Source of the DNA: Candidatus Nanohalarchaeota archaeon
GTDB taxonomy: Archaea; EX4484-52
Length of the DNA stretch: 51,584 nt
Assembly (NCBI GenBank): GCA_003660905.1
Contig: QMVB01000001.1
Location: 1 to 51,584, forward strand
Direction: 5' to 3'
In this document: positions 1 through 51,584 of the stretch, one piece after another
How positions within the stretch are numbered: the stretch's first letter is position 1
How the letters are laid out: each line of letters starts with the position of its first letter
Program-made: the position numbers and the translations under genes
The notes under the pieces: model-generated
Databases searched by the model: none
Told to the model about the DNA's origin: nothing
What the model saw: the letters and a program-made list of their open reading frames with translations, nothing else

Positions 1-66
1 TAACTGTCAAATTCTTTATCTAAAATATTGTGAAAAAATAAAAATTTAGTAAATGTCAAACTTAGG

Positions 67-159
67 CTGCAAAATTTCGCAAGTAGTTTAGTTTCGGCAA
101 AAAGAAATTTGCTCCAAAAAAAGCAAAATTCTTTTCTGTTATTTATGTATTATGCTATA
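67..159. repeat. 93-bp repeat, copy A (inverted partner of 5444-5536)
   Basis: The reverse complement of 67-159 matches 5444-5536 with 2 mismatches by eye. It contains GCAAAATT / AAATTTGC / GCAAAATT sub-motifs. Confidence 0.85.
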
Positions 160-180
160 AAATATATTTATCTCTAAATA

Positions 181-225
181 ATCCCCAAGCGCGGAACAGT
201 GAAGAAAAGGAAGTTCTGTGGATTC
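181..225 (+). repeat. Hairpin repeat family, copy 1
   Basis: ATCCCCAAGCGCGGAACAGTGAAGAAAAGGAAGTTCTGTGGATTC. The outer arms are AATCC/GGATT. The inner arms GCGGAAC/GTTCTGT pair with G-U wobbles. The loop contains GTGAAG. Confidence 0.5.
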
Positions 226-305
226 TTGCGTGTCATTCAACAAAGTTGAATGTGCAGAAAATCCGAAGGATATTCCCGCATTCTTGCATTACCGCATCAT
301 GCGGA

Positions 306-1844
306 TTATTTTTTCTTTTTGAATTTGTATTTCTTAAGAGCATATGAGACAGGATTTTTTATGTTATTTTCAATGCAGAATTCATCCCTGTGGCACACTC
401 CCAAGTCTGTGTAATATCCGCTCTTTGTGCAATTTGGCGGAGGCGCGGCATCTCGTTCATTCTTTGCATAGCTTAATTGCGAGGAAATATAATGCTCTTT
501 TAATGGCTCTGTGTTTTTCGTATTCCACTCCATCAGCAATTGCTTTATGTCCTCCCTATCCCAGCCGCAGCTGGTCAGGAAATTAATCATGATAAATACG
601 GCTCTTTTTTTGCCGTCATCAATGCCCGCAAGTATCGTTTTGATGCACGGAGGAAAATAATCAAAGGATATTTTTGCCGTCAGGGTTTTGCGATATCTGA
701 CCTGGCGGATTCTGGTTGCAACATCCAGAGGAACAAAAAGAAGGGCTATTTTTTTGTTTGATAAAATAGTTTTTGCCTCTTTAAAATCCATAACAAAAAG
801 ATTATATATTGTCTCCTCTTTTTTCGTAATTTGTGATTCCTTTGCTTTCCTCCTTATCTTTTCAGGCGTGCCGGCAAACACAACACTTCCAGATGAATCA
901 AGAGCATCCCGGTATGCTCTTCTTTTTGAGGCAGGCATGTTTTTTATTTTTTTTTCCAGAAAGAATTTTGTGCTTATTTTTACTTTTTTTTCAAATCCTG
1001 TTGTTTTTTCCTGATGTTTTTCCTTCAGCGTTTTGTTTTGCTCAAATGAAAAATAATCATTTGCCCTTACCAGAAGCTCCTGGCTTTCATTAGGCTCTTT
1101 TTTTGTCAAAAATTCCCTTACTTGCTTCACATTCTGGATTTTTGCATCTTCCTTCCTGAAGTATTTGATTTTGGCTATGTCAAGGACAATACTCGCAAGG
1201 TATGTTTTTTCATTTAGGCTGTATGGCATCCGAAACAAGTGCCTGTTGGACCAGTTTTCTTCTATGTCTGCGTATGCATAAGGGTTGGATACATCTTTGT
1301 TCAGCAATTTGCTGTACTGTTCTTTTAATTTTCCTCTAATCCTGTCTTTTAGGTATGCTGCTGTCTGCTGGAGAAGTTGAGGATACATGAGCTTTATTTC
1401 TTTATCTCCAATGCGCTCTGGCATTGTCTTGTGCGAAACAGCGATGTGAAAGCCCCGGTTGCCTGAGAATTTTGCATAGATGTTTTTTATATTATGCTTT
1501 TGAAGCTCTTCAATAAGCAGTATTGCGGCGATTTTTGCAAATTCAATGCCTTTGTCTGCATCAATGTCAAAGAGCAGATCAAATGAAGTTCTGTTTTGGT
1601 CCATTTCAAACTTTGAATTGACGATATTCATTGGGTTCTTCCAGTTTTCAACAGAATTGTGGAATGAAGAAGCGCCCATATTTATCCAGTTGATTATATC
1701 TCCCTTGTATTCGGCGCAGCTCGGTCTTCTGCCATACCGGGAACCATAAAATACAGGGACCATTTCCTTGTCTCTTGAATTGGCAAAGAGCGAGTCGACA
1801 ATGTCCTGCCTTGAATAATATTTCCTGTATTCATAAGGTTCCAT
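306..1844 (-). CDS. priS: DNA primase: PriS catalytic domain fused to a PriL-like Fe-S C-terminal domain
   Basis: 512-aa ORF. The N-terminal half has archaeo-eukaryotic primase motifs (DLLFDIDAD metal site, SGNRGFH). A Lys-rich linker follows. The C-terminal ~130 aa has FPPC...PPNC...GVC...EFC...NPVSY, the four-Cys pattern of the PriL C-terminal domain. Confidence 0.8.
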   Translation of the reverse strand: MEPYEYRKYYSRQDIVDSLFANSRDKEMVPVFYGSRYGRRPSCAEYKGDIINWINMGASSFHNSVENWKNPMNIVNSKFEMDQNRTSFDLLFDIDADKGIEFAKIAAILLIEELQKHNIKNIYAKFSGNRGFHIAVSHKTMPERIGDKEIKLMYPQLLQQTAAYLKDRIRGKLKEQYSKLLNKDVSNPYAYADIEENWSNRHLFRMPYSLNEKTYLASIVLDIAKIKYFRKEDAKIQNVKQVREFLTKKEPNESQELLVRANDYFSFEQNKTLKEKHQEKTTGFEKKVKISTKFFLEKKIKNMPASKRRAYRDALDSSGSVVFAGTPEKIRRKAKESQITKKEETIYNLFVMDFKEAKTILSNKKIALLFVPLDVATRIRQVRYRKTLTAKISFDYFPPCIKTILAGIDDGKKRAVFIMINFLTSCGWDREDIKQLLMEWNTKNTEPLKEHYISSQLSYAKNERDAAPPPNCTKSGYYTDLGVCHRDEFCIENNIKNPVSYALKKYKFKKKK

Positions 1845-1902
1845 GAAACTATTTGTGCTAGATTATTTTAAAATTATATAAAATTTTGTTTACTTAAATT
1901 CT

Positions 1903-2771
1903 ATGGACAATGCAACAGCGGGACAATTTTTGGATTAATTGCAATGCTCGGCTATGGTCTGTCCAATAGTCTGACAAAAATTCCTGTAAACAAAATAGGA
2001 AGCCTAAAAACAGTTTTCTTTAGAAATGTGTTCGCCTCATTCTTTTTATTCATGGCTCTTTTATTTTTCCTGCCCGAATCTATTTTCTCAATTAGTTATA
2101 TTCTAATTGCGCTTATTCTTTCATTGATTGGCTATGTCTCGATAATCGCGTATTAAAAAGCTTTAGGCATTGGAAAAATAGGAATTGTATCTCCTGTTGC
2201 AAATTCTTCAATCATATTTACCGTCCTTTTTTCAATAATTTTTTTTAAAGAAGCGCTTTCGATTATGCAGGCATTTTCCATTCTGCTGATGATAGCAGGC
2301 ATTGTCCTTATTTCGATAAATTTCAGGGATTTAAAAAAGCCTCATATCTTTCAATTGTCAAGCGGAGTTCCTTATGCTTTGATTACCTGTCTTTTATGGG
2401 GGTTAATGTATTCTTTGATTAAAATTCCTGTAATGGTCATCGGACCGATATTGACCTCTTTCGTTATTGAAACAGGACTGTTATTGTACAGTGGTGTTCA
2501 TTTAAATGTTCGCAAGATTTCCTTTAGCATCCCGGATTCCAATACACTGAAATATATTTTCTTTCTTGCTCTTTTTGGCGCAATAGCCACTTTATCTTTT
2601 AATCTTGGCATAAAATTATATAATGTAAGCATTGTTGCGGCATTGACATTTTCAAGCCCGCTCATAGTTGCCCTGTACGGGAAATTTATATATAAAGAAA
2701 AGCTTACATTCCAGCAATGGTTTGCGATTTTGTTAATCTTGTGCGGAATTGTTTGCATATCTTATTTTTGA
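1903..2771 (+). pseudogene. EamA/DMT-family transporter interrupted by an in-frame TAA (plus probable 5' frameshift)
   Basis: ORFs 1944-2156 and 2265-2771 share one frame and are separated only by TAA at 2154-2156. Reading through gives AY*KALGIGKIGIVSPVANSSIIFTVLFSIIFFKEALS, a typical end of the first EamA repeat, for ~275 aa in total. The ATG at 1903 is 1 nt out of frame with the first TM helix (TIFGLIAMLGYGL). Confidence 0.6.
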
Positions 2772-2813
2772 TTAAAAGTATCATGTTTATATATTTTTTA
2801 TTATATTAATATA

Positions 2814-4052
2814 ATGAATTATATGAATCGAAAAATTATCATAATTGGATTGATTATAGTCGCTCTCTTTTTGTCTGGGTGTGTTATTGAACCTAAACCA
2901 ACAGCAGATGATGGAGAAGTAACCCAAGAAGGAATCAATGCAGTTATAGATGCCAATAATCAATTTGCTTTTGACCTTTATTCCGAATATAAATCAGAAG
3001 AAGGCAATATATTTTTTTCTCCTTACAGTATTTCAACAGCATTAGCAATGACTTATGAAGGAGCGAAAGGTCAAACAGCAAAAGAAATGCAATCAGTGTT
3101 TCATTTCCCGCAAGACGACAATGAAAGAAGATCTGCTTTTGCAGGGATATATAATGAAATAAACAAAAAAGATAAAGGGTATGAACTATCTACAGCAAAT
3201 GCATTGTGGGCTCAAAAAGATTTTGCATTTTTGGAGGAGTATATTGAACCAATAGAGCAATATTACAGAGGAAAAATTACTAATCTTGATTTTGTAACAC
3301 GAACAGAGGAATCAAGAAAAACCATCAATGATTGGGTTGAAAAGCAGACAAATGATAAAATCAAGGATTTAATTCCGCCCGGCAGTCTAAATTCAATGAC
3401 AAGGCTGGTTCTTACCAACGCAATCTATTTTAAGGGAGATTGGGTCTACCAGTTTGATAAAAAAAACACAAGAGAAGATGATTTTAAGATAACTGAAAAT
3501 AATATTGTTAAAGTTCCGATGATGCATTTAGACAATGATGATGCAAAATTCAATTATGCCCAAACTGAGGATTTTCAAATTCTCGAAATGCCTTATAAAG
3601 GCGAAGAGCTATCAATGCTTATTCTTCTTCCAAAAGACAATATAAAAAGCATAGAATCCTCGCTTACATCCGAAAAATTATCTGAGTGGAAAAATATGCT
3701 TAAGAAAGAAGAAGTAATCATATATATGCCTAAATTCACATTTAAAACCAAATATTTTATGTCTGATGCATTGGTGGATATGGGGATGCCAACTGCTTTT
3801 TCAGGCGGTGCAGATTTCTCGGGAATGACAGGAAGTAAGGATTTGTTTATTAGCTTTGTAATCCACCAGGCTTTTGTTGATGTAAACGAGGAAGGCACAG
3901 AAGCAGCAGCAGCAACTGCGGCAGGCATGCAGTTCACAGCTGTTATGCCAACCAACATTTTCCGTGCCGACCATCCATTTATCTTTATAATACAGGAAAA
4001 AGAAACAGGAAATATCTTATTCTTGGGGAGAGTTGTTGATCCATCCAAATAA
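2814..4052 (+). CDS. Serpin (serine protease inhibitor) with lipobox-like leader
   Basis: 412 aa. Contains FSPYSISTALAMTYEGAKGQT, the hinge and reactive-centre loop EEGTEAAAATAAGMQFTAV, then FRADHPFIFII. The N-terminal hydrophobic leader ends in LSGC. Confidence 0.9.
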   Translation: MNYMNRKIIIIGLIIVALFLSGCVIEPKPTADDGEVTQEGINAVIDANNQFAFDLYSEYKSEEGNIFFSPYSISTALAMTYEGAKGQTAKEMQSVFHFPQDDNERRSAFAGIYNEINKKDKGYELSTANALWAQKDFAFLEEYIEPIEQYYRGKITNLDFVTRTEESRKTINDWVEKQTNDKIKDLIPPGSLNSMTRLVLTNAIYFKGDWVYQFDKKNTREDDFKITENNIVKVPMMHLDNDDAKFNYAQTEDFQILEMPYKGEELSMLILLPKDNIKSIESSLTSEKLSEWKNMLKKEEVIIYMPKFTFKTKYFMSDALVDMGMPTAFSGGADFSGMTGSKDLFISFVIHQAFVDVNEEGTEAAAATAAGMQFTAVMPTNIFRADHPFIFIIQEKETGNILFLGRVVDPSK

Positions 4053-4114
4053 AGCTACTTCTTTTGTAATTATATTAATAGATGAGAGAATCTTGCTTAA
4101 TTATTTAAAACTTA

Positions 4115-4402
4115 ATGCTAAAAATCTTTATGGCAGATGAGTTGATGGGAGGAATAACTGAACCGGCAACATCGCTGAAAAACAAGACCGGGTCCTGGAG
4201 ATCACAAAAACCTGTCTGGGATAAAGAAAAATGCAAACATTGTATGATTTGCGTGAATTTTTGCCCAGATATGGCAATCGTTGCCAAAAAAAAAGACGGA
4301 AAGATCCAAAGGGAAGAAACAAACATGGATTACTGCAAAGGATGCGGGATATGCGCAAAGGAATGCCCTTTTGATGCAATAAAAATGGTTGAGGAAATAT
4401 AG
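4115..4402 (+). CDS. 2x[4Fe-4S] ferredoxin, 2-oxoacid:ferredoxin oxidoreductase delta-subunit-like
   Basis: 95 aa. Two cluster motifs, CKHCMICVNFCP and CKGCGICAKECP, follow a GSWRSQKP segment as in PorD. Confidence 0.7.
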   Translation: MLKIFMADELMGGITEPATSLKNKTGSWRSQKPVWDKEKCKHCMICVNFCPDMAIVAKKKDGKIQREETNMDYCKGCGICAKECPFDAIKMVEEI

Positions 4403-4416
4403 AATTGTGATTAATT

Positions 4417-4677
4417 ATGAAAAAGAAAGTAAAACTTGCAGGTAAATTCGGAGCAAGATATGGGAGAGGCGTCAAAAAAAAGATAATTATGATAGAGCAG
4501 TCTGCTCATGCTGCCTACCCTTGTCCAAAATGCAACAGGAACGCAGTCAGAAGAGTTGCAGCCGGAATATGGCAGTGCGGGAAATGCAATGCAAAAATAG
4601 CCGGCGGAGCATATTCTCTTACGACGAGTTCGACAGAGATGATGGAAAAAATATTTGCAAGGAAAAAAGAGCAATAA
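4417..4677 (+). CDS. rpl37ae: Ribosomal protein eL43 (L37Ae)
   Basis: 86 aa. Has GARYG near the N-terminus and the zinc ribbon CPKC...CGKC. Confidence 0.9.
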   Translation: MKKKVKLAGKFGARYGRGVKKKIIMIEQSAHAAYPCPKCNRNAVRRVAAGIWQCGKCNAKIAGGAYSLTTSSTEMMEKIFARKKEQ

Positions 4678-4686
4678 TTTGTTATT

Positions 4687-5163
4687 ATGACAAGTGAGAA
4701 AAAAAAGCATAAATCAGAAAATCCTGTTGAAGCGTTGAAAAAGCAGAATAAGGAATTGAATGAAAAGCATCTTCGCCTTCGCGCTGAATTTGACAACTAC
4801 AGGAAGAGAACAGAGAAGGAAATGATTGAGCGGTGCGCTTATGCAAACGAAAAATTTATATCAAAGCTGCTCGGCGTCATTGATGATTTTGAGCTTGCGC
4901 TTTTGTCATGCCCAAAAGAATTCAGGAAAAATGCATTTTACAGCGGGATAAAAATGATTTTGAAAAATTTATTTGATATCCTGGAAAAAGAGGGAGTAAC
5001 TCCAATAAGCGTTACGGGAGATGTGTTCAATCCTGTCCATCACGAGGCGATAGGGACTATTGAAAGCAAAGACCATAAAAAAGACACAATTCTGGAAATA
5101 CAAAAAGGATATTTTTACAAGGATAAGGTACTAAGACCAGCTAAAGTGAAAATTGTCAAATAA
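4687..5163 (+). CDS. grpE: GrpE nucleotide-exchange factor
   Basis: 158 aa. Has the signature helix LRLRAEFDNYRKRTEKE and the C-terminal GYFYKDKVLRPAKV beta domain. Confidence 0.85.
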   Translation: MTSEKKKHKSENPVEALKKQNKELNEKHLRLRAEFDNYRKRTEKEMIERCAYANEKFISKLLGVIDDFELALLSCPKEFRKNAFYSGIKMILKNLFDILEKEGVTPISVTGDVFNPVHHEAIGTIESKDHKKDTILEIQKGYFYKDKVLRPAKVKIVK

Positions 5164-5358
5164 TTATTTTAGGGTTTGATTGCGGGTTAAATTAAAGTTA
5201 AATGATTATTATATAACTCACCTTACGCAAGACCTCCAATTTCATGAACTATTTTGAGTTCCGGTAATTCATCAAAAGCTGCTTTTGCAGCATTCAAATA
5301 TATCTTCGCATTCAGAGCAAAATGATTCAAATTTGTTTTTATTCCTTTTTGAGTAAAT

Positions 5359-5407
5359 ATCCCGCAATTTGCTGCGGAGCGAGTGAAGCGAACAGCGGGA
5401 GATTCAT
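5359..5407 (+). repeat. Hairpin repeat family, copy 2
   Basis: ATCCCGCAATTTGCTGCGGAGCGAGTGAAGCGAACAGCGGGAGATTCAT. The arms are TCCCGC..GCTG / CAGCGGGA. The loop contains GTGAAG. Confidence 0.55.
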
Positions 5408-5443
5408 AATAACCGCTCTATTTAATAATATTGTATTTTAAAA

Positions 5444-5536
5444 TATAGCATAACACATAAATAACAGAAAAGAATTTTGCTTTTTTTGGAGCAAATTTCT
5501 TTTTGCCGAAACTAAACTACTTGCGTAATTTTGCAG
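5444..5536. repeat. 93-bp repeat, copy B
   Basis: See copy A. It lies in the convergent spacer between grpE and the ABC ATPase gene. Confidence 0.85.
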
Positions 5537-5675
5537 TTCAGTTGCGATGCAAAAAAAAATACAAGCGATATTGATAGTATTTATGTGTTCTGCTAGTATA
5601 TTTGACTGCAATTAGCAGGCAAATATATTCGAAGACGCAATTATCGCAACATGTAACGCAAATTGCGTTTAAGAT

Positions 5676-5719
5676 TATATCACGCCACAATACTTACATT
5701 ACTTTTGTGCCGTGATATA
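5676..5719. other. 15-bp imperfect hairpin in a gene-free spacer
   Basis: TATATCACGCCACAA - 14-nt loop - TTGTGCCGTGATATA, with one mismatch. The 6-bp palindrome AACGCAAATTGCGTT lies at 5655-5669. Confidence 0.5.
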
Positions 5720-5832
5720 GTTTCTACATTCCAAAAATATTCTGCCTAACATTCTCTCCCACAACATCCTCAAACAAAAAACACTACAATCTATATTAAT
5801 CACACTTAACACAAATCCTAAAAAATGTCAAT

Positions 5833-6519
5833 TCACAGCGCATCAACATTCATTCCGTCCTTTATGTAAATCACGCGTTCTGCATAATTTGCAAGCAATT
5901 TATCATGCGTCACCAGAACAATTGTTTTCCCGTTTTTATGCAAATTATCCAAAATTTCCATTATCTCTTTTCCTCTCTTTGAGTCAAGATTGCCTGTGGG
6001 CTCATCTGCAACGATAATGGTGGGTTTATTCGCAAGGGAGCGGGCAACGGCAACCCTTTGCTTTTCTCCGCCACTAATCTCTGTTGGGTAATGCTTCAGC
6101 CTGTGGCTTAGACCCATATCATCAAGAATTTCTTTTGCCCTTTTTTTTCGCTTAGGCAACGAAACTTCGTAAAACATCATCGGGAGCATTACATTTTCAA
6201 GGACGGTAAGCGTGTTCATAAGATTGAACTGCTGGAATACAAATCCGATTTTCTTTCCCCTGATTGAAGAGAGCTGACTCCGGGTAAATTTGTTTATGTC
6301 TTTTCCGTCAAGGTAAATGCGCCCTCTTGAAGGGCGGTCAAGACATCCTATTAAATGAACGCATGTTGATTTCCCGCTTCCTGACGGACCCATCACAGCA
6401 ACAAATTCTCCTTTCCCTATATTTATGTTCAGACCTCTTAATGCCTCTACCTTTACTTTTCCAAGAGAGTATATTTTCCAGACATTTTCCAGCTTTATAA
6501 GAGGGTTCTCTTTTTCCAT
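5833..6519 (-). CDS. ABC transporter ATP-binding protein, FtsE/LolD/MacB family
   Basis: 228 aa. Walker [10 protein letters not shown], signature [12 protein letters not shown], Walker B IIVADEPT, and FVFQQFNL typical of this subfamily. Confidence 0.9.
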
Positions 6520-6521
6520 AT

Positions 6522-7397
6522 TTAAGTATCATTCTTGTTTTTCTTTATTATGTTCAGCATCTTCATGAGCGGGTTCTTTTCGTAAAAAATATCTGCGGAA
6601 TCCCTTATGTGCTTGCACAGGGTGCGCATAATGGTTTCCTCGCCATAGCATGAAAAAAAATTCCTGAAATGAGGAACCTGAAGCACATCATAGATTATCA
6701 GGGAATTGCCGTCAATATAGGCATTTATCTCTATCAATTCTATATTAAGCAGTCTCCTTATCTTATAGACAATATTTTTTTGCTCATTTAAAAGGTCATA
6801 TTTTTCACCATTCTGCTCTGCAAAAAAGGACGTGCCTATGGATAAAATAGTTACCTTTTCCTTGTTTTTTAATTCCTGGACAATTAAAGGCTGATCCAGG
6901 GTTTCAAGAGCATCTATTATTGTATTTATGCTTTCACGGTTGTTTATAATAATTTCCTGACCGATTTTTGGTCTTATGACTACAGGAAGCTTCATTTCCT
7001 CTGCATTTAGTCTTGCCTTAAGCACCTGACCATTTGTTGCATAATATGTCTTCAATATAGGAACCTCCGATGTATTTAGCGTAAAAAAAAGCAGAAACAA
7101 ATCATTGCACAATGTTATGGCATCGCTCGGGAAGCAGACATATTTTTTGTTCATCTCAAAAACAGACGTCAGGCTTGTTGTAAAATCAATTGCTTTTTTT
7201 CTTGGCAGAGCAAACAAAGCATCAAAGCCGAGCAGTTCCTTGCTCTTTGAAAAGACATTGCTCTGTCCGTTCAGCAAATCTATGTTTATGTTGCTCCACG
7301 AAGTATAGTATACTTTTTCAAAATAAGATTTGAAAGCGTCTAAAAAAGACACCATTGTGCTTGTCGGTTTTTCTCTCCCTATTATCAGGAGTTTCAT
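6522..7397 (-). CDS. Hypothetical protein, divergent RimK-like ATP-grasp fold (weak)
   Basis: 291 aa. The layout resembles an ATP-grasp protein (LPVVIRPK..., QPLIVQEL..., ...EINAYIDGNSLIIYDVLQVPHF), but the glycine-rich ATP loop is not recognisable. Spaced 1 nt from sepF and 2 nt from the ABC gene. Confidence 0.35.
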   Translation of the reverse strand: MKLLIIGREKPTSTMVSFLDAFKSYFEKVYYTSWSNINIDLLNGQSNVFSKSKELLGFDALFALPRKKAIDFTTSLTSVFEMNKKYVCFPSDAITLCNDLFLLFFTLNTSEVPILKTYYATNGQVLKARLNAEEMKLPVVIRPKIGQEIIINNRESINTIIDALETLDQPLIVQELKNKEKVTILSIGTSFFAEQNGEKYDLLNEQKNIVYKIRRLLNIELIEINAYIDGNSLIIYDVLQVPHFRNFFSCYGEETIMRTLCKHIRDSADIFYEKNPLMKMLNIIKKNKNDT

Positions 7398-7398
7398 A

Positions 7399-7740
7399 TT
7401 ATTTTGTTAATTCAACATCTGGCGGAAGCAACAATACTATATTTTCGTCAATCCCAATAATATCTCCCCCAGTTGCATAAACAGTCTTTTTCAATTTGTC
7501 TATAACCCTCTGGAGTTCATCAACATCTTTTGATTTCAATTCCTTTATTTTAAGCACGATGATATTGCCCATCCTTATCTGGGACTGCAATTTTGCACTA
7601 TCATCGTAGCTCCTAAGTTCTTCTACCGTGAGATCTACCTTAGACTCACTATCTTTATAGACAGCCTCTTCAACTTCTATATATTCATCAATATCTTCTG
7701 CTGCATCCTTTTTTTTCTTACCTAAAAGACTTCCAATCAT
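7399..7740 (-). CDS. sepF: Cell-division protein SepF
   Basis: Starting at the internal Met gives MIGSLLGKKKK (amphipathic membrane-targeting helix), DEYIEVE, GNIIVLKIKEL and GGDIIGIDENIVLLLPPDVEL, matching archaeal SepF architecture. A GAGGGG Shine-Dalgarno lies just upstream of this ATG, so the 148-aa track ORF is probably over-extended. Confidence 0.75.
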   Translation of the reverse strand: MIGSLLGKKKKDAAEDIDEYIEVEEAVYKDSESKVDLTVEELRSYDDSAKLQSQIRMGNIIVLKIKELKSKDVDELQRVIDKLKKTVYATGGDIIGIDENIVLLLPPDVELTK

Positions 7741-7914
7741 ATTATCCCCTCTTTTTGTATTATCCTTTTCTGTCGTAAATAAGGCATTTTTGTCGTTGCG
7801 AACTTTATTTACGGCATAAAAATCCTGCATATAATTCAAATCCACAGGATTTTTTCCAGATATGTAATTGTAAATGTTGTATATGTTTTTAAATATTTCC
7901 TTTATTTGTTATTT

Positions 7915-8073
7915 ATGAAATGCATTAGTTGCGGAAAAAACATAGGCAGTACGACTCATTATTCTACCTTCTTATGTCCTGCCTGTGGAGAGACTCAAAT
8001 CACAAGATGCAATCAGTGCAAGAAAAGGGCTGTCCGGTACAAATGCAGCAAATGCGGTTTTATTGGACCATAA
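7915..8073 (+). CDS. Small zinc-ribbon protein with four CxxC motifs (DUF1610/HVO_2753-like)
   Basis: 52-aa ORF absent from the track: MKCISCGKNIGSTTHYSTFLCPACGETQITRCNQCKKRAVRYKCSKCGFIGP, with TAA at 8071-8073. Confidence 0.65.
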   Translation: MKCISCGKNIGSTTHYSTFLCPACGETQITRCNQCKKRAVRYKCSKCGFIGP

Positions 8074-8083
8074 TCATGCAAAT

Positions 8084-8476
8084 ATGGGAGATTGTATATT
8101 CTGTAAAGTTATTAAAAAGGAAATTCCTTCCTATATTATTTATGAAGATGAAAATTTCATCTCTTTCTTAGACATTAATCCAAAGGCATTCGGGCACTGC
8201 CTTGTTGTTCCAAAAGAGCATTACGACGATATTTACAGCTACAGGGAAAAAGCAGGCGCCAGCGTAATTGACGCAATAAGAACAGTATGCCTAATGATTA
8301 AAGAAAACATGAACTGCGCAGGACTGAATGTTGTCCAGAACAATGGCAGGATTGCAGGACAGCTGATAGAGCATATTCATTTTCACATAATCCCGCGCTT
8401 TGAAAAAGAAATAGGCGTAAACAAAAGAGATTTCAAGGCAGTTTTAAGGATGATAAAGGGAGAAAGTAAAGCGTAA
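8084..8476 (+). CDS. HIT-family (histidine triad) nucleotide hydrolase
   Basis: MGDCIFCKVIKKEIP start typical of the HIT family, and the HIHFHIIPR histidine triad. The track ORF beginning at 7985 overlaps the zinc-ribbon gene and is probably over-extended. Confidence 0.85.
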   Translation: MGDCIFCKVIKKEIPSYIIYEDENFISFLDINPKAFGHCLVVPKEHYDDIYSYREKAGASVIDAIRTVCLMIKENMNCAGLNVVQNNGRIAGQLIEHIHFHIIPRFEKEIGVNKRDFKAVLRMIKGESKA

Positions 8477-8477
8477 G

Positions 8478-8561
8478 CGTTGAGAGGGGGATTTGAACCC
8501 CCGAGGGCCGAAGCCGACCAGCTTTCCAGGCTGGCGCACTACCAAGCTATGCGATCTCAAC
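8478..8561 (-). tRNA. tRNA-Ser (anticodon GGA)
   Basis: The reverse complement folds as a cloverleaf. Acceptor GTTGAGA/TCTCAAC, anticodon stem CCAGC/GCTGG with loop CTGGAAA, long variable arm, T arm GGGGG-TTCAAAT-CCCCC. Confidence 0.85.
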
Positions 8562-8582
8562 ATTCCTGTGTAATTAAAATAG

Positions 8583-9776
8583 ATGATATTTTTTAAAATA
8601 ATGCTCTTTGTAAAAGATATGCCCGACCTAATCCGCGAAGAAGACACGACCATAAAAGTCCCGGACAGCCAAGACCTTACAAGAAAAGCAGAGGTTTTCT
8701 ACAACCCGGAAATGAAATTCAACAGGGATTTGTCCTGCCTTGTTTTGGCAGAGGATTTCAAATCAAGAATCAAAAAAAGGGATTCCTACACTGTGTGCGA
8801 TTCAATGGCGGCAAGCGGCATAAGAGCAATAAGGTATTTTAAGGAACTTGAGAAAATCGAGAGGAAATTCAAAAAGAAAATATTTGCAATATGGCTTAAT
8901 GACATAAAAAAAGATGCCCTTGATGCGGCAAAAAAAAACCTGAAATTAAACAGGATAGCGGGAAAAAAGATTGTCCTGAGCAATGAAAATGCAAAAACCC
9001 TTTTTTCAGGCAATAGATTCGACTTTACAGACATTGACCCGTTCGGGAGCAGTGTTTATTATCTCGACTCTTTTTTTGGCAACTCCATGCACAATGGTCT
9101 TCTTGCAGCGACATACACAGATACAGCCCCTCTTTGCGGGACATATCCAAATACGTGCCTTATCCGCTATTTTGCAAAACCTGCGCGCATAGACAACATG
9201 CACGAGATTGGCTTGAGGATATTGATTGCAAAGACAAATATCATCGCCGCAATGCATGAAAAGACGTATTCTCCTCTTGTCTCGTTTTCAAGAAGGCATT
9301 ATTTCCGGCTCTTTGGAAGAGCAAAAAAATCATCCAAGGGAACAATAAAGGAGCATCTAAATAATATCGGCTACATGCTCTACTGCAAAAAATGCATGGA
9401 AAGAAAATTTGTTGGTCTTGAGTTGTTCTCTCAAAAAGATAAATGCTCGTGCGGGGAGAATTATGATTATGCAGGTCCTTTATGGACTGGAAATTTAAAT
9501 GATTCTGATTTTTGCGACAGGCTCATTCCATGCGCAAATGATGAGAAAATGAAGGAGTTTATAGAAATGCTTGCAGAAGAGAGCAGGAACGGAGGCATCT
9601 GCTATTCTATCCATGAACTGGCAAAAAAAACAAAGAAAGATGTTTTAAAGACAGGCAAACTGATTTCTGTTCTTCAGAAGCAGGGGTTCAATGCTTCTTG
9701 CTGCCATTTTGGAGGGCATTTTGTGAAGACTGATAAAATGCTGAATGGGAAGGAATATGGGAAAATTGCGCATTAA
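8583..9776 (+). CDS. trm1: tRNA (guanine26-N2)-dimethyltransferase Trm1
   Basis: Contains FYNPEMKFNRDLS, CDSMAASGIRAIRY, DIDPFGS and a C-terminal Cys cluster. The true start is probably the Met at 8619 (MPDLIRE). Confidence 0.85.
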   Translation: MIFFKIMLFVKDMPDLIREEDTTIKVPDSQDLTRKAEVFYNPEMKFNRDLSCLVLAEDFKSRIKKRDSYTVCDSMAASGIRAIRYFKELEKIERKFKKKIFAIWLNDIKKDALDAAKKNLKLNRIAGKKIVLSNENAKTLFSGNRFDFTDIDPFGSSVYYLDSFFGNSMHNGLLAATYTDTAPLCGTYPNTCLIRYFAKPARIDNMHEIGLRILIAKTNIIAAMHEKTYSPLVSFSRRHYFRLFGRAKKSSKGTIKEHLNNIGYMLYCKKCMERKFVGLELFSQKDKCSCGENYDYAGPLWTGNLNDSDFCDRLIPCANDEKMKEFIEMLAEESRNGGICYSIHELAKKTKKDVLKTGKLISVLQKQGFNASCCHFGGHFVKTDKMLNGKEYGKIAH

Positions 9777-9783
9777 TAATAAG

Positions 9784-11316
9784 CTATATCCTATCCAGCA
9801 ACCGATAAGTATTATCCCTTATCGCCCTCCTGTGAAGAGCCTCCATATTCTCATCAATGCCGTAAAAGGACGCAGGAAGCTCCTTTGGATGCATGTTGAT
9901 ATCAAGAAATTCTCTCATTTTCTTCAATGAAAAAGAAGTATCTGGATGATTGCCATCTAAGGAATATGACAGATAGCCAAAATCCATGCCTTTTTGCTTC
10001 AGGGAATACAGGATAGAATAAATAGAATACATCCTGTAGCTCATCTGCTTTACGCCTGCATTATTTATTACATCCACAACAACTTCCTTTATGTATTTTC
10101 CACTGCCAGAGGGAAGTTGCGCTATGCCTTTTTCAACATCCACGAGATTCAGTATCAGGTTGTATAAATCAAGGCAAATTCCGCTGTATTGACCATTGTC
10201 AAGGTTTTTGGAAAGTATTGTGTAATCCTCTACAGTGTTGAGCCGCATATTTTCACTGCTCCATTTGCTCGGCGGCTTTGCAGTCGCAAACAAGACAGGG
10301 AGGTTATGCCTTGAAATAAAATCATAGGCGCTTATTTTGCCTATAGTCCTGTCAAAGCTGTCAAAGCAGACAGACTCGTCTGTTGTCCTGAAATGCCCTG
10401 TAATATATGTGCAGGCAACGGCAGAGACGATTTTTTTGATTATGTTAGAAATGCTTTTGTCTTCATAATAAGAATTCCGGTATATTTTTTCACCTGCGTT
10501 TATTTTTTCAATCATAAGCTCGGGGTTGATGCCGGAGAGGTGAAAATCATTCCATACAGGATTTTTTGTATTGTATAAATATTGCCCCACAACTGCATAG
10601 GCATCTTTTTCCTGCGCTTTCGCCCCGTTGATTATCCAGTGGTCAAAAAGCGATAAAACATTATACTGCTCAAAGGCGTTCTTTAATTTCTCATTTTTTT
10701 CCGCCATTTGCTTTAATTCACCAAACAATGGCATCCTGCCGCTAAATATTATTTTTCGCGCCTCCTGCTCAAAAAACAGAATAATCGCTGTTGTACCAGA
10801 GCTGTGTATATTCAGGCTTTCAAAAATTAGGCGGATATGCTTTGCGCAAAACCAGTCAACAAGATTTCCGTTTTTTATTAAAGTTCCCAGGTTCTGTCCC
10901 TGCGGACCAACCTGCGGAGTAATATTTTTTTGGCTCAGATGCTCAAATGCGAAGCATATAGGCGGCACTATTTTAGTAGCAGGGAAAAATGAAATAAATC
11001 GCGCATTGAATACAGTTTTGTTGTAGAACAGTATTGAAATGAATTTTTTATGCGCTTCTCTCCACTCGCCCAGATTTGAAGAAGAAAGGTCTGCAATCCC
11101 CGTGGTGCGGCATCCGAGATTTACTTTTTCAATGTCAATCAAATGACGAACTGCTTTTTCCAGATGCGGCTCAAGGTTGCCTGACAATTCCTCCTTTTCG
11201 ATTATTACGAATTCAGAACCTGCTTTTAATGCCTCAGACAGAATTATAAACTGGCTCTTATCTTTTTCAGATACAAGAGACGGCTTGACAATGGAAGAAA
11301 TAATATAATGGCTCAT
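9784..11316 (-). CDS. Hypothetical soluble protein (510 aa), no family recognised
   Basis: Long uninterrupted ORF with compact spacing to its neighbours. I could find no TM segments and no nucleotide-binding or catalytic motif. Confidence 0.6.
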   Translation of the reverse strand: MSHYIISSIVKPSLVSEKDKSQFIILSEALKAGSEFVIIEKEELSGNLEPHLEKAVRHLIDIEKVNLGCRTTGIADLSSSNLGEWREAHKKFISILFYNKTVFNARFISFFPATKIVPPICFAFEHLSQKNITPQVGPQGQNLGTLIKNGNLVDWFCAKHIRLIFESLNIHSSGTTAIILFFEQEARKIIFSGRMPLFGELKQMAEKNEKLKNAFEQYNVLSLFDHWIINGAKAQEKDAYAVVGQYLYNTKNPVWNDFHLSGINPELMIEKINAGEKIYRNSYYEDKSISNIIKKIVSAVACTYITGHFRTTDESVCFDSFDRTIGKISAYDFISRHNLPVLFATAKPPSKWSSENMRLNTVEDYTILSKNLDNGQYSGICLDLYNLILNLVDVEKGIAQLPSGSGKYIKEVVVDVINNAGVKQMSYRMYSIYSILYSLKQKGMDFGYLSYSLDGNHPDTSFSLKKMREFLDINMHPKELPASFYGIDENMEALHRRAIRDNTYRLLDRI

Positions 11317-11359
11317 CCATAATAATTATCATTTATGTTTTTATTGTTTTCTTTTAGTT

Positions 11360-11953
11360 ATGAAATATATGGGAAAAGAAAGGTCGCGGGAAAAAAACCT
11401 CCTTTTTGTTTTGCATTCATTTGAGATTCTTTTTTCTTCAGGCAAAAGCCATGAAGAGGCAGTTGCAATTATTGCAAAAAACGGTTACGGCGCAATAACA
11501 GATGATTTTAAAGAAATCCTGGCCAAAACAGAGAAAAATCAAAAAAGCATGCATTCTGCATTGATTGAAGCAAGAGCGCAGACAAAAGTCCAAAATTACC
11601 GGCTCCTTCTTGAATACCTTGCGTTTTCTTATAAAAACAAGACAAACATACTGGACAATATCATAGATATTGAAAAAAAAGCGACAAAAGAGCAGATAAT
11701 TATGCACAAAAAATATGAAAATCTTGCAGTAACCCTTATGGAGGTATACATTATTGCGCTTATTCCTGCAATTATTCTCAATACAGCTATAATCTCCATT
11801 AAAATGTTCAGCGAAAATGAACTGCTGTCTTATTTCGGAACAACAATCCCTCAAATCAGCCAAACTGCAATAGCATCATTCTATATTATCAATGCCATTG
11901 CGCTGCTTGGAATTGTGTTTTATGTCTATCAGGCAAACCCGAACAACAGGTAA
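11360..11953 (+). CDS. Half-size TadC/FlaJ-like (T2SS-F domain) membrane protein
   Basis: 197 aa. A soluble helical domain (LHSFEILFSSGKSHEEAVAIIAKNGYG...SMHSALIEA) is followed by two TM helices, as in type II secretion F-domain platform proteins. Confidence 0.55.
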   Translation: MKYMGKERSREKNLLFVLHSFEILFSSGKSHEEAVAIIAKNGYGAITDDFKEILAKTEKNQKSMHSALIEARAQTKVQNYRLLLEYLAFSYKNKTNILDNIIDIEKKATKEQIIMHKKYENLAVTLMEVYIIALIPAIILNTAIISIKMFSENELLSYFGTTIPQISQTAIASFYIINAIALLGIVFYVYQANPNNR

Positions 11954-13074
11954 ATTCCCCAGACAAATATTCCTGAAATTATCGGCAGGGTTATGTTGTC
12001 ATTTATTCTTCTTCCCTTCACTTTAATTTCTGCAAGCTCTGCCATTGTTCCTATTAAAGCGCATAAAAACAAAAACAGCACTATTTTCATCCCGTAAATT
12101 TTATTGTATGCAAAAAAAAGCAGAAGTGCAATAAAATTGAACAAAAAGCATGCAACCGTTCCTCCAATGGATTTATCCGGAGGAAATGACAATTTTCTGG
12201 TTTTGAAATGAGTCCCGAACACTGTTGCAAAGGAATCGCCAACAGCAAGGAGCAAAATGCATATGAGAGCAATTGTCTTTGGAAATATAATAAGGCTAAT
12301 CATGCTGCCTATCAGAAAATACAGGGCGCCTGCAACAGGCGACTCTTTTTTCCGCTTTACTTCATTTACAAGAAGGTGAAGAGGGAATATTTTTCTGTTG
12401 TAGACAAACTCAACAGCAAGGCATGATGCCATAAGAAAAAATCCAAATACAATGCTTTCTGCCCTTGTAAAATTCAGCATAATGAAAAGAATAAAAATCC
12501 CAAGGGAAAAATGGATGATCTGCCTTTTCAATTCCCTGTAATTGAATGAAAACGAATCCGGTCCAAAGAGCAGCGCCATTTTGCCGAAAATATATCCTAT
12601 TGCCGCCCCTGCAAGTACATCGCTTGGATAATGGACTCCCAGAATTGTGCGGGAAAGTGAAATAAACACAGCAGCCAGGGCGGCGGTAAAATAAATATAT
12701 TTGGCATCCTTTCTTTTTTCAATGAGCGACGGGATAATGCACAGGAGAAAAAAAGCAAACACAGCATGCCTGCTCGGAAAAGACATACTGGAACTGACAT
12801 CAGAGAGAATGGTAAGGGATGCTATGGAAAAATGCGGGCGGGCGATATTTGATACCTGCTTCATGCCTTCGACAAATACATATAAAACCCCTGCCCAAAA
12901 CAGGTTCAATAAAAAATATTTGCCTCCTTTTTTGTAAGATAAAAAAAGAACAGCGATGATAAAAAGATATACAATATACGAAACAAAAACCATTGTCCCT
13001 GAATTGAACTGATTCAGAAAAAACAAAACATTAATATTTAAATCATTTAATGCACTAATTAATCCTGCAAACAT
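11929..13074 (-). CDS. PAP2 phosphatase fused to a polyprenol/dolichol kinase-like (CTP-transferase 1 family) domain
   Basis: 381 aa and polytopic. PAP2 motifs PSRHAVFAFF and SRTILGVHYPSDVLAGAAIG are in the N-terminal half. GDSFATVFGTHF...DKSIGGTVACF in the C-terminal half resembles dolichol kinase/CdsA-family enzymes. Confidence 0.65.
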   Translation of the reverse strand: MFAGLISALNDLNINVLFFLNQFNSGTMVFVSYIVYLFIIAVLFLSYKKGGKYFLLNLFWAGVLYVFVEGMKQVSNIARPHFSIASLTILSDVSSSMSFPSRHAVFAFFLLCIIPSLIEKRKDAKYIYFTAALAAVFISLSRTILGVHYPSDVLAGAAIGYIFGKMALLFGPDSFSFNYRELKRQIIHFSLGIFILFIMLNFTRAESIVFGFFLMASCLAVEFVYNRKIFPLHLLVNEVKRKKESPVAGALYFLIGSMISLIIFPKTIALICILLLAVGDSFATVFGTHFKTRKLSFPPDKSIGGTVACFLFNFIALLLFFAYNKIYGMKIVLFLFLCALIGTMAELAEIKVKGRRINDNITLPIISGIFVWGIYLLFGFA

Positions 13075-13129
13075 ATATATAATATTTAATGCAAAAATAT
13101 ATATGTATATCTATTAATAACAAGTTCCT

Positions 13130-14437
13130 ATGTTAAACAATAACTACAATGAAAAAGGCAATTACATATATCGGGTTAAACGTGAAGATTCTGATTTGGA
13201 CTCTTTTTTGAACCTGCTCTATGATGACCGACTCGAGGAAATAATGTACATCGGGGAGAAAAAAACAGTGAAAGTGTTTCACAGAGAGTATGGAATGTGC
13301 GAAACAGACATGAAGATGAGCAAAAAAAGCGCAAATTCCCTGATCGAGCAGGTACTAAACTCCTCTCCTGATATAGATGGCTCGGGAAAAATCATAAATT
13401 CGTCTCTTGCAGATGGCTCCCGCATAAACATCGTAAGAGGAGAAATTGTGGATGACGGACCTGTCATTACAATAAGAAAATTCAAAAAAGATCCAATCAC
13501 AATCATTGATCTCATAAGAAACAAAACAATGACTGTTGAATTTGCAGCATACATGTGGATGTGCATCGAAGGACTTAATGCAAACCCGGCAAATATTATT
13601 TTCTGCGGAGGCACAAGCAGCGGAAAAACTACAACCCTGAACGCATTCAGCGTTTTCATTCCAAAAAAATCAAGAATAATCACAATTGAAGACTGCTTTG
13701 AACTGCGTCTGCCGCACAGCCATGTAGTCGCCCTTGAATCAACAAATGACGTTTCAATGCAAAATCTGCTAAAAACAACACTTAGAATGAGACCAAACCG
13801 GATACTTATAGGAGAAGTAAGGGACAAGGAGGCCCAGGATTTATTCACTGCAATGAATATAGGATACGGTGGATGCATGGGAACGATTCATTCAAATTCA
13901 ACAAGGGAAACAATTACGCGGGTAACGAACAAGCCGATGGAGGTCCCTATAATTCTGATAAGAAACCTGGATTTGATTGTAATGCAGAAGAAAAAAATCA
14001 TAGATGGAAAAGCCCAGAGGTATGTGAATGAAGTCAGTGAAATCAGCGGAAGCGAAGGAGACAATCCCCTGCTGAATACGGTTTTTTCCTACAATGAAAG
14101 GACAAATGTGCTTGAGCGGACAAATGTACCGAGCAGGACAAGGGCAAAAATAGTCAATGATTCAGGAATCAGCATCGCAAGATTCGAGAACATACTTGCC
14201 GCAAGAAAAAAAATACTCTCTGCGCTGGCAGAGAGAAGCGAAAAGTACAGAAATATTGAACTGCTGGATATTCTTGACCAGCAGAGCACAATTACAAGAG
14301 AGCAGGCAACAGATGAGCCAGTATATGAAAGCAATCCATATAAAAATAATAATACTGCTAAAATTGATGAAAAGAGCAAGGAAAACGAAAGCCTTTTTGG
14401 AAAAATGAGCAGTTTTTTTGAGGAAAAAATGTTTTAG
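13130..14437 (+). CDS. Type II/IV secretion family ATPase (FlaI/VirB11/PilB-like)
   Basis: 435 aa. Walker A GGTSSGKTTTLNA, Asp box ITIEDCFEL, Walker B RPNRILIGEVRDKEA, His box GTIHSNS. Has a low-complexity acidic C-terminal tail. Confidence 0.85.
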   Translation: MLNNNYNEKGNYIYRVKREDSDLDSFLNLLYDDRLEEIMYIGEKKTVKVFHREYGMCETDMKMSKKSANSLIEQVLNSSPDIDGSGKIINSSLADGSRINIVRGEIVDDGPVITIRKFKKDPITIIDLIRNKTMTVEFAAYMWMCIEGLNANPANIIFCGGTSSGKTTTLNAFSVFIPKKSRIITIEDCFELRLPHSHVVALESTNDVSMQNLLKTTLRMRPNRILIGEVRDKEAQDLFTAMNIGYGGCMGTIHSNSTRETITRVTNKPMEVPIILIRNLDLIVMQKKKIIDGKAQRYVNEVSEISGSEGDNPLLNTVFSYNERTNVLERTNVPSRTRAKIVNDSGISIARFENILAARKKILSALAERSEKYRNIELLDILDQQSTITREQATDEPVYESNPYKNNNTAKIDEKSKENESLFGKMSSFFEEKMF

Positions 14438-14571
14438 TGCCCCGATTAAAACCCAAAACGATACTTTTATTAAAAAAACATATATACTAAATCCGGGGAA
14501 AACGAAAACTTTATATACTTTAGTATATATAATATTGTTATTACTAAAGAGTAGTAACAGAGGGGGTAAAA

Positions 14572-16017
14572 ATGAAAAATATCAATTCACTAATAATAGT
14601 CTTATTAATCACATTCAGTTGTCTTGCAAGCATAAGTTATGCTTTGCCGTCAATTGAAATCACAGAAACTAATATTGAAGAAAATATATTCGTAGGCGAC
14701 GTACTCGATGTTGCCATTGACTTTGCAATTGGCTCAGACAGGTCGGAACTGGTTCGCCTTTCACTGTATATAGACAACAAAATAAAAGACAGCTACACTT
14801 CCTTTTATCCTGACGGGGACTTTACATTTACATTTCATTATGATACAGATTATATCTCAAGAGGAGAGCATACTCTTAAAATAAAGGCAGAAGTCATCAG
14901 GGATGATGACGTGAAAGATTCAGATTCCCAAAGCCAGACATTTGAATTAAAGCAGGTAACCTCAGACATTTATCATAATGTTGTGATAAGCCAGATAAAA
15001 TATCCGCTAAAAGCATCAATGAATTCCAACATCCCTATAACCCTGACAATCCAAAACAACGGTGTTGTTGATGAATCAAGCATGCAGACCAAAATAAAAA
15101 TAAATGCAAAGACATACAAATCAGATTATTTTTACCTGAAAAAAGGAGACAAAAAAATTCAGACAATGTATGTGAAAACGCCCATGGAGAAGGGTGAATT
15201 TGAAATTGAAACTGAAACATCCAATCCTTATGTAATGGACAAAAAAACCATAGACTTGGTTGTGGAAGACATTTCTCTCCTGTTGAAAACAGACAGCACG
15301 AATATAAGCCAGGGAAAGTACATCTTTGTTTATGGCTATGTAAGGGAAGAAACTCCAAGGCAGAATTATGTTTATATATACAAAGACAATGTGTATTTTA
15401 CAAAAATAATTCCTGGCGGGGACGGTTTTTTTTCATACTTCCTAAAATTTGAAGAAGAAGGAGAGCATATAATATCTGCAAAAATATACGGCATGAAAAA
15501 AAGCATTAAGATAAATGTATATGCTCCTGCCCATGAGCAGGAAATTATTGAAAACAAAACAACTCTGATTCCTGGCCGCGCAGAAAATAAAACAGGGAAA
15601 GAGAACGCAACAGCTCCTGTCAGCGTAGATATAAGCAATGAAACCCAAATAGGCGAAGAAGAGCAGATTGGAGAAGGAAATGGAATCCCTGACAGGGCAG
15701 AAACCATAAGTGGATATTTCGTAAAAATAAGCGAAACAAACATCCTGCCATTGATTGTATTGTTTGCGATTATATTGCTTTTGAGCTATATTGCATTGGG
15801 AAACCATCGCATAAAGGCAATTCCGTGGAATAGTTTTAAACTCTCCAAACAGCGCGAAGAAGGAGAACCGGGACCAGGGAAAAGCCTGTTTTCCGGCATC
15901 GAAGGAAGAAAAGCCGCTGAAGGACACGAGCCAGCAAAGCCTTTAGTCCAAAAAGAAGAACCCGCAGACATTTTCACTTCATCTTATTGGGTGAGTTACA
16001 GGAATATGGTCAAATAG
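14572..16017 (+). CDS. Secreted/anchored surface protein with Ig/CARDB-like repeats
   Basis: 481 aa. Has a Sec-type leader MKNINSLIIVLLITFSCLASISYA, beta-rich repeats, a C-terminal TM helix (ILPLIVLFAIILLLSYIAL) and a charged tail. GAGGGGG lies upstream of the ATG. Confidence 0.6.
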   Translation: MKNINSLIIVLLITFSCLASISYALPSIEITETNIEENIFVGDVLDVAIDFAIGSDRSELVRLSLYIDNKIKDSYTSFYPDGDFTFTFHYDTDYISRGEHTLKIKAEVIRDDDVKDSDSQSQTFELKQVTSDIYHNVVISQIKYPLKASMNSNIPITLTIQNNGVVDESSMQTKIKINAKTYKSDYFYLKKGDKKIQTMYVKTPMEKGEFEIETETSNPYVMDKKTIDLVVEDISLLLKTDSTNISQGKYIFVYGYVREETPRQNYVYIYKDNVYFTKIIPGGDGFFSYFLKFEEEGEHIISAKIYGMKKSIKINVYAPAHEQEIIENKTTLIPGRAENKTGKENATAPVSVDISNETQIGEEEQIGEGNGIPDRAETISGYFVKISETNILPLIVLFAIILLLSYIALGNHRIKAIPWNSFKLSKQREEGEPGPGKSLFSGIEGRKAAEGHEPAKPLVQKEEPADIFTSSYWVSYRNMVK

Positions 16018-16169
16018 TCAATCTCTGTATTTTATGCAAATAGAGGTTGAGCGCTTTTTGATGAAACTTTTTCGCAAAAAGTTTCTGTTATAGGAACATG
16101 ATTGAGTGAACGGACACATGATGCATTTTTTATTGACTGTTTTGATGATGCAAAAATCAGGTCATTGCG

Positions 16170-17153
16170 ATGCAATCGCAGATTTTTAAATCTTCCATTC
16201 ATTGTCATTACATGGCAAATGTAGCTGATTTCAGATGGAAAAAAGACATGAAACTCCATTGCTTTGGATCCAGTCTTGGAACTATAGGATTCCAGGGAAC
16301 AGAAATACGGAATGCCTCAAATGTAATAGTAAAGATGAGAACCGAAGGGGCAAAGATTTTTTTGACATTTACTTCCAATATGGCAACCTCGGGACTGAGG
16401 GGATTTTTTGCGCAGTTGATTGACCTGAAAATGGCTGATGTGATTGTAACAACCGTCGGCGGAATAGAAGAAGACATAATGAAGGCAAACGGCGAAAAAT
16501 TTCCAATCGGCAGTTTTTATTCTGATGACAATGCATTGTATGAAAAAGGAAATAACCGCGTCGGTAATTTGCTTGTGGAGAACAAGAGCTATGAAAAATT
16601 TGAAGACATGATTGAGCCGATGCTTGAAAAACTGTATGCCAAAAAGCAAAGATACACTGTCTCGGAACTGCTGTATGAATTAGGTCTGCAATTAAATGAC
16701 AAAAACTCTATTTTGTATCAGGCATCGCACCATAATGTGCCAATATTCTGCCCTGCAATAACAGACGGGGCTTTTGGGTTTCATCTGTATTCTTTTTCAC
16801 TGAAGCATAAGGATTTTATTGTAGATGTTGTAGGAGATTTTTCAAGACTGCTGTCTGCTTCGACTTATGATGAAAAAAAAGGATTGATTTCTCTTGGCGG
16901 GGGGGTTTCAAAGCATCATGCGATTCTTGGAACTTTGATTAATGGGGGGCTGGATTATGCTATATATATGACCACTGCCCATTATACCTCGGGAAGCATG
17001 AGCGGAGCAACGACGCAGGAAGCGAAGAGCTGGGGCAAGATAAAGGATGATGCAGATGCTGTCACCGTAATAGGAGATGTGAGCGTGTTCTTTCCACTGG
17101 CAATGTGCATGGCACTGGAAGAGTTGAGTAAGAGAGGCGTTGTTAAAGTTTAA
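16170..17153 (+). CDS. dys: Deoxyhypusine synthase
   Basis: Contains IGFQGTEIRNA, FLTFTSNMATSGLRG, VTTVGGIEEDIMK and GATTQEAKSWGKI. The start may be the downstream Met at 16212. Confidence 0.85.
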   Translation: MQSQIFKSSIHCHYMANVADFRWKKDMKLHCFGSSLGTIGFQGTEIRNASNVIVKMRTEGAKIFLTFTSNMATSGLRGFFAQLIDLKMADVIVTTVGGIEEDIMKANGEKFPIGSFYSDDNALYEKGNNRVGNLLVENKSYEKFEDMIEPMLEKLYAKKQRYTVSELLYELGLQLNDKNSILYQASHHNVPIFCPAITDGAFGFHLYSFSLKHKDFIVDVVGDFSRLLSASTYDEKKGLISLGGGVSKHHAILGTLINGGLDYAIYMTTAHYTSGSMSGATTQEAKSWGKIKDDADAVTVIGDVSVFFPLAMCMALEELSKRGVVKV

Positions 17154-17417
17154 TGAATTATCGGTTTTTTTAAAGAAAAAGAAATTATTTTTAAACTCAA
17201 CTTTAATAACTGCGCAGTTTCCTTTAATCTTTCCAATTCATTTCTTTCTTCTTCAAGCGCATAGTAAATTATTTGGAGTTTTTTTATCTTTTGTTCTTGT
17301 ATTGTCAATTTGCCCGATTATTTCATTGATGTCTATTTTCATAGTTAATTATCTCTCTTCCATTTGCGCAGTTGCTTTTTTGAACCATATATTTTGATTT
17401 TCGCCTGCATTTCCCAG

Positions 17418-20400
17418 TTATTCATTTTCAACTTTTTCTAATTCACGCAAAAGGGCATCTACATTCTCATCAAGCTTCCTGATTTTGTGCATTATTGCAT
17501 CTTTTAATGCAGACATATCTTCAGGACTGCCTACAGCCAAATTCTCTTTAAACCTTCCATATTCGTCCAGCATATCTCCTTCAATCCCAAATTCTTTCTC
17601 AAATTTAGCAAATCTGCTTTTCTTTTTCCACCAGTGTTTTTTTTCCTTAGCCCTTTTCCGGTATTGACGGTATATATCTTTAACGAGCGAGATATCTCCT
17701 GTTTTCTTTAGTCTTTTAATTGACTCTTCCCTTGTTTCCTCATTAGGGTCAAAAAGAGAGCCAAAAACAAGATGATTTACATCTTTTTTAAAAAGAGCGC
17801 GCTCTTTCCTGTCTTTTTCTATAACTCCTATTCGTGAAATTAATCCTTCAGCATTCCATCGGCTTTTCCTGTCTTTGAGCAGTTCATGCGCTCTGTTGTA
17901 AATAAATGTTTTAATTTCCTTCGAACTTCTTGAATATATATCTTCAAGAAGATTTACAGCGCCGTTTCCGGCAGCTATATCTGAAAACAACTCAAGCAGT
18001 TTTTCTGCAATATGCTGTTTTAATTCTTCTGAACTTTCGTTGTATAAGTTATTGAGTGAAGTTTCAGCATTCCATTGAACATTCCTGTCTTTGAGCAGTT
18101 CAAGCAATTCTTCAATGATATGCTTTTTATCATTTTCTGTTCCTTCCCTGTATTTTTGCTCAATTTTTTCTTCGGCATCCCACTGGGCGTCTCTGTCTTT
18201 AAATAATTCAATTAAATGGTTGATGGTTTCTTTTCCTGTATAAGGAGTGCCTTTTATTTTGTGCTCTTTTTTCTCTTTATTTTGTAAAAACATATCATAT
18301 ATTCCATAAATCTCCATTGCCTTTCTCTCAAATGTGTTCGGAGCAATGTCATTCTCTGCCAGCCAGTTAGCATCATGAATTATTTCATCGCGATTTCTGT
18401 ATTCTCCCAGTGCAATTTCCTTTATTCTATCGCCGGTAGTTCCTGCATTGCCGTACCCTACAGCTCGCAGGTTCATACAGTATTTGTTTAGTATCCACTG
18501 GTATTGATCTCCCTCTTTTTTAATTTCATCACTTATTTTTATTACACTTTTAATATCAGAGATGTCTATCCTGTCCGGGCTGTCAAGTATCTTTTTGACA
18601 CGATTATTTAATTCTTTGAGTTTTTTGTCAATAGCAAAAAGAGGCATGCATTCTTCATTAGACAGACCATGAAAGGGAATCTTGCTGTATTTTTTCATCA
18701 TCCAAAAAAGAGATTTCGCTATTTTGCCTTCTGTCTTTTCTTTTTCCAGTACAGACTCTTTTAACTTTGGCTCTTCCATAAGATCAAAAGAAGTTCTGAC
18801 ATTAGTTAATTTGGCTCCGAAACCGCCGAAAAAATAATGGCTTAATTCATCAATCTTTTGCTCAAGAAATTTTTTGCGATTGTCAGGCATTCTTTCAGCT
18901 CTTTTTTCAGCTGTTTCCATATGCTTTTCATGTATTTTTACATAAATGTCGTGATTTTCAATTTTATTCAACATTCTCTCAGCCATTCTGCGGCGATTAT
19001 CGTCCGCAGCATATCGGGCATTTGAGACAAGATGATTGATTGCCTCTTTTTCATACCCTGCTTCTTTCAATGAGCCATAAGCATTTTGCTGTGTTTTTTC
19101 ATTCCCGCTTCTCAAAGCTGATAGGGCGGCACTCCTATCTAATGGGTTTTTGATGTTGATTGTTTGAGCCTCTAATGTTCGATGGGTTTTTGCCTTATTT
19201 TTGTCGATATGGTCTCTGTTGTCGCCCTTGAATTTTTCCCACATTTCAGGGTTTTTCCTGATTTCCTTAAGATGCTCTTTTGCATAATCTCTTCTGTCTT
19301 TATGTTTAGAAAATAGGTTTCCTGTGATGCTCTTTAGAAAGGATTTTTTTTGATCTTCTGTTCCGTGCCCTAATAAAGATTCTCTTGCATTATTTCTTAC
19401 CTCTTTGTCTTCGTGTCTTAGGCCAGATAAAATATTGCCGATAAATGAGTGCTTTTTTATGCCTTCTATCGGCTTGTTTTTCAAAAATCCATGCGTGCGT
19501 TCTTTTTCTTCACTTAAAACTTCCCTGTATAATTCTCTTCCTTTTTCATCTCTTTTTGCCAGTTTTTTTAATTCTTCTTTTGCTTTATCTCTTGCAGCTT
19601 CATCGATATAGCCGTCCTCGGGAGACATTGCAGTTCTCATCATGCGCTCTGCCTGTGCTTTGTCGGCTATTGTTGGCGGCATTTCACTGGTTGTTGTGTA
19701 TGGGGTTTGACCGCCTGATTTAGGCGGTTTTTTGTTATTAAAATTTTTACTCAAAACACTATATGCTTCGCTAATCTCCTTGAATTTATCTTCGTTTGCA
19801 TGTTCAGATGTCGATCTATCAGGATGATATTTCATCGCCAGTTTCCTGTACGCTTTTTTTATTTCAGTTTCAGTGGCGTCTTTAGAAACACCAAGGGTGT
19901 CGTAATGATTCACTCCCTGATGAACAATTCTGTCTTTTCCTTTTTTCGCCTTTATTTTTTCTTCCCATATTGCATAATATTTTTCTCTTTTATCTTTGTA
20001 AGGAAGAGCCCTTAATATTGCTCCTATTACGTTAGCGGCCTCCTGTCGAACAGAATCTTCTTCTGCGTATACGGCTAAATCAATAAGATGAAGAACCACA
20101 TCTCTAAAAAACGGATGATTTTCAGGGAGGTTTTCAGGCAATTTTTCAGATATGCCCAAAAGTATATTTATATTTTTATCGCTAGATTTTTCATATGGCT
20201 TATAAATGGCTAGTTTAGCAATGTTAGAAATTCCATTAATTATATGCTTGTTTTGAAGTATTTCTACTGGAATTTTTTCAGGTATTGCTACGGTAAGATT
20301 TAGGATAGCAGATAATTCCATTTGATATCCTTCATTTAATTTTGCAGGCATTTGCTTCAATTCTTGCAGGATAGAGTTCATCACTGGTGTTCCTATATTA

Positions 20401-22343
20401 TGAAGCCCTTTATAAGCAGTTTTATAAATAACATCCTTTTCTGTCCTTAGAACTCTGAACAAATGCACAATATCTTTTTCTTCAAAATCTGTTTCTCCTC
20501 TTCTTAATCTTTCTACAATTTTAGGATAATCTTTTTTTGTTTCTTTTTCCCCAAATATTTTTTCAAACAAGGTTGATTTGCCTGTTTGTCCTTTCCCTGC
20601 AAAAGGAATATTATCAATTCCGCCGGGTTCTTTTCCAATCTCATCAATTCCTGCTTTTGCAAAAGCACTTTCTCCCATTTTTCCATAAGGTTTTTGAGTA
20701 TCTGCATGAAGGGGTTGTTCTGGTGGAGGAGAAGTTTGTCCGGTTGTTGTTCCTGTTCTATGAACTCCCTGACGTCCGGTCATGCGACTTCTGTTAATTT
20801 CTCTTTCCAGTTCCTCCAAAAGCCTAACCAAAGGACCTGGAGGTCTCTGGGCTTTTATTTCGCTTATGGCTCTGTTAAAAATGCTTCCATCAACCTGCAT
20901 TAGTAATTCTTTTGCTTTGTCCTTTGTGCTTATGCTTCCAGACCATGCAGCTGCCTTTATTATTCGCTCTATTGTTGCTATATCTTCAAAATTAAGATTC
21001 TTGTTTTGCATCTCTTCAAATGTGAATGCAGAAAGACCGCCGGAATATGGCTGTTTTTCTTTTTCAAATTGTTTTAATAATTCATTATAAGCAACATTTA
21101 TTTTCTTCATCCTTTCTTCTTCTTCAGGATTTCTGTCAGGATGATGTTCCATTGCCAATTTCCTGTATGCTTTTTTCATTTCTTTTTCAGTGGCGTTTGG
21201 AAATATACCAAGGGTTTTGTAATGGGCTTTGAGTTCTTGCGGGGGTGAAGGAGGAGTAGGATTCAGTATCTCCCAATATAAAGCTTGAATTAAAGAAAGT
21301 ATTTCATTTGTTGTTTTTGTTTGATAAAATAAAATTAGTTCAGATAATTTTCTGTAAAATTCCAGACAGGCATAAACCCCTTGCTCTTTTTTTATTTTAT
21401 TTCCAAGCATTATGCTTTTTTTGATTATTTCTTTTGTTCCTTTAATTCCAACATCCTTCTCTAATAGGTTATTTCGACAAGTACGAAGTATATTGTTTAT
21501 TGCAACATAAGTGTTTACATATTCCTCTTCTTCAAGGCCATCAACATCTGCACTTTTTATTGCCTGAACAATAATTTCGTTAAATTCAAATAAATATTGA
21601 GGGAACTCTTTTAGGCTGTCAAATATATGAATAATATTTGTAACAATATAGCCACTTCTTTGGATAGGAGACATTTTTTCTGCTTCTTCAATTACTTTTT
21701 CGTAAATATCTATAGCAGAGTTGTTTTGGTCTATTACTAGCCCTATTACTGAAACAACAAATCCCTCTTTAAGATTATAACTTTCCAATTTTTCCAGAAT
21801 ATATTTTTTTCTTCTCTCAAATGTTTTTTTCCCAGAATGCTTTTTCTTTTCTTTTCCTCCTCCCAATTCAAGCCTTGCGCTATTATCCGATAAAAATTCT
21901 TCTTGATTTCCCTTTATAGTCCTGCCAATATTTCCTGCTTTTCTTCCTAAATTCTCAAGTCCTGTTTTTGCCTTGGCAAAAACCCCTTTCGGCTTTGACG
22001 GCATTTCTCTTAAATTGTCGAATTTGTCAAAACCTGAGTCTCCCTGTGATTTCCCCCCTAATTCGAACCTGCTTTTGATTCCAAAATCAGGAATTACCCT
22101 TCCTGCTGTTCTTTTTGCCCTGTCAAAAACTCCTTTCGGCTCTATTATTCTATCAACAGCCCCGCAAAACTTTGCAATCTCTTTTTTCCCTAAATCATAA
22201 TCTCCATGCTCTGCTTTTTCCAGTCTTGCCTTTATGTTCTTTAGAAGTTTTATGTCTTTTCTCTCAAGTTCTTTTCCCCTTAAGTTTTCCAATTCAAGTT
22301 CCAGCCTTTTCAATTCAGAAATTTCTTCTTCTATATTTACCAT
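17418..22343 (-). CDS. Giant (1641 aa) protein with two J-domains and HEAT-like repeats
   Basis: J-domain 1 is [31 protein letters not shown], with HPD at nt 21135-21143. J-domain 2 is [31 protein letters not shown], with HPD at nt 19818-19826. The N-terminus is coiled-coil with a duplicated PKGVF..AK...ELGG segment. The C-terminus has repeated [15 protein letters not shown]-type HEAT-like units. Confidence 0.8.
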
Positions 22344-22433
22344 AGTTACATCATATTCAAGGACATAATTTTGCGAATGGGCATAATACTTAATTAAATT
22401 ATCATTTATATACTTTACTCATATACAGATAGT

Positions 22434-23879
22434 ATGAATCATTCCAATTACAATGATGCATTGGCAGACAGGTATGCCGGCAAAGAGATGACAGAATTGT
22501 TTTCTGATGAAGTAAAGTTCCAGACATGGAGAAAATGCTGGATTGCTTTGGCAGAAGCAGAAAGGGAGCTTGGATTAGAGGATATTATTAGCAAAGAAGC
22601 AATAGAAGAAATGAAGAAAAACACAGATAATATAAATTTCAAAGATGCCGAAGAAAAAGAAAAGCAGATTAAGCATGATGTAATGGCTCATGTTTGGGCA
22701 TATTCAAAGCAGTGCCCAAAAGCGGCTAAAATCATTCATCTTGGCGCAACATCGCAGTTCGTCGGGTGCAATACAGATTTGATTTTGCAAAAAAAGGCGA
22801 TTGATATTGTCAAAAAAAGGCTTGTCAATGTGATATTTCACTTAATGCAATTTGCAAAAAAATACAAAGCACTTGCAACGCTTGGATATACTCATTTCCA
22901 GCCGGCGCAGCCGACAACCATCGGCAAGCGCGCAACACTATACATTGCAGATTTGCTTCTTGATTTAAAATCCATTGAATTTGCAGAGTCATTAATTAAG
23001 GCAAAGGGCGCAAAAGGAACTGTCGGGACGCAGGCATCGTTTTTGGAATTGTTTGGCGGGAATAAAAGCAAGGTAAAGCAGCTTGACCTGCTAATTGCAA
23101 AAAAGCTGGGTTTTGATGGAATTTATGAAGTGACAGGTCAGACATATTCAAGAAAGATCGATACAAAAATTTCAGAGGCGCTGGCAGGAATTGCATGTTC
23201 TGCATATAAATTCGCATCTGATATGCGTCTTGCAGCTCATTTAAAAATAATGGAAGAGCCATACGGCAAAAGCCAGACAGGGAGTTCAGCCATGCCCTAT
23301 AAAAGAAACCCTATGCATAGCGAAAGGATGTGTGCATTAAGCAGAATTTTAATGAACATGCCAGCAGAATTTTACATGACGCATTCAAATCAATGGTTTG
23401 AAAGGACGCTGGATGATTCAGCTGCAAGGAGAGTTGAAATTCCAAGGAGTTTTCTGCTTGCGGATTCAATTCTGCTTTTGTACGAGAGCATAGCATCGGG
23501 CATAATAGTCTATCCTGCCCAGGTAAAACTTCATTTGACAAAAGAGCTTCCTTTTATGGCAATAGAGGAGATTTTAATGAAGTGCGCAAAACAAGGCAAG
23601 AGCAGGCAGGAAATGCATGAGATATTAAAAAAGCATGCGCTGGAGGCAGGAAACAAGATAAAAAAAGAAGGCGCTCAAAATGATTTTTTCAGCAGGATTG
23701 CAAAGGACAGCAGGATTCCTCTTTCAAAAAAAGAGCTGGACTTTTCTTTGGAAAATCCCGGGAAATTCACAGGGACAGCAGAATCGCAGACAGAAGAATT
23801 TATCAGGGAAACTGTTGCTCCTGTTCTCAGGAAGCATAAAAACATGATTGAAAAGCCCATAAACGAAATAGAGGTGTAA
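22434..23879 (+). CDS. purB: Adenylosuccinate lyase
   Basis: 481 aa. Has the fumarate-lyase signature GSSAMPYKRNP and an N-terminal ALADRY...MTELFS typical of PurB. Confidence 0.9.
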   Translation: MNHSNYNDALADRYAGKEMTELFSDEVKFQTWRKCWIALAEAERELGLEDIISKEAIEEMKKNTDNINFKDAEEKEKQIKHDVMAHVWAYSKQCPKAAKIIHLGATSQFVGCNTDLILQKKAIDIVKKRLVNVIFHLMQFAKKYKALATLGYTHFQPAQPTTIGKRATLYIADLLLDLKSIEFAESLIKAKGAKGTVGTQASFLELFGGNKSKVKQLDLLIAKKLGFDGIYEVTGQTYSRKIDTKISEALAGIACSAYKFASDMRLAAHLKIMEEPYGKSQTGSSAMPYKRNPMHSERMCALSRILMNMPAEFYMTHSNQWFERTLDDSAARRVEIPRSFLLADSILLLYESIASGIIVYPAQVKLHLTKELPFMAIEEILMKCAKQGKSRQEMHEILKKHALEAGNKIKKEGAQNDFFSRIAKDSRIPLSKKELDFSLENPGKFTGTAESQTEEFIRETVAPVLRKHKNMIEKPINEIEV

Positions 23880-23929
23880 AAGATACCAAAGTATTATATA
23901 TTTAATAGATATTTTATTTAAATAAAAAT

Positions 23930-24238
23930 ATGGATTGCAGCATAATTTTAATAAAAACAGAAGACATGGAAAGCGCAGACAAACTTGCAGAAATTCTGCT
24001 GAAAAAAAATATGGTTTTGTATGTGGACGCAATAGAGACAAACTCATATTCGAAGACGAGCGTCGGAACTGTTGAAAAGCAGGATGAAGTTATGCTGATT
24101 GCAAAAACAAGCCAAAAAAAGATAAGCGAAGCAAAAAAGTGCATATTGCACCACATTACTTTTGAAAGAGGAGATTTAGTGATAGTTAATGCAACAGACA
24201 ATTCTACAAGGATTGATTTGCTGCTGTCTAAATTATAG
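23930..24238 (+). CDS. CutA1-like small protein (divergent)
   Basis: 102 aa. The pattern SIILIKTEDMESADKLAEILLKKNMV...EVMLIAKTS...HHITF parallels CutA, but the HPY(E/D)xP motif is degenerate. Confidence 0.45.
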   Translation: MDCSIILIKTEDMESADKLAEILLKKNMVLYVDAIETNSYSKTSVGTVEKQDEVMLIAKTSQKKISEAKKCILHHITFERGDLVIVNATDNSTRIDLLLSKL

Positions 24239-24247
24239 AGGAATAAA

Positions 24248-25408
24248 ATGGATGGAGATACCCAAACAATAGAATATTCCGATCAGGATGCAATTTCATT
24301 GGATGAAATGAGTTCGGAATACAAAATAAAAATTCTTGTTGAAGAAAACAAGATACTGAAGAGAAACCTGTTTGAAGCGCAAAATGAAATAAAGAAATAC
24401 AAGATTGTGCCGCATATTATGGCAAAAGTTGTGGATGTTGTTGATTCTGATAAAGCAATAATATTGCTGAACACAGGAAAATTTTATGTAAATATCTCAG
24501 AGGAACTGGTTGGGAAAATAAAAAGAGATGACGAGGTTTTTATCGAGCAAAAATCATTGACTGTCATTGGAAAGAGAGGAAAATCAAAGCATTTTGATGT
24601 AGAGAGATACATAATTTTTGAAAAGCCAAAGGTTTCCTGGAGCGAAATAGGAGGTTTGGATGAGGAAAAGAGAGATTTAAAGGAAGTAATTGAATTGCCT
24701 CTTCTTCGCCCGGACTTGTTTCGAAAAATAGGAATAACCCCTCCCAAGGGCGTTTTGCTCCATGGTCCTCCCGGGTGCGGAAAAACACTGCTTGCAAAGG
24801 CAGTCGCCCACCAGACAAATGCGAATTTTGTTGAGATTGTTGGCTCTGAACTTGTGCAGAAATACATAGGAGAAGGGACAAAATTTGTAAAATCCATATT
24901 CCAGATGGCAAGGGAAAAAGCCCCATGCATAATATTCATTGATGAAATAGATTCGATTGCATCAAAGAGAATTGAACTCGGGACAAGCGGAGAAAGAGAA
25001 GTTCAAAGGACATTTATGCAAATGCTTGCGGAAATTGACGGATTTAAGCCATTAGGAGATGTAAAGATAATCGGCGCGACAAACAGGATAGATATCCTCG
25101 ACAATGCGGTAATCCGCCCGGGAAGGCTCGACAGGCTCATTAAAATAGATTATCCTCATAAAAAAGAAAGGCTGCACATATTGAAGATCCATACAAAAAA
25201 AATGAAGCTTGAAGATAATGTATCACTGGAAAGTTTGGCTGTCAGGACAAAAAAATTGTCCGGGGCTCAAATAAAGACCCTCTTGGTGGAAGCAGGATAT
25301 TTTGCATTAAGAGAAGAGCGGTTTAAATTGAACAATAATGATTTAAACAGGGCATTGTCAAAAATAAAAGGACACGACAAGAAAAAGCAATTGGGCTTTT
25401 ATGCTTAA
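24248..25408 (+). CDS. pan: Proteasome-activating nucleotidase (AAA+ ATPase)
   Basis: 386 aa. N-terminal coiled coil, then an OB region, then an AAA module with GPPGCGKTLLAKAVA, IIFIDEIDS and PGRLDR. Confidence 0.9.
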   Translation: MDGDTQTIEYSDQDAISLDEMSSEYKIKILVEENKILKRNLFEAQNEIKKYKIVPHIMAKVVDVVDSDKAIILLNTGKFYVNISEELVGKIKRDDEVFIEQKSLTVIGKRGKSKHFDVERYIIFEKPKVSWSEIGGLDEEKRDLKEVIELPLLRPDLFRKIGITPPKGVLLHGPPGCGKTLLAKAVAHQTNANFVEIVGSELVQKYIGEGTKFVKSIFQMAREKAPCIIFIDEIDSIASKRIELGTSGEREVQRTFMQMLAEIDGFKPLGDVKIIGATNRIDILDNAVIRPGRLDRLIKIDYPHKKERLHILKIHTKKMKLEDNVSLESLAVRTKKLSGAQIKTLLVEAGYFALREERFKLNNNDLNRALSKIKGHDKKKQLGFYA

Positions 25409-26303
25409 TATGGCAGATTTAAAGGACCAGATAATTAATTTCACATACAACATCTATGGTAAATACATAGAAGAATATGTCTCTAAAAACAAGGATTTTG
25501 ACGAGTTAAAGAACAATATTAAAATATCAGGCATAAATCTGACCCTAACGGAATTTTTGTGCCTGACATTATTGGCTACGGCTCTGTGCTTCGTATTTAC
25601 GACACCGTTGGCAAGCATAGTTATTTACCTGATTACAGAAAACCTATTTTTTGCTTTGTTTTTGAGTGTATTTGTATCCTTCTTTTTTTCACTTATGATG
25701 ATGTTTGGGATTCTTTATATTCCTTATTTTATAAAAGGAGACAGAAACAAGAAAATAGACGATATCCTTCCGTTTGCACTTTCATATCTTTCTGTTATGG
25801 CAGGAGCCCATAACCCATCTGTTTCCATTTTCAAGACAATAGCTCAATTTAATGAATATGGGGAGGTATCTATCGAGGCAAAAAAAATAGTTGAGGAAGT
25901 GGAATTGATGGGCATTAATTTCAATGATGCGCTCATCCATGCAGCAGAACGCACCCCCTCAAAAACATTCAAGAATGTTTTATGGGGCATAAAATCAACA
26001 ATAGAATCCGGCGGAAACTTAAAGCAATTCCTGCGGGAGGATACTGCCGAAGCAATGAATTCCTATAAGATAAGGCTGTCCAAATACGAAGATCAGGTCA
26101 TGCTATTGACAGAGATATACCTCACTGCTGTTGTTGTTGGCTCCATATTCATAATTGTTCTGTCTGTAATATTCAGCGTTATAGGGGGGCTGAACAATGA
26201 TATGATAATAACCATGCAGTTGGTTGTGGTCATTCTGGTCCTTCCATTTTCCGCAGTTGGATTTTTGATGCTTGAAAGAGGAATGGCTCCTGCTCAAGTG
26301 TAG
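25401..26303 (+). CDS. TadC/FlaJ-like type IV pilus/archaellum platform protein (single T2SS-F domain)
   Basis: 300 aa. TM helices flank a soluble domain, DILPFALSYLSVMAGAHNPSVSIFKTIAQ...NDALIHAAERTPSKTFKNVLWGIKSTIESGGNLKQFL. Confidence 0.7.
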   Translation: MLNMADLKDQIINFTYNIYGKYIEEYVSKNKDFDELKNNIKISGINLTLTEFLCLTLLATALCFVFTTPLASIVIYLITENLFFALFLSVFVSFFFSLMMMFGILYIPYFIKGDRNKKIDDILPFALSYLSVMAGAHNPSVSIFKTIAQFNEYGEVSIEAKKIVEEVELMGINFNDALIHAAERTPSKTFKNVLWGIKSTIESGGNLKQFLREDTAEAMNSYKIRLSKYEDQVMLLTEIYLTAVVVGSIFIIVLSVIFSVIGGLNNDMIITMQLVVVILVLPFSAVGFLMLERGMAPAQV

Positions 26304-26343
26304 AAATGTTTATATAGTTACTTTTTTATTTAATTGAGAGGGT

Positions 26344-27603
26344 ATGGGTAATTTAGCTATTATAGGAATGCAATTTGGAGACGAAGGAAAGGGAAAGATA
26401 GTGGATTTTTTTTCTAAAAATGCAGATGTTGTAGCAAGATTTAACGGGGGAGACAATGCAGGTCACACGATTGCGGTTGGTTCTGAAAAATACAAGCTTC
26501 ATTTGACGCCATCCGGTGCAGTTTGGGGAAAAGAGTTGATTATAGCAACCGGCTGTGTAGTAAACCCAAAAATTCTGCTTGATGAAATAAGCATATTTGA
26601 AAAATCAGGAAAGCCGCTCAATCTTTTTTTGAGCGGAAGGGCAAATGTGATAATGCCATACCATATAGACCTTGATGCAGCACAGGAGGGAAAAAGGCAG
26701 GATAAAATAGGAACAACAAAGAGAGGAATAGGTCCATGTTTTTCTGACAGGGCTGAGCGCACAAGCGCAATAAAGATTTATGATTTGATTAATGAAAAAG
26801 CGCTGCTTAGAAAAATAAAGGCTAATTTAAATCAAAAAAAAGATTCAATCAACTGCACTGACATTGAAAAATATGCTGAATCTATTTTTGCAGAATACAT
26901 AAAATATGGAGCTTCCCTGAAAAAATACATCTGCGATACTGCTTCATACTTAAACAGGCAGATTGGTCAAAACAAAAAAATTCTTTTTGAAGGAGCGCAG
27001 GGGACTTTTTTGGATGTTGATTTTGGAACATGCCCTTTTGTTACTTCTTCCAATACCCTAAGCGGAGCATTGTGTTGTGGATGCGGTTTTTTCCCAAAAA
27101 AAATCAAGATATATGGTGTTGTAAAAGCATATATGACAAGGGTTGGAGAGGGCATTTTTCCAACAGAATTGTTTGATGAGGCAAAAAATCACTTGCTGAA
27201 TGTCGGTGCAGAATATGGAACAACTACAGGAAGACCAAGAAGATGCGGATGGCTGGATTTGCCCCTGCTTAGGAGAGCAATTTTGCTGAATTCAGCAGAT
27301 TCTCTCATATTAACAAAACTGGATGTTTTGGCGGGTCTGGAAAAAATAAAAATATGCACTCATTATAAAATCAGGGATGAAATTGTCGATATATTCCCGG
27401 ATAACCTGAAGGACTTAAAAGATGCACATCTAATATACAGGGAATTTGACGGTTTTGAGAAAGTTGATTTTAAAAAAATGAAAAATAGAAATGAATTGCC
27501 GCTTAAAGTGAAGCAATACATTGATTTTATTGAAAAAGAGGCAGGCATTTCAATAGAGCTGATATCTGTTGGGCCTAAAAGGGAAGAGACAATAATATGT
27601 TGA
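26344..27603 (+). CDS. purA: Adenylosuccinate synthetase
   Basis: 419 aa. Has the QFGDEGKGK P-loop, GTTKRGIGP and TTGRPRRCGWLD. Confidence 0.9.
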   Translation: MGNLAIIGMQFGDEGKGKIVDFFSKNADVVARFNGGDNAGHTIAVGSEKYKLHLTPSGAVWGKELIIATGCVVNPKILLDEISIFEKSGKPLNLFLSGRANVIMPYHIDLDAAQEGKRQDKIGTTKRGIGPCFSDRAERTSAIKIYDLINEKALLRKIKANLNQKKDSINCTDIEKYAESIFAEYIKYGASLKKYICDTASYLNRQIGQNKKILFEGAQGTFLDVDFGTCPFVTSSNTLSGALCCGCGFFPKKIKIYGVVKAYMTRVGEGIFPTELFDEAKNHLLNVGAEYGTTTGRPRRCGWLDLPLLRRAILLNSADSLILTKLDVLAGLEKIKICTHYKIRDEIVDIFPDNLKDLKDAHLIYREFDGFEKVDFKKMKNRNELPLKVKQYIDFIEKEAGISIELISVGPKREETIIC

Positions 27604-28979
27604 TTGAAAAAAAATATGATTGCATCATTGTCGGAGCAGGACCGGCAGGCATGTTCTGCGCCCTGGAATTGGCGAACAAGACTAAAATGAAAATTCTTGT
27701 TGTCGATAAGGGAAAAGATGTTATCCACAGAAAAAATAATGGAATGGATATTTTAGAAGGTGTTGGCGGCGCAGGGTGCAAAAGTGACGGAAAGCTTAAT
27801 CTTTCACCTTTCATCGGGGGAAATTTACTGGATTTTTGCGATAGTGAAGAACAGGCACAAAAGATGATAAATAATGTAGATGAAGTTTTTATGAGTTACG
27901 GGGCGCCTAAAAATACTTCATTGAATCCGAAAGACATATCTGATCTCCAGAAAAGAGCCATTCAATGCGGCATAAAATATATTCCGATAATTCAGAAGCA
28001 TATCGGCTCAGACAAGCTGCCGGATATTGTAATTAAATTCAAGAAAGCATTGGTTGACAAGGGGGTTGATTTTCTTCTTGAAAAAACAGTCAAAGATATA
28101 ATTGTCGAGGAGAAAAACAACAAAAAAATTGTAGATGGTGTGATTATAGGAAATGAAGGCGATGATGCCCTTATATTTTCAGATTTTGTTGTTTTGGCGC
28201 CAGGCAGGAGCGGGCAAAGAACAATGACAGAGATAGCCCAGAAGCATTCGATAGAAAAGCAGTTTTCCTATATAGATATCGGTGTGCGTGTTGAGACAAA
28301 CAAGAACATAATGGAAGATATAACTTCAATCAATTACGATCCAAAACTACATATCCTAACAAAGACATACGGGGATTTTGCAAGAACTTTTTGCACCAAT
28401 CCTTCTGGATTTGTCGTAAAGGAAACATACGATGGATATATTGGGGTTAACGGGCATTCCAAAAAGCATGACAAATCCCAGAATACTAATTTTGCCTTGC
28501 TTATAAATGTGCTTCTGACAGAGCCGCTGGAAAATGCCAACAATTACGGTGAAAACATCGCAAAGCTTGCAACAACTACAGGCGGAGGAAAAATTACACT
28601 GCAAAGGTTAGGGGATTTGCTCAATGGGCGCAGGACAAGAAGAGAGTACATCCAGAATAATATGGTAATTCCTACATTAAAGGAATACACAGCAGGAGAC
28701 ATTTCGATGATACTTCCGGGTAGAATCATGACAGATATTGTAGATGCCCTTAAGCAGCTTAACGAACTGATACCGGGAATTTATGCAGACAGCACTTTGC
28801 TTTACGCCCCGGAAATCAAGTATTATTCTGTTAAAATCAATGTTGACAGGAAAACGCTTCAGACAAACATTGACAATCTTTTTGTAGCAGGAGACGGAGC
28901 AGGTCTAAGCCGGGACATCATCAATGCATCTGTGACAGGGATACTTGCGGCTGATGGAGTGATATCTAAAAACAAATGA
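27597..28979 (+). CDS. FAD-dependent oxidoreductase (COG2509-like)
   Basis: 460 aa. N-terminal dinucleotide fold YDCIIVGAGPAGMFCALEL and C-terminal VAGDGAGLSRDI. Confidence 0.7.
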   Translation: MLIEKKYDCIIVGAGPAGMFCALELANKTKMKILVVDKGKDVIHRKNNGMDILEGVGGAGCKSDGKLNLSPFIGGNLLDFCDSEEQAQKMINNVDEVFMSYGAPKNTSLNPKDISDLQKRAIQCGIKYIPIIQKHIGSDKLPDIVIKFKKALVDKGVDFLLEKTVKDIIVEEKNNKKIVDGVIIGNEGDDALIFSDFVVLAPGRSGQRTMTEIAQKHSIEKQFSYIDIGVRVETNKNIMEDITSINYDPKLHILTKTYGDFARTFCTNPSGFVVKETYDGYIGVNGHSKKHDKSQNTNFALLINVLLTEPLENANNYGENIAKLATTTGGGKITLQRLGDLLNGRRTRREYIQNNMVIPTLKEYTAGDISMILPGRIMTDIVDALKQLNELIPGIYADSTLLYAPEIKYYSVKINVDRKTLQTNIDNLFVAGDGAGLSRDIINASVTGILAADGVISKNK

Positions 28980-29055
28980 ATAGAAATGCATTTAAATTAA
29001 GAAAAACGAAAGATTTTTATAATATTATGTAATATTATGTTATATGGTGTAATAA

Positions 29056-29226
29056 ATGGTAAAAATACTCTTAGACTTATCAAAAGATGAAGATAAAATT
29101 GTCGAAGTGTATAAGTTAGTTCATGAATTAAAAACAAAACAAGAAGCCATTAAACAAATGATTAGATATTTCAGAGTCGATATTAAACCAAAAAATCTGA
29201 AAGGTAAAGATTATTTTTCAGTTTAG
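29056..29226 (+). CDS. Small RHH/DUF2683-like putative antitoxin
   Basis: 56-aa ORF not in the track: MVKILLDLSKDEDKIVEVYKLVHELKTKQEAIKQMIRYFRVDIKPKNLKGKDYFSV. The beta-strand-then-two-helices pattern resembles archaeal ribbon-helix-helix antitoxins. Confidence 0.45.
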   Translation: MVKILLDLSKDEDKIVEVYKLVHELKTKQEAIKQMIRYFRVDIKPKNLKGKDYFSV

Positions 29227-29273
29227 GAGGATTAAAATGGAAATCACAACAATATTCTGATTCTTCTAATGCA

Positions 29274-29942
29274 TTGAAAATATCTAAAACCTATGAAAAA
29301 ATACGTGAAATTTGGTTTTCTCATAAATATGGATTTACTAATTCTAAAAAACATGCGAGAGAACTTTATAAAATATCAGATACGCCTCTATTTCAGCAAT
29401 TCGAAAAATGCGTTGCTATACCAATATATGCTACTTTAGTGAGGGATGGATTGCGAATATCTTATCTAAATGATGAAGGTCGAAGAAAAGAAATTGAAGA
29501 AATCAGAAATGAAGCACGAAAGAGGTATGGAAGGCGTGCAATCAAAATATTAAACATAAGTTCTACCAGCGAACTTCAACGAATTGTTGAGTATCTAATT
29601 GACTTAAAAATAAAAAAGAACTACAATATGTTTGATTTAACAAAAGAGTTCGAGAAAATATTGGATAACTGGGAAAAAATTACTTTGTTTGTAAAATCAG
29701 AACAAGAACACAATATTGATTATATCTTAAAAGAGATTAATTGGCACATTGAACAAAAACAGGAGTTGTTCTTCATATTTGCGTATAGTTCGGCGATTCA
29801 GAACACAATTGAAGCAATAGCAAATCTTATTAATGAGAGCATATTTAAGAACAACAACTATTTATTTGAATCAAAAATAGAAGTAGATAAAGCTAAAAAG
29901 GAAAAATACAAATGCATTTTTGAAAGGATAATTGCCTGTTAA
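29274..29942 (+). CDS. Hypothetical protein (222 aa), no family recognised
   Basis: ORF with a TTG start in the track, and the frame stays open further upstream. Very AT-rich, soluble, Lys/Glu-rich. Lies directly downstream of the RHH-like micro-ORF. Confidence 0.5.
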   Translation: MKISKTYEKIREIWFSHKYGFTNSKKHARELYKISDTPLFQQFEKCVAIPIYATLVRDGLRISYLNDEGRRKEIEEIRNEARKRYGRRAIKILNISSTSELQRIVEYLIDLKIKKNYNMFDLTKEFEKILDNWEKITLFVKSEQEHNIDYILKEINWHIEQKQELFFIFAYSSAIQNTIEAIANLINESIFKNNNYLFESKIEVDKAKKEKYKCIFERIIAC

Positions 29943-30020
29943 TCTCTCAGATATTGAATCTGCTCTAATAAGATGTTAGTTTTGTGTTAGTATTTTTATA
30001 CTTAACATACCTATTATACA

Positions 30021-31031
30021 ATGAAAAAAGCAATTTTGTGGGAGAAAAAAAACAGTTTTATACAATGCCATCTGTGCCGCCACAGTTGCATGATTCCAGA
30101 GGGCAAAACAGGCATTTGCGGCGTTAGGATAAATAAAGAAGGAGCATTGTACAGCAAGGTTTGGGGAAAGACGACAGGCATTGGAATTGACCCTATAGAA
30201 AAAAAGCCGCTGTTTCATTTTTATCCCGGCTCGTCTGTATTATCCTTTGGAACCGTCGGATGCAACTTCAGATGCATGTTCTGCCAGAATTACACAACTT
30301 CGCAGGCGCCGAGAGAAGGCAGATATATTGAACAGGAGGACATAACGCCAGAGGAAATCATAGAACTTGCAAAAAAGCACGACTGTCAATCAATAGCTTA
30401 CACATACAACGAGCCGACAATATTTTTGGAGTATGCTCTTGACTGCATGAAGCTTGCTAAAAAGAACAATATAAAAAATATATTTGTAAGCAATGGTTAT
30501 TTTTCAAAACAAACGCTTGGATTGATTGAACCGTATCTGGATGCAGTCAACATTGACTTAAAATCATTCAACCCGGAGTTTTATTCAAAAATTGTCGGGG
30601 CAAAGCTGGAAGGAGTTCTGGACTCTCTAAAGCTGGTTGCAAAAACAAAAATATGGCTGGAAGTTACAACGCTTGTCATCCCGGGAAAGAATGACTCTCC
30701 GGAAGAGATGAAAAGCATTGCATCTTTTGTCAAAGAAGAATTAGGAGAAGATGTCCCATTTCACATATCTGCTTTTTTCCCGTGCTATAAGATGGCTGAT
30801 GTTCCCTCAACTTCGGCAGAAACATTGGTAAAAGCGAAAAAAATTGCTATTGATGAAGGTCTTAAATATGTTTATGTCGGCAATATTGATATAGAAAGAG
30901 CAGAAGATACCATTTGCCCAAGATGCAAAAAAACAGTGATAAAAAGAAGCAGGTATCTTATTGAAGAAAATAATGTTATTGGCTCAAAATGCAGGTTTTG
31001 CGGGGAGAAAATTAACGGTGTTTTTGAATGA
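30021..31031 (+). CDS. amrS: AmmeMemoRadiSam-type radical SAM enzyme
   Basis: 336 aa. Radical SAM CNFRCMFCQN, an N-terminal CHLCRHSC...GICGVR cluster and a C-terminal CPRC...CRFCG. Confidence 0.8.
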   Translation: MKKAILWEKKNSFIQCHLCRHSCMIPEGKTGICGVRINKEGALYSKVWGKTTGIGIDPIEKKPLFHFYPGSSVLSFGTVGCNFRCMFCQNYTTSQAPREGRYIEQEDITPEEIIELAKKHDCQSIAYTYNEPTIFLEYALDCMKLAKKNNIKNIFVSNGYFSKQTLGLIEPYLDAVNIDLKSFNPEFYSKIVGAKLEGVLDSLKLVAKTKIWLEVTTLVIPGKNDSPEEMKSIASFVKEELGEDVPFHISAFFPCYKMADVPSTSAETLVKAKKIAIDEGLKYVYVGNIDIERAEDTICPRCKKTVIKRSRYLIEENNVIGSKCRFCGEKINGVFE

Positions 31032-31081
31032 AACTCCCGCCGGAGCAGAGCTCCGAGGTATTGAACCTATTAATGAATAAA

Positions 31082-31173
31082 CTGAAAATTTTGCAAAAAA
31101 GTTTATTTTTGGCATAAAGAATTTTGCTCTAAAATAACCAAAATATCGATTTGCAAAATTATTTTCCTGTTCA
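31082..31173. repeat. Diverged third copy of the ~93-bp repeat (same orientation as copy A)
   Basis: Two blocks align with copy A, separated by an extra ~13-nt insert. GTTTATTTTTGGCATAAAGAATTTTGCTCT aligns with GTTTAGTTTCGGCAAAAAGAAATTTGCTCC, and GCAAAATTATTTTCCTGTT aligns with GCAAAATTCTTTTCTGTT. Confidence 0.6.
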
Positions 31174-31257
31174 GATTTAAAAAATCATATAATATTCATA
31201 TACTCCAATTACAAACAAACATATATAAATTTAGTGTAAATTCAAAATTGAACAAAA

Positions 31258-31842
31258 TTAAGCAATAACTTCAATCTTCCTTACAATCATTTCCCGGCAT
31301 GGATATATTGTCTTTACTCGCCTTACTATCTCTGCCTGAAGTTTTCCTGCATTTACAGACGGAAGGAAGTTCTCTATTGTTTTGCTTGAAGAGCATTCCT
31401 TTTGGATTTCTTTTTTTACTTTTGCCCTCAAAGAGTGCATTACAGCAGTAGAAACGCGGTTTGTTGTAATTAGAACTGTTTTTATCCTTATTTTTTCATT
31501 GTCGAATTTCAGTATTTCAATGTTGTCGATTCTCGAACTGCCTCTCCTTACAGCCATCATAATCTGGTTTTTGTTAATTTCCTGTCCCATGTATTTTGTC
31601 ATGCAGATATTTCCTTCGCTGATTTCATTTAGCTTGAATTTCAGCGTAACATTGTGGTCCCTGACATTTTTTGTCAAAGTGCCAAGAGAAGTGTGCGTTA
31701 TTCTGCCAAGAGGAGATTTGTTTTTCATAAATACAGTATGACCTATTATTTCATTGCCTAAAAAAACAGGAGGCTTTATCGGAATCCATTTTTTTTTCAG
31801 CCATTTATCCTTGTATTTTATTTCTGCTTTTTTTATTACCAT
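31258..31842 (-). CDS. rps3ae: Ribosomal protein eS1 (S3Ae)
   Basis: 194 aa. Has KKKWIPIKPPVFLGNEIIGHT and the length and basic character of S3Ae. Confidence 0.85.
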   Translation of the reverse strand: MVIKKAEIKYKDKWLKKKWIPIKPPVFLGNEIIGHTVFMKNKSPLGRITHTSLGTLTKNVRDHNVTLKFKLNEISEGNICMTKYMGQEINKNQIMMAVRRGSSRIDNIEILKFDNEKIRIKTVLITTNRVSTAVMHSLRAKVKKEIQKECSSSKTIENFLPSVNAGKLQAEIVRRVKTIYPCREMIVRKIEVIA

Positions 31843-31912
31843 TATTTGCCGGTTTATTCAATTACCTCTTTGTTGCGTAGTTAAGAATAATTAACTACTT
31901 TTTTAAATCTTT

Positions 31913-32512
31913 GTGTTATCCAGTATAATAAGCTTAAAGGTTGATATACTGGCAAAGAAAAAGGTAAAATCAAAAGAGACAAAAAAGACAGGATTGAAGA
32001 GGACAAAAAAGGCAGAGCAGACTGTATCCCATTACCAAATAGGCGGTACTGGAAGCAGTGGCTCCAAAACATCATCTTTTGAGTCTATAGTTCGTATTTT
32101 GAAAACAACGCTTGATGGTTCAAAGCCGGTTAAAATGGCTTTGCTCAGGATAAAAGGAATCGGATACAACTTATCTGTTTCAATATGCAGAACTACATCC
32201 ATAGATGAAAATAAATTGCTCAGGGAACTGACAGAAAAAGAAATTGAAAAAATTGAGGATGTTGTCTGCAATGCAGATAAAAGTCTTCCCGGATGGATGC
32301 TTAATCGGAGAAATGATTATTTCACAGGAAACACATCGCACATTTTCGGTCCTGAACTGACAATGCAATTGAGGGATGATGTTTTAAGATTGAGAAAAAT
32401 CCGGGCATATCGTGGAATAAGACATGAGTTAGGTCTTCCGACAAGAGGACAGAAAACAAAGAATTCCTTTAGAAAGCATGGAGTCGTTGGTGTTGCCAAG
32501 AAAAAAAAGTAA
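31913..32512 (+). CDS. rps13: Ribosomal protein uS13 with Lys-rich N-terminal extension
   Basis: Contains FESIVRILKTTLDGSKPVKMALLRIKGIGYNLS and IRAYRGIRHELGLPTRGQKTK. GTG start in the track, and the exact start is uncertain. Confidence 0.85.
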   Translation: MLSSIISLKVDILAKKKVKSKETKKTGLKRTKKAEQTVSHYQIGGTGSSGSKTSSFESIVRILKTTLDGSKPVKMALLRIKGIGYNLSVSICRTTSIDENKLLRELTEKEIEKIEDVVCNADKSLPGWMLNRRNDYFTGNTSHIFGPELTMQLRDDVLRLRKIRAYRGIRHELGLPTRGQKTKNSFRKHGVVGVAKKKK

Positions 32513-32525
32513 ATAAGTGAGTTAA

Positions 32526-33233
32526 ATGGGAGATCCAAGAAAATTAAAAAATCATTTTTCATCGGTGAGAAGACCTTACGATGTTTCAATGCTTGAGGAA
32601 GAGCGGAACCTGAAGGAAAAATACGGGATAAGAAGAAAAAAGGAAATCCGGAAAATAGAATACCTATGGAAAAGCCTGAGGCAAAGAGCAAGAAAACTTA
32701 TTGCTGAAAAAGACAAAGGAAAAATGGACCTTTTGTTTAAAAAAGTTGACAGCTATGGATTGTGTCAGGGCGAACCTACCTTTGAAAACGTACTTGCTTT
32801 AAAGCTGACGGATGTGCTGGACAGGAGGCTCCAGAATGTAATGTGCAAACTGAATCTTGCCAATACACCTATGCAGGCAAGGCAATATATTGTGCACAGG
32901 CATGTAAAGATTAATGGAATAGTTATATTTTCTCCAAATCACATTGTAAAAAAAGAAGAGGAAAACAACATTGTTGTGAACCCCAAAATATCCAGGCAGG
33001 ACTCTGCTGCCAAACGTGAAAAAAAAGAGGATAAGTCAGAAGCAGAACCAATAAAAAAAGAAGAAGAAATTCAGGAATCTGCAAAAGAAGAAAAATTAGA
33101 TGAGAAAAAAGAAGATGCAACTGATGAAAAAAAAGAGGATAAGTCAGAAGCAGAACCAATAAAAAAAGAAGAAGAAATTCAGGAATCTGCAAAAGAAGAA
33201 AAATTAGATGAGAAAAAGGAGGAGGCAAAATAA
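32526..33233 (+). CDS. rps4: Ribosomal protein uS4 with duplicated acidic/Lys-rich C-terminal tail
   Basis: [10 protein letters not shown]... start and an S4 RNA-binding domain ([16 protein letters not shown]). The tail carries [30 protein letters not shown] twice. Confidence 0.9.
33017..33217 (+). repeat. Perfect 93-bp direct duplication (period 108 nt) inside rps4 3' end
   Basis: 33017-33109 and 33125-33217 are identical by direct comparison, separated by a 15-nt spacer. The repeat is in-frame (36 codons). Confidence 0.9.
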
Positions 33234-33234
33234 A

Positions 33235-33630
33235 ATGGCATCTACTGATGAAAAAACAGGCATTGTTCATTTATTTAGCAGTGGAAATAATACTATCATT
33301 ACGATAACAGACATTACAGGAGCAGAAACAATTTGCAGGCATAGTGCAGGAATGGTTACTGACAAGAGCAGATTAAAAGGGACTCCTTATCCTGCTATGA
33401 AAGCCGCAAAGATTATGGCTAAAAAAGCAATTGAAAAAGGAGTTAAAAATATGTATCTTAAGGTAAGGGCCCAGGGAGGAATTAAGTCAAAAATTCCCGG
33501 GAAGGGAGCTCAGCCGGCAATAAGAGCATTAATACAATCAGGATTGAGAATTATAAAGATAGAAGATGTAACGCCTATAGATTACGACAGTATGAGAAAG
33601 AAAGGCGGACGAAAAGGGAGGAGAGTATAA
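33235..33630 (+). CDS. rps11: Ribosomal protein uS11
   Basis: [29 protein letters not shown] start, then [19 protein letters not shown] and IEDVTPI. The ATG lies 1 nt after the rps4 stop. The track ORF beginning at 33208 is over-extended. Confidence 0.9.
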
Positions 33631-33632
33631 TT

Positions 33633-33827
33633 ATGGCAGATACTGTTCTTTCGGAAGTATTGGAGATATTGGAGCATTCAGAGACAAAAGGAGTCACAAA
33701 AGTAAAATGCATAATACTTGATGGCGAAAACAAAAACAAGGTGCTTGTCAGAAATGTGATAGGTCCTATAAGGAAAAAGGATATTTTAATACTTCCAAGA
33801 ATAGATATTGAATCCGGAAGGAGATAA
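33633..33827 (+). CDS. rps28e: Ribosomal protein eS28
   Basis: 64 aa. TKGVTKVKCIILDGENKNKVLVRNVIGPIRKKDILIL matches the S28e OB-fold pattern. Confidence 0.75.
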   Translation: MADTVLSEVLEILEHSETKGVTKVKCIILDGENKNKVLVRNVIGPIRKKDILILPRIDIESGRR

Positions 33828-33839
33828 GGTGAATGAATC

Positions 33840-34013
33840 ATGAAATGCAATTTTTGCTTAAAAGAATTTAAGAACAAAGGTCACTTGTTTGTGAAAAACG
33901 ACGGGACAAAAGTATATTACTGCAGTTCCAAATGCATGAAAAATGCCAAAATAAGAAACCCAAGAAAAACAAAATGGACAGGATGGGCTTTGAAGGCAAA
34001 GGGCAAGGAATAA
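33840..34013 (+). CDS. rpl24e: Ribosomal protein eL24
   Basis: 57-aa ORF not in the track: MKCNFCLKEFKNKGHLFVKNDGTKVYYCSSKCMKNAKIRNPRKTKWTGW..., with TAA at 34011-34013. Confidence 0.85.
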   Translation: MKCNFCLKEFKNKGHLFVKNDGTKVYYCSSKCMKNAKIRNPRKTKWTGWALKAKGKE

Positions 34014-34488
34014 GCGATATTCTTGTAAATTACTAGGCATCATTTAATATAGAGAAAATACCAGCAAGTAAATTATTTGCATATCTGCTATTGTTTTTGG
34101 CATTTATACTGCCTGGTTTTGGTTATCTATATAATAGTGATTTAAATTTATTCTTTGAACTCGATTTGTATAGGTTGCTTTTTCTCTCAATATTTTATTC
34201 AACACCATTAGTCTTAATGGGTGTGATATAGGTTAATAAAGAACCAAGCATCCTTTTTGAAATTGATGAGCGTTCAGAAGACAACGAGGAGTATTATCGT
34301 AAACTTATGCTCTATGTATCGCTATTTACATTAAGTGCTTATTTTATGGCGACTCTTTTATTTTTTTTTGCTTCCAGAATTTCTTATACTGCTTATATTT
34401 ATTCGCTTCCAGTTATAATTATCATAACAACAATAGCACAATCTTTTAAGAAGAAGAAATAAGAATCTATCAAAAGATTATGCCTGTA

Positions 34489-35505
34489 TCAAACCCTGCT
34501 TTTCCTAATCTCAAGCGGATATTTTTTCATTTGTTTTAGTGCCTGATTCCAGCTCAAAAGAATGTTTTTTGCCCCGTAATTTTGTATTACAGATTCAGAG
34601 TTGATTGTAGCCATCCATAGAGCAAAATCAAGAGGCTTGCCTTTGGCAATTGCCGCAACCAAAGTGGATGCGAAAGCATCTCCTGCGCCTGTCCTTTCCA
34701 GTGCCTTTATTTCTTTATGCGGCTCAAATTCATACAATGTTTCGCCGTCATAAGTATATGTTGTATTTTTGCCGTCAGTTATGCATATAATTTTCACACC
34801 AATGCTTCTTATTTTTTTCAGCAAATCAATCATGTTTTCCCTTGAATCTTTCCCATAGAATTTTTTGACTTTTCCTGGGTCTGCTTTGGCATCTATTCCA
34901 AGGACGAGACCGATTGCCTCTTCTTTGTTGAATATAATTATCTCAGTATTTTTCAATATTCTGCCGAGCTCTTTCCTGTGGGCTTTTATCTGGTAATAGC
35001 TCGGGTTGAATGCAACATTTATGCCCTTCTTTTGCGCAAAATCACTTAATGCAATCTGGGTTTTGAAAGCATCTCCCATCATCGAGCAAAAGTAAAACCA
35101 TCCTGTTTTGATTCCATCTAAATCTATGTCTTTCATTGTCAGTTTGTTGCTTGCTCCCTTGTATGTCAGAATTGTCCTGTTGTGCTTTTTTGTGTCAAGA
35201 ATTATAGAATGATCATTCATATCCTTTGTTATTTTGCCGACAAATTTTATTTTTTCCTTTTTGAGCATGTCAATAATGTCTTTTTTGAAATGATCTCCTA
35301 TTTTGCCAAGATAAGCAGTTTTGAGCCCAAGCCGCGCAAATGACACTGCGGTATTTGTCCCTCCTCCACCAATAAAGAACTGGATATTTTCCACGGTCAG
35401 CTTTGCGCCGACAGGATAAGATATTGTATGTTCCCGCTCAGCTATATTTGTGTCTACAAAAGTGTCTATCGTTGCAGAGCCTATTGTTGTTATATCATAT
35501 TTCAT
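34489..35505 (-). CDS. PfkB-family carbohydrate/nucleoside kinase
   Basis: 338 aa. Has GGGGTNTAVSFARLG and the C-terminal TGAGDAFASTLVAAI. Confidence 0.8.
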   Translation of the reverse strand: MKYDITTIGSATIDTFVDTNIAEREHTISYPVGAKLTVENIQFFIGGGGTNTAVSFARLGLKTAYLGKIGDHFKKDIIDMLKKEKIKFVGKITKDMNDHSIILDTKKHNRTILTYKGASNKLTMKDIDLDGIKTGWFYFCSMMGDAFKTQIALSDFAQKKGINVAFNPSYYQIKAHRKELGRILKNTEIIIFNKEEAIGLVLGIDAKADPGKVKKFYGKDSRENMIDLLKKIRSIGVKIICITDGKNTTYTYDGETLYEFEPHKEIKALERTGAGDAFASTLVAAIAKGKPLDFALWMATINSESVIQNYGAKNILLSWNQALKQMKKYPLEIRKSRV

Positions 35506-35525
35506 ATATTCCTCCTATTAATTTA

Positions 35526-35891
35526 TTATTTCTTGTAACCAAATATTTTATCGTATTTTTTATGATCAATAATATCTAATATTAATTCAATAATTTCAAT
35601 TTCATTTGTCCTCAAAGAATATACTACTTGCCAATATGATGTAAGATTAAATTTCCATAAGTTGTTGATGCCATAGCCATCAATATATGTTTTTGGAATA
35701 TTTTTTTTTGGCATCTGCATTCCTGCCACGGGATTTTGCTTTAATAAATCAAATGCTTTATTGATTGATTTTAATAATTGCTGATGCACAGATTTATTGA
35801 TGCCTTTTTCTGTTTCTTCTCCTGCTATTTTATTTAGCGTTTGATATTCTTCATTTGCCTTTTTTCCAAGCACTAATTTTATTGGTTTCAT
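35526..35891 (-). CDS. RelE/ParE-superfamily toxin
   Basis: 121 aa. NLWKFNLTSYWQVVYSLRTNEIEIIELILDIIDHKKYDKIFGY matches the RelE/ParE C-terminal core. Overlaps the upstream gene by 4 nt. Confidence 0.65.
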   Translation of the reverse strand: MKPIKLVLGKKANEEYQTLNKIAGEETEKGINKSVHQQLLKSINKAFDLLKQNPVAGMQMPKKNIPKTYIDGYGINNLWKFNLTSYWQVVYSLRTNEIEIIELILDIIDHKKYDKIFGYKK

Positions 35892-36145
35892 ATCTCAATG
35901 CCCTCATCAACTGCCATTTGAAATTTTGAAGTCGGATTGTATGTCCAGATAATACCCTTGTGAGTATCCATAATCATGCCTCTGTTTTCTAAATATTTCA
36001 AAACGATGTTTAGCGTCTGATCCATGATTTTTGTCGGCAGTTTTTTTTTAAGTTCCGTCCTGTTGATGGCTAAATCTTCTTTTTTTAAAACATCTTCTAT
36101 CATAAGTACAGTCTTTAATGTCGGATAATGTAATATTTTTTGCAT
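35888..36145 (-). CDS. Winged-helix putative antitoxin
   Basis: 85 aa. wHTH-like (INRTELKKKLPTKIMDQTLNIVLKYLENRGMI). Translationally coupled to the toxin gene through an ATGA overlap. Confidence 0.55.
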   Translation of the reverse strand: MQKILHYPTLKTVLMIEDVLKKEDLAINRTELKKKLPTKIMDQTLNIVLKYLENRGMIMDTHKGIIWTYNPTSKFQMAVDEGIEI

Positions 36146-36187
36146 TTTATATCACCCATATATAGATATATAGAAAACTATATAAAC

Positions 36188-37396
36188 TTATATATGCACT
36201 TTAATCTTTAATTTATTTACTTTAGGAGCTTTCTTTAATGCCTCCAGCCCCGGAAGCTTCTTTTTTGACAGATAATTGAGCATTGCTCCCCCAGAGAGGC
36301 AGATATGATTAAAGCCTTTTATTTTGAACTCAAGTATAGCATCAGAAGTGTGCCCTCCACCGACAAAGGAATATGCTTTAGAAGAGGCGATTGCATTTAA
36401 CAATGCCAGAGTCCCTTTGCGGAAATTTTTGTCTTCAAAGCTTCCGGGGGTCCCTTTCAAAAATATCGTCTTTGCTTTTTTGATTATTGCAACATAGGCA
36501 TCTATTGTATCCTGCCCGATATCATATATTTCATATTCGCTCGGGAATTGATTTAGCTTTAGTTCAAGGCGTTTGTTATTGTTTTTCACTCCGAAGTCCA
36601 CAGGCGTTTTCATATTGTATTTTTTTATCATCTGCTTTAATCTGTTGTTTGGGAGAATTCCTCTGCCTTTAAGATACTCTGACTGCGCTCCGAAATCAAA
36701 ACCCTGCGAAGTCAGGCAGTTCTGCCCGAAGAGCCCGCAGCAGAGGATATAATCAATATCCTTTCTTGAATTTATCAGATTCATCGGCTCTTCCGGCTTT
36801 GCGCCCCCGAAGATAAATACAGCAGGATGATTGATTTTGTCAAACTTTGCCAGTGCAGTGAGTTCTTTTTCAAGGACAGGACCTGCATAGGACGGGAGAA
36901 CTTTTGGAAACTCGCTCATTGAAGTATGCGCCCTGTGGCAGTTTGAAAATGCGTCATTTATGTAGACATCAGCCAATGGAGCAAGAGCCATCACAATTTT
37001 ATTGTCTTTGATGTTTTTAGGAGGATATTTTTCCTCATCGAGAAATCTTAAATTTTCCAGCAGGATTGCCTTTCCTGCCTTCAGGTTTAGGATTGCTTCT
37101 TTTGCTTTTTCTCCAACAATATCAGGGATGTATTTTATTGCAGTATACTTTCCAATCATCTTTGCGTGCGCTTCTAAATTTGTGAAATCTTCGCCGCCTT
37201 TCCTGCCCTGATGAGCAAGCACAACAAGCTTTGCTTTTTTTTGCTTTATCTGCTTTATCGTCTTTATGTGCTCTAAGATTCTTTTTGAAAGCTCAACTTT
37301 CCCTTGAGAAATAGGGGAGTTTAAGTCAACTCTCAGCAATACAACCTTGTTTTTTAGATTAATGTTTTTATAGCTCGGGTAGGAAGATTTTATCAT
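36188..37396 (-). CDS. pgk: Phosphoglycerate kinase
   Basis: 402 aa. Has LLRVDLNSPI, AHQGRKG and a C-terminal FVGGGHTSDAI. Confidence 0.9.
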   Translation of the reverse strand: MIKSSYPSYKNINLKNKVVLLRVDLNSPISQGKVELSKRILEHIKTIKQIKQKKAKLVVLAHQGRKGGEDFTNLEAHAKMIGKYTAIKYIPDIVGEKAKEAILNLKAGKAILLENLRFLDEEKYPPKNIKDNKIVMALAPLADVYINDAFSNCHRAHTSMSEFPKVLPSYAGPVLEKELTALAKFDKINHPAVFIFGGAKPEEPMNLINSRKDIDYILCCGLFGQNCLTSQGFDFGAQSEYLKGRGILPNNRLKQMIKKYNMKTPVDFGVKNNNKRLELKLNQFPSEYEIYDIGQDTIDAYVAIIKKAKTIFLKGTPGSFEDKNFRKGTLALLNAIASSKAYSFVGGGHTSDAILEFKIKGFNHICLSGGAMLNYLSKKKLPGLEALKKAPKVNKLKIKVHI

Positions 37397-37419
37397 ATGC
37401 CAAATATATGATTTAATGT

Positions 37420-39699
37420 TTATATATTTATTTTGTTTCTCCCGACTGCCAAAGACAAAAACATCAGTCCTATTGACAAAAAGATTGTAGGGACTTCCGG
37501 GATTGCCAAAGGCAGATAATCTGTGTTGCTTCCCCCGCTGATATTATGCGGATAATCCACGAACCCATCTCCGTTACTGTCCGGTGTGTTGAAATCCGAG
37601 AAATAATTTCCTCCTATGTATGGACCACCGATTATATTTGTTTCGGTCTGGTTTGTAATATTCCAGTCATTGTTTCCATTGTCCCAAGCATTGTTTGTGT
37701 TGTCAAAATAATTGTTGTATATTAAATTTGGTACTTGCGCACCTGACTGGTATAAATAAATACCATATTCTAAATTGTTGACTATTGTCGAATTTTTTAT
37801 TGTATTTACATTAGCCTGAGATAAATATATTCCATAATTATTAGAAAGAGCAGTTATATTCAGAATTTTATTTAATCCAGAACGACGAAGATACACTCCT
37901 CTGTCCCAGTCTGTGACAATGCAGTTTTTTATCAGGGATGTTGTATTTGTTGACGAACCCCTTGATATACGGACTGCATAACTGGGCTCTAAAGAAATCC
38001 CGGCTATCTTATGGTTCCGGCAGTCCAAAGTTATGTTGTTTGCAGTTACATCCATGCATATTTCAGCACTTGAATCAAGAATATCTGCTGTCAAATAATA
38101 TGCCGCTCCTGTTTTATTCAATTCCCTACAGCCAGATATATAAAATACAGTTATATCAACATTTAGACTTCTTGTTTCAGAACTATTTGCAACACCTATC
38201 CTATTTTCCCAGCACTCTACATTCCATGAATAAGTTCCATCAGATAATTCATGACTCATTATTGTTGACGTGGCATTTATGGCATTTGTGGAATTTTCAA
38301 CAGTCCCGTTTATTACAAGATTGCATGTGGAATTTTCTGAAATATGGTTGTACACCGTAAAATTAAATATTGTCCTGTTGCTGTTTTCTGTGTGGTCGTT
38401 TGACGGGCTGTTTAAAACAATAATGGGATTTAGATTAGGGGGATTTACTGCATCTACATAATTAAAATAATCTGTTACATTGCATTCGTTGAAACCAATC
38501 TTAAAATATCCATCTCCATTCCACGAGGAACCCCAGCTGTTCTTTACAATCCAGTAGCTTGTTGTGTCGTTTCCTGTGTCGTTGTATCCTGTTAAAACAA
38601 CAGCATGATTCAAATCGCCCTCTTCATTGCAACGATAAATATCACCATCCCAATCATCACCATTGTCCATATCTATCGCGATTGGAAGAGGACCATAATA
38701 ACTTATCCAGTTTTTGAGTTCATCGTTTGAAAAATCAGAGTAGTAAACAGTATAATTACTGCCGGACAAATCCCATAATCTTGCGTTCCAGTCAGAACAC
38801 TTTCCATTGCAATTGCTGTTTGACTTATTATATGGAAAACAAAATTCATCGGAAATTCCATCCTCTTTTATATAATCAAGAGCCACAATTTGATTCCCGC
38901 CATCACAATCTCCACAGTAAGCGCAACAGTCAGAAACGAGATACTGTTCAGATAAATCCGGGTTTAATTGCGAATTGTTCTGGTCGATATTGTATTTTGC
39001 CTCTACTGCCCCGACAGCAGAAAAAGCCCAGCAACTTCCGCAACTTGCCTGATCCTTTACCGGTGTCATCCAGTTTTCATTATTGTAATTTCTCCAGTCA
39101 TAATAAGAATGGATGTTGCCATTGCCTACCACAAGAGAAGAAGCGCCAAAAGATTTGTCTTTGACTTTCTTTGCATTTGCTAAATCCGGTTTAAACGCAT
39201 AGCTTATTTTTTCATCAAGACCCATCATCTCTATCATAGGGACCATATTATTTTTATTTAAGAAACCAGAGCTTATCTTCGTAAAATCAACTTTGTTTTT
39301 TTTAGGTATGCAAATAGCATACTCTGAAGAATAAGAATTCCCTGTTTTTATTGTTTTGATATCGTATCCGTGCTTTGCGCAATAAGAGAATTCTTGCCCT
39401 GTCTTGCCATTGAGAAAATCCCATGCATTGAATTTTGCATTGTCTGAAATGACGCAAACTCCATCCTGACTGCCATCACTGCCAGTTGTTACTTCGTAAT
39501 TATAACCCATTTCTGTGCAATAAGCAGCAGAAGGATTGGATATTCCAAATGAAATTCCTGTCAAAATTATTATCATAAAACTTACTGCCAACCCGAACCA
39601 TAAATTTTTCAGGTGTCCTGAAGTATCACGTAAAAAAGAAAAAACTTTTTTTGTTTTTTCTGCATTGAATCCTGTATTTTTTACTTTTCCATTTTTCAT
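37420..39699 (-). CDS. Secreted multidomain papain-like (C1) cysteine protease
   Basis: 759 aa. Domain order: N-terminal TM/leader; DUF333-like module (YCTEMGYNYE...FSYCAKHGYD); C1 catalytic domain (QASCGSCWAFSAVGAVEAKY, LNHAVVLTGY, VKNSWGSSWNGDGYF); Ig-like region; parallel beta-helix repeats (NNYGIYLSQANVNTIKNSTIVNNLEYGIYLYQSG); C-terminal PEVPTIFLSIGLMFLSLAVGRNK tail. Confidence 0.85.
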   Translation of the reverse strand: MKNGKVKNTGFNAEKTKKVFSFLRDTSGHLKNLWFGLAVSFMIIILTGISFGISNPSAAYCTEMGYNYEVTTGSDGSQDGVCVISDNAKFNAWDFLNGKTGQEFSYCAKHGYDIKTIKTGNSYSSEYAICIPKKNKVDFTKISSGFLNKNNMVPMIEMMGLDEKISYAFKPDLANAKKVKDKSFGASSLVVGNGNIHSYYDWRNYNNENWMTPVKDQASCGSCWAFSAVGAVEAKYNIDQNNSQLNPDLSEQYLVSDCCAYCGDCDGGNQIVALDYIKEDGISDEFCFPYNKSNSNCNGKCSDWNARLWDLSGSNYTVYYSDFSNDELKNWISYYGPLPIAIDMDNGDDWDGDIYRCNEEGDLNHAVVLTGYNDTGNDTTSYWIVKNSWGSSWNGDGYFKIGFNECNVTDYFNYVDAVNPPNLNPIIVLNSPSNDHTENSNRTIFNFTVYNHISENSTCNLVINGTVENSTNAINATSTIMSHELSDGTYSWNVECWENRIGVANSSETRSLNVDITVFYISGCRELNKTGAAYYLTADILDSSAEICMDVTANNITLDCRNHKIAGISLEPSYAVRISRGSSTNTTSLIKNCIVTDWDRGVYLRRSGLNKILNITALSNNYGIYLSQANVNTIKNSTIVNNLEYGIYLYQSGAQVPNLIYNNYFDNTNNAWDNGNNDWNITNQTETNIIGGPYIGGNYFSDFNTPDSNGDGFVDYPHNISGGSNTDYLPLAIPEVPTIFLSIGLMFLSLAVGRNKINI

Positions 39700-39831
39700 T
39701 TTATCAATTATTTATCTTTTAATCTTTCTTAATTAAAGAATAGATTTAAATATTTATTATATGATTATAAGCCCCTTTATGCAGTTTTTAGGCTATTTTA
39801 AAATATATATGTTTTAATTGCCATAAATCAA

Positions 39832-40764
39832 TTAATCTCCTGCCAAATACTCCGCAGTAATCCTCACAGCCTCATCGCTGCTGTATTTTGGACACCATCC
39901 GATTTTTTCTATTTTTTTGATATCCAATACCATTTTTGGAACATCCCCCTTCCATCCGCCGGCTCCGCCGGTGTAAGTGTATTCCGGAGAAAGAGACATA
40001 ACTCCTGCTGTAATATCTGCGATTTTTTTTGTGGTCGTCCATTCATTTGTTCCGATATTGAATATAGTTACGTCTTTTTTTGATTTTTTTACTGCAAAAA
40101 TCATCGCCTCTATGCAGTCAGATACATGGACATAAGATTTTGCCTGCTTTCCGTCCCCCAGAATCTCCATCTGCTTTGGATTTTTCTTAAGCTTGTTTAC
40201 AAAATCATAAATTACCCCGTGCGTGGAATTCATGCCTACAACATTCGCAAACCGGAAAATATGGCTTCTAAACGAGAATAGGGATGCATAGGCGCATATC
40301 ATGCCTTCGCATGCAAGCTTTGTTGCCCCGTAAATTGATATCGGAACCAGAGGTCCGTAATCCTCTTTTGTCGGTATTTGTTCAGCAATCCCGTAGACTG
40401 TTGAAGTTGATGAAAAAATGAAGTCCTTTATCCTGCACTTTTTTGCCTGATTTAGAACATTGTTTGTCGCAATTGCGTTTTGCTCAAAGACATTGTCAAT
40501 ATTTTCCGTGCTTGACTTTACATCAGGATTTGCCGCCAGATGCCATATTTGCTCTGCGCCGGAAAATGCTTTGTCAAGATTGTCCTTTACCAGATCAATT
40601 TTTTTAAAAGATACATTGGGCAGTTTCAGCTCTTCCATAATAAATTCTTTTTTCCCCGAAGACAGGTTGTCAATTACAACTATTTCGTTGCTTTTGCTTT
40701 TAGACAGCTTCTTCACTAAGTTAGATCCTATAAAACCCGCCCCTCCGGTTATTATTATTTTCAT
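39832..40764 (-). CDS. NAD-dependent sugar-nucleotide epimerase/dehydratase (SDR)
   Basis: 310 aa. Has GGAGFIGSNL and the catalytic YGATK. Confidence 0.85.
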   Translation of the reverse strand: MKIIITGGAGFIGSNLVKKLSKSKSNEIVVIDNLSSGKKEFIMEELKLPNVSFKKIDLVKDNLDKAFSGAEQIWHLAANPDVKSSTENIDNVFEQNAIATNNVLNQAKKCRIKDFIFSSTSTVYGIAEQIPTKEDYGPLVPISIYGATKLACEGMICAYASLFSFRSHIFRFANVVGMNSTHGVIYDFVNKLKKNPKQMEILGDGKQAKSYVHVSDCIEAMIFAVKKSKKDVTIFNIGTNEWTTTKKIADITAGVMSLSPEYTYTGGAGGWKGDVPKMVLDIKKIEKIGWCPKYSSDEAVRITAEYLAGD

Positions 40765-40899
40765 ATAATTAGTTCAAAATCAATTTTATATACTTTTATT
40801 CCTTCTGGATAATGCCCCGCAGCTTGCTGCGAAAGACTATTATAGTTGAAATGTCTCCTAAAAAGCAACAGTTGAAACTTTATAAATTTACGAATGAAG

Positions 40900-40950
40900 A
40901 TACCCCACAGCTTACTGCAGAGTGAGCGAAGAGAACGGCAGGAGATTCAT
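40900..40950 (+). repeat. Hairpin repeat family, copy 3
   Basis: ATACCCCACAGCTTACTGCAGAGTGAGCGAAGAGAACGGCAGGAGATTCAT aligns along its whole length with copy 2. Confidence 0.55.
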
Positions 40951-41151
40951 TCTTTGGTTTGCGATAACTTTCAGCAACTTTGGCTGAACAGTAAACTTTA
41001 CCTTCACTGTTTTTTTGCAAATTATGAGAGATATATACATATATATAAGCAATATAACTGCATATACTTTTCGTTCAGAATTCGTTGCTACATAAACCGC
41101 TAAAAAATCAGAATTTTGGAGTTTTAAAGATTAAGCGTTAAAGTTGAGATT

Positions 41152-41174
41152 AGCGAGTGAACGAAGAAATTCAT
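41152..41174 (+). repeat. Hairpin repeat family, partial copy
   Basis: AGCGAGTGAACGAAGAAATTCAT matches the 3' half of copies 2 and 3. Confidence 0.4.
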
Positions 41175-41335
41175 CGAAACAATTGAATTTTATGAATTTC
41201 GATGTAAACAGTTAATAACATTAAAAAGCAAAGCAACACCCGTAAAACTTGATTTTTATGGTTTTTCTGCGCGTAAATTTTGCAAGGATGCAGAAAAATG
41301 TCGTAAGCGCAAAAACCACAATAAGCGCAGAAATA

Positions 41336-41407
41336 TGGTCCGGGTGAGAATTGAACTCACGATCTTCGCCATGTCAAGGCGACGTCATACCACTAGACCA
41401 CCGGACC
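41336..41407 (-). tRNA. tRNA-Val (anticodon GAC)
   Basis: The reverse complement is GGTCCGGTGGTCTAGTGGTATGACGTCGCCTTGACATGGCGAAGATCGTGAGTTCAATTCTCACCCGGACCA. Acceptor GGTCCGG/CCGGACC, anticodon stem TCGCC/GGCGA with loop TTGACAT, T arm GTGAG-TTCAATT-CTCAC. Confidence 0.9.
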
Positions 41408-41748
41408 TAATAAGAATCCTTGCATTTGCAGCAGCATTTATCTGGAGTTGCTGTTGCATCCTCAACACAATCGGTTGTGTCGTGTATGTAATCATCACCA
41501 CAATCATCCTGATTACATACACCATCCGCATCTGCTGGCGTTGCAGCTTTACTACTTACAAGAAACGCTTTATTCCCATGAATTGTCTTGCACATAGTAA
41601 CCGAAATAGTATCCCCTGATTCTTTTTCTGTCGGCTGAAGAATACTTTCATTTGTCCCAAGCAGTCTTTCAGAAAATACAAATATTAGTGCAAATGCAAT
41701 AATCAGTGCGACCATTATTGCAACGACAATCTTTACTCCTTCTCTCAT
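41407..41748 (-). CDS. Small N-terminally anchored Cys-rich protein, C-terminal CCCKC (paralog 3)
   Basis: 113 aa. Starts MREGVKIVVAIMVALIIAFALIFVF. Has 8 Cys in the pattern C-x24-C-x4-C-x10-C-x10-CCCKC. Its stop codon overlaps the 5' base of tRNA-Val. Confidence 0.7.
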   Translation of the reverse strand: MREGVKIVVAIMVALIIAFALIFVFSERLLGTNESILQPTEKESGDTISVTMCKTIHGNKAFLVSSKAATPADADGVCNQDDCGDDYIHDTTDCVEDATATPDKCCCKCKDSY

Positions 41749-41777
41749 ATTATTATTTGACTAATTCATTTATATAT
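41749..41777 (-). promoter_or_regulatory. AT-rich TATA-like spacer upstream of Cys-rich paralog 3
   Basis: The minus-strand spacer reads ATATAAATGAATTAGTCAAATAATAAT directly before the ATG. A TATA-like box ~25 nt upstream implies a very short or absent leader. Confidence 0.35.
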
Positions 41778-42206
41778 TTATCCTCCGCATTTGCAGCAGC
41801 ATGTTGTTGTATCTGTTATGCTGCATCTTGCTAAAGGAACAACTGTATTTGGCAGGCAAACATGATTACAATTTGAACCAGAATTATCTTTTATCACGCA
41901 CCTTTTTACGCCAGGTGCATTGCTAGGACAGCAACAATCACTTCCACAGTCGCTATTAAGAGTACAAGTAGCAGTTACAGTTGGAGTATTTGCAGCGCAA
42001 ACACTTCCACAACTAAGCGAAACAGTGTAATACTCCCTCCCTGTCATTTTGCATTTAAGCCCCCTAAAACCGCTTGCAGAGTTCTCCTCTCGTTGCTTTG
42101 CTTTATCGTTTAAGTTCAATACCCTATCAGAGAGTATAAAAATCACTCCAAATGCAATAATCAATAAAACCAAGACAGTGACAACTATTTTCATTCCTTC
42201 TTCCAT
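41778..42206 (-). CDS. Small N-terminally anchored Cys-rich protein, doubled Cys domain, C-terminal CCCKCGG (paralog 2)
   Basis: 142 aa. Starts MEEGMKIVVTVLVLLIIAFGVIFIL. Has 16 Cys, including an internal CCC and the terminal CCCKCGG. Confidence 0.7.
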   Translation of the reverse strand: MEEGMKIVVTVLVLLIIAFGVIFILSDRVLNLNDKAKQREENSASGFRGLKCKMTGREYYTVSLSCGSVCAANTPTVTATCTLNSDCGSDCCCPSNAPGVKRCVIKDNSGSNCNHVCLPNTVVPLARCSITDTTTCCCKCGG

Positions 42207-42235
42207 ATAAGTTATAGTTTGCTAAGTATATATAT
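42207..42235 (-). promoter_or_regulatory. AT-rich TATA-like spacer upstream of Cys-rich paralog 2
   Basis: The minus-strand spacer reads ATATATATACTTAGCAAACTATAACTTAT directly before the ATG. Confidence 0.35.
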
Positions 42236-42559
42236 TTATCCACATTTACAGCAGCATGTTGGCGGCGCAGCAGTTTGATCAGCGTTCGGGTTGCATTCAT
42301 TATTATTTGTAGTTATATCCGGGTAGCAGTCCGATGAATCACAGGAACCAAAAACTGCAGATGTTTTGTCAACAAGATAATATATTCCCCCATGGCTTAT
42401 TTTGCACCATGTCGTGGAAATTTTATTTGACGATTGCTCATCTGTTTGCATCGCATTATCTTTTAATTTTGCAAAATTATTTGAAAATACAGTTATAATC
42501 GCCAGAGCAATAAAAAATAAAACCATTATAACAACTACCAGTTTCATTCCTTCTTCCAT
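42236..42559 (-). CDS. Small N-terminally anchored Cys-rich protein, C-terminal CCCKCG (paralog 1)
   Basis: 107 aa. Starts MEEGMKLVVVIMVLFFIALAIITVF. Has 8 Cys in the pattern C-x20-C-x4-C-x10-C-x12-CCCKC. Starts 6 nt after the uppS stop. Confidence 0.7.
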   Translation of the reverse strand: MEEGMKLVVVIMVLFFIALAIITVFSNNFAKLKDNAMQTDEQSSNKISTTWCKISHGGIYYLVDKTSAVFGSCDSSDCYPDITTNNNECNPNADQTAAPPTCCCKCG

Positions 42560-42565
42560 ACGATT

Positions 42566-43276
42566 TTATTCCCCTAAATTTTTTTCTGTATTTTCGTATT
42601 TTTTGATTGCATCAATCAGGTCCTGCTTTTGGAGTTGAGGCCATAATTTGTCAATAAAATATATTTCACTGTATGCGCAATGCCAGAGAAGAAAGTTGCT
42701 CAATCTCCTGTTGTATCCTGTCCGCAATATTATCTCCGGATAAGAGCTTTCCGGCAGATAAGTGTATTTTTTGACTGTATCTTCATCAATGTCCTCTTTT
42801 TTCAATTTGCCTGTCCGGGCATCATCTATCATCTGCCTAACAGCATCAACAAGCTCTCCCCTGCCGCTGTAATAGAATGCAATATTTACTGTAATTTTTT
42901 TGTAGTTTTTGGTTTTATCTTCAATTTTTTCTATTATTTTTTTTAATTCTTTTGAAATGATGCTTCTTCTTCCGATGAACCTGATTTTTACTTCATTTTC
43001 CTTAATTTTTTTGTTGGCAAGCAAATTAGTGAATGTCGTGCAGAATAATTTTTCAAGAATCTTTTTTTCCACAACAGAGCGGTTGCAGGCATTTTCAAGG
43101 GAGAAGGTATAGAGCGTGATTTCTTTTATGTTTTCCTCGCAACACCATTCAACAATATCATAGGCTTTTTGGGCGCCCTGTAGATACCCGTCATACAATT
43201 TTTTTGAATGATTTTTGGCATATCGCCTGTTTCCGTCCATTATGACGCCGATATGATTCACTTTTTTATCATCCAT
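42566..43276 (-). CDS. uppS: cis-Prenyltransferase (undecaprenyl/dehydrodolichyl diphosphate synthase)
   Basis: 236 aa. Has HIGVIMDGNRRYA and RTGYNRRLSNFLLWHCAYSEIYF. Confidence 0.9.
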   Translation of the reverse strand: MDDKKVNHIGVIMDGNRRYAKNHSKKLYDGYLQGAQKAYDIVEWCCEENIKEITLYTFSLENACNRSVVEKKILEKLFCTTFTNLLANKKIKENEVKIRFIGRRSIISKELKKIIEKIEDKTKNYKKITVNIAFYYSGRGELVDAVRQMIDDARTGKLKKEDIDEDTVKKYTYLPESSYPEIILRTGYNRRLSNFLLWHCAYSEIYFIDKLWPQLQKQDLIDAIKKYENTEKNLGE

Positions 43277-43277
43277 A

Positions 43278-44480
43278 TTAAATTAGATATTTGCTGAATT
43301 TTATAAGTTTTGGTATTTTCAAAAATATTTTTGAAATTTCAGTCAAATTGCCTTTTATTATGTTATCTATATCTCTATCTTTAAGTATATCCATTATTGT
43401 ATTTAAGTCATCGTCAGACATTTTATGAAAAATCTCTTTTATCCTGTTTACTTTCAAAAGTTCATTGCCTCTTTCATGCCACCATGTTTTATTGTATCTG
43501 TCAAGAAATTTGGCTGAATAGTCATTTGATATTTTTGCTTCATTGATTACATCTGCGGCTATTTTTGCAGCATAAGTCGCTTCATGCATTCCTCCTCCAT
43601 GCATGGGATGAACTTGCCTTGCAGCATCGCCGACTGCCAAAAAGCCATTTGCTGTCATTTTTCTTAAAAGACCGCCAACAGGAATTGCTCCGCCGTTTTC
43701 TTCCAGAACAGAACCGCATCTTAAATTGTTTTTTGTTCCAATCCATTGGTCAAGATAGTATTTTGCTGATTTTTCGCAATTTGAAAATATTCCAAGCCCG
43801 ACATTCGCTCTTTTCTCTCCTTTAGGGAATATCCATATGTATCCCCCTGGACAAATATCCCTTCCTGCATATAATTCCAGACGCTTTGAATCTTCCATTG
43901 TTATATTTTCCAACTCGTATTGATATCCGCTCATGACTTCATTTGGTTTAGGAACAGCTATATTTAGAACTTCTCTTGCAAATTTTGCTTCAACGCCTTC
44001 TGCGCTGACGACAATATCTGATTTTATTTTGTGTTTTTCTCCGTAATATTCTAATTCTACACCGCAGACAAAATCATTTTCTTTTATCATACCAATAACT
44101 TCGGCATTTGTTATTATTTTTGCTCCTGCGCGCGCAGCATTCCCAGCTAACTCTTTGTCGAATAATTTCCTCTCCAGGATATATCCTATTTCATTCTTTG
44201 CGGGAAGATAGATAGATTGTCCGCTGGGTCCATATAAAATAGAACCATTATATATTGTGTTTACGACGAACCTTTCCTTTCCAGTGAAGCCAAGCTGCTT
44301 CAGTTGAACTTCGCTGAGACCTTCAGCGCATCTTTTCGGAGCTCCGATTTCAGGCCTTTTTTCAATCATAAGAACATCAAGCCCTTTTTGAGCGCATAGT
44401 TGACCTAATCTTGAACCACCGGGACCAGCACCAATTATGATGACATCATATTTTTCTTTTACATTAAATGTGCTTAACAT
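43278..44480 (-). CDS. Geranylgeranyl reductase family flavoprotein
   Basis: 400 aa. Has YDVIIIGAGPGGSRLG, PKRCAEGL and VGDAARQVHPMHGGGM. Confidence 0.85.
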   Translation of the reverse strand: MLSTFNVKEKYDVIIIGAGPGGSRLGQLCAQKGLDVLMIEKRPEIGAPKRCAEGLSEVQLKQLGFTGKERFVVNTIYNGSILYGPSGQSIYLPAKNEIGYILERKLFDKELAGNAARAGAKIITNAEVIGMIKENDFVCGVELEYYGEKHKIKSDIVVSAEGVEAKFAREVLNIAVPKPNEVMSGYQYELENITMEDSKRLELYAGRDICPGGYIWIFPKGEKRANVGLGIFSNCEKSAKYYLDQWIGTKNNLRCGSVLEENGGAIPVGGLLRKMTANGFLAVGDAARQVHPMHGGGMHEATYAAKIAADVINEAKISNDYSAKFLDRYNKTWWHERGNELLKVNRIKEIFHKMSDDDLNTIMDILKDRDIDNIIKGNLTEISKIFLKIPKLIKFSKYLI

Positions 44481-44524
44481 ATAGATTACCTAATAGAGAA
44501 ATTTAAATATGTTTATAAAGTTTC

Positions 44525-45043
44525 TTGTTTTTGTTTGATTTAACAAATCTGGGAAATAATATGGTTTTTGAAAAAGAAATATGGGACAACTTTATGAGTA
44601 TAATATTAGGCGTTTTCTTTGCATTTTTATTCTACAATGCACTTGGTTTTGCGCTTGATACAAAAACGCCATTGGTGACAGTTGTTTCATGCTCAATGTA
44701 CCCGGAACTTAATGTGGGGGATTTGCTTCTGCTCAAGGGAGTAGAAGACATAAAAGATATACAAGCAGGGAAGGATGGAGATATTATTGTTTATTACCAG
44801 AAAAATTTCAATAAATTAATAGTCCATCGCGTTTGGGAGATAAATAACAATACAATAAGTACTTGGGGGGATAACAATTATGCAAAAGATTCATGGACAA
44901 CTTCATTTGATGAAATAAAAGGAAAATCGATTTTGAGAATCCCTTATCTGGGATACCCGAGAATATTGCTGTTTAATATTGCAACAGATAGGAAAACAGA
45001 AAAATGCCAGTTGCTTTACGATCATAGATTTATTGGTGAATAA
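44525..45043 (+). CDS. Signal peptidase I, archaeal/ER type (S26B)
   Basis: Catalytic Ser in VVSCSMYPEL, His in LIVHRV, and the WGDNN box. The likely start is the Met at 44561. Confidence 0.8.
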   Translation: MFLFDLTNLGNNMVFEKEIWDNFMSIILGVFFAFLFYNALGFALDTKTPLVTVVSCSMYPELNVGDLLLLKGVEDIKDIQAGKDGDIIVYYQKNFNKLIVHRVWEINNNTISTWGDNNYAKDSWTTSFDEIKGKSILRIPYLGYPRILLFNIATDRKTEKCQLLYDHRFIGE

Positions 45044-45044
45044 A

Positions 45045-45368
45045 ATGGAACTTTGCAAGAAATGTGGAAGTCTGATGGTACCCATCAGAAAAAAGAATGG
45101 ATTGTATTTTGTATGCAGAGTATGCAAGACAGAAAAAAAGGCAAATGGAAATAATAATATTCTAAAGGAAGTAATTCACAATGAAAAGCCAATCATTGCT
45201 GTGGTAGGAGATAGCACGGAGACGCTGCCGACCATTAAAAAAAAATGTGAAAAATGCGGAAACAATCTAGTATACTGGTGGAGCCAGCAAACACGCTCTT
45301 CAGACGAACCGGAAACGAGGTTCTACAGGTGCACAAAATGCAAGCAGACATGGAGAGAGTACAGTTGA
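45045..45368 (+). CDS. tfs: Transcription factor S / RNA polymerase subunit M
   Basis: 107 aa from MELCKKCGSLM. Has the N-terminal ribbon CKKCG...CRVC and the C-terminal TFIIS ribbon CEKCG...QTRSSDEPETRFYRCTKC. The track ORF beginning at 44979 overlaps the signal peptidase and is over-extended. Confidence 0.85.
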   Translation: MELCKKCGSLMVPIRKKNGLYFVCRVCKTEKKANGNNNILKEVIHNEKPIIAVVGDSTETLPTIKKKCEKCGNNLVYWWSQQTRSSDEPETRFYRCTKCKQTWREYS

Positions 45369-45383
45369 TTTTGTCCACAGAAC

Positions 45384-45466
45384 GCACGGAACCCACAGGA
45401 ACCGGTGAAAAAAGAACAGTCAGAAATCCCATTTATTCGCTTCCTTTATATTCCTGTGTCTTCCGT
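45384..45466 (+). repeat. Long hairpin enclosing a repeat-family core
   Basis: The arms CACGGAACCCACAGGAA and TTCCTGTGTCTTCCGTG form 7+8 bp around a 2-nt mismatch. They enclose GGTGAAAAAAGAACAGTCAGAAATCCC, which aligns with the GTGAAG...GATTC core. Confidence 0.5.
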
Positions 45467-45526
45467 GGATAGTCTTGCGGAGTTTTTCTCAATTCTTTTA
45501 AACTTTTCTTTTAGTATTTTAGTATT

Positions 45527-47959
45527 ATGAAAGAAGAATTTCCGGGCAGGTATGATTCAAAAACGTGCGAGGAAAAATACATAAAGTATTGGTCTGAAAA
45601 CAGAATTTACAAATTTAATAAAAAAGATGCGAAGAGAAAGGTATATTCTATTGACACTCCTCCGCCGACAGTTTCGGGGAAAATGCATCTCGGTCATGCT
45701 TTTTCATATTCGCAGATGGACTTTATTGCAAGATACAAGAGGATGAAAGGATACAATGTATTTTACCCATTTGGAACAGATGACAACGGTCTGGCAACAA
45801 TAATACTTGTTGAAAAAATAAATAAAACGAGAGCAAAGAATATGACAAGGGCTGAATTTACAGAGCTTTGCCTGAAAACCCTTGAGGAAATAAGACCAAA
45901 ATATATAATGGATATAAAAAGAATTGGTCTTTCTGCTGACTTTAATTTGAAATACACCACAATAGATGCGCATTGCAGAAAAATAGCGCAGAAGAGTTTT
46001 ATTGATTTATACAATATCGGCAGGATTTATAGGAAAAAATCGCCTATAATGATTTGCCCGAAATGCAAAACAGCAATTGCGCAGGTTGAACTCGAGGATG
46101 CGGAAAGGGAATCCTATTTAAACTATATAAAAGTCCCTGTAATCGGGACAAAGCAGGAACTGGTTTTTGCAACAACAAGACCGGAACTTCTTCCGGCATG
46201 CATAGGAATTAGTGTTCATCCAAAGGACAAAAGATACAAAGACATAATCGGAAAATATGTAAAGATGCCTATAACCGGAGCAGAGATTGAAGTCACTTCT
46301 GATGAAGAGACAGACATGAATTACGGGACAGGGGTTGTGTATTATTGTAGCTACGGTGGCGTGGAATGCATTGAATGGATGAGCCGGCATCCCGGTGTCA
46401 AATCAATCAACATAATGGGGGTTGATGGAGCATATAACAAAGAAGCAGGAAAATACGAGGGAATGACATCTCTTAAGGCGCGTGAGGAAATAATAAATGA
46501 TTTGAAAAAAACAGGTGCGTTGGTTAAGCAGGAGGCAATAAAGCATATTGTAAATACTCATGAACGCTGCGGGACAGATGTTGAGTTTGTCGCAACAGAG
46601 CAGTGGTTTATTAAATATCTTGATTTAAAGGAAAAATTGCTTAAAGCAGGAGCAAAATTAAACTGGAATCCTGCTTATATGAAAAACAGGCTGGACAACT
46701 GGATAAAAGGGCTGAAATGGGATTGGTGCCTGTCAAGGCAAAAAAAATTCGGCGTTCCGATTCCGCTGTGGTATTGCAAAAAATGCGGAGAGGTTGTCCT
46801 TGCAGACCAGAAACAATTGCCGGTGGATCCTCTTGAAGATAAACCATTAATTAAAAAATGCCCTAAATGCAATTGCACAGAATTTATTCCTGAGGCGGAT
46901 GTCCTCGATACATGGGCGACTTCATCCATGACTCCCCAGATTGCGGCAAGCTTGGTTCCCGATAGATACAAAGATATATATCCTATGGATTTAAGACCGC
47001 AGGCGCATGACATCATTAGTTTCTGGCTATTCAACACCCTTGTAAAATCGCAGTTGCACAGCAAGGTAAATCCGTGGAAAGACGTAATGATAAGCGGCTG
47101 GGCGCTTGACCCAAAAGGGAAAAAGATGAGCAAATCAAAAGGCAATGTAGTTGAGCCGCAGATAATGATTGGAAAATACAGCGCAGATGCGCTTCGCTAC
47201 TGGGCTGCAAAATCAAAGCTCGGCGATGATCTGGCATTCAAGGAAGACGACCTGAGGAATGGAATAAAGCTATGCATAAAGCTATGGAATGCAAGCAGAT
47301 TCACTATCTCTCATTTGAATAAATATAATTTTGGCAAAATAAAAGGCGATAATCATGAGATTATAGATGCATGGATAATTGAAAAGACAAACATTGCGAT
47401 AAAAAAAGCGACAAAGCATCTGGATAATTATGAATATTCAGCGGCAAAAAAAGAAATAGAGATGCTCTTTTACAATTCATTTTGCGACAATTATCTTGAA
47501 TTTATAAAGTACAGGATTTATGATGAACAATTAACAGGCAGCAAAAAGAGCGCATTGATAACCCTGGATTCTGTTCTCTTCAGCATTTTGAAGATGTTTG
47601 CGCCTTTCATTCCTTTCATAACAGAGGAAATTTACCAACTGCATTTTAAGGAAATGAAGAAGCAAAAAAGCATCCATTTGTGCTCATGGCCAAAGGCAGA
47701 GCCGCAAAAAAACGCTTCAAAATGCCTGATGGCAGGAGATTTATTATGCAATATAATTGCGCAGGTAAGGCAGTATAAAAATGGGAATGGCATGTCTCTT
47801 AAAATACCGCTGAAGAGCATCAAAATAACTCTAAAGGCAGAATGTCAAAAACAGGTGATTGAAAAAATAATTAAGGACATAAAGGGCATTGGGATTGTTG
47901 AAAATGTTGTTTTGGATGTTTCAAAAAAACAGAAAGAAAATGTTGTTGTTGAATTTTAA
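45527..47959 (+). CDS. valS: Valyl-tRNA synthetase
   Basis: 810 aa. PPPTVSGKMHLGHAFSY (HIGH-type motif), KMSKSKGN, an editing-domain insertion and a zinc-knuckle CPKC/CKKCG. Confidence 0.85.
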   Translation: MKEEFPGRYDSKTCEEKYIKYWSENRIYKFNKKDAKRKVYSIDTPPPTVSGKMHLGHAFSYSQMDFIARYKRMKGYNVFYPFGTDDNGLATIILVEKINKTRAKNMTRAEFTELCLKTLEEIRPKYIMDIKRIGLSADFNLKYTTIDAHCRKIAQKSFIDLYNIGRIYRKKSPIMICPKCKTAIAQVELEDAERESYLNYIKVPVIGTKQELVFATTRPELLPACIGISVHPKDKRYKDIIGKYVKMPITGAEIEVTSDEETDMNYGTGVVYYCSYGGVECIEWMSRHPGVKSINIMGVDGAYNKEAGKYEGMTSLKAREEIINDLKKTGALVKQEAIKHIVNTHERCGTDVEFVATEQWFIKYLDLKEKLLKAGAKLNWNPAYMKNRLDNWIKGLKWDWCLSRQKKFGVPIPLWYCKKCGEVVLADQKQLPVDPLEDKPLIKKCPKCNCTEFIPEADVLDTWATSSMTPQIAASLVPDRYKDIYPMDLRPQAHDIISFWLFNTLVKSQLHSKVNPWKDVMISGWALDPKGKKMSKSKGNVVEPQIMIGKYSADALRYWAAKSKLGDDLAFKEDDLRNGIKLCIKLWNASRFTISHLNKYNFGKIKGDNHEIIDAWIIEKTNIAIKKATKHLDNYEYSAAKKEIEMLFYNSFCDNYLEFIKYRIYDEQLTGSKKSALITLDSVLFSILKMFAPFIPFITEEIYQLHFKEMKKQKSIHLCSWPKAEPQKNASKCLMAGDLLCNIIAQVRQYKNGNGMSLKIPLKSIKITLKAECQKQVIEKIIKDIKGIGIVENVVLDVSKKQKENVVVEF

Positions 47960-47960
47960 T

Positions 47961-48920
47961 CTACTCCAGCTCCTCAGCCTTATCCACAATCCCGTCATTG
48001 TCTTCATCAAATCCTTTCACTATTTTTGAGAAAATATTTTTATTGTACTGGTTTCCTGCCTCAAATGATTTGAATTTATTTATCAGAAAAAACACGGCTG
48101 CCTCAGTGCCTGTGCTTCTGCGCCCGCCAAGGACAAGAATAGCAGAGTATTTGTTGAATGGGTTTATTATTTTTTCTATAAAGCCGCAATTTTCATCGCT
48201 GTATTTTTTCCTGGATATTGCTGAATAAAGAGCATAGTAGAAATCATCTTTTTTTAGGAATTTTACCGCAAGATGCCGGTTTATGAGCGCAGTGGTTTTA
48301 TTTATGGCAGGGCCGCCGATTATTATCAAATTTTTTTTCAGGTCGTTTTCTGTCATATCTATGTCGTATTTTACATTGGACAGGGAGACAGAGCAGGATT
48401 TTGAAAAAGAGCCGGCAAATAGGGCAATAAGAATTGCAAGCTTCTCATCCTCTGCTTTTGCCATCTGCTTTCCGTGGTGCATTGGGGCGCCCAAAACAAA
48501 TATGGTGTTTGAAAAACTGTTTTTTGAAAAAACTGAAAGAGGGTTTTCTTTGCCTTCGGTTTTTGTTTTTTCTGCATCTTTCTTTTTCCACAGGACAAAA
48601 GCGCCGTCCGATGTAGCTGAAAAATACCTTGCAGTCAATCCGCCATAAGTCTTCTCGCCTACAACATCAACCAGCCCTGCTTTTTTCAGGTTGTTTACGT
48701 AATAATAGACTTTTTGCTCATTCATGCCCAGAACCCGGGCAATTTCTTTTGGATACATTTCCTTTTCAGACAAAATTTCAAGAATATTTATTGCATTGGC
48801 AGACAGTATTTTTGTGTTTTTAGAGTCCAACTCTTTTAGTAAAAAAGGAGTTCTATCTGCCTCATTTTTTTTTAGCAGACATAAATTATTCAATTTCATA
48901 CAATACTTTAGATATAACAT
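47961..48920 (-). CDS. ArsR-like winged-helix protein with uncharacterised C-terminal domain
   Basis: The N-terminal segment NILEILSEKEMYPKEIARVLGMNEQKVYYYVNNLKKAGLV is a wHTH. The C-terminal ~200 aa (IIIGGPAINK..., LVLGGRRSTGTEAA) is unassigned. Confidence 0.6.
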   Translation of the reverse strand: MLYLKYCMKLNNLCLLKKNEADRTPFLLKELDSKNTKILSANAINILEILSEKEMYPKEIARVLGMNEQKVYYYVNNLKKAGLVDVVGEKTYGGLTARYFSATSDGAFVLWKKKDAEKTKTEGKENPLSVFSKNSFSNTIFVLGAPMHHGKQMAKAEDEKLAILIALFAGSFSKSCSVSLSNVKYDIDMTENDLKKNLIIIGGPAINKTTALINRHLAVKFLKKDDFYYALYSAISRKKYSDENCGFIEKIINPFNKYSAILVLGGRRSTGTEAAVFFLINKFKSFEAGNQYNKNIFSKIVKGFDEDNDGIVDKAEELE

Positions 48921-48953
48921 TAAAGAATCTTGCGGTATTCAATTAATCCAGAA

Positions 48954-50342
48954 TTATCTATTGAGCAATCTGCTTTTTTCCCGGAGCATGATTATTGCAG
49001 AAGACAATATCACAAATACAAATCCTGCTGTCTGGATGTCAGGCGTAGATGCAAAAAAAGACGTTTTGGTTGAAGGTATAATTGTAACTTGTTTTTGGAC
49101 ATTTTTAAGCATAGAGTTGTTTTCTGCTTTCACATTTAATATTAATATGCCGTTTCCAACCAGACCGCCATATTGAATGTAGGACACTATTTGAGATTGC
49201 CCGGGAGATAGCTGCACATAAAGATTTGTTTTGTTTAAATCGCTCCTGTGCCCTTCAAACCATCCAAAATTTGTAAGGGGCAGGGGGAAAGAGTCGTCAT
49301 GAGCTATAGTGATGTTGAAAACAATAGCATAGCTGTATTGATTTTGGATAAATATGTTTATTTTTCTTTTTTCGCCAAGATACATAGTGATGGGGGTTTC
49401 ATTAAACTGCGAGGAGTCATCTTCGCCCCTGTCAAATATTACTGAAGCTGAATTTGTGTTTAATGCCATATCCTCGCAGTAAACAACTATCGTATGACTG
49501 CCGGTGAAAGAGACATTTATTGTTTTATTCCAGCTTATATTTTGCATAGTTTTTGGAGTCATAGTCTGCTGAACTCCTCCATCAAGAGAAAACCTGCAAT
49601 TTTGCGTTCTTTCATTGGTTGCGATGAACACATCAATGTTTGGGTCAGCATAGTTTATTGGTTGAGGTGAAATGATAGTAATTGCTGGCGGAGTAGTGTC
49701 TGCTGTATTGTAAATGCATACAGCATGCCCTGTTTCTGTTGCAGATGCAATAGTATCCTTATAGACAAGAGAATTTGTTTTCTTTGCAAGGACAAATAGT
49801 TTGGTTCCTGTACTGCAGCTTTCATCTGTGCTGATGTATGAGTTTAGTTCCTGTCCTTCGATAGGAGGGATGCACAATGTATGCGGGCGATAAAAATCAT
49901 TATAGGTGCCCATAATGGTATGCGGCGTGATTGGAGGAACTTCATCAAACATCAGGGATATATTTACAAAACCCCTGTCGCATACAAAAGCATCTGGATT
50001 TGTGTTGTAAAAATCAGGATAATCACAATGTTCGGTATGATATATGTTGCATCCGGATGTCGGATTCTGCCAGTAATCTCTTCTGGGTATTATGCCATAG
50101 TTTGCATCGGCAATATTTAATGACAGCCCTTTGCAGCAGAGAGCATAATCATACAAGGAGTCATTAAAACGCATAATGGATGTTCCGTTTTCCCTTTCAA
50201 AAGAGACAATTGGTAATTCTCCTGCATTGCATGGGATATGCCTAAATTCACAATCGATAGAAAATCCAGGCAGTCCTGAAAAAAGAACGAATGCAACAAA
50301 AGCAATCAACAATATTTTTTTCATATATATTTTTGAAAACAA
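48954..50342 (-). CDS. Secreted/anchored Cys-containing surface protein
   Basis: 462 aa. Leader MKKILLIAFVAFVLFSGLPG, a Cys-rich N-terminal domain, Ig-like regions and a C-terminal TM helix (AGFVFVILSSAIIML). Confidence 0.6.
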   Translation of the reverse strand: MFSKIYMKKILLIAFVAFVLFSGLPGFSIDCEFRHIPCNAGELPIVSFERENGTSIMRFNDSLYDYALCCKGLSLNIADANYGIIPRRDYWQNPTSGCNIYHTEHCDYPDFYNTNPDAFVCDRGFVNISLMFDEVPPITPHTIMGTYNDFYRPHTLCIPPIEGQELNSYISTDESCSTGTKLFVLAKKTNSLVYKDTIASATETGHAVCIYNTADTTPPAITIISPQPINYADPNIDVFIATNERTQNCRFSLDGGVQQTMTPKTMQNISWNKTINVSFTGSHTIVVYCEDMALNTNSASVIFDRGEDDSSQFNETPITMYLGEKRKINIFIQNQYSYAIVFNITIAHDDSFPLPLTNFGWFEGHRSDLNKTNLYVQLSPGQSQIVSYIQYGGLVGNGILILNVKAENNSMLKNVQKQVTIIPSTKTSFFASTPDIQTAGFVFVILSSAIIMLREKSRLLNR

Positions 50343-50407
50343 ACTATAAAAACATTACTTGTTTCCTCATGAATTAAGGTATTTAAATGTTAATGTATGT
50401 TTAGTAT

Positions 50408-51262
50408 ATGAAAAAAAGCTATGCAATCTATGCTGCATTGATAATATTGATTTTAATTTCCGGATGCAACGAAAGCACTGTTGTGCAAACTCCGGGCGGT
50501 GTGGACATTGTGGATTTTTCACCACTTCCCGGGACAGTTTTGTCTGGGGAGGACGTAAAACTGATTTATGAAATCCAGAACAATGGGGATTATGATGCAG
50601 ATATATCATTGTACATTCAGCAAATTGATGATGGCGAATGGGGTTTGACAGATACTGACAGGGAAGTTCTTTCTCTTGCAAAAAAGCAGGATGCAGTTGA
50701 AGGAGGAAAAGAAATTGGTTTTTTCCAGTTGACGGCGCCGGAAATTGACAGAAACACGAAACAGACCTATGGTGCAGAACTTAAAATGTGCTATCCTTAT
50801 ACGACGAAGACAGTATTCCGGTACGAAATTATAAATTCATTTGAAAAGCAAAAGGAAATTGAGCGGGGGAAATACGCCAAGAAACTGCCTTTTTTCAAAA
50901 ATTCAATATCTCCCTTACTGGTTTATTCATTGACAAAAGAGCCGCTTTTCGCAGGAAATAACAAGGCAATAATTTCCTTTAAGGTAAAGAATGAAAAAAG
51001 AGGAATGCTTGTGGATTCAACCACATGCGAGCAGAATCCCGATGCGACAGATTTTAATGAATTTCCGTTTGACATAACATCAGCAGACAGCGACATTGCA
51101 ATAGATTGCGATGAAGAAAAGATAAGGCTGGTGGATGACAGCGCAATATTTTATTGCACTTTGACCGGGATATCAGGCAAAACTTCAGTTACCCTTACGC
51201 TCGAGAGCAATTATTGCTATTACCAGACAAAGGAGGCAAGGATTGTTGTCAGAGGAATTTGA
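50408..51262 (+). CDS. Putative lipobox-bearing secreted protein
   Basis: 284 aa. The leader MKKSYAIYAALIILILISGC ends in a lipobox-like SGC. Has a CARDB-like segment (LSGEDVKLIYEIQNNGDYDA). Confidence 0.55.
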   Translation: MKKSYAIYAALIILILISGCNESTVVQTPGGVDIVDFSPLPGTVLSGEDVKLIYEIQNNGDYDADISLYIQQIDDGEWGLTDTDREVLSLAKKQDAVEGGKEIGFFQLTAPEIDRNTKQTYGAELKMCYPYTTKTVFRYEIINSFEKQKEIERGKYAKKLPFFKNSISPLLVYSLTKEPLFAGNNKAIISFKVKNEKRGMLVDSTTCEQNPDATDFNEFPFDITSADSDIAIDCDEEKIRLVDDSAIFYCTLTGISGKTSVTLTLESNYCYYQTKEARIVVRGI

Positions 51263-51274
51263 TTTTGGAAGAAT

Positions 51275-51584
51275 ATGGACAATAAACGAATTGCAGTAAT
51301 AAACAAGAAAAAATGCTCCCCGAAAAGATGCGCCCATGAATGCTTTAATTTTTGCCCGAGAGTCAGGGCAGGGGCAGATACGATAAAAATAGGAAGCGAA
51401 CATGCAGAGATTACAGAGGACTTGTGCATAGGATGCGGAATATGCGTAAAAAAATGCCCGTTTGGCGCGATATCTATTGTAAATTTAACGTGCGACTTAG
51501 GGAGCGTCGTCCACCAGTACGGAAAAAACACATTCCGGCTCTATAATATTCCTATGCCGCGAAAAGGAGAGATTGTCGGATTGA
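51275..51584 (+). CDS. abce1: ABCE1 / RNase L inhibitor (5' partial, runs off window)
   Basis: The frame is open to the window end. The product MDNKRIAVINKKKCSPKRCAHECFNFCPRVRAG...CIGCGICVKKCPFGAISIVNL is the diagnostic N-terminal double Fe-S domain of ABCE1. Confidence 0.85.
   Translation, partial: MDNKRIAVINKKKCSPKRCAHECFNFCPRVRAGADTIKIGSEHAEITEDLCIGCGICVKKCPFGAISIVNLTCDLGSVVHQYGKNTFRLYNIPMPRKGEIVGL

Follow-up and report, generated by a model that had tools for sequence, protein, structure and literature searches.

A giant all-helical modular protein with two J-domains in a DPANN archaeon, a probable class C J-domain scaffold

In a 51.6-kb window, which is the entire contig of an incomplete MAG, we found a gene encoding a 1641-aa protein with two canonical J-domains, an all-helical modular build, no NTPase fold, and modules that recur in relatives lacking J-domains. 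The protein probably serves a DPANN (Aenigmarchaeota-like) archaeon as a lineage-specific scaffold in the cytoplasm, a J-domain protein of class C (type III) that would deliver the cell's own DnaK to the targets of its HEAT-like arms. Hsp70 systems of archaea are usually portrayed as a minimal DnaK-DnaJ-GrpE set of bacterial origin, and J-proteins of the specialised scaffold type are seen chiefly as a eukaryotic development. The two-J architecture on a scaffold is an unusual co-chaperone design. With both J-domains intact and carried on HEAT-like arms, it would mean that a genome-reduced DPANN archaeon, too, has built a targeted Hsp70-recruiting scaffold, a significance limited pending a client and the cognate DnaK. 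The features are:

17418..22343 (-): whole gene, 1641 aa; soluble, all-alpha, modular, probably class C J-domain protein
22149..22343 (-): K/E-rich N-terminal helical segment, aa 1-65, putative coiled coil; 43% charged residues
21834..22148 (-): two PKGVF...ELGG modules, aa 66-170; motifs at aa 69/118 and 94/159
21249..21833 (-): pre-J1 orphan region, aa 171-365; missing from the relative P0001
21060..21227 (-): J-domain 1 (J1), aa 373-428, HPD aa 401-403; PF00226
20775..21050 (-): tail 1, helical module directly after J1, aa 432-523; nearest to the P0001 tail
20424..20774 (-): linker, aa 524-640; low confidence; motif (GQ)TGKS-LFEK-F..ETKKD..IVERLR-GE--FEEKDI kept in P0001
19935..20423 (-): HEAT-type helical repeats, aa 641-803; helix-turn-helix, pLDDT 70-84
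19743..19910 (-): J-domain 2 (J2), aa 812-867, HPD aa 840-842; PF00226
19449..19727 (-): tail 2, aa 873-965; paralog of tail 1
18927..19439 (-): HEAT-like block B, aa 969-1139; Pfam HEAT_2
18249..18926 (-): Module C, aa 1140-1365, ~200-aa helical domain; conserved; RYFFGGFG ... PNSFEKAAM-YG
17814..18221 (-): three LLKDRxxxWNAE HEAT-like repeats, aa 1375-1510; from repeat alignments
17418..17789 (-): C-terminal segment, aa 1519-1641, ending in a K/E-rich helix; common to the relative P0017
4687..5163 (+): solitary grpE, 158 aa; PF01025 E=2.8e-46, full-length

The gene is a single uninterrupted 4.9-kb ORF, as the preliminary description had it, with 1641 codons and one terminal stop, a frame that would be stop-free by chance with P ~1e-50. 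The JGI/IMG call (P0016) spans all 1641 aa; that of NCBI (P0002, RLG15160.1) takes in the C-terminal 967 aa only (aa 675-1641), and 40% of the gene, with one J-domain in it, is missing from public annotation. This shorter call, the internally repetitive gene and the fact that no relative spans either J-domain junction speak for an artefact, either a chimeric assembly or the mistaken merging of two genes, which we consider highly improbable. The 674 codons left unannotated by NCBI would lack a stop by chance with P ~3e-21, and they hold a significant J-domain plus a region 43% identical to P0001; GC content is uniform along the gene, and the internal repeats, at 45-55% identity, are too diverged for assembly collapse or mis-join. 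The gene is monocistronic, with a convergent dhs gene and a divergent purB gene as neighbours. No TM segment, signal peptide or recognisable secretion signal was found in the protein (top 19-aa hydropathy window 1.25), and PADLOC anti-phage defence models gave no family at E up to 0.01. Outside the J-domains, Pfam, NCBIfam, PADLOC and PDB gave no enzyme-domain match, the remainder being helical repeats and bundles.

Between the J-domains, the string GKGQTGKS (aa 583-590, nt 20574-20597) fits GxxxxGK[ST], and the linker has weak matches, spanning just ~30-40 residues, to MMR_HSR1 (sub-threshold, E=0.026) and small_GTP (E=0.026). On this evidence the region could be a P-loop NTPase, a nucleotide-binding switch built on the string, to which we assign the very slightest probability. 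P0001, the sole homolog of the linker region, reads FGGK--TGKS, a 2-residue deletion within the string, while the motif on either side of it is kept. The model of aa 431-811, built from a two-sequence alignment with a mean pLDDT of 60, contains zero beta-strand and places the string in a segment of pLDDT ~30-50 that runs straight into helical repeats. The broken spacing in the homolog, together with the strand-free, low-confidence model, rules out GKGQTGKS as a Walker A motif, and the P-loop hint given earlier falls with it. The accompanying caveat, that no other NTPase motifs were visible, was correct: reading the sequence downstream of the string, we saw no Walker B, DxxG or NKxD, and no P-loop protein is among the PDB sequence matches.

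Both J-domains, each taken alone, match PF00226 well above its cutoff of 27.8 bits, J1 with 63.9 bits (E=1.4e-17) and J2 with 85.2 bits (E=3.2e-24). A PDB sequence search matched the protein to 65 J-domain chains, the top match of J1 being the human DNAJA1 J-domain 2lo1. J2 shares ~59% identity with the J-domain of E. coli DnaJ (1bqz, 5nro_B) and 57-59% with those of operon-encoded DnaJs at loci L010-L022. The HPD tripeptides lie exactly where first placed, at nt 21135-21143 (aa 401) and nt 19818-19826 (aa 840), and the flanking helices, described as nearly the same, indeed share KKAYRKLAM. The basic residues by which E. coli DnaJ contacts DnaK are R22, K26, R27, K48 and K51 (PMC8215388), and each copy has a basic residue at four of these five positions. 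Besides HPD, the interface residues kept are K390, R394, K395 and K413 in J1 and K829, R833, K834, F854 and K855 in J2; the K51 equivalent is lost in both (N416 in J1, S858 in J2). Moreover, helix IV is divergent, since the PF00226 match spans only positions 1-56 of 63 in the J-domains; this and the lost K51 count against the class C reading. Judged by profile, HPD and helix II residues, J1 and J2 are genuine, canonical J-domains.

The likeness of the two copies extends beyond the J-domain (aa 374-479 vs aa 813-923, 45% identity over 114 aa, E=7e-20), and each is placed equivalently, immediately N-terminal to a tail module. The tails themselves have diverged to ~37% identity. The N-terminal halves of J1 and J2 have 17/21 identical codons against 10 expected (P ~6e-4), which suggests that something holds the two copies close to each other.

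Rare all-helical modules, common to a few Aenigmarchaeota and Altiarchaeales proteins, make up the protein as a mosaic. Of the duplicated PKGVF...ELGG module reported at the N-terminal end, one copy is conserved in P0001 as PKGIF, and the duplication itself is weak (z=3.1). P0001 passes straight from its PKGIF module to its tail, with no J-domain preceding; aa 60-368 as query found no homologs, and aa 171-365 gave only sub-threshold Pfam matches. Tail 1 is modelled as helices at pLDDT 80-88, and tail 2 is 57% identical to P0010 and 47% to P0017, both without a J-domain before the tail. The HEAT-like repeats proposed earlier are borne out by a HEAT_2 match above threshold at aa 1071-1125 (34.4 bits vs cutoff 27.7), by helical repeats modelled at aa 690-803 (pLDDT 70-84), and by the LLKDRxxxWNAE repeats, which are real against shuffles (z=13.3 and 6.8). 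With a profile above threshold and helix-turn-helix repeats, the protein is of the HEAT/ARM alpha-solenoid type. The P0001 counterpart of aa 641-803 matches Pfam HEAT (E=2e-10), this same stretch has weak matches to the HEAT blocks of a giant protein at locus L006, and block B is 42-58% identical to P0003, P0004 and P0017. The C-terminal segment is 38% identical to P0017 aa 1023-1093, and the C-terminal ends of the two proteins are alike, the P0017 end compared being ...ALLGELNEIRNPE. Altiarchaeales proteins are among the eight relatives of Module C, as is a stand-alone 230-aa protein that occurs in bacterial-type contigs. Its AF2 model is confident (pLDDT 83.6, pTM 0.81); structure searches of PDB and BFVD gave no match at E below 0.2, and its sequence no Pfam or PDB match.

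The family is small, with 14 matches among 1.84 billion representatives, and with the patterns used no family match was found in GTDB representative genomes or JGI metagenomes. At 30-58% identity, the 1641-aa protein has its tail, HEAT-like, Module C and C-terminal modules in common with P0001, P0003, P0017, P0005 and the L006 giant; J-domains have so far been seen only in the 1641-aa protein, the relatives carrying a methyltransferase, TPR or nothing recognisable. P0017 consists of two tails, HEAT-like repeats and a methyltransferase, and P0005 of Module C and TPR, both without a J-domain; such joining of the modules to other effectors fits a "scaffold plus exchangeable effector" design. In a related Aenigmatarchaeota MAG (L006), the syntenic position beside purB is taken by a HEAT protein that runs to at least 3316 aa and draws on the same module network, with no J-domain in its first 3316 aa. 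Modules are heavily reshuffled between family proteins, and the purB-side locus is hypervariable between related MAGs. None of the relatives found has a J-domain; the J-domains are an add-on, so far seen in this one protein only. What is exposed is a small unannotated family of module-shuffling giants, including a new ~200-aa helical module, Module C, common to archaea and bacterial-type contigs. The sharing of the mosaic with J-less relatives and the add-on nature of the J-domains had been missed in the preliminary description.

Class C (type III) JDPs with solenoid or helical scaffolds include DNAJC13/RME-8, auxilin/GAK, DNAJC7 and DNAJC3 (TPR plus J) and Zuotin/DNAJC2. The 1641-aa protein resembles the RME-8/auxilin type in having an HPD J-domain within a large non-DnaJ protein whose alpha-helical repeats are presumed to bind a client or assembly, and like class C JDPs it has no zinc-finger or DnaJ_C client-binding domain. 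It differs in being archaeal with two J-domains, theirs being eukaryotic with one, and has no sequence or fold relationship to class C eukaryotic JDPs beyond the J-domain. Compared with class A DnaJ in grpE-dnaK-dnaJ operons, it shares a J-domain (J2, at the ~59% identity to E. coli given above) but lacks the G/F region, zinc finger and C-terminal beta-sandwich domains, is 1641 aa instead of ~370 aa, and lies outside the operon. Membership of class A/B DnaJ is ruled out by the TIGR02349 DnaJ_bact equivalog score (125.9 bits vs cutoff 377.2, matches confined to profile positions 2-61) and by the lack of any Pfam match to DnaJ_C or DnaJ_CXXCXGXG. Leishmania J14 also has two J-domains per polypeptide, but is small (326 aa), eukaryotic and without a scaffold (PMC9141911). 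The largest JDP survey left out multi-J sequences by design (PMC10410713), as large JDP surveys do, so that two-J architectures go uncounted and there is no described multi-J class to join. The SPEARE proteins of Nanohaloarchaeota are likewise giant, lineage-variable proteins in DPANN genomes, membrane-anchored, extracellular and Ig-like-rich with a VirB4-like ATPase (PMC10266531); unlike them, the 1641-aa protein is all-alpha, with no TM segment or signal peptide and no ATPase.

The contig carries a solitary grpE, standing alone behind eL43 as first described: eL43/L37ae directly precedes it (4417-4677, E=8e-30), and on its 3' side a 670-nt gene-free gap leads to a gene for an ABC ATPase on the other strand. 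Among 15 loci with GrpE relatives, 12 have dnaK directly after grpE; on this contig no dnaK lies immediately 3' of it, as it would in a canonical grpE-dnaK-dnaJ operon. The earlier statement that 51 kb hold no dnaK or dnaJ also stands, since searches of ORFs of at least 120 aa in the 51.6-kb window yielded no Hsp70 or class A/B DnaJ and six-frame tblastn of the window yielded neither. As was claimed, the gene is real and scaffold-sized, has two canonical-looking J-domains and lies outside any dnaK-dnaJ-grpE operon. Published surveys describe a full DnaK-DnaJ-GrpE (KJE) system from many DPANN and from mesophilic Aenigmarchaeota (PMC8204110, PMC8407114). These published surveys and the intact GrpE make it likely that the MAG encodes its own DnaK, and grpE is likely the partner system of the giant J-protein, physically unlinked from it.

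We propose that the HEAT-like solenoids and helical bundles (tails, Module C) would bind a client or assembly, with each J-domain lying directly before one "tail + HEAT" arm. Each J-domain would dock ATP-bound DnaK/Hsp70 through HPD and its basic helix II face, and docking would set off ATP hydrolysis. In this way as many as two Hsp70 molecules would be loaded locally onto the cargo of the adjacent arm, with GrpE from the same contig resetting Hsp70. Recruitment of Hsp70 to a large assembly, as suggested from the outset, is still the most economical mechanism, with the cell's own DnaK as putative partner and the HEAT arms as putative client binders. This class C scaffold reading is supported by two independently significant J-domains, both with HPD and 4/5 basic contacts, and by the intact GrpE, the KJE systems reported in DPANN and the lack of TM segment or signal peptide. 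Further support comes from the helical remainder without an enzyme-domain match, from the joining of its modules to other effectors in relatives, and from the codon likeness of J1 and J2. Counting against it are the lack of DnaK in the 51.6-kb contig, the lost K51 and divergent helix IV, and a locus showing no client, partner or operon context. Only one J-bearing protein is known and the syntenic giant is J-less in its first 3316 aa, so the J-domains could be a recent, weakly selected acquisition.

The same distribution would suit a by-product, in which a member of a fast-shuffling giant HEAT family captured J-domains by chance, with no dedicated conserved J role and with function, if any, in the scaffold. 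All relatives found are J-less, including the syntenic giant over at least 3316 aa, the family is tiny, and its modules are extensively reshuffled. We nevertheless regard this account as unlikely: HPD and the basic helix II residues are kept in both J-domains while the tails are only ~37% identical, the surplus of identical codons in the functional N-terminal half points to homogenisation and not to decay, and both J-domains directly precede a tail. DPANN archaea are mostly host-dependent, and effector loci are often hypervariable, as this one is between related MAGs. The protein might be delivered to a host cell, or act at the interface with it, its J-domains commandeering host Hsp70 while the symbiont itself has no DnaK. 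The contig without dnaK, the grpE uncoupled from its canonical operon and the parasite precedent of Plasmodium, whose exported JDPs act on host HSP70 (PMC13327048), agree with such an effector, yet we hold it to be very unlikely. An intact GrpE makes sense only with an endogenous Hsp70, KJE is common among DPANN and among mesophilic Aenigmarchaeota (PMC8204110, PMC8407114), nothing in the protein resembles a signal peptide, TM segment or other secretion signal, and absence from a single contig of an incomplete MAG says little. For the earlier speculation, a genome without Hsp70 whose giant would work with the host's chaperone, we found no positive evidence.

We entertain, as a doubtful conjecture, that Aenigmarchaeota-type DPANN have a conserved purB-side locus with a hypervariable giant HEAT-scaffold gene, whose shuffled modules carry exchangeable effectors (J-domains, methyltransferases, TPR). 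The two-J version might then be a dedicated machine that loads a large assembly with two Hsp70 motors, perhaps where symbiont and host meet, or one that even works on the Hsp70 of the host. If so, this two-J scaffold would be a prokaryotic analogue of eukaryotic scaffold JDPs such as RME-8 and auxilin.

The giant protein of 1641 aa has a real and unusual architecture. Its uninterrupted 4.9-kb ORF, noted in the preliminary description, holds up: 17418-22343 (-) is one frame of 1641 codons throughout, with a chance of about 1e-50 of being open given the base composition of the window, and the 674 codons left unannotated by NCBI have a chance of about 3e-21 on their own. The NCBI product, RLG15160.1 (DRN66_00100), takes an internal Met as its start and comprises aa 675-1641 only; JGI/IMG gives the full 1641 aa. 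The stretch omitted from the NCBI model is the following.

20322-22343, minus strand: NCBI-unannotated coding stretch of about 2 kb, holding the first J-domain (J1) and the region homologous to P0001, a module-sharing relative

Since this 5' part codes for J1 and for a region that shares 43% identity with a protein of Aenigmarchaeota, the full-length model is, judged from the sequence, the correct one. An assembly artefact or chimera behind the long ORF was rejected, and we regard it as exceedingly improbable. Exact-product look-ups with the 1641-aa and 967-aa forms gave no record, and the protein has no transmembrane segment or signal peptide.

Both J-domains lie where they were first placed, with HPD at aa 401 (nt 21135-21143) and aa 840 (nt 19818-19826), and PF00226 matches each of them when scanned separately, at 63.9 bits for J1 (aa 373-428) and 85.2 bits for J2 (aa 812-867), over a Pfam cutoff of 27.8. 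All 65 PDB sequence matches fall on the J1/J2 segments and none elsewhere in the giant, and between J2 and the J-domain of E. coli DnaJ, chain 5nro_B of a DnaJ-DnaK complex included, identity is about 59%. In DnaJ, the J-domain is placed on DnaK by R22, K26, R27, K48, and K51 together with H33/P34/D35 (PMC8215388). The equivalents are K390, R394, K395, K413, and N416 plus HPD in J1 and K829, R833, K834, K855, and S858 plus HPD in J2. Thus, J1 and J2 alike retain HPD and four of these five basic positions, and the helix II/III contacts, whose possible loss had been raised at the outset, are conserved by sequence in both copies. PADLOC and PHROGs scans of the giant returned the J-domains and nothing further.

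Each J-domain is directly followed by a helical module, tail 1 (aa 432-523) or tail 2 (aa 873-965), and the two J-plus-tail units are 45% identical over 114 aligned aa. The identity between J1 and J2 is about 55%, which does not exceed that of J2 with DnaJ of E. coli or with operon-encoded DnaJs (57-59%). Moreover, tail 1 is nearest to the tail of P0001 and tail 2 to those of the relatives P0010 and P0017, and the two are less alike than these pairs. Because each is nearer to the tails of other organisms, they diverged before these organisms split, and a single recent tandem duplication of J-domain and tail was rejected as a full account, each tail being closer to a foreign, J-less one. Recent relatedness at the DNA level is confined to the N-terminal half of the J-domains.

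19811-19910 versus 21135-21227, minus strand: helix I-II-HPD halves of J2 and J1, 82% DNA identity

In this part the same codon is used at 17 of the 21 identical residues, against 10 expected from the codon usage of the gene (P of about 6e-4), and no such excess is found in the remaining J-domain or the tails. This pattern is suggestive of gene conversion within the gene over a tract of about 90 nt, or of recent common ancestry of the helix I-II-HPD part.

The remainder of the protein is a set of modules shared with other giants. HEAT_2 exceeds the Pfam threshold at aa 1071-1125, and LLKDRxxxWNAE, present three times, is a significant repeat (z=13.3 and 6.8); the HEAT-like repeats proposed earlier are upheld, and the duplication of the PKGVF module is weak (z=3.1). 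When 1.84 billion representatives were searched exhaustively by HMMER with aa 873-1641, only 14 matched, and with P0001 these yield a module set of tail, HEAT-like blocks, Module C (aa 1140-1365), and a common C-terminal segment. No homolog was found for aa 60-368, and a mid-region alignment gave zero relatives in a genome collection and metagenomes, the source MAG and the KAQ92 MAG lying outside the GTDB representative set.

18249-18926, minus strand: Module C, about 200 aa, RYFFGGFG...PNSFEKAAM.YG

Module C is modeled with confidence as an all-helical domain (pLDDT 83.6, pTM 0.81). Foldseek against PDB and BFVD gave generic helical-bundle likeness and nothing significant, and profile searches against Pfam and PDB sequences gave no match. 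It is common to proteins of Altiarchaeales and Aenigmarchaeota and makes up a 230-aa protein by itself on contigs where the neighbors DnaE, MiaA/B, GatB, and EF-G are of bacterial type (L003-L005). Module C looks like an undescribed domain family. Among the relatives, P0005 joins it to TPR repeats; in P0011 and P0012, HExxH strings (RHERRH and RHENAH) were seen by eye about 100 to 150 aa upstream of it, which may mark the fusion of Module C to a metallopeptidase-like module. The complete 1346-aa P0017 is built as two copies of tail, HEAT-like repeats, and methyltransferase, and in P0001 a PKGIF module passes directly into the tail at a J-domain-free junction. The J-domain is absent from every relative found.

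The giant's gene is monocistronic, convergent with dhs and divergent from purB. At the purB-side locus of a related Candidatus Aenigmatarchaeota MAG (L006, contig JAGLPV010000012.1), positions 1-9987 (-) hold a frame that stays open for at least 3329 codons, is also divergent from purB, and runs beyond the retrieved locus. Its Pfam matches are exclusively to HEAT or Arm repeat families, and neither HPD nor Walker A is present in the retrieved part. This giant carries the N-terminal 400 aa or so of P0017 twice, at 52-53% identity, and the HEAT block common to P0001 and the 1641-aa protein. The purB-side locus therefore encodes a fast-evolving giant of one module-shuffling family, and J-domains are seen only in the version of this MAG. 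A CARDB-domain protein is encoded at most two genes away from the scaffold gene both on the P0017 contig (L002) and in the window (14572-16017), which may be residual synteny or coincidence.

The protein belongs to the J-domain superfamily alone, falling outside class A/B DnaJ, the PADLOC defense proteins, and the SPEARE-type surface giants of DPANN (PMC10266531). Proteins with two J-domains are known, such as Leishmania J14 (PMC9141911); since the main survey of J-domain proteins (JDPs) left them out (PMC10410713), there is no described class for the giant to join. It is so far a singleton, and it points to a family of modular giant proteins not described before and to Module C as a new helical domain. 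It would work in the manner of the eukaryotic scaffold JDPs RME-8, auxilin, and TPR-J proteins.

As first described, grpE stands alone on this contig, and neither Hsp70 nor class A/B DnaJ is found in the window by ORFs or six-frame tblastn.

4687-5163: grpE, full-length GrpE (E=2.8e-46), directly behind eL43 (E=8e-30)
5164-5832: gap after grpE, 670 nt, gene-free, the place of dnaK in canonical operons

Within this gap there is no ORF of at least 60 aa and no Rfam match (E up to 1), and tblastn detects no remnant of Hsp70 or of a J-domain there. In contrast, dnaK directly follows grpE in 12 of 15 metagenomic loci with GrpE relatives, usually with dnaJ next; the nearest GrpE locus (51% identity) has the bacterial order hrcA-grpE-dnaJ.

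We consider it fairly probable that the giant is a cytoplasmic class C protein, having a J-domain without the rest of DnaJ, that serves as a scaffold loading Hsp70 onto a client or assembly. It combines canonical J-domains with an all-helical modular build and has no enzyme folds. Its HEAT-like arms and helical bundles would bind the client or assembly, each J-domain, directly before an arm, would trigger ATP hydrolysis by DnaK for local Hsp70 loading, and GrpE would recycle Hsp70. The cell's own DnaK is the most likely partner, because GrpE is intact and published surveys record DnaK-DnaJ-GrpE in many DPANN as well as in Aenigmarchaeota that are mesophilic, not in thermophilic ones (PMC8204110, PMC8407114). 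The earlier idea that the host's chaperone replaces a missing Hsp70 finds no support: hijacking of host Hsp70 is very unlikely for a protein with no secretion signal in a cell with an intact GrpE. That the J-domains are a recent, functionally idle capture within a shuffling family, in which the other members lack them, is unlikely to a lesser degree; both copies keep HPD and the basic residues of helix II.

An NTPase switch between the J-domains, hinted at earlier by GKGQTGKS (aa 583-590), which fits GxxxxGK[ST], was rejected and has next to no probability. In P0001, the sole homolog of this linker region, the string reads IPFGGK--TGKSRLFEKLF, with flanks kept and a 2-residue deletion that breaks Walker A spacing. 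The AlphaFold model of aa 431-811, computed from a two-sequence alignment, has zero beta-strand and a mean pLDDT of 60, and the segment itself (about 30-50) is flanked by a helical tail bundle and by helical repeats that are both modeled with confidence. MMR_HSR1 and small_GTP matches there are sub-threshold and about 30 to 40 residues long. The linker analysis uses two sequences; when aa 365-1140 were aligned by MAFFT with all the relatives, paralogous tails and repeats were mis-registered. GKGQTGKS is a conserved linear motif within the linker and no NTPase; to call it a pseudo-substrate or docking peptide would be pure speculation.

The window spans the whole of a 51,584-nt contig, from a MAG that carries the label Candidatus Nanohaloarchaeota. 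The purB gene on it shares 78% identity with its counterpart in a Candidatus Aenigmatarchaeota MAG, and all scaffold relatives are Aenigmarchaeota or Altiarchaeales. The organism is probably Aenigmarchaeota-like and the label outdated or wrong. Ordinary archaeal housekeeping genes include those for SepF, Trm1, deoxyhypusine synthase, adenylosuccinate lyase and synthetase, a PAN-type AAA ATPase, ribosomal proteins, PGK, and a class I aminoacyl-tRNA synthetase, besides T2SSE/F-type pilus genes and three further features.

306-1844, minus strand: fused PriS-PriL primase, one 512-aa protein
2814-4052, plus strand: full-length serpin with a hydrophobic N-terminus
37420-39699, minus strand: 759-aa papain-family (C1) peptidase fused to a NosD/beta-helix domain

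The serpin and C1 peptidase are secreted-type inhibitor and protease genes in a small-genome archaeon.

Follow-up and report, generated by a model that had tools for sequence, protein, structure and literature searches.

The 51,584 nucleotides of archaeal DNA analysed here (referred to below as the window) carry, between a tRNA-Val gene and the genes for two isoprenoid-lipid enzymes, three tandem minus-strand genes for small cysteine-rich proteins (Table 1). The question raised by this locus is whether the products are lipid-modified through their C-terminal cysteines, hold a metal or are displayed on the cell surface. Their paralogy, architecture, cysteine parity, pattern of conservation and synteny were established directly from the sequences. 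Based on these comparisons, the three proteins (the trio) are most likely small exported surface proteins, possibly pilus-like, rather than lipid-modified ones.

Table 1. Features of the window referred to in the text
Feature	Position	Strand	Remarks
T2SSF-family genes	11360-11953 and 25401-26303		type IV pilus machinery
T2SSE-family (PilB/FlaI-like) ATPase	13130..14437	+	type IV pilus machinery
tRNA-Val(gac)	41336..41407	-	5' base shared with paralog 3 stop
Paralog 3	41407..41748	-	113 aa; P0001; DRN66_00220
Spacer before paralog 3	41749..41777	-	29 nt; box AAATATATAAA ~26 nt ahead of ATG
Paralog 2	41778..42206	-	142 aa; P0003; DRN66_00225
Spacer before paralog 2	42207..42235	-	29 nt; TATA-like box AAATATATATA centred ~26 nt ahead of ATG
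Paralog 1	42236..42559	-	107 aa; P0002; NCBI tag DRN66_00230
UppS, cis-polyprenyl diphosphate synthase	42566..43276	-	PF01255 at 8.5e-65; TIGR00055
Geranylgeranyl reductase family protein (GGR)	43278..44480	-	PF22578; TIGR02032
Archaeal type I signal peptidase	44525..45043	+	TIGR02228, 108 bits vs cutoff 51.85

Architecture of the three paralogs

Each of the three proteins starts with MxEGxK(I/L)VV, continues into a single hydrophobic helix and then into a cysteine scaffold that closes with CCCKC. Pairwise identity is 41-43%, and 28 alignment columns are invariant, including M1, E3, G4, K6, V8, V9 and the CCCKC motif. Residues 1-26 of paralog 1 constitute the conserved N-terminal module (MEEGMKLVV and a 19-residue hydrophobic helix), which is common to paralog 2. 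Paralogs 1 and 3 contain 8 cysteines each, with spacings of 20-4-10-12-0-0-1 and 24-4-10-10-0-0-1, respectively; their CCCKC codons are located at 42242-42256 and 41422-41436, the latter motif being followed by KDSY. Paralog 2 contains 16 cysteines, with an internal CCC in addition to the terminal CCCKC (41787-41801). The two halves of paralog 2 align as C-x3-C-x10-C-x7/9-CCC with a score that was reached by only 7 of 2000 composition-preserving shuffles, and its internal doubling is therefore taken to be real; a 14-Cys doubled form corresponding to it (P0017) occurs in genome L009. After the last cysteine, the trio proteins have 1, 2 and 4 residues. The preliminary description, made from the sequence of the window, had reported three co-oriented paralogs with a common N-terminus, helix and CCCKC end, the scaffold spacing of the 8-Cys members and a doubled look of the 16-Cys one, and the coordinates, alignment, computed spacings and shuffling result agree with it.

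The cysteines of the trio are confined to the C-terminal half and make up 7-11% of the residues, versus 0-4% in other window proteins, the single exception being a Zn-ribbon TFS-like ORF (44979-45368, 7.0%). Judged by this high cysteine content and by homologs in other metagenome-assembled genomes (MAGs) with E values of 1e-19 to 1e-27, the three ORFs are genuine genes.

Homology searches and extent of the family

The trio gave no family match in Pfam (24736 models, reported at E <= 1), NCBIfam, PDB sequences or Foldseek, and remains as unrecognised as it had first appeared. The archaeal pilin N-terminal models, presumably Pilin_N and Class_IIIsignal, would be within the Pfam-A set scanned. 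Sub-threshold Pfam and NCBIfam matches (Orthoreo_P10, YxzE, OAD_gamma, Tetraspanin and Ecr) covered the helix only. A profile search of PDB sequences returned nothing under E = 9, and comparison of AF2 models with the PDB by Foldseek returned no match under E = 4.8. The two models, built from 9- and 13-sequence alignments, have a pLDDT of ~65 and depict, at low confidence, a long helix at the N-terminus that leads into short strands.

Searched exhaustively, 1.84 billion representatives yielded 15 matches, all of them small proteins from Aenigmarchaeota-like DPANN MAGs. When the distant subgroup was used as the query, only P0022 and the doubtful P0023 were gained. A locus scan with alignment A4 identified 2 genomes only among the GTDB representatives and none in IMG/VR or in the JGI metagenomes. 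The subgroup of paralog 3 is the richest in homologs (P0004-6, P0009-11, P0013 and P0014). The P0018-20 group is tied to the core mostly through the helix and a CK motif (E ~1e-5). Nothing relevant was found in the literature on CCCKC and DPANN Cys-rich surface proteins. The trio is a real, new, lineage-restricted family of small proteins, of a general kind that is already known.

Conservation of the helix and pairing of the cysteines

The N-terminal helix is the best-conserved part of the family. Among 16 core members the mean pairwise identity is 56% over the N-terminal 26 residues, 29% in the linker and 22% at the non-Cys positions of the ectodomain, and all 19 aligned sequences have G4. 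Paralogs 2 and 3 of L001 differ by only 2 synonymous changes over the first 87 nt and then diverge sharply, indicating mosaic evolution. The charges flanking the helix, as read from the sequences, give no clear topology signal.

The cysteine count is even in all 22 family members (4, 6, 8, 14 or 16, the 4 of P0022 having been counted by hand). Members with fewer scattered cysteines drop an equal number from the CCC tail: P0013 lacks one Cys each of the C-x4-C pair and the CCC, leaving a CCKC tail, and P0016 lacks two scattered and two tail cysteines, leaving KCKC. Other tails are CCCKC, CCCRC, CCCIC and CCCQC, and the last cysteine is found 0-4 residues from the C-terminus across the family, its position not being fixed. 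Homologs without the full CCCKC tail thus exist. Even parity together with coupled losses points to an exported, disulfide-bonded Cys domain in which the tail would act as a disulfide hub. The source organism inhabits reducing hydrothermal sediment, so that extracellular disulfides need justification.

Proposed mechanism

We hold, with moderate confidence and from sequence comparison, that the trio encodes small proteins which this uncultured DPANN archaeon exports to its surface, each with an anchored helix and a disulfide-locked ectodomain. The membrane topology, the disulfides and the pairing pattern given here are what we infer. The module M-E-x-G-x-K plus ~19 hydrophobic residues would insert in the membrane with the N-terminus inside and would be retained after maturation, either to anchor the protein or to help it assemble. 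An acidic linker of ~25 residues would bear an ectodomain of ~55 residues (~90 in the doubled paralog 2), locked by 4 disulfides (8 in paralog 2). Each of the scattered cysteines, namely C1, both members of the C-x4-C pair and C4, would bond one Cys of the CCCxC cluster, and this tail would staple the C-terminus to the core instead of serving as a lipid-attachment or metal site.

Possible relationship to type IV pilins

Disulfide-rich surface or pilin-like subunits were the first of three functions put forward in the preliminary description, and this is the one favoured by the parity, the coupled Cys loss, the conserved H-domain with Gly4 and the occurrence of relatives in pilin-like clusters. 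A pilin-like role appears plausible in view of the conserved helix and Gly4, the basic KKG leaders and pilin-like clusters of the distant relatives, and the pilus machinery of the window. A more specific version is tentative and somewhat doubtful: the module may be a type IV pilin-like H-domain, cut after Gly4 or "leaderless", and the paralogs may be subunits from which the organism's own T2SSE/T2SSF builds a surface structure, pilus-like or oligomeric, for host contact. The "leaderless" option follows from the alignment of Met1 of the core family with the residue after the KKG site of distant relatives.

For class III processing, position -1 must be G, A or S and position -2 charged; Haloferax PilA1-3 use an acidic D at the latter (PMC4371748). 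The -1 position in the trio family is Gly, as this processing requires. At -2, 16 of 22 members have a charged residue (E, D, K or R), the exceptions being F, Q, G and one probably mis-called start; an acidic residue here is acceptable, as in PilA1-3 (DAVS at the site, PMC4371748). A positive leader ahead of the cleavage site is absent in the core family, which starts with the acidic M-E-(E/D), and no longer leader is possible for paralogs 1-3, each of which is preceded by an in-frame stop. Basic KKG/HKG leaders occur only in the distant P0018, P0020 and P0022 (e.g. MNKKG|MERGLEIV...). The hydrophobic run after Gly4 is 19 residues long, but carries an invariant Lys (Glu in distant members) at +2. 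The FlaFind pattern would probably reject such a leader combined with Lys or Glu at +2.

The resemblance to Haloferax PilA1-6 and other class III proteins lies in the small size, the short polar N-terminus and a G/A just before a hydrophobic helix of ~20 residues. PilA1-6 have their H-domain in common (PMC4371748), and in the trio also it is the C-terminal domain that varies, the helix being much better conserved. Several trio-type paralogs are found per genome, as is the case for archaeal type IV pilins. Unlike those pilins, the trio has a leader of 3 residues which is acidic, Lys/Glu at +2 and no Pfam pilin match, and its C-terminal domain is a tiny, predicted disulfide-knotted unit with a CCCxC tail and not a beta-sandwich.

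The T2SSE-family gene and two T2SSF-family genes of the window show that type IV pilus machinery is encoded by this organism. These genes are located 16-28 kb from the trio, in the way that pilA1-6 stand away from the pilB/pilC genes, and no pilin gene adjoins them. Within the 51 kb, class-III-like N-termini on real genes were identified in the trio only. No A24 prepilin peptidase was identified among the scanned window ORFs. P0018 and P0019 belong to gene clusters whose products start with (K/R)(G/A) plus a hydrophobic stretch, in 7 of 8 genes in L015 and in at least 9 genes in L014. No T2SSE gene was found within 18 kb of P0019 (L014), and no pilin Pfam model matches either the trio or the L014 cluster genes. 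The canonical KKA/RKG-type candidates in the genome of a relative (L008) look different. DPANN genomes with pilus machinery and without annotated pilins represent a known gap (PMC9563170).

Alternative functions

The strongest rival to anchored surface proteins, though an unlikely one, is that signal peptidase I cuts after Ser26 (x-F-S|E-R) and frees a soluble, disulfide-knotted peptide of ~80 aa, which would be an effector, toxin or bacteriocin directed against the host or competitors. Ser26 is close to invariant, position -3 of the putative site is V, I or L, and the signal peptidase I gene, divergent from GGR, adjoins the trio operon. The true start of this gene is probably the ATG at ~44561. 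At the same divergent position L001, L002 and L009 have a gene of 161-162 aa with no Pfam match, which is presumably the signal peptidase ortholog, judging from a comparison by eye of the N-terminus only. This neighbour also counts in favour of anchored export. The ~19-residue hydrophobic run, however, extends to the putative site with no polar c-region or helix breaker, which is anchor-like. The segment is also the best-conserved one, although conservation along a protein is normally lowest in its signal peptide. A conserved pre-region followed by a fast-diverging Cys framework is known from the conotoxin and defensin gene families. The trio shares with these, and with small secreted Cys-rich effectors of fungi, a conserved N-terminal targeting region, a fixed Cys framework, fast-diverging residues between the cysteines and tandem genes in an organism living on a host. 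It differs from them in belonging to another domain of life, in the lack of any sequence or fold kinship and in a hydrophobic segment that looks like a kept anchor and not a cleaved signal. Two paralogs weakly match the YxzE-like putative bacteriocin family (E 0.22-0.77), but at 13 bits, far under the cutoff of 40, and no dedicated transporter or immunity gene is nearby.

Less probable still is a metal site, in which the CCCxC tail, the scattered cysteines and His56 would hold Zn, Cu or Fe-S, either outside or, if the N-terminus is out, in the cytoplasm. CKC and CC clusters are common in metal-thiolate proteins, a reducing habitat favours free thiols, and the flanking charges do not favour one topology. 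His56 is conserved in most members, but is missing in P0003, P0004, P0014 and P0015. Two of the counts, 6 and 14, are not divisible by 4, and strict even parity with coupled scattered and tail losses fits pairing better; the metal-binding tail of the preliminary description loses ground on the same evidence. No Zn-ribbon or ferredoxin model was matched in the Pfam and NCBIfam scans. The trio also differs from metallothioneins in a Cys density (7-11%) well under theirs, in the restriction of Cys to the C-terminal half and in counts that are always even.

Gene neighbourhood and the question of lipid attachment

Paralog 1 begins 6 nt after the uppS stop, and uppS begins 1 nt after the GGR stop, as had been noted earlier. 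The distance from uppS to a paralog-1-type start is 6-9 nt in three genomes (the window, L001 and L009), and paralog 1 is probably co-transcribed with uppS. This tight coupling is limited to paralog 1. Both 29-nt spacers, before paralogs 2 and 3, are arranged as stop-ATATATA(T/A)A-~20 nt-ATG, and in L001, L009 and L008 the paralog-3-type genes have a box identical to that of paralog 3 at an equal distance from the start. Archaeal TATA boxes obey a position rule relative to the start, and the box before paralog 2 is a putative promoter for a leaderless mRNA. The earlier claim that paralogs 2 and 3 each have a TATA-like spacer of their own thus stands, and the boxes are conserved. At the other end, where the array was said to end exactly at tRNA-Val, the first base of the tRNA gene is the last base of the TAG stop of paralog 3. 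This adjacency is kept in L001 (1-nt gap), L009 (0 nt) and L008 (14 nt). Insertion of foreign DNA at the tRNA was considered and rejected, since GC is uniform over 38-46 kb and synteny is stable in three genomes. An N-glycosylation tie to UppS was likewise considered; there are only 0-1 sequons per trio protein.

Only the window, L001 and L009 show the linkage to uppS/GGR, which is absent from L006, L008, L014 and L015; it is therefore not conserved with the family. The three linked genomes are close kin, with UppS and GGR ~70% identical and wider synteny also shared. Distant homologs are located elsewhere, after AdoHcyase in L006 and after a thermosome gene in L008. The place of the trio would reflect a local, lineage-specific cell-envelope neighbourhood (signal peptidase I, GGR and UppS) with no biochemical dependence on polyprenyl lipids.

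That a lipid, isoprenoid or acyl, provided by the adjacent UppS/GGR enzymes is joined covalently to the poly-Cys tail, as was also proposed in the preliminary description, is accordingly weakened by the unlinked homologs and by those with an incomplete tail, both of which that description had itself counted as contrary evidence, and by the boxes of paralogs 2 and 3, and we consider it very improbable. The explicit form, in which CCCxC would be bound by thioether (or thioester) to a polyprenyl or isoprenoid chain at the outer membrane face, with substrate from the co-transcribed UppS/GGR, merits equally little credence. If true, the protein would be anchored at both ends and archaeal protein S-prenylation would be at hand; to our knowledge, no such protein S-prenylation is known in archaea. 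Lipid-modified archaeal surface proteins do exist, the short distance behind uppS recurs in three genomes, and the Cys cluster a few residues from the C-terminus superficially resembles eukaryotic CaaX and Rab CC/CXC motifs. Unlike these, however, the trio tail ends a variable 0 to 4 residues from the C-terminus, its domain is probably extracytoplasmic and its cysteines, even in number, are apparently all paired with no spare thiol. UppS elongates cis-prenyl chains to a free polyprenyl diphosphate and does not prenylate proteins; a Pfam scan of the 44 main, non-overlapping ORFs of the window identified no protein prenyltransferase (PF00432, PF01239).

It is just as improbable that the trio proteins serve an enzyme complex for lipids or glycan carriers as its small membrane subunits or regulators (e.g. 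as partners of UppS), an idea suggested by the tight coupling of paralog 1 to uppS and by weak matches to Ecr family small regulatory membrane protein models (E 0.01-0.07), since distant members are unlinked to uppS and the Ecr matches are under cutoff and restricted to the hydrophobic helix. The same applies to RiPP precursors: the trio is surrounded by UppS, tRNA-Val and an epimerase with no radical-SAM or other maturase adjoining (the nearest rSAM gene is 10 kb away, at 30021-31031), and a transmembrane N-terminus is atypical of RiPP precursors such as SCIFF/ranthipeptides, which have a soluble leader.

Significance

The significance of the family is limited by its occurrence in a handful of MAGs, and the lipidation idea is without its main support. 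DPANN archaea rely on physical contact with host cells, and in many of them type IV pilus machinery is encoded while pilins cannot be recognised (PMC9563170). If the surface role is true, the trio would be a concrete candidate for the missing surface subunits in an Aenigmarchaeota-like lineage with pilus machinery, being a conserved, promoter-equipped set of three with a pilin-like helix and a head that would be unusually compact and stapled by disulfides. The CCCxC "disulfide hub" would then represent an unusual way to stabilise a very small ectodomain.

Locus organization and family size

The preliminary description of three tandem CCCKC paralogs behind the genes for geranylgeranyl reductase (GGR) and cis-polyprenyl diphosphate synthase (UppS), ending at tRNA-Val, was confirmed in full, and its cysteine spacings matched exactly on recount. 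The source MAG is labelled "Candidatus Nanohalarchaeota archaeon" by NCBI, where the three genes are tagged DRN66_00220, 00225 and 00230. Their products show 41-43% identity in pairwise alignment. All begin with M-x-E-G-x-K-(I/L)-V-V and a hydrophobic stretch some 19 residues long that ends at Ser26, which is invariant in the trio; the helix is followed by a polar, acidic linker and then by a Cys scaffold with CCCKC at its end. Paralog 2 (16 Cys) had been regarded as a doubled domain, which is supported by internal duplication of the unit C-x3-C-x10-C-x7/9-CCC, the self-alignment score being reached by only 7 of 2000 shuffles.

The family had not been recognized before, and scans of the trio against Pfam-A and NCBIfam gave nothing significant (sole matches sub-threshold, on the hydrophobic helix), nor did a profile search of PDB sequences give a match. 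Only six proteins outside the window matched when 5.8 billion proteins were searched by word index, and 15 matched at E <= 1e-3 when 1.84 billion cluster representatives were searched exhaustively with an HMM. Among GTDB species representatives the paralog-3 type is present in two genomes only, and IMG/VR and the JGI metagenome scan yielded none. Because matches are few and the named ones belong to "Aenigmarchaeota" or "Nanohalarchaeota" MAGs, this family of small Cys-rich proteins with a helix anchor, genuine and not described before, is very small and confined to one lineage. Its tails read CCCKC, CCCRC, CCCIC or CCCQC, with CCKC in member P0013 and KCKC in P0016.

Coordinates of features in the window and in loci of other genomes or metagenomes carrying family members (L001/L002, GCA_030639115.1 and GCA_023137195.1; L009, GCA_030632385.1; L008, L014)
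Feature	Coordinates	Strand	Remark
GGR	44480..43278	minus	1-nt gap to UppS
UppS	43276..42566	minus	6-nt gap to paralog 1
Paralog 1	42559..42236	minus	107 aa; 29-nt spacer, then paralog 2
Paralog 2	42206..41778	minus	142 aa; 29-nt spacer, then paralog 3
Paralog 3	41748..41407	minus	113 aa
tRNA-Val(gac)	41407..41336	minus	first base is G of paralog 3 TAG stop
Gene-free stretch	40765-41335		570 nt
Non-coding element, ~110 nt	41195-41312	plus	between tRNA-Val and epimerase gene
Its counterpart in L009	6997-7100
Its counterpart in L001	8837-8896
Paralog-3-type stop/tRNA-Val junction, L001	8664-8666
Paralog-3-type stop/tRNA-Val junction, L009	6780-6781
Paralog-3-type stop/tRNA-Val junction, L008	6312-6327
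Near-identical gene starts, L001 paralogs 2 and 3	8001-8090; 8359-8448
Archaeal type I signal peptidase	44525-45043	plus	Pfam match at E = 0.0015 only
T2SSE ATPase	13130-14437	plus
T2SSF	11360-11953; 25401-26303	plus
PAP2 phosphatase ORF	11929-13074	minus	between T2SSF/T2SSE genes, opposite strand
Serpin	2814-4052	plus	full length, PF00079, 2.5e-129; lipobox-like start FLSGC
284-aa protein	50408-51262	plus	lipobox-like start LISGC
759-aa protein	37420-39699	minus	N-terminal membrane segment, DUF333, papain-family protease domain, NosD beta-helix
1641-aa protein	17418-22343	minus	internal DnaJ domain (residues 812-867), HEAT repeats
GrpE	4687-5163
L014 gene cluster	3056-11820		Logan SRR22387949

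The N-terminal helix

Mean pairwise identity among 16 core members is 56% over residues 1-26, 29% in the linker and 22% at non-Cys positions of the Cys domain, and Gly4 is invariant in 19/19 sequences. The first 87 nt of paralogs 2 and 3 of L001 differ by two synonymous changes only and are followed by abrupt divergence with many replacements, a mosaic which suggests gene conversion or exchange of an N-terminal module.

A variable head on a conserved helix is a hallmark of type IV pilins. As in Haloferax volcanii, where the H-domain is almost identical in six adhesion pilins (PMC4371748), the family combines both. Archaeal prepilin peptidases require G, A or S at -1 and a charged residue, acidic allowed, at -2 (PMC4371748); the corresponding residues of the family are Gly and, in most cases, Glu or Asp. 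Pilus machinery of the type IV pilus/archaellum type is encoded in the window, split over two places, with no pilin gene beside it; DPANN genomes with pilus machinery but without annotated pilins are a recognized gap (PMC9563170). A loose class-III-like pattern applied to the 51 kb matched real genes in the trio only, two other rows falling inside the PAP2 ORF.

The most distant matches (P0018, P0019, P0020 and P0022) share the helix and CK motif and carry a different domain of 4-6 Cys. Three of them have basic leaders, e.g. MNKKG/MERGLEIVIA (slash at the KKG site), so that Met1 of the core family aligns with the residue after a canonical KKG site. P0018 is encoded on a 1.9-kb contig (L015, JGI 3300073970) where seven of eight genes start M-x-KKG before a hydrophobic stretch. 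P0019 lies in an 18-kb locus (L014) whose GC content of 50% indicates an organism different from that of the window; at least nine genes there, including that of a 1252-aa protein, start (K/R)(G/A) before such a stretch. Such N-termini are characteristic of gene clusters encoding class III signal peptides. No pilin domain was found by Pfam scan of the L014 cluster genes, and the T2SSE ATPase is absent from the 18-kb locus. L014 and L015 share a conserved cluster (GC ~44-50%) made up of the 1252-aa gene and numerous very small ones (41-171 aa), nearly all with the (K/R)(G/A)-helix start, with no Pfam domain matches and no ATPase nearby; it is possibly a pilin-like gene cluster not described before.

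A pilin-like role of the family itself is possible but less likely than not. Against it, the leader is no more than M-E-x and acidic, Lys stands at +2, canonical candidates of the KKA/RKG type in L008, a relative, differ in appearance, the T2SSE/T2SSF genes are 16-28 kb away, and the window has no prepilin peptidase.

If the hydrophobic segment were cleaved as a signal, the products would be secreted peptides. This is favoured by the near-invariance of Ser26, by the adjoining signal peptidase I gene (TIGR02228, 108 bits) and by the resemblance to animal toxin families, in which a conserved pre-region is likewise joined to a hypervariable Cys framework. However, the 19-residue hydrophobic run reaches the cleavage site without a c-region and no other part of the protein is as well conserved; this explanation is considered unlikely.

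Cysteine counts and their probable pairing

Cys content is 7-11% in the trio compared with 0-4% in other window proteins, except a Zn-ribbon TFS-like ORF (7.0%). All 22 family sequences counted have an even number (4, 6, 8, 14 or 16; the four of P0022 by manual count), and parity has stayed even through several independent changes. In P0013 the first Cys of the C-x4-C pair is missing, as is one of the CCC run, and P0016 lacks two scattered and two CCC-run Cys; scattered and tail Cys are thus lost together. Since adjacent cysteines rarely bond each other and the losses are coupled, the simplest reading would pair each scattered Cys with one tail Cys, and the CCCxC tail may be a hub stapling the C-terminus onto a small core. 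Disulfide-rich domains are normally extracytoplasmic, from which we infer N-in/C-out membrane insertion.

Metal binding by the Cys, proposed earlier for the tail and compatible with a reducing habitat, is improbable because it agrees poorly with the parity data, 6 and 14 being numbers ill suited to four-ligand sets.

Linkage to uppS/GGR and tRNA-Val

The order signal peptidase I (divergent; putative in the relatives), GGR, UppS, three family genes and tRNA-Val recurs in L001/L002 and L009. UppS and GGR of these genomes are ~66-73% identical to those of the window, and wider synteny is also common (class I aminoacyl-tRNA synthetase and TFS; UDP-glucose dehydrogenase in L001 and L009); for both reasons the linkage is conservation within one clade. 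The neighbourhood is present in those genomes and gone in L006 (Aenigmarchaeota ex4484_52), where a family gene pair follows S-adenosylhomocysteine hydrolase, and in L008, where a single family gene follows a thermosome gene. L001 has two tandem GGR paralogs, the window one. The signal peptidase of the window has the catalytic-serine motif SCSM, SGSM-like being usual in archaea, and L001, L002 and L009 each have a gene of matching size (161-162 aa) at this place.

Tight coupling to uppS was seen for paralog 1 only (gaps of 6-9 nt). A conserved box, ATAAATATATA(A/T)A, stands ahead of paralog 2 in the window and ahead of the paralog-3-type genes of four genomes, centred ~26 nt before the ATG even in L008 with its different upstream gene; this is where the TATA box of a leaderless archaeal mRNA would be expected. 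Lipid attachment at the poly-Cys tail, first suggested by the uppS/GGR linkage, is therefore very improbable: the linkage is confined to one clade, paralogs 2 and 3 have their own putative promoter boxes, the window ORFs scanned against Pfam include no protein prenyltransferase, the UppS product is free polyprenyl diphosphate, and even parity leaves no spare thiol for a lipid. It is weakened further by the unlinked genes of L006 and L008 and the CCKC and KCKC tails, losses that the preliminary description had itself named as counter-evidence. That the proteins are UppS partners or RiPP precursors has little support.

Adjacency to tRNA-Val reaches further across the family than the uppS link does, four genomes showing it at gaps of 0-14 nt; in the window the stop codon and the tRNA 5' end share a base. 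The sequence GATAAATG, encoding D-K-C, lies ~30 nt upstream of tRNA-Val in the window and L009. Either RNase P cuts tRNA-Val out of the mRNA, or the 3' end that codes for CCCKC contains the tRNA promoter. The conserved ~110-nt element (78% identity to L009) has a U5-stem-A5 hairpin with compensatory changes at four pairs among only three sequences, and no Rfam match. Relative to tRNA-Val it points the opposite way in the window from its counterparts in L001 and L009, and tRNA-Glu, which follows it in relatives, is missing from the gene-free stretch.

Other genes and the nature of the family

Taken together, the serpin, 284-aa and 759-aa proteins suggest that this DPANN archaeon has a protease and inhibitor set at its surface. 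The 1641-aa product is an unusually large J-domain protein for a small-genome archaeon.

Two AF2 runs of the family proteins (pLDDT ~65) gave an N-terminal helix (residues 2-56, or 2-37 and 45-57) with three short strands after it; no match to these models was found in the PDB by Foldseek. Among the three explanations offered initially, disulfide-rich surface or pilin-like proteins are best supported, by even Cys parity, coupled losses and the conserved helix. On balance we lean towards a family of exported, helix-anchored, disulfide-stapled surface proteins.
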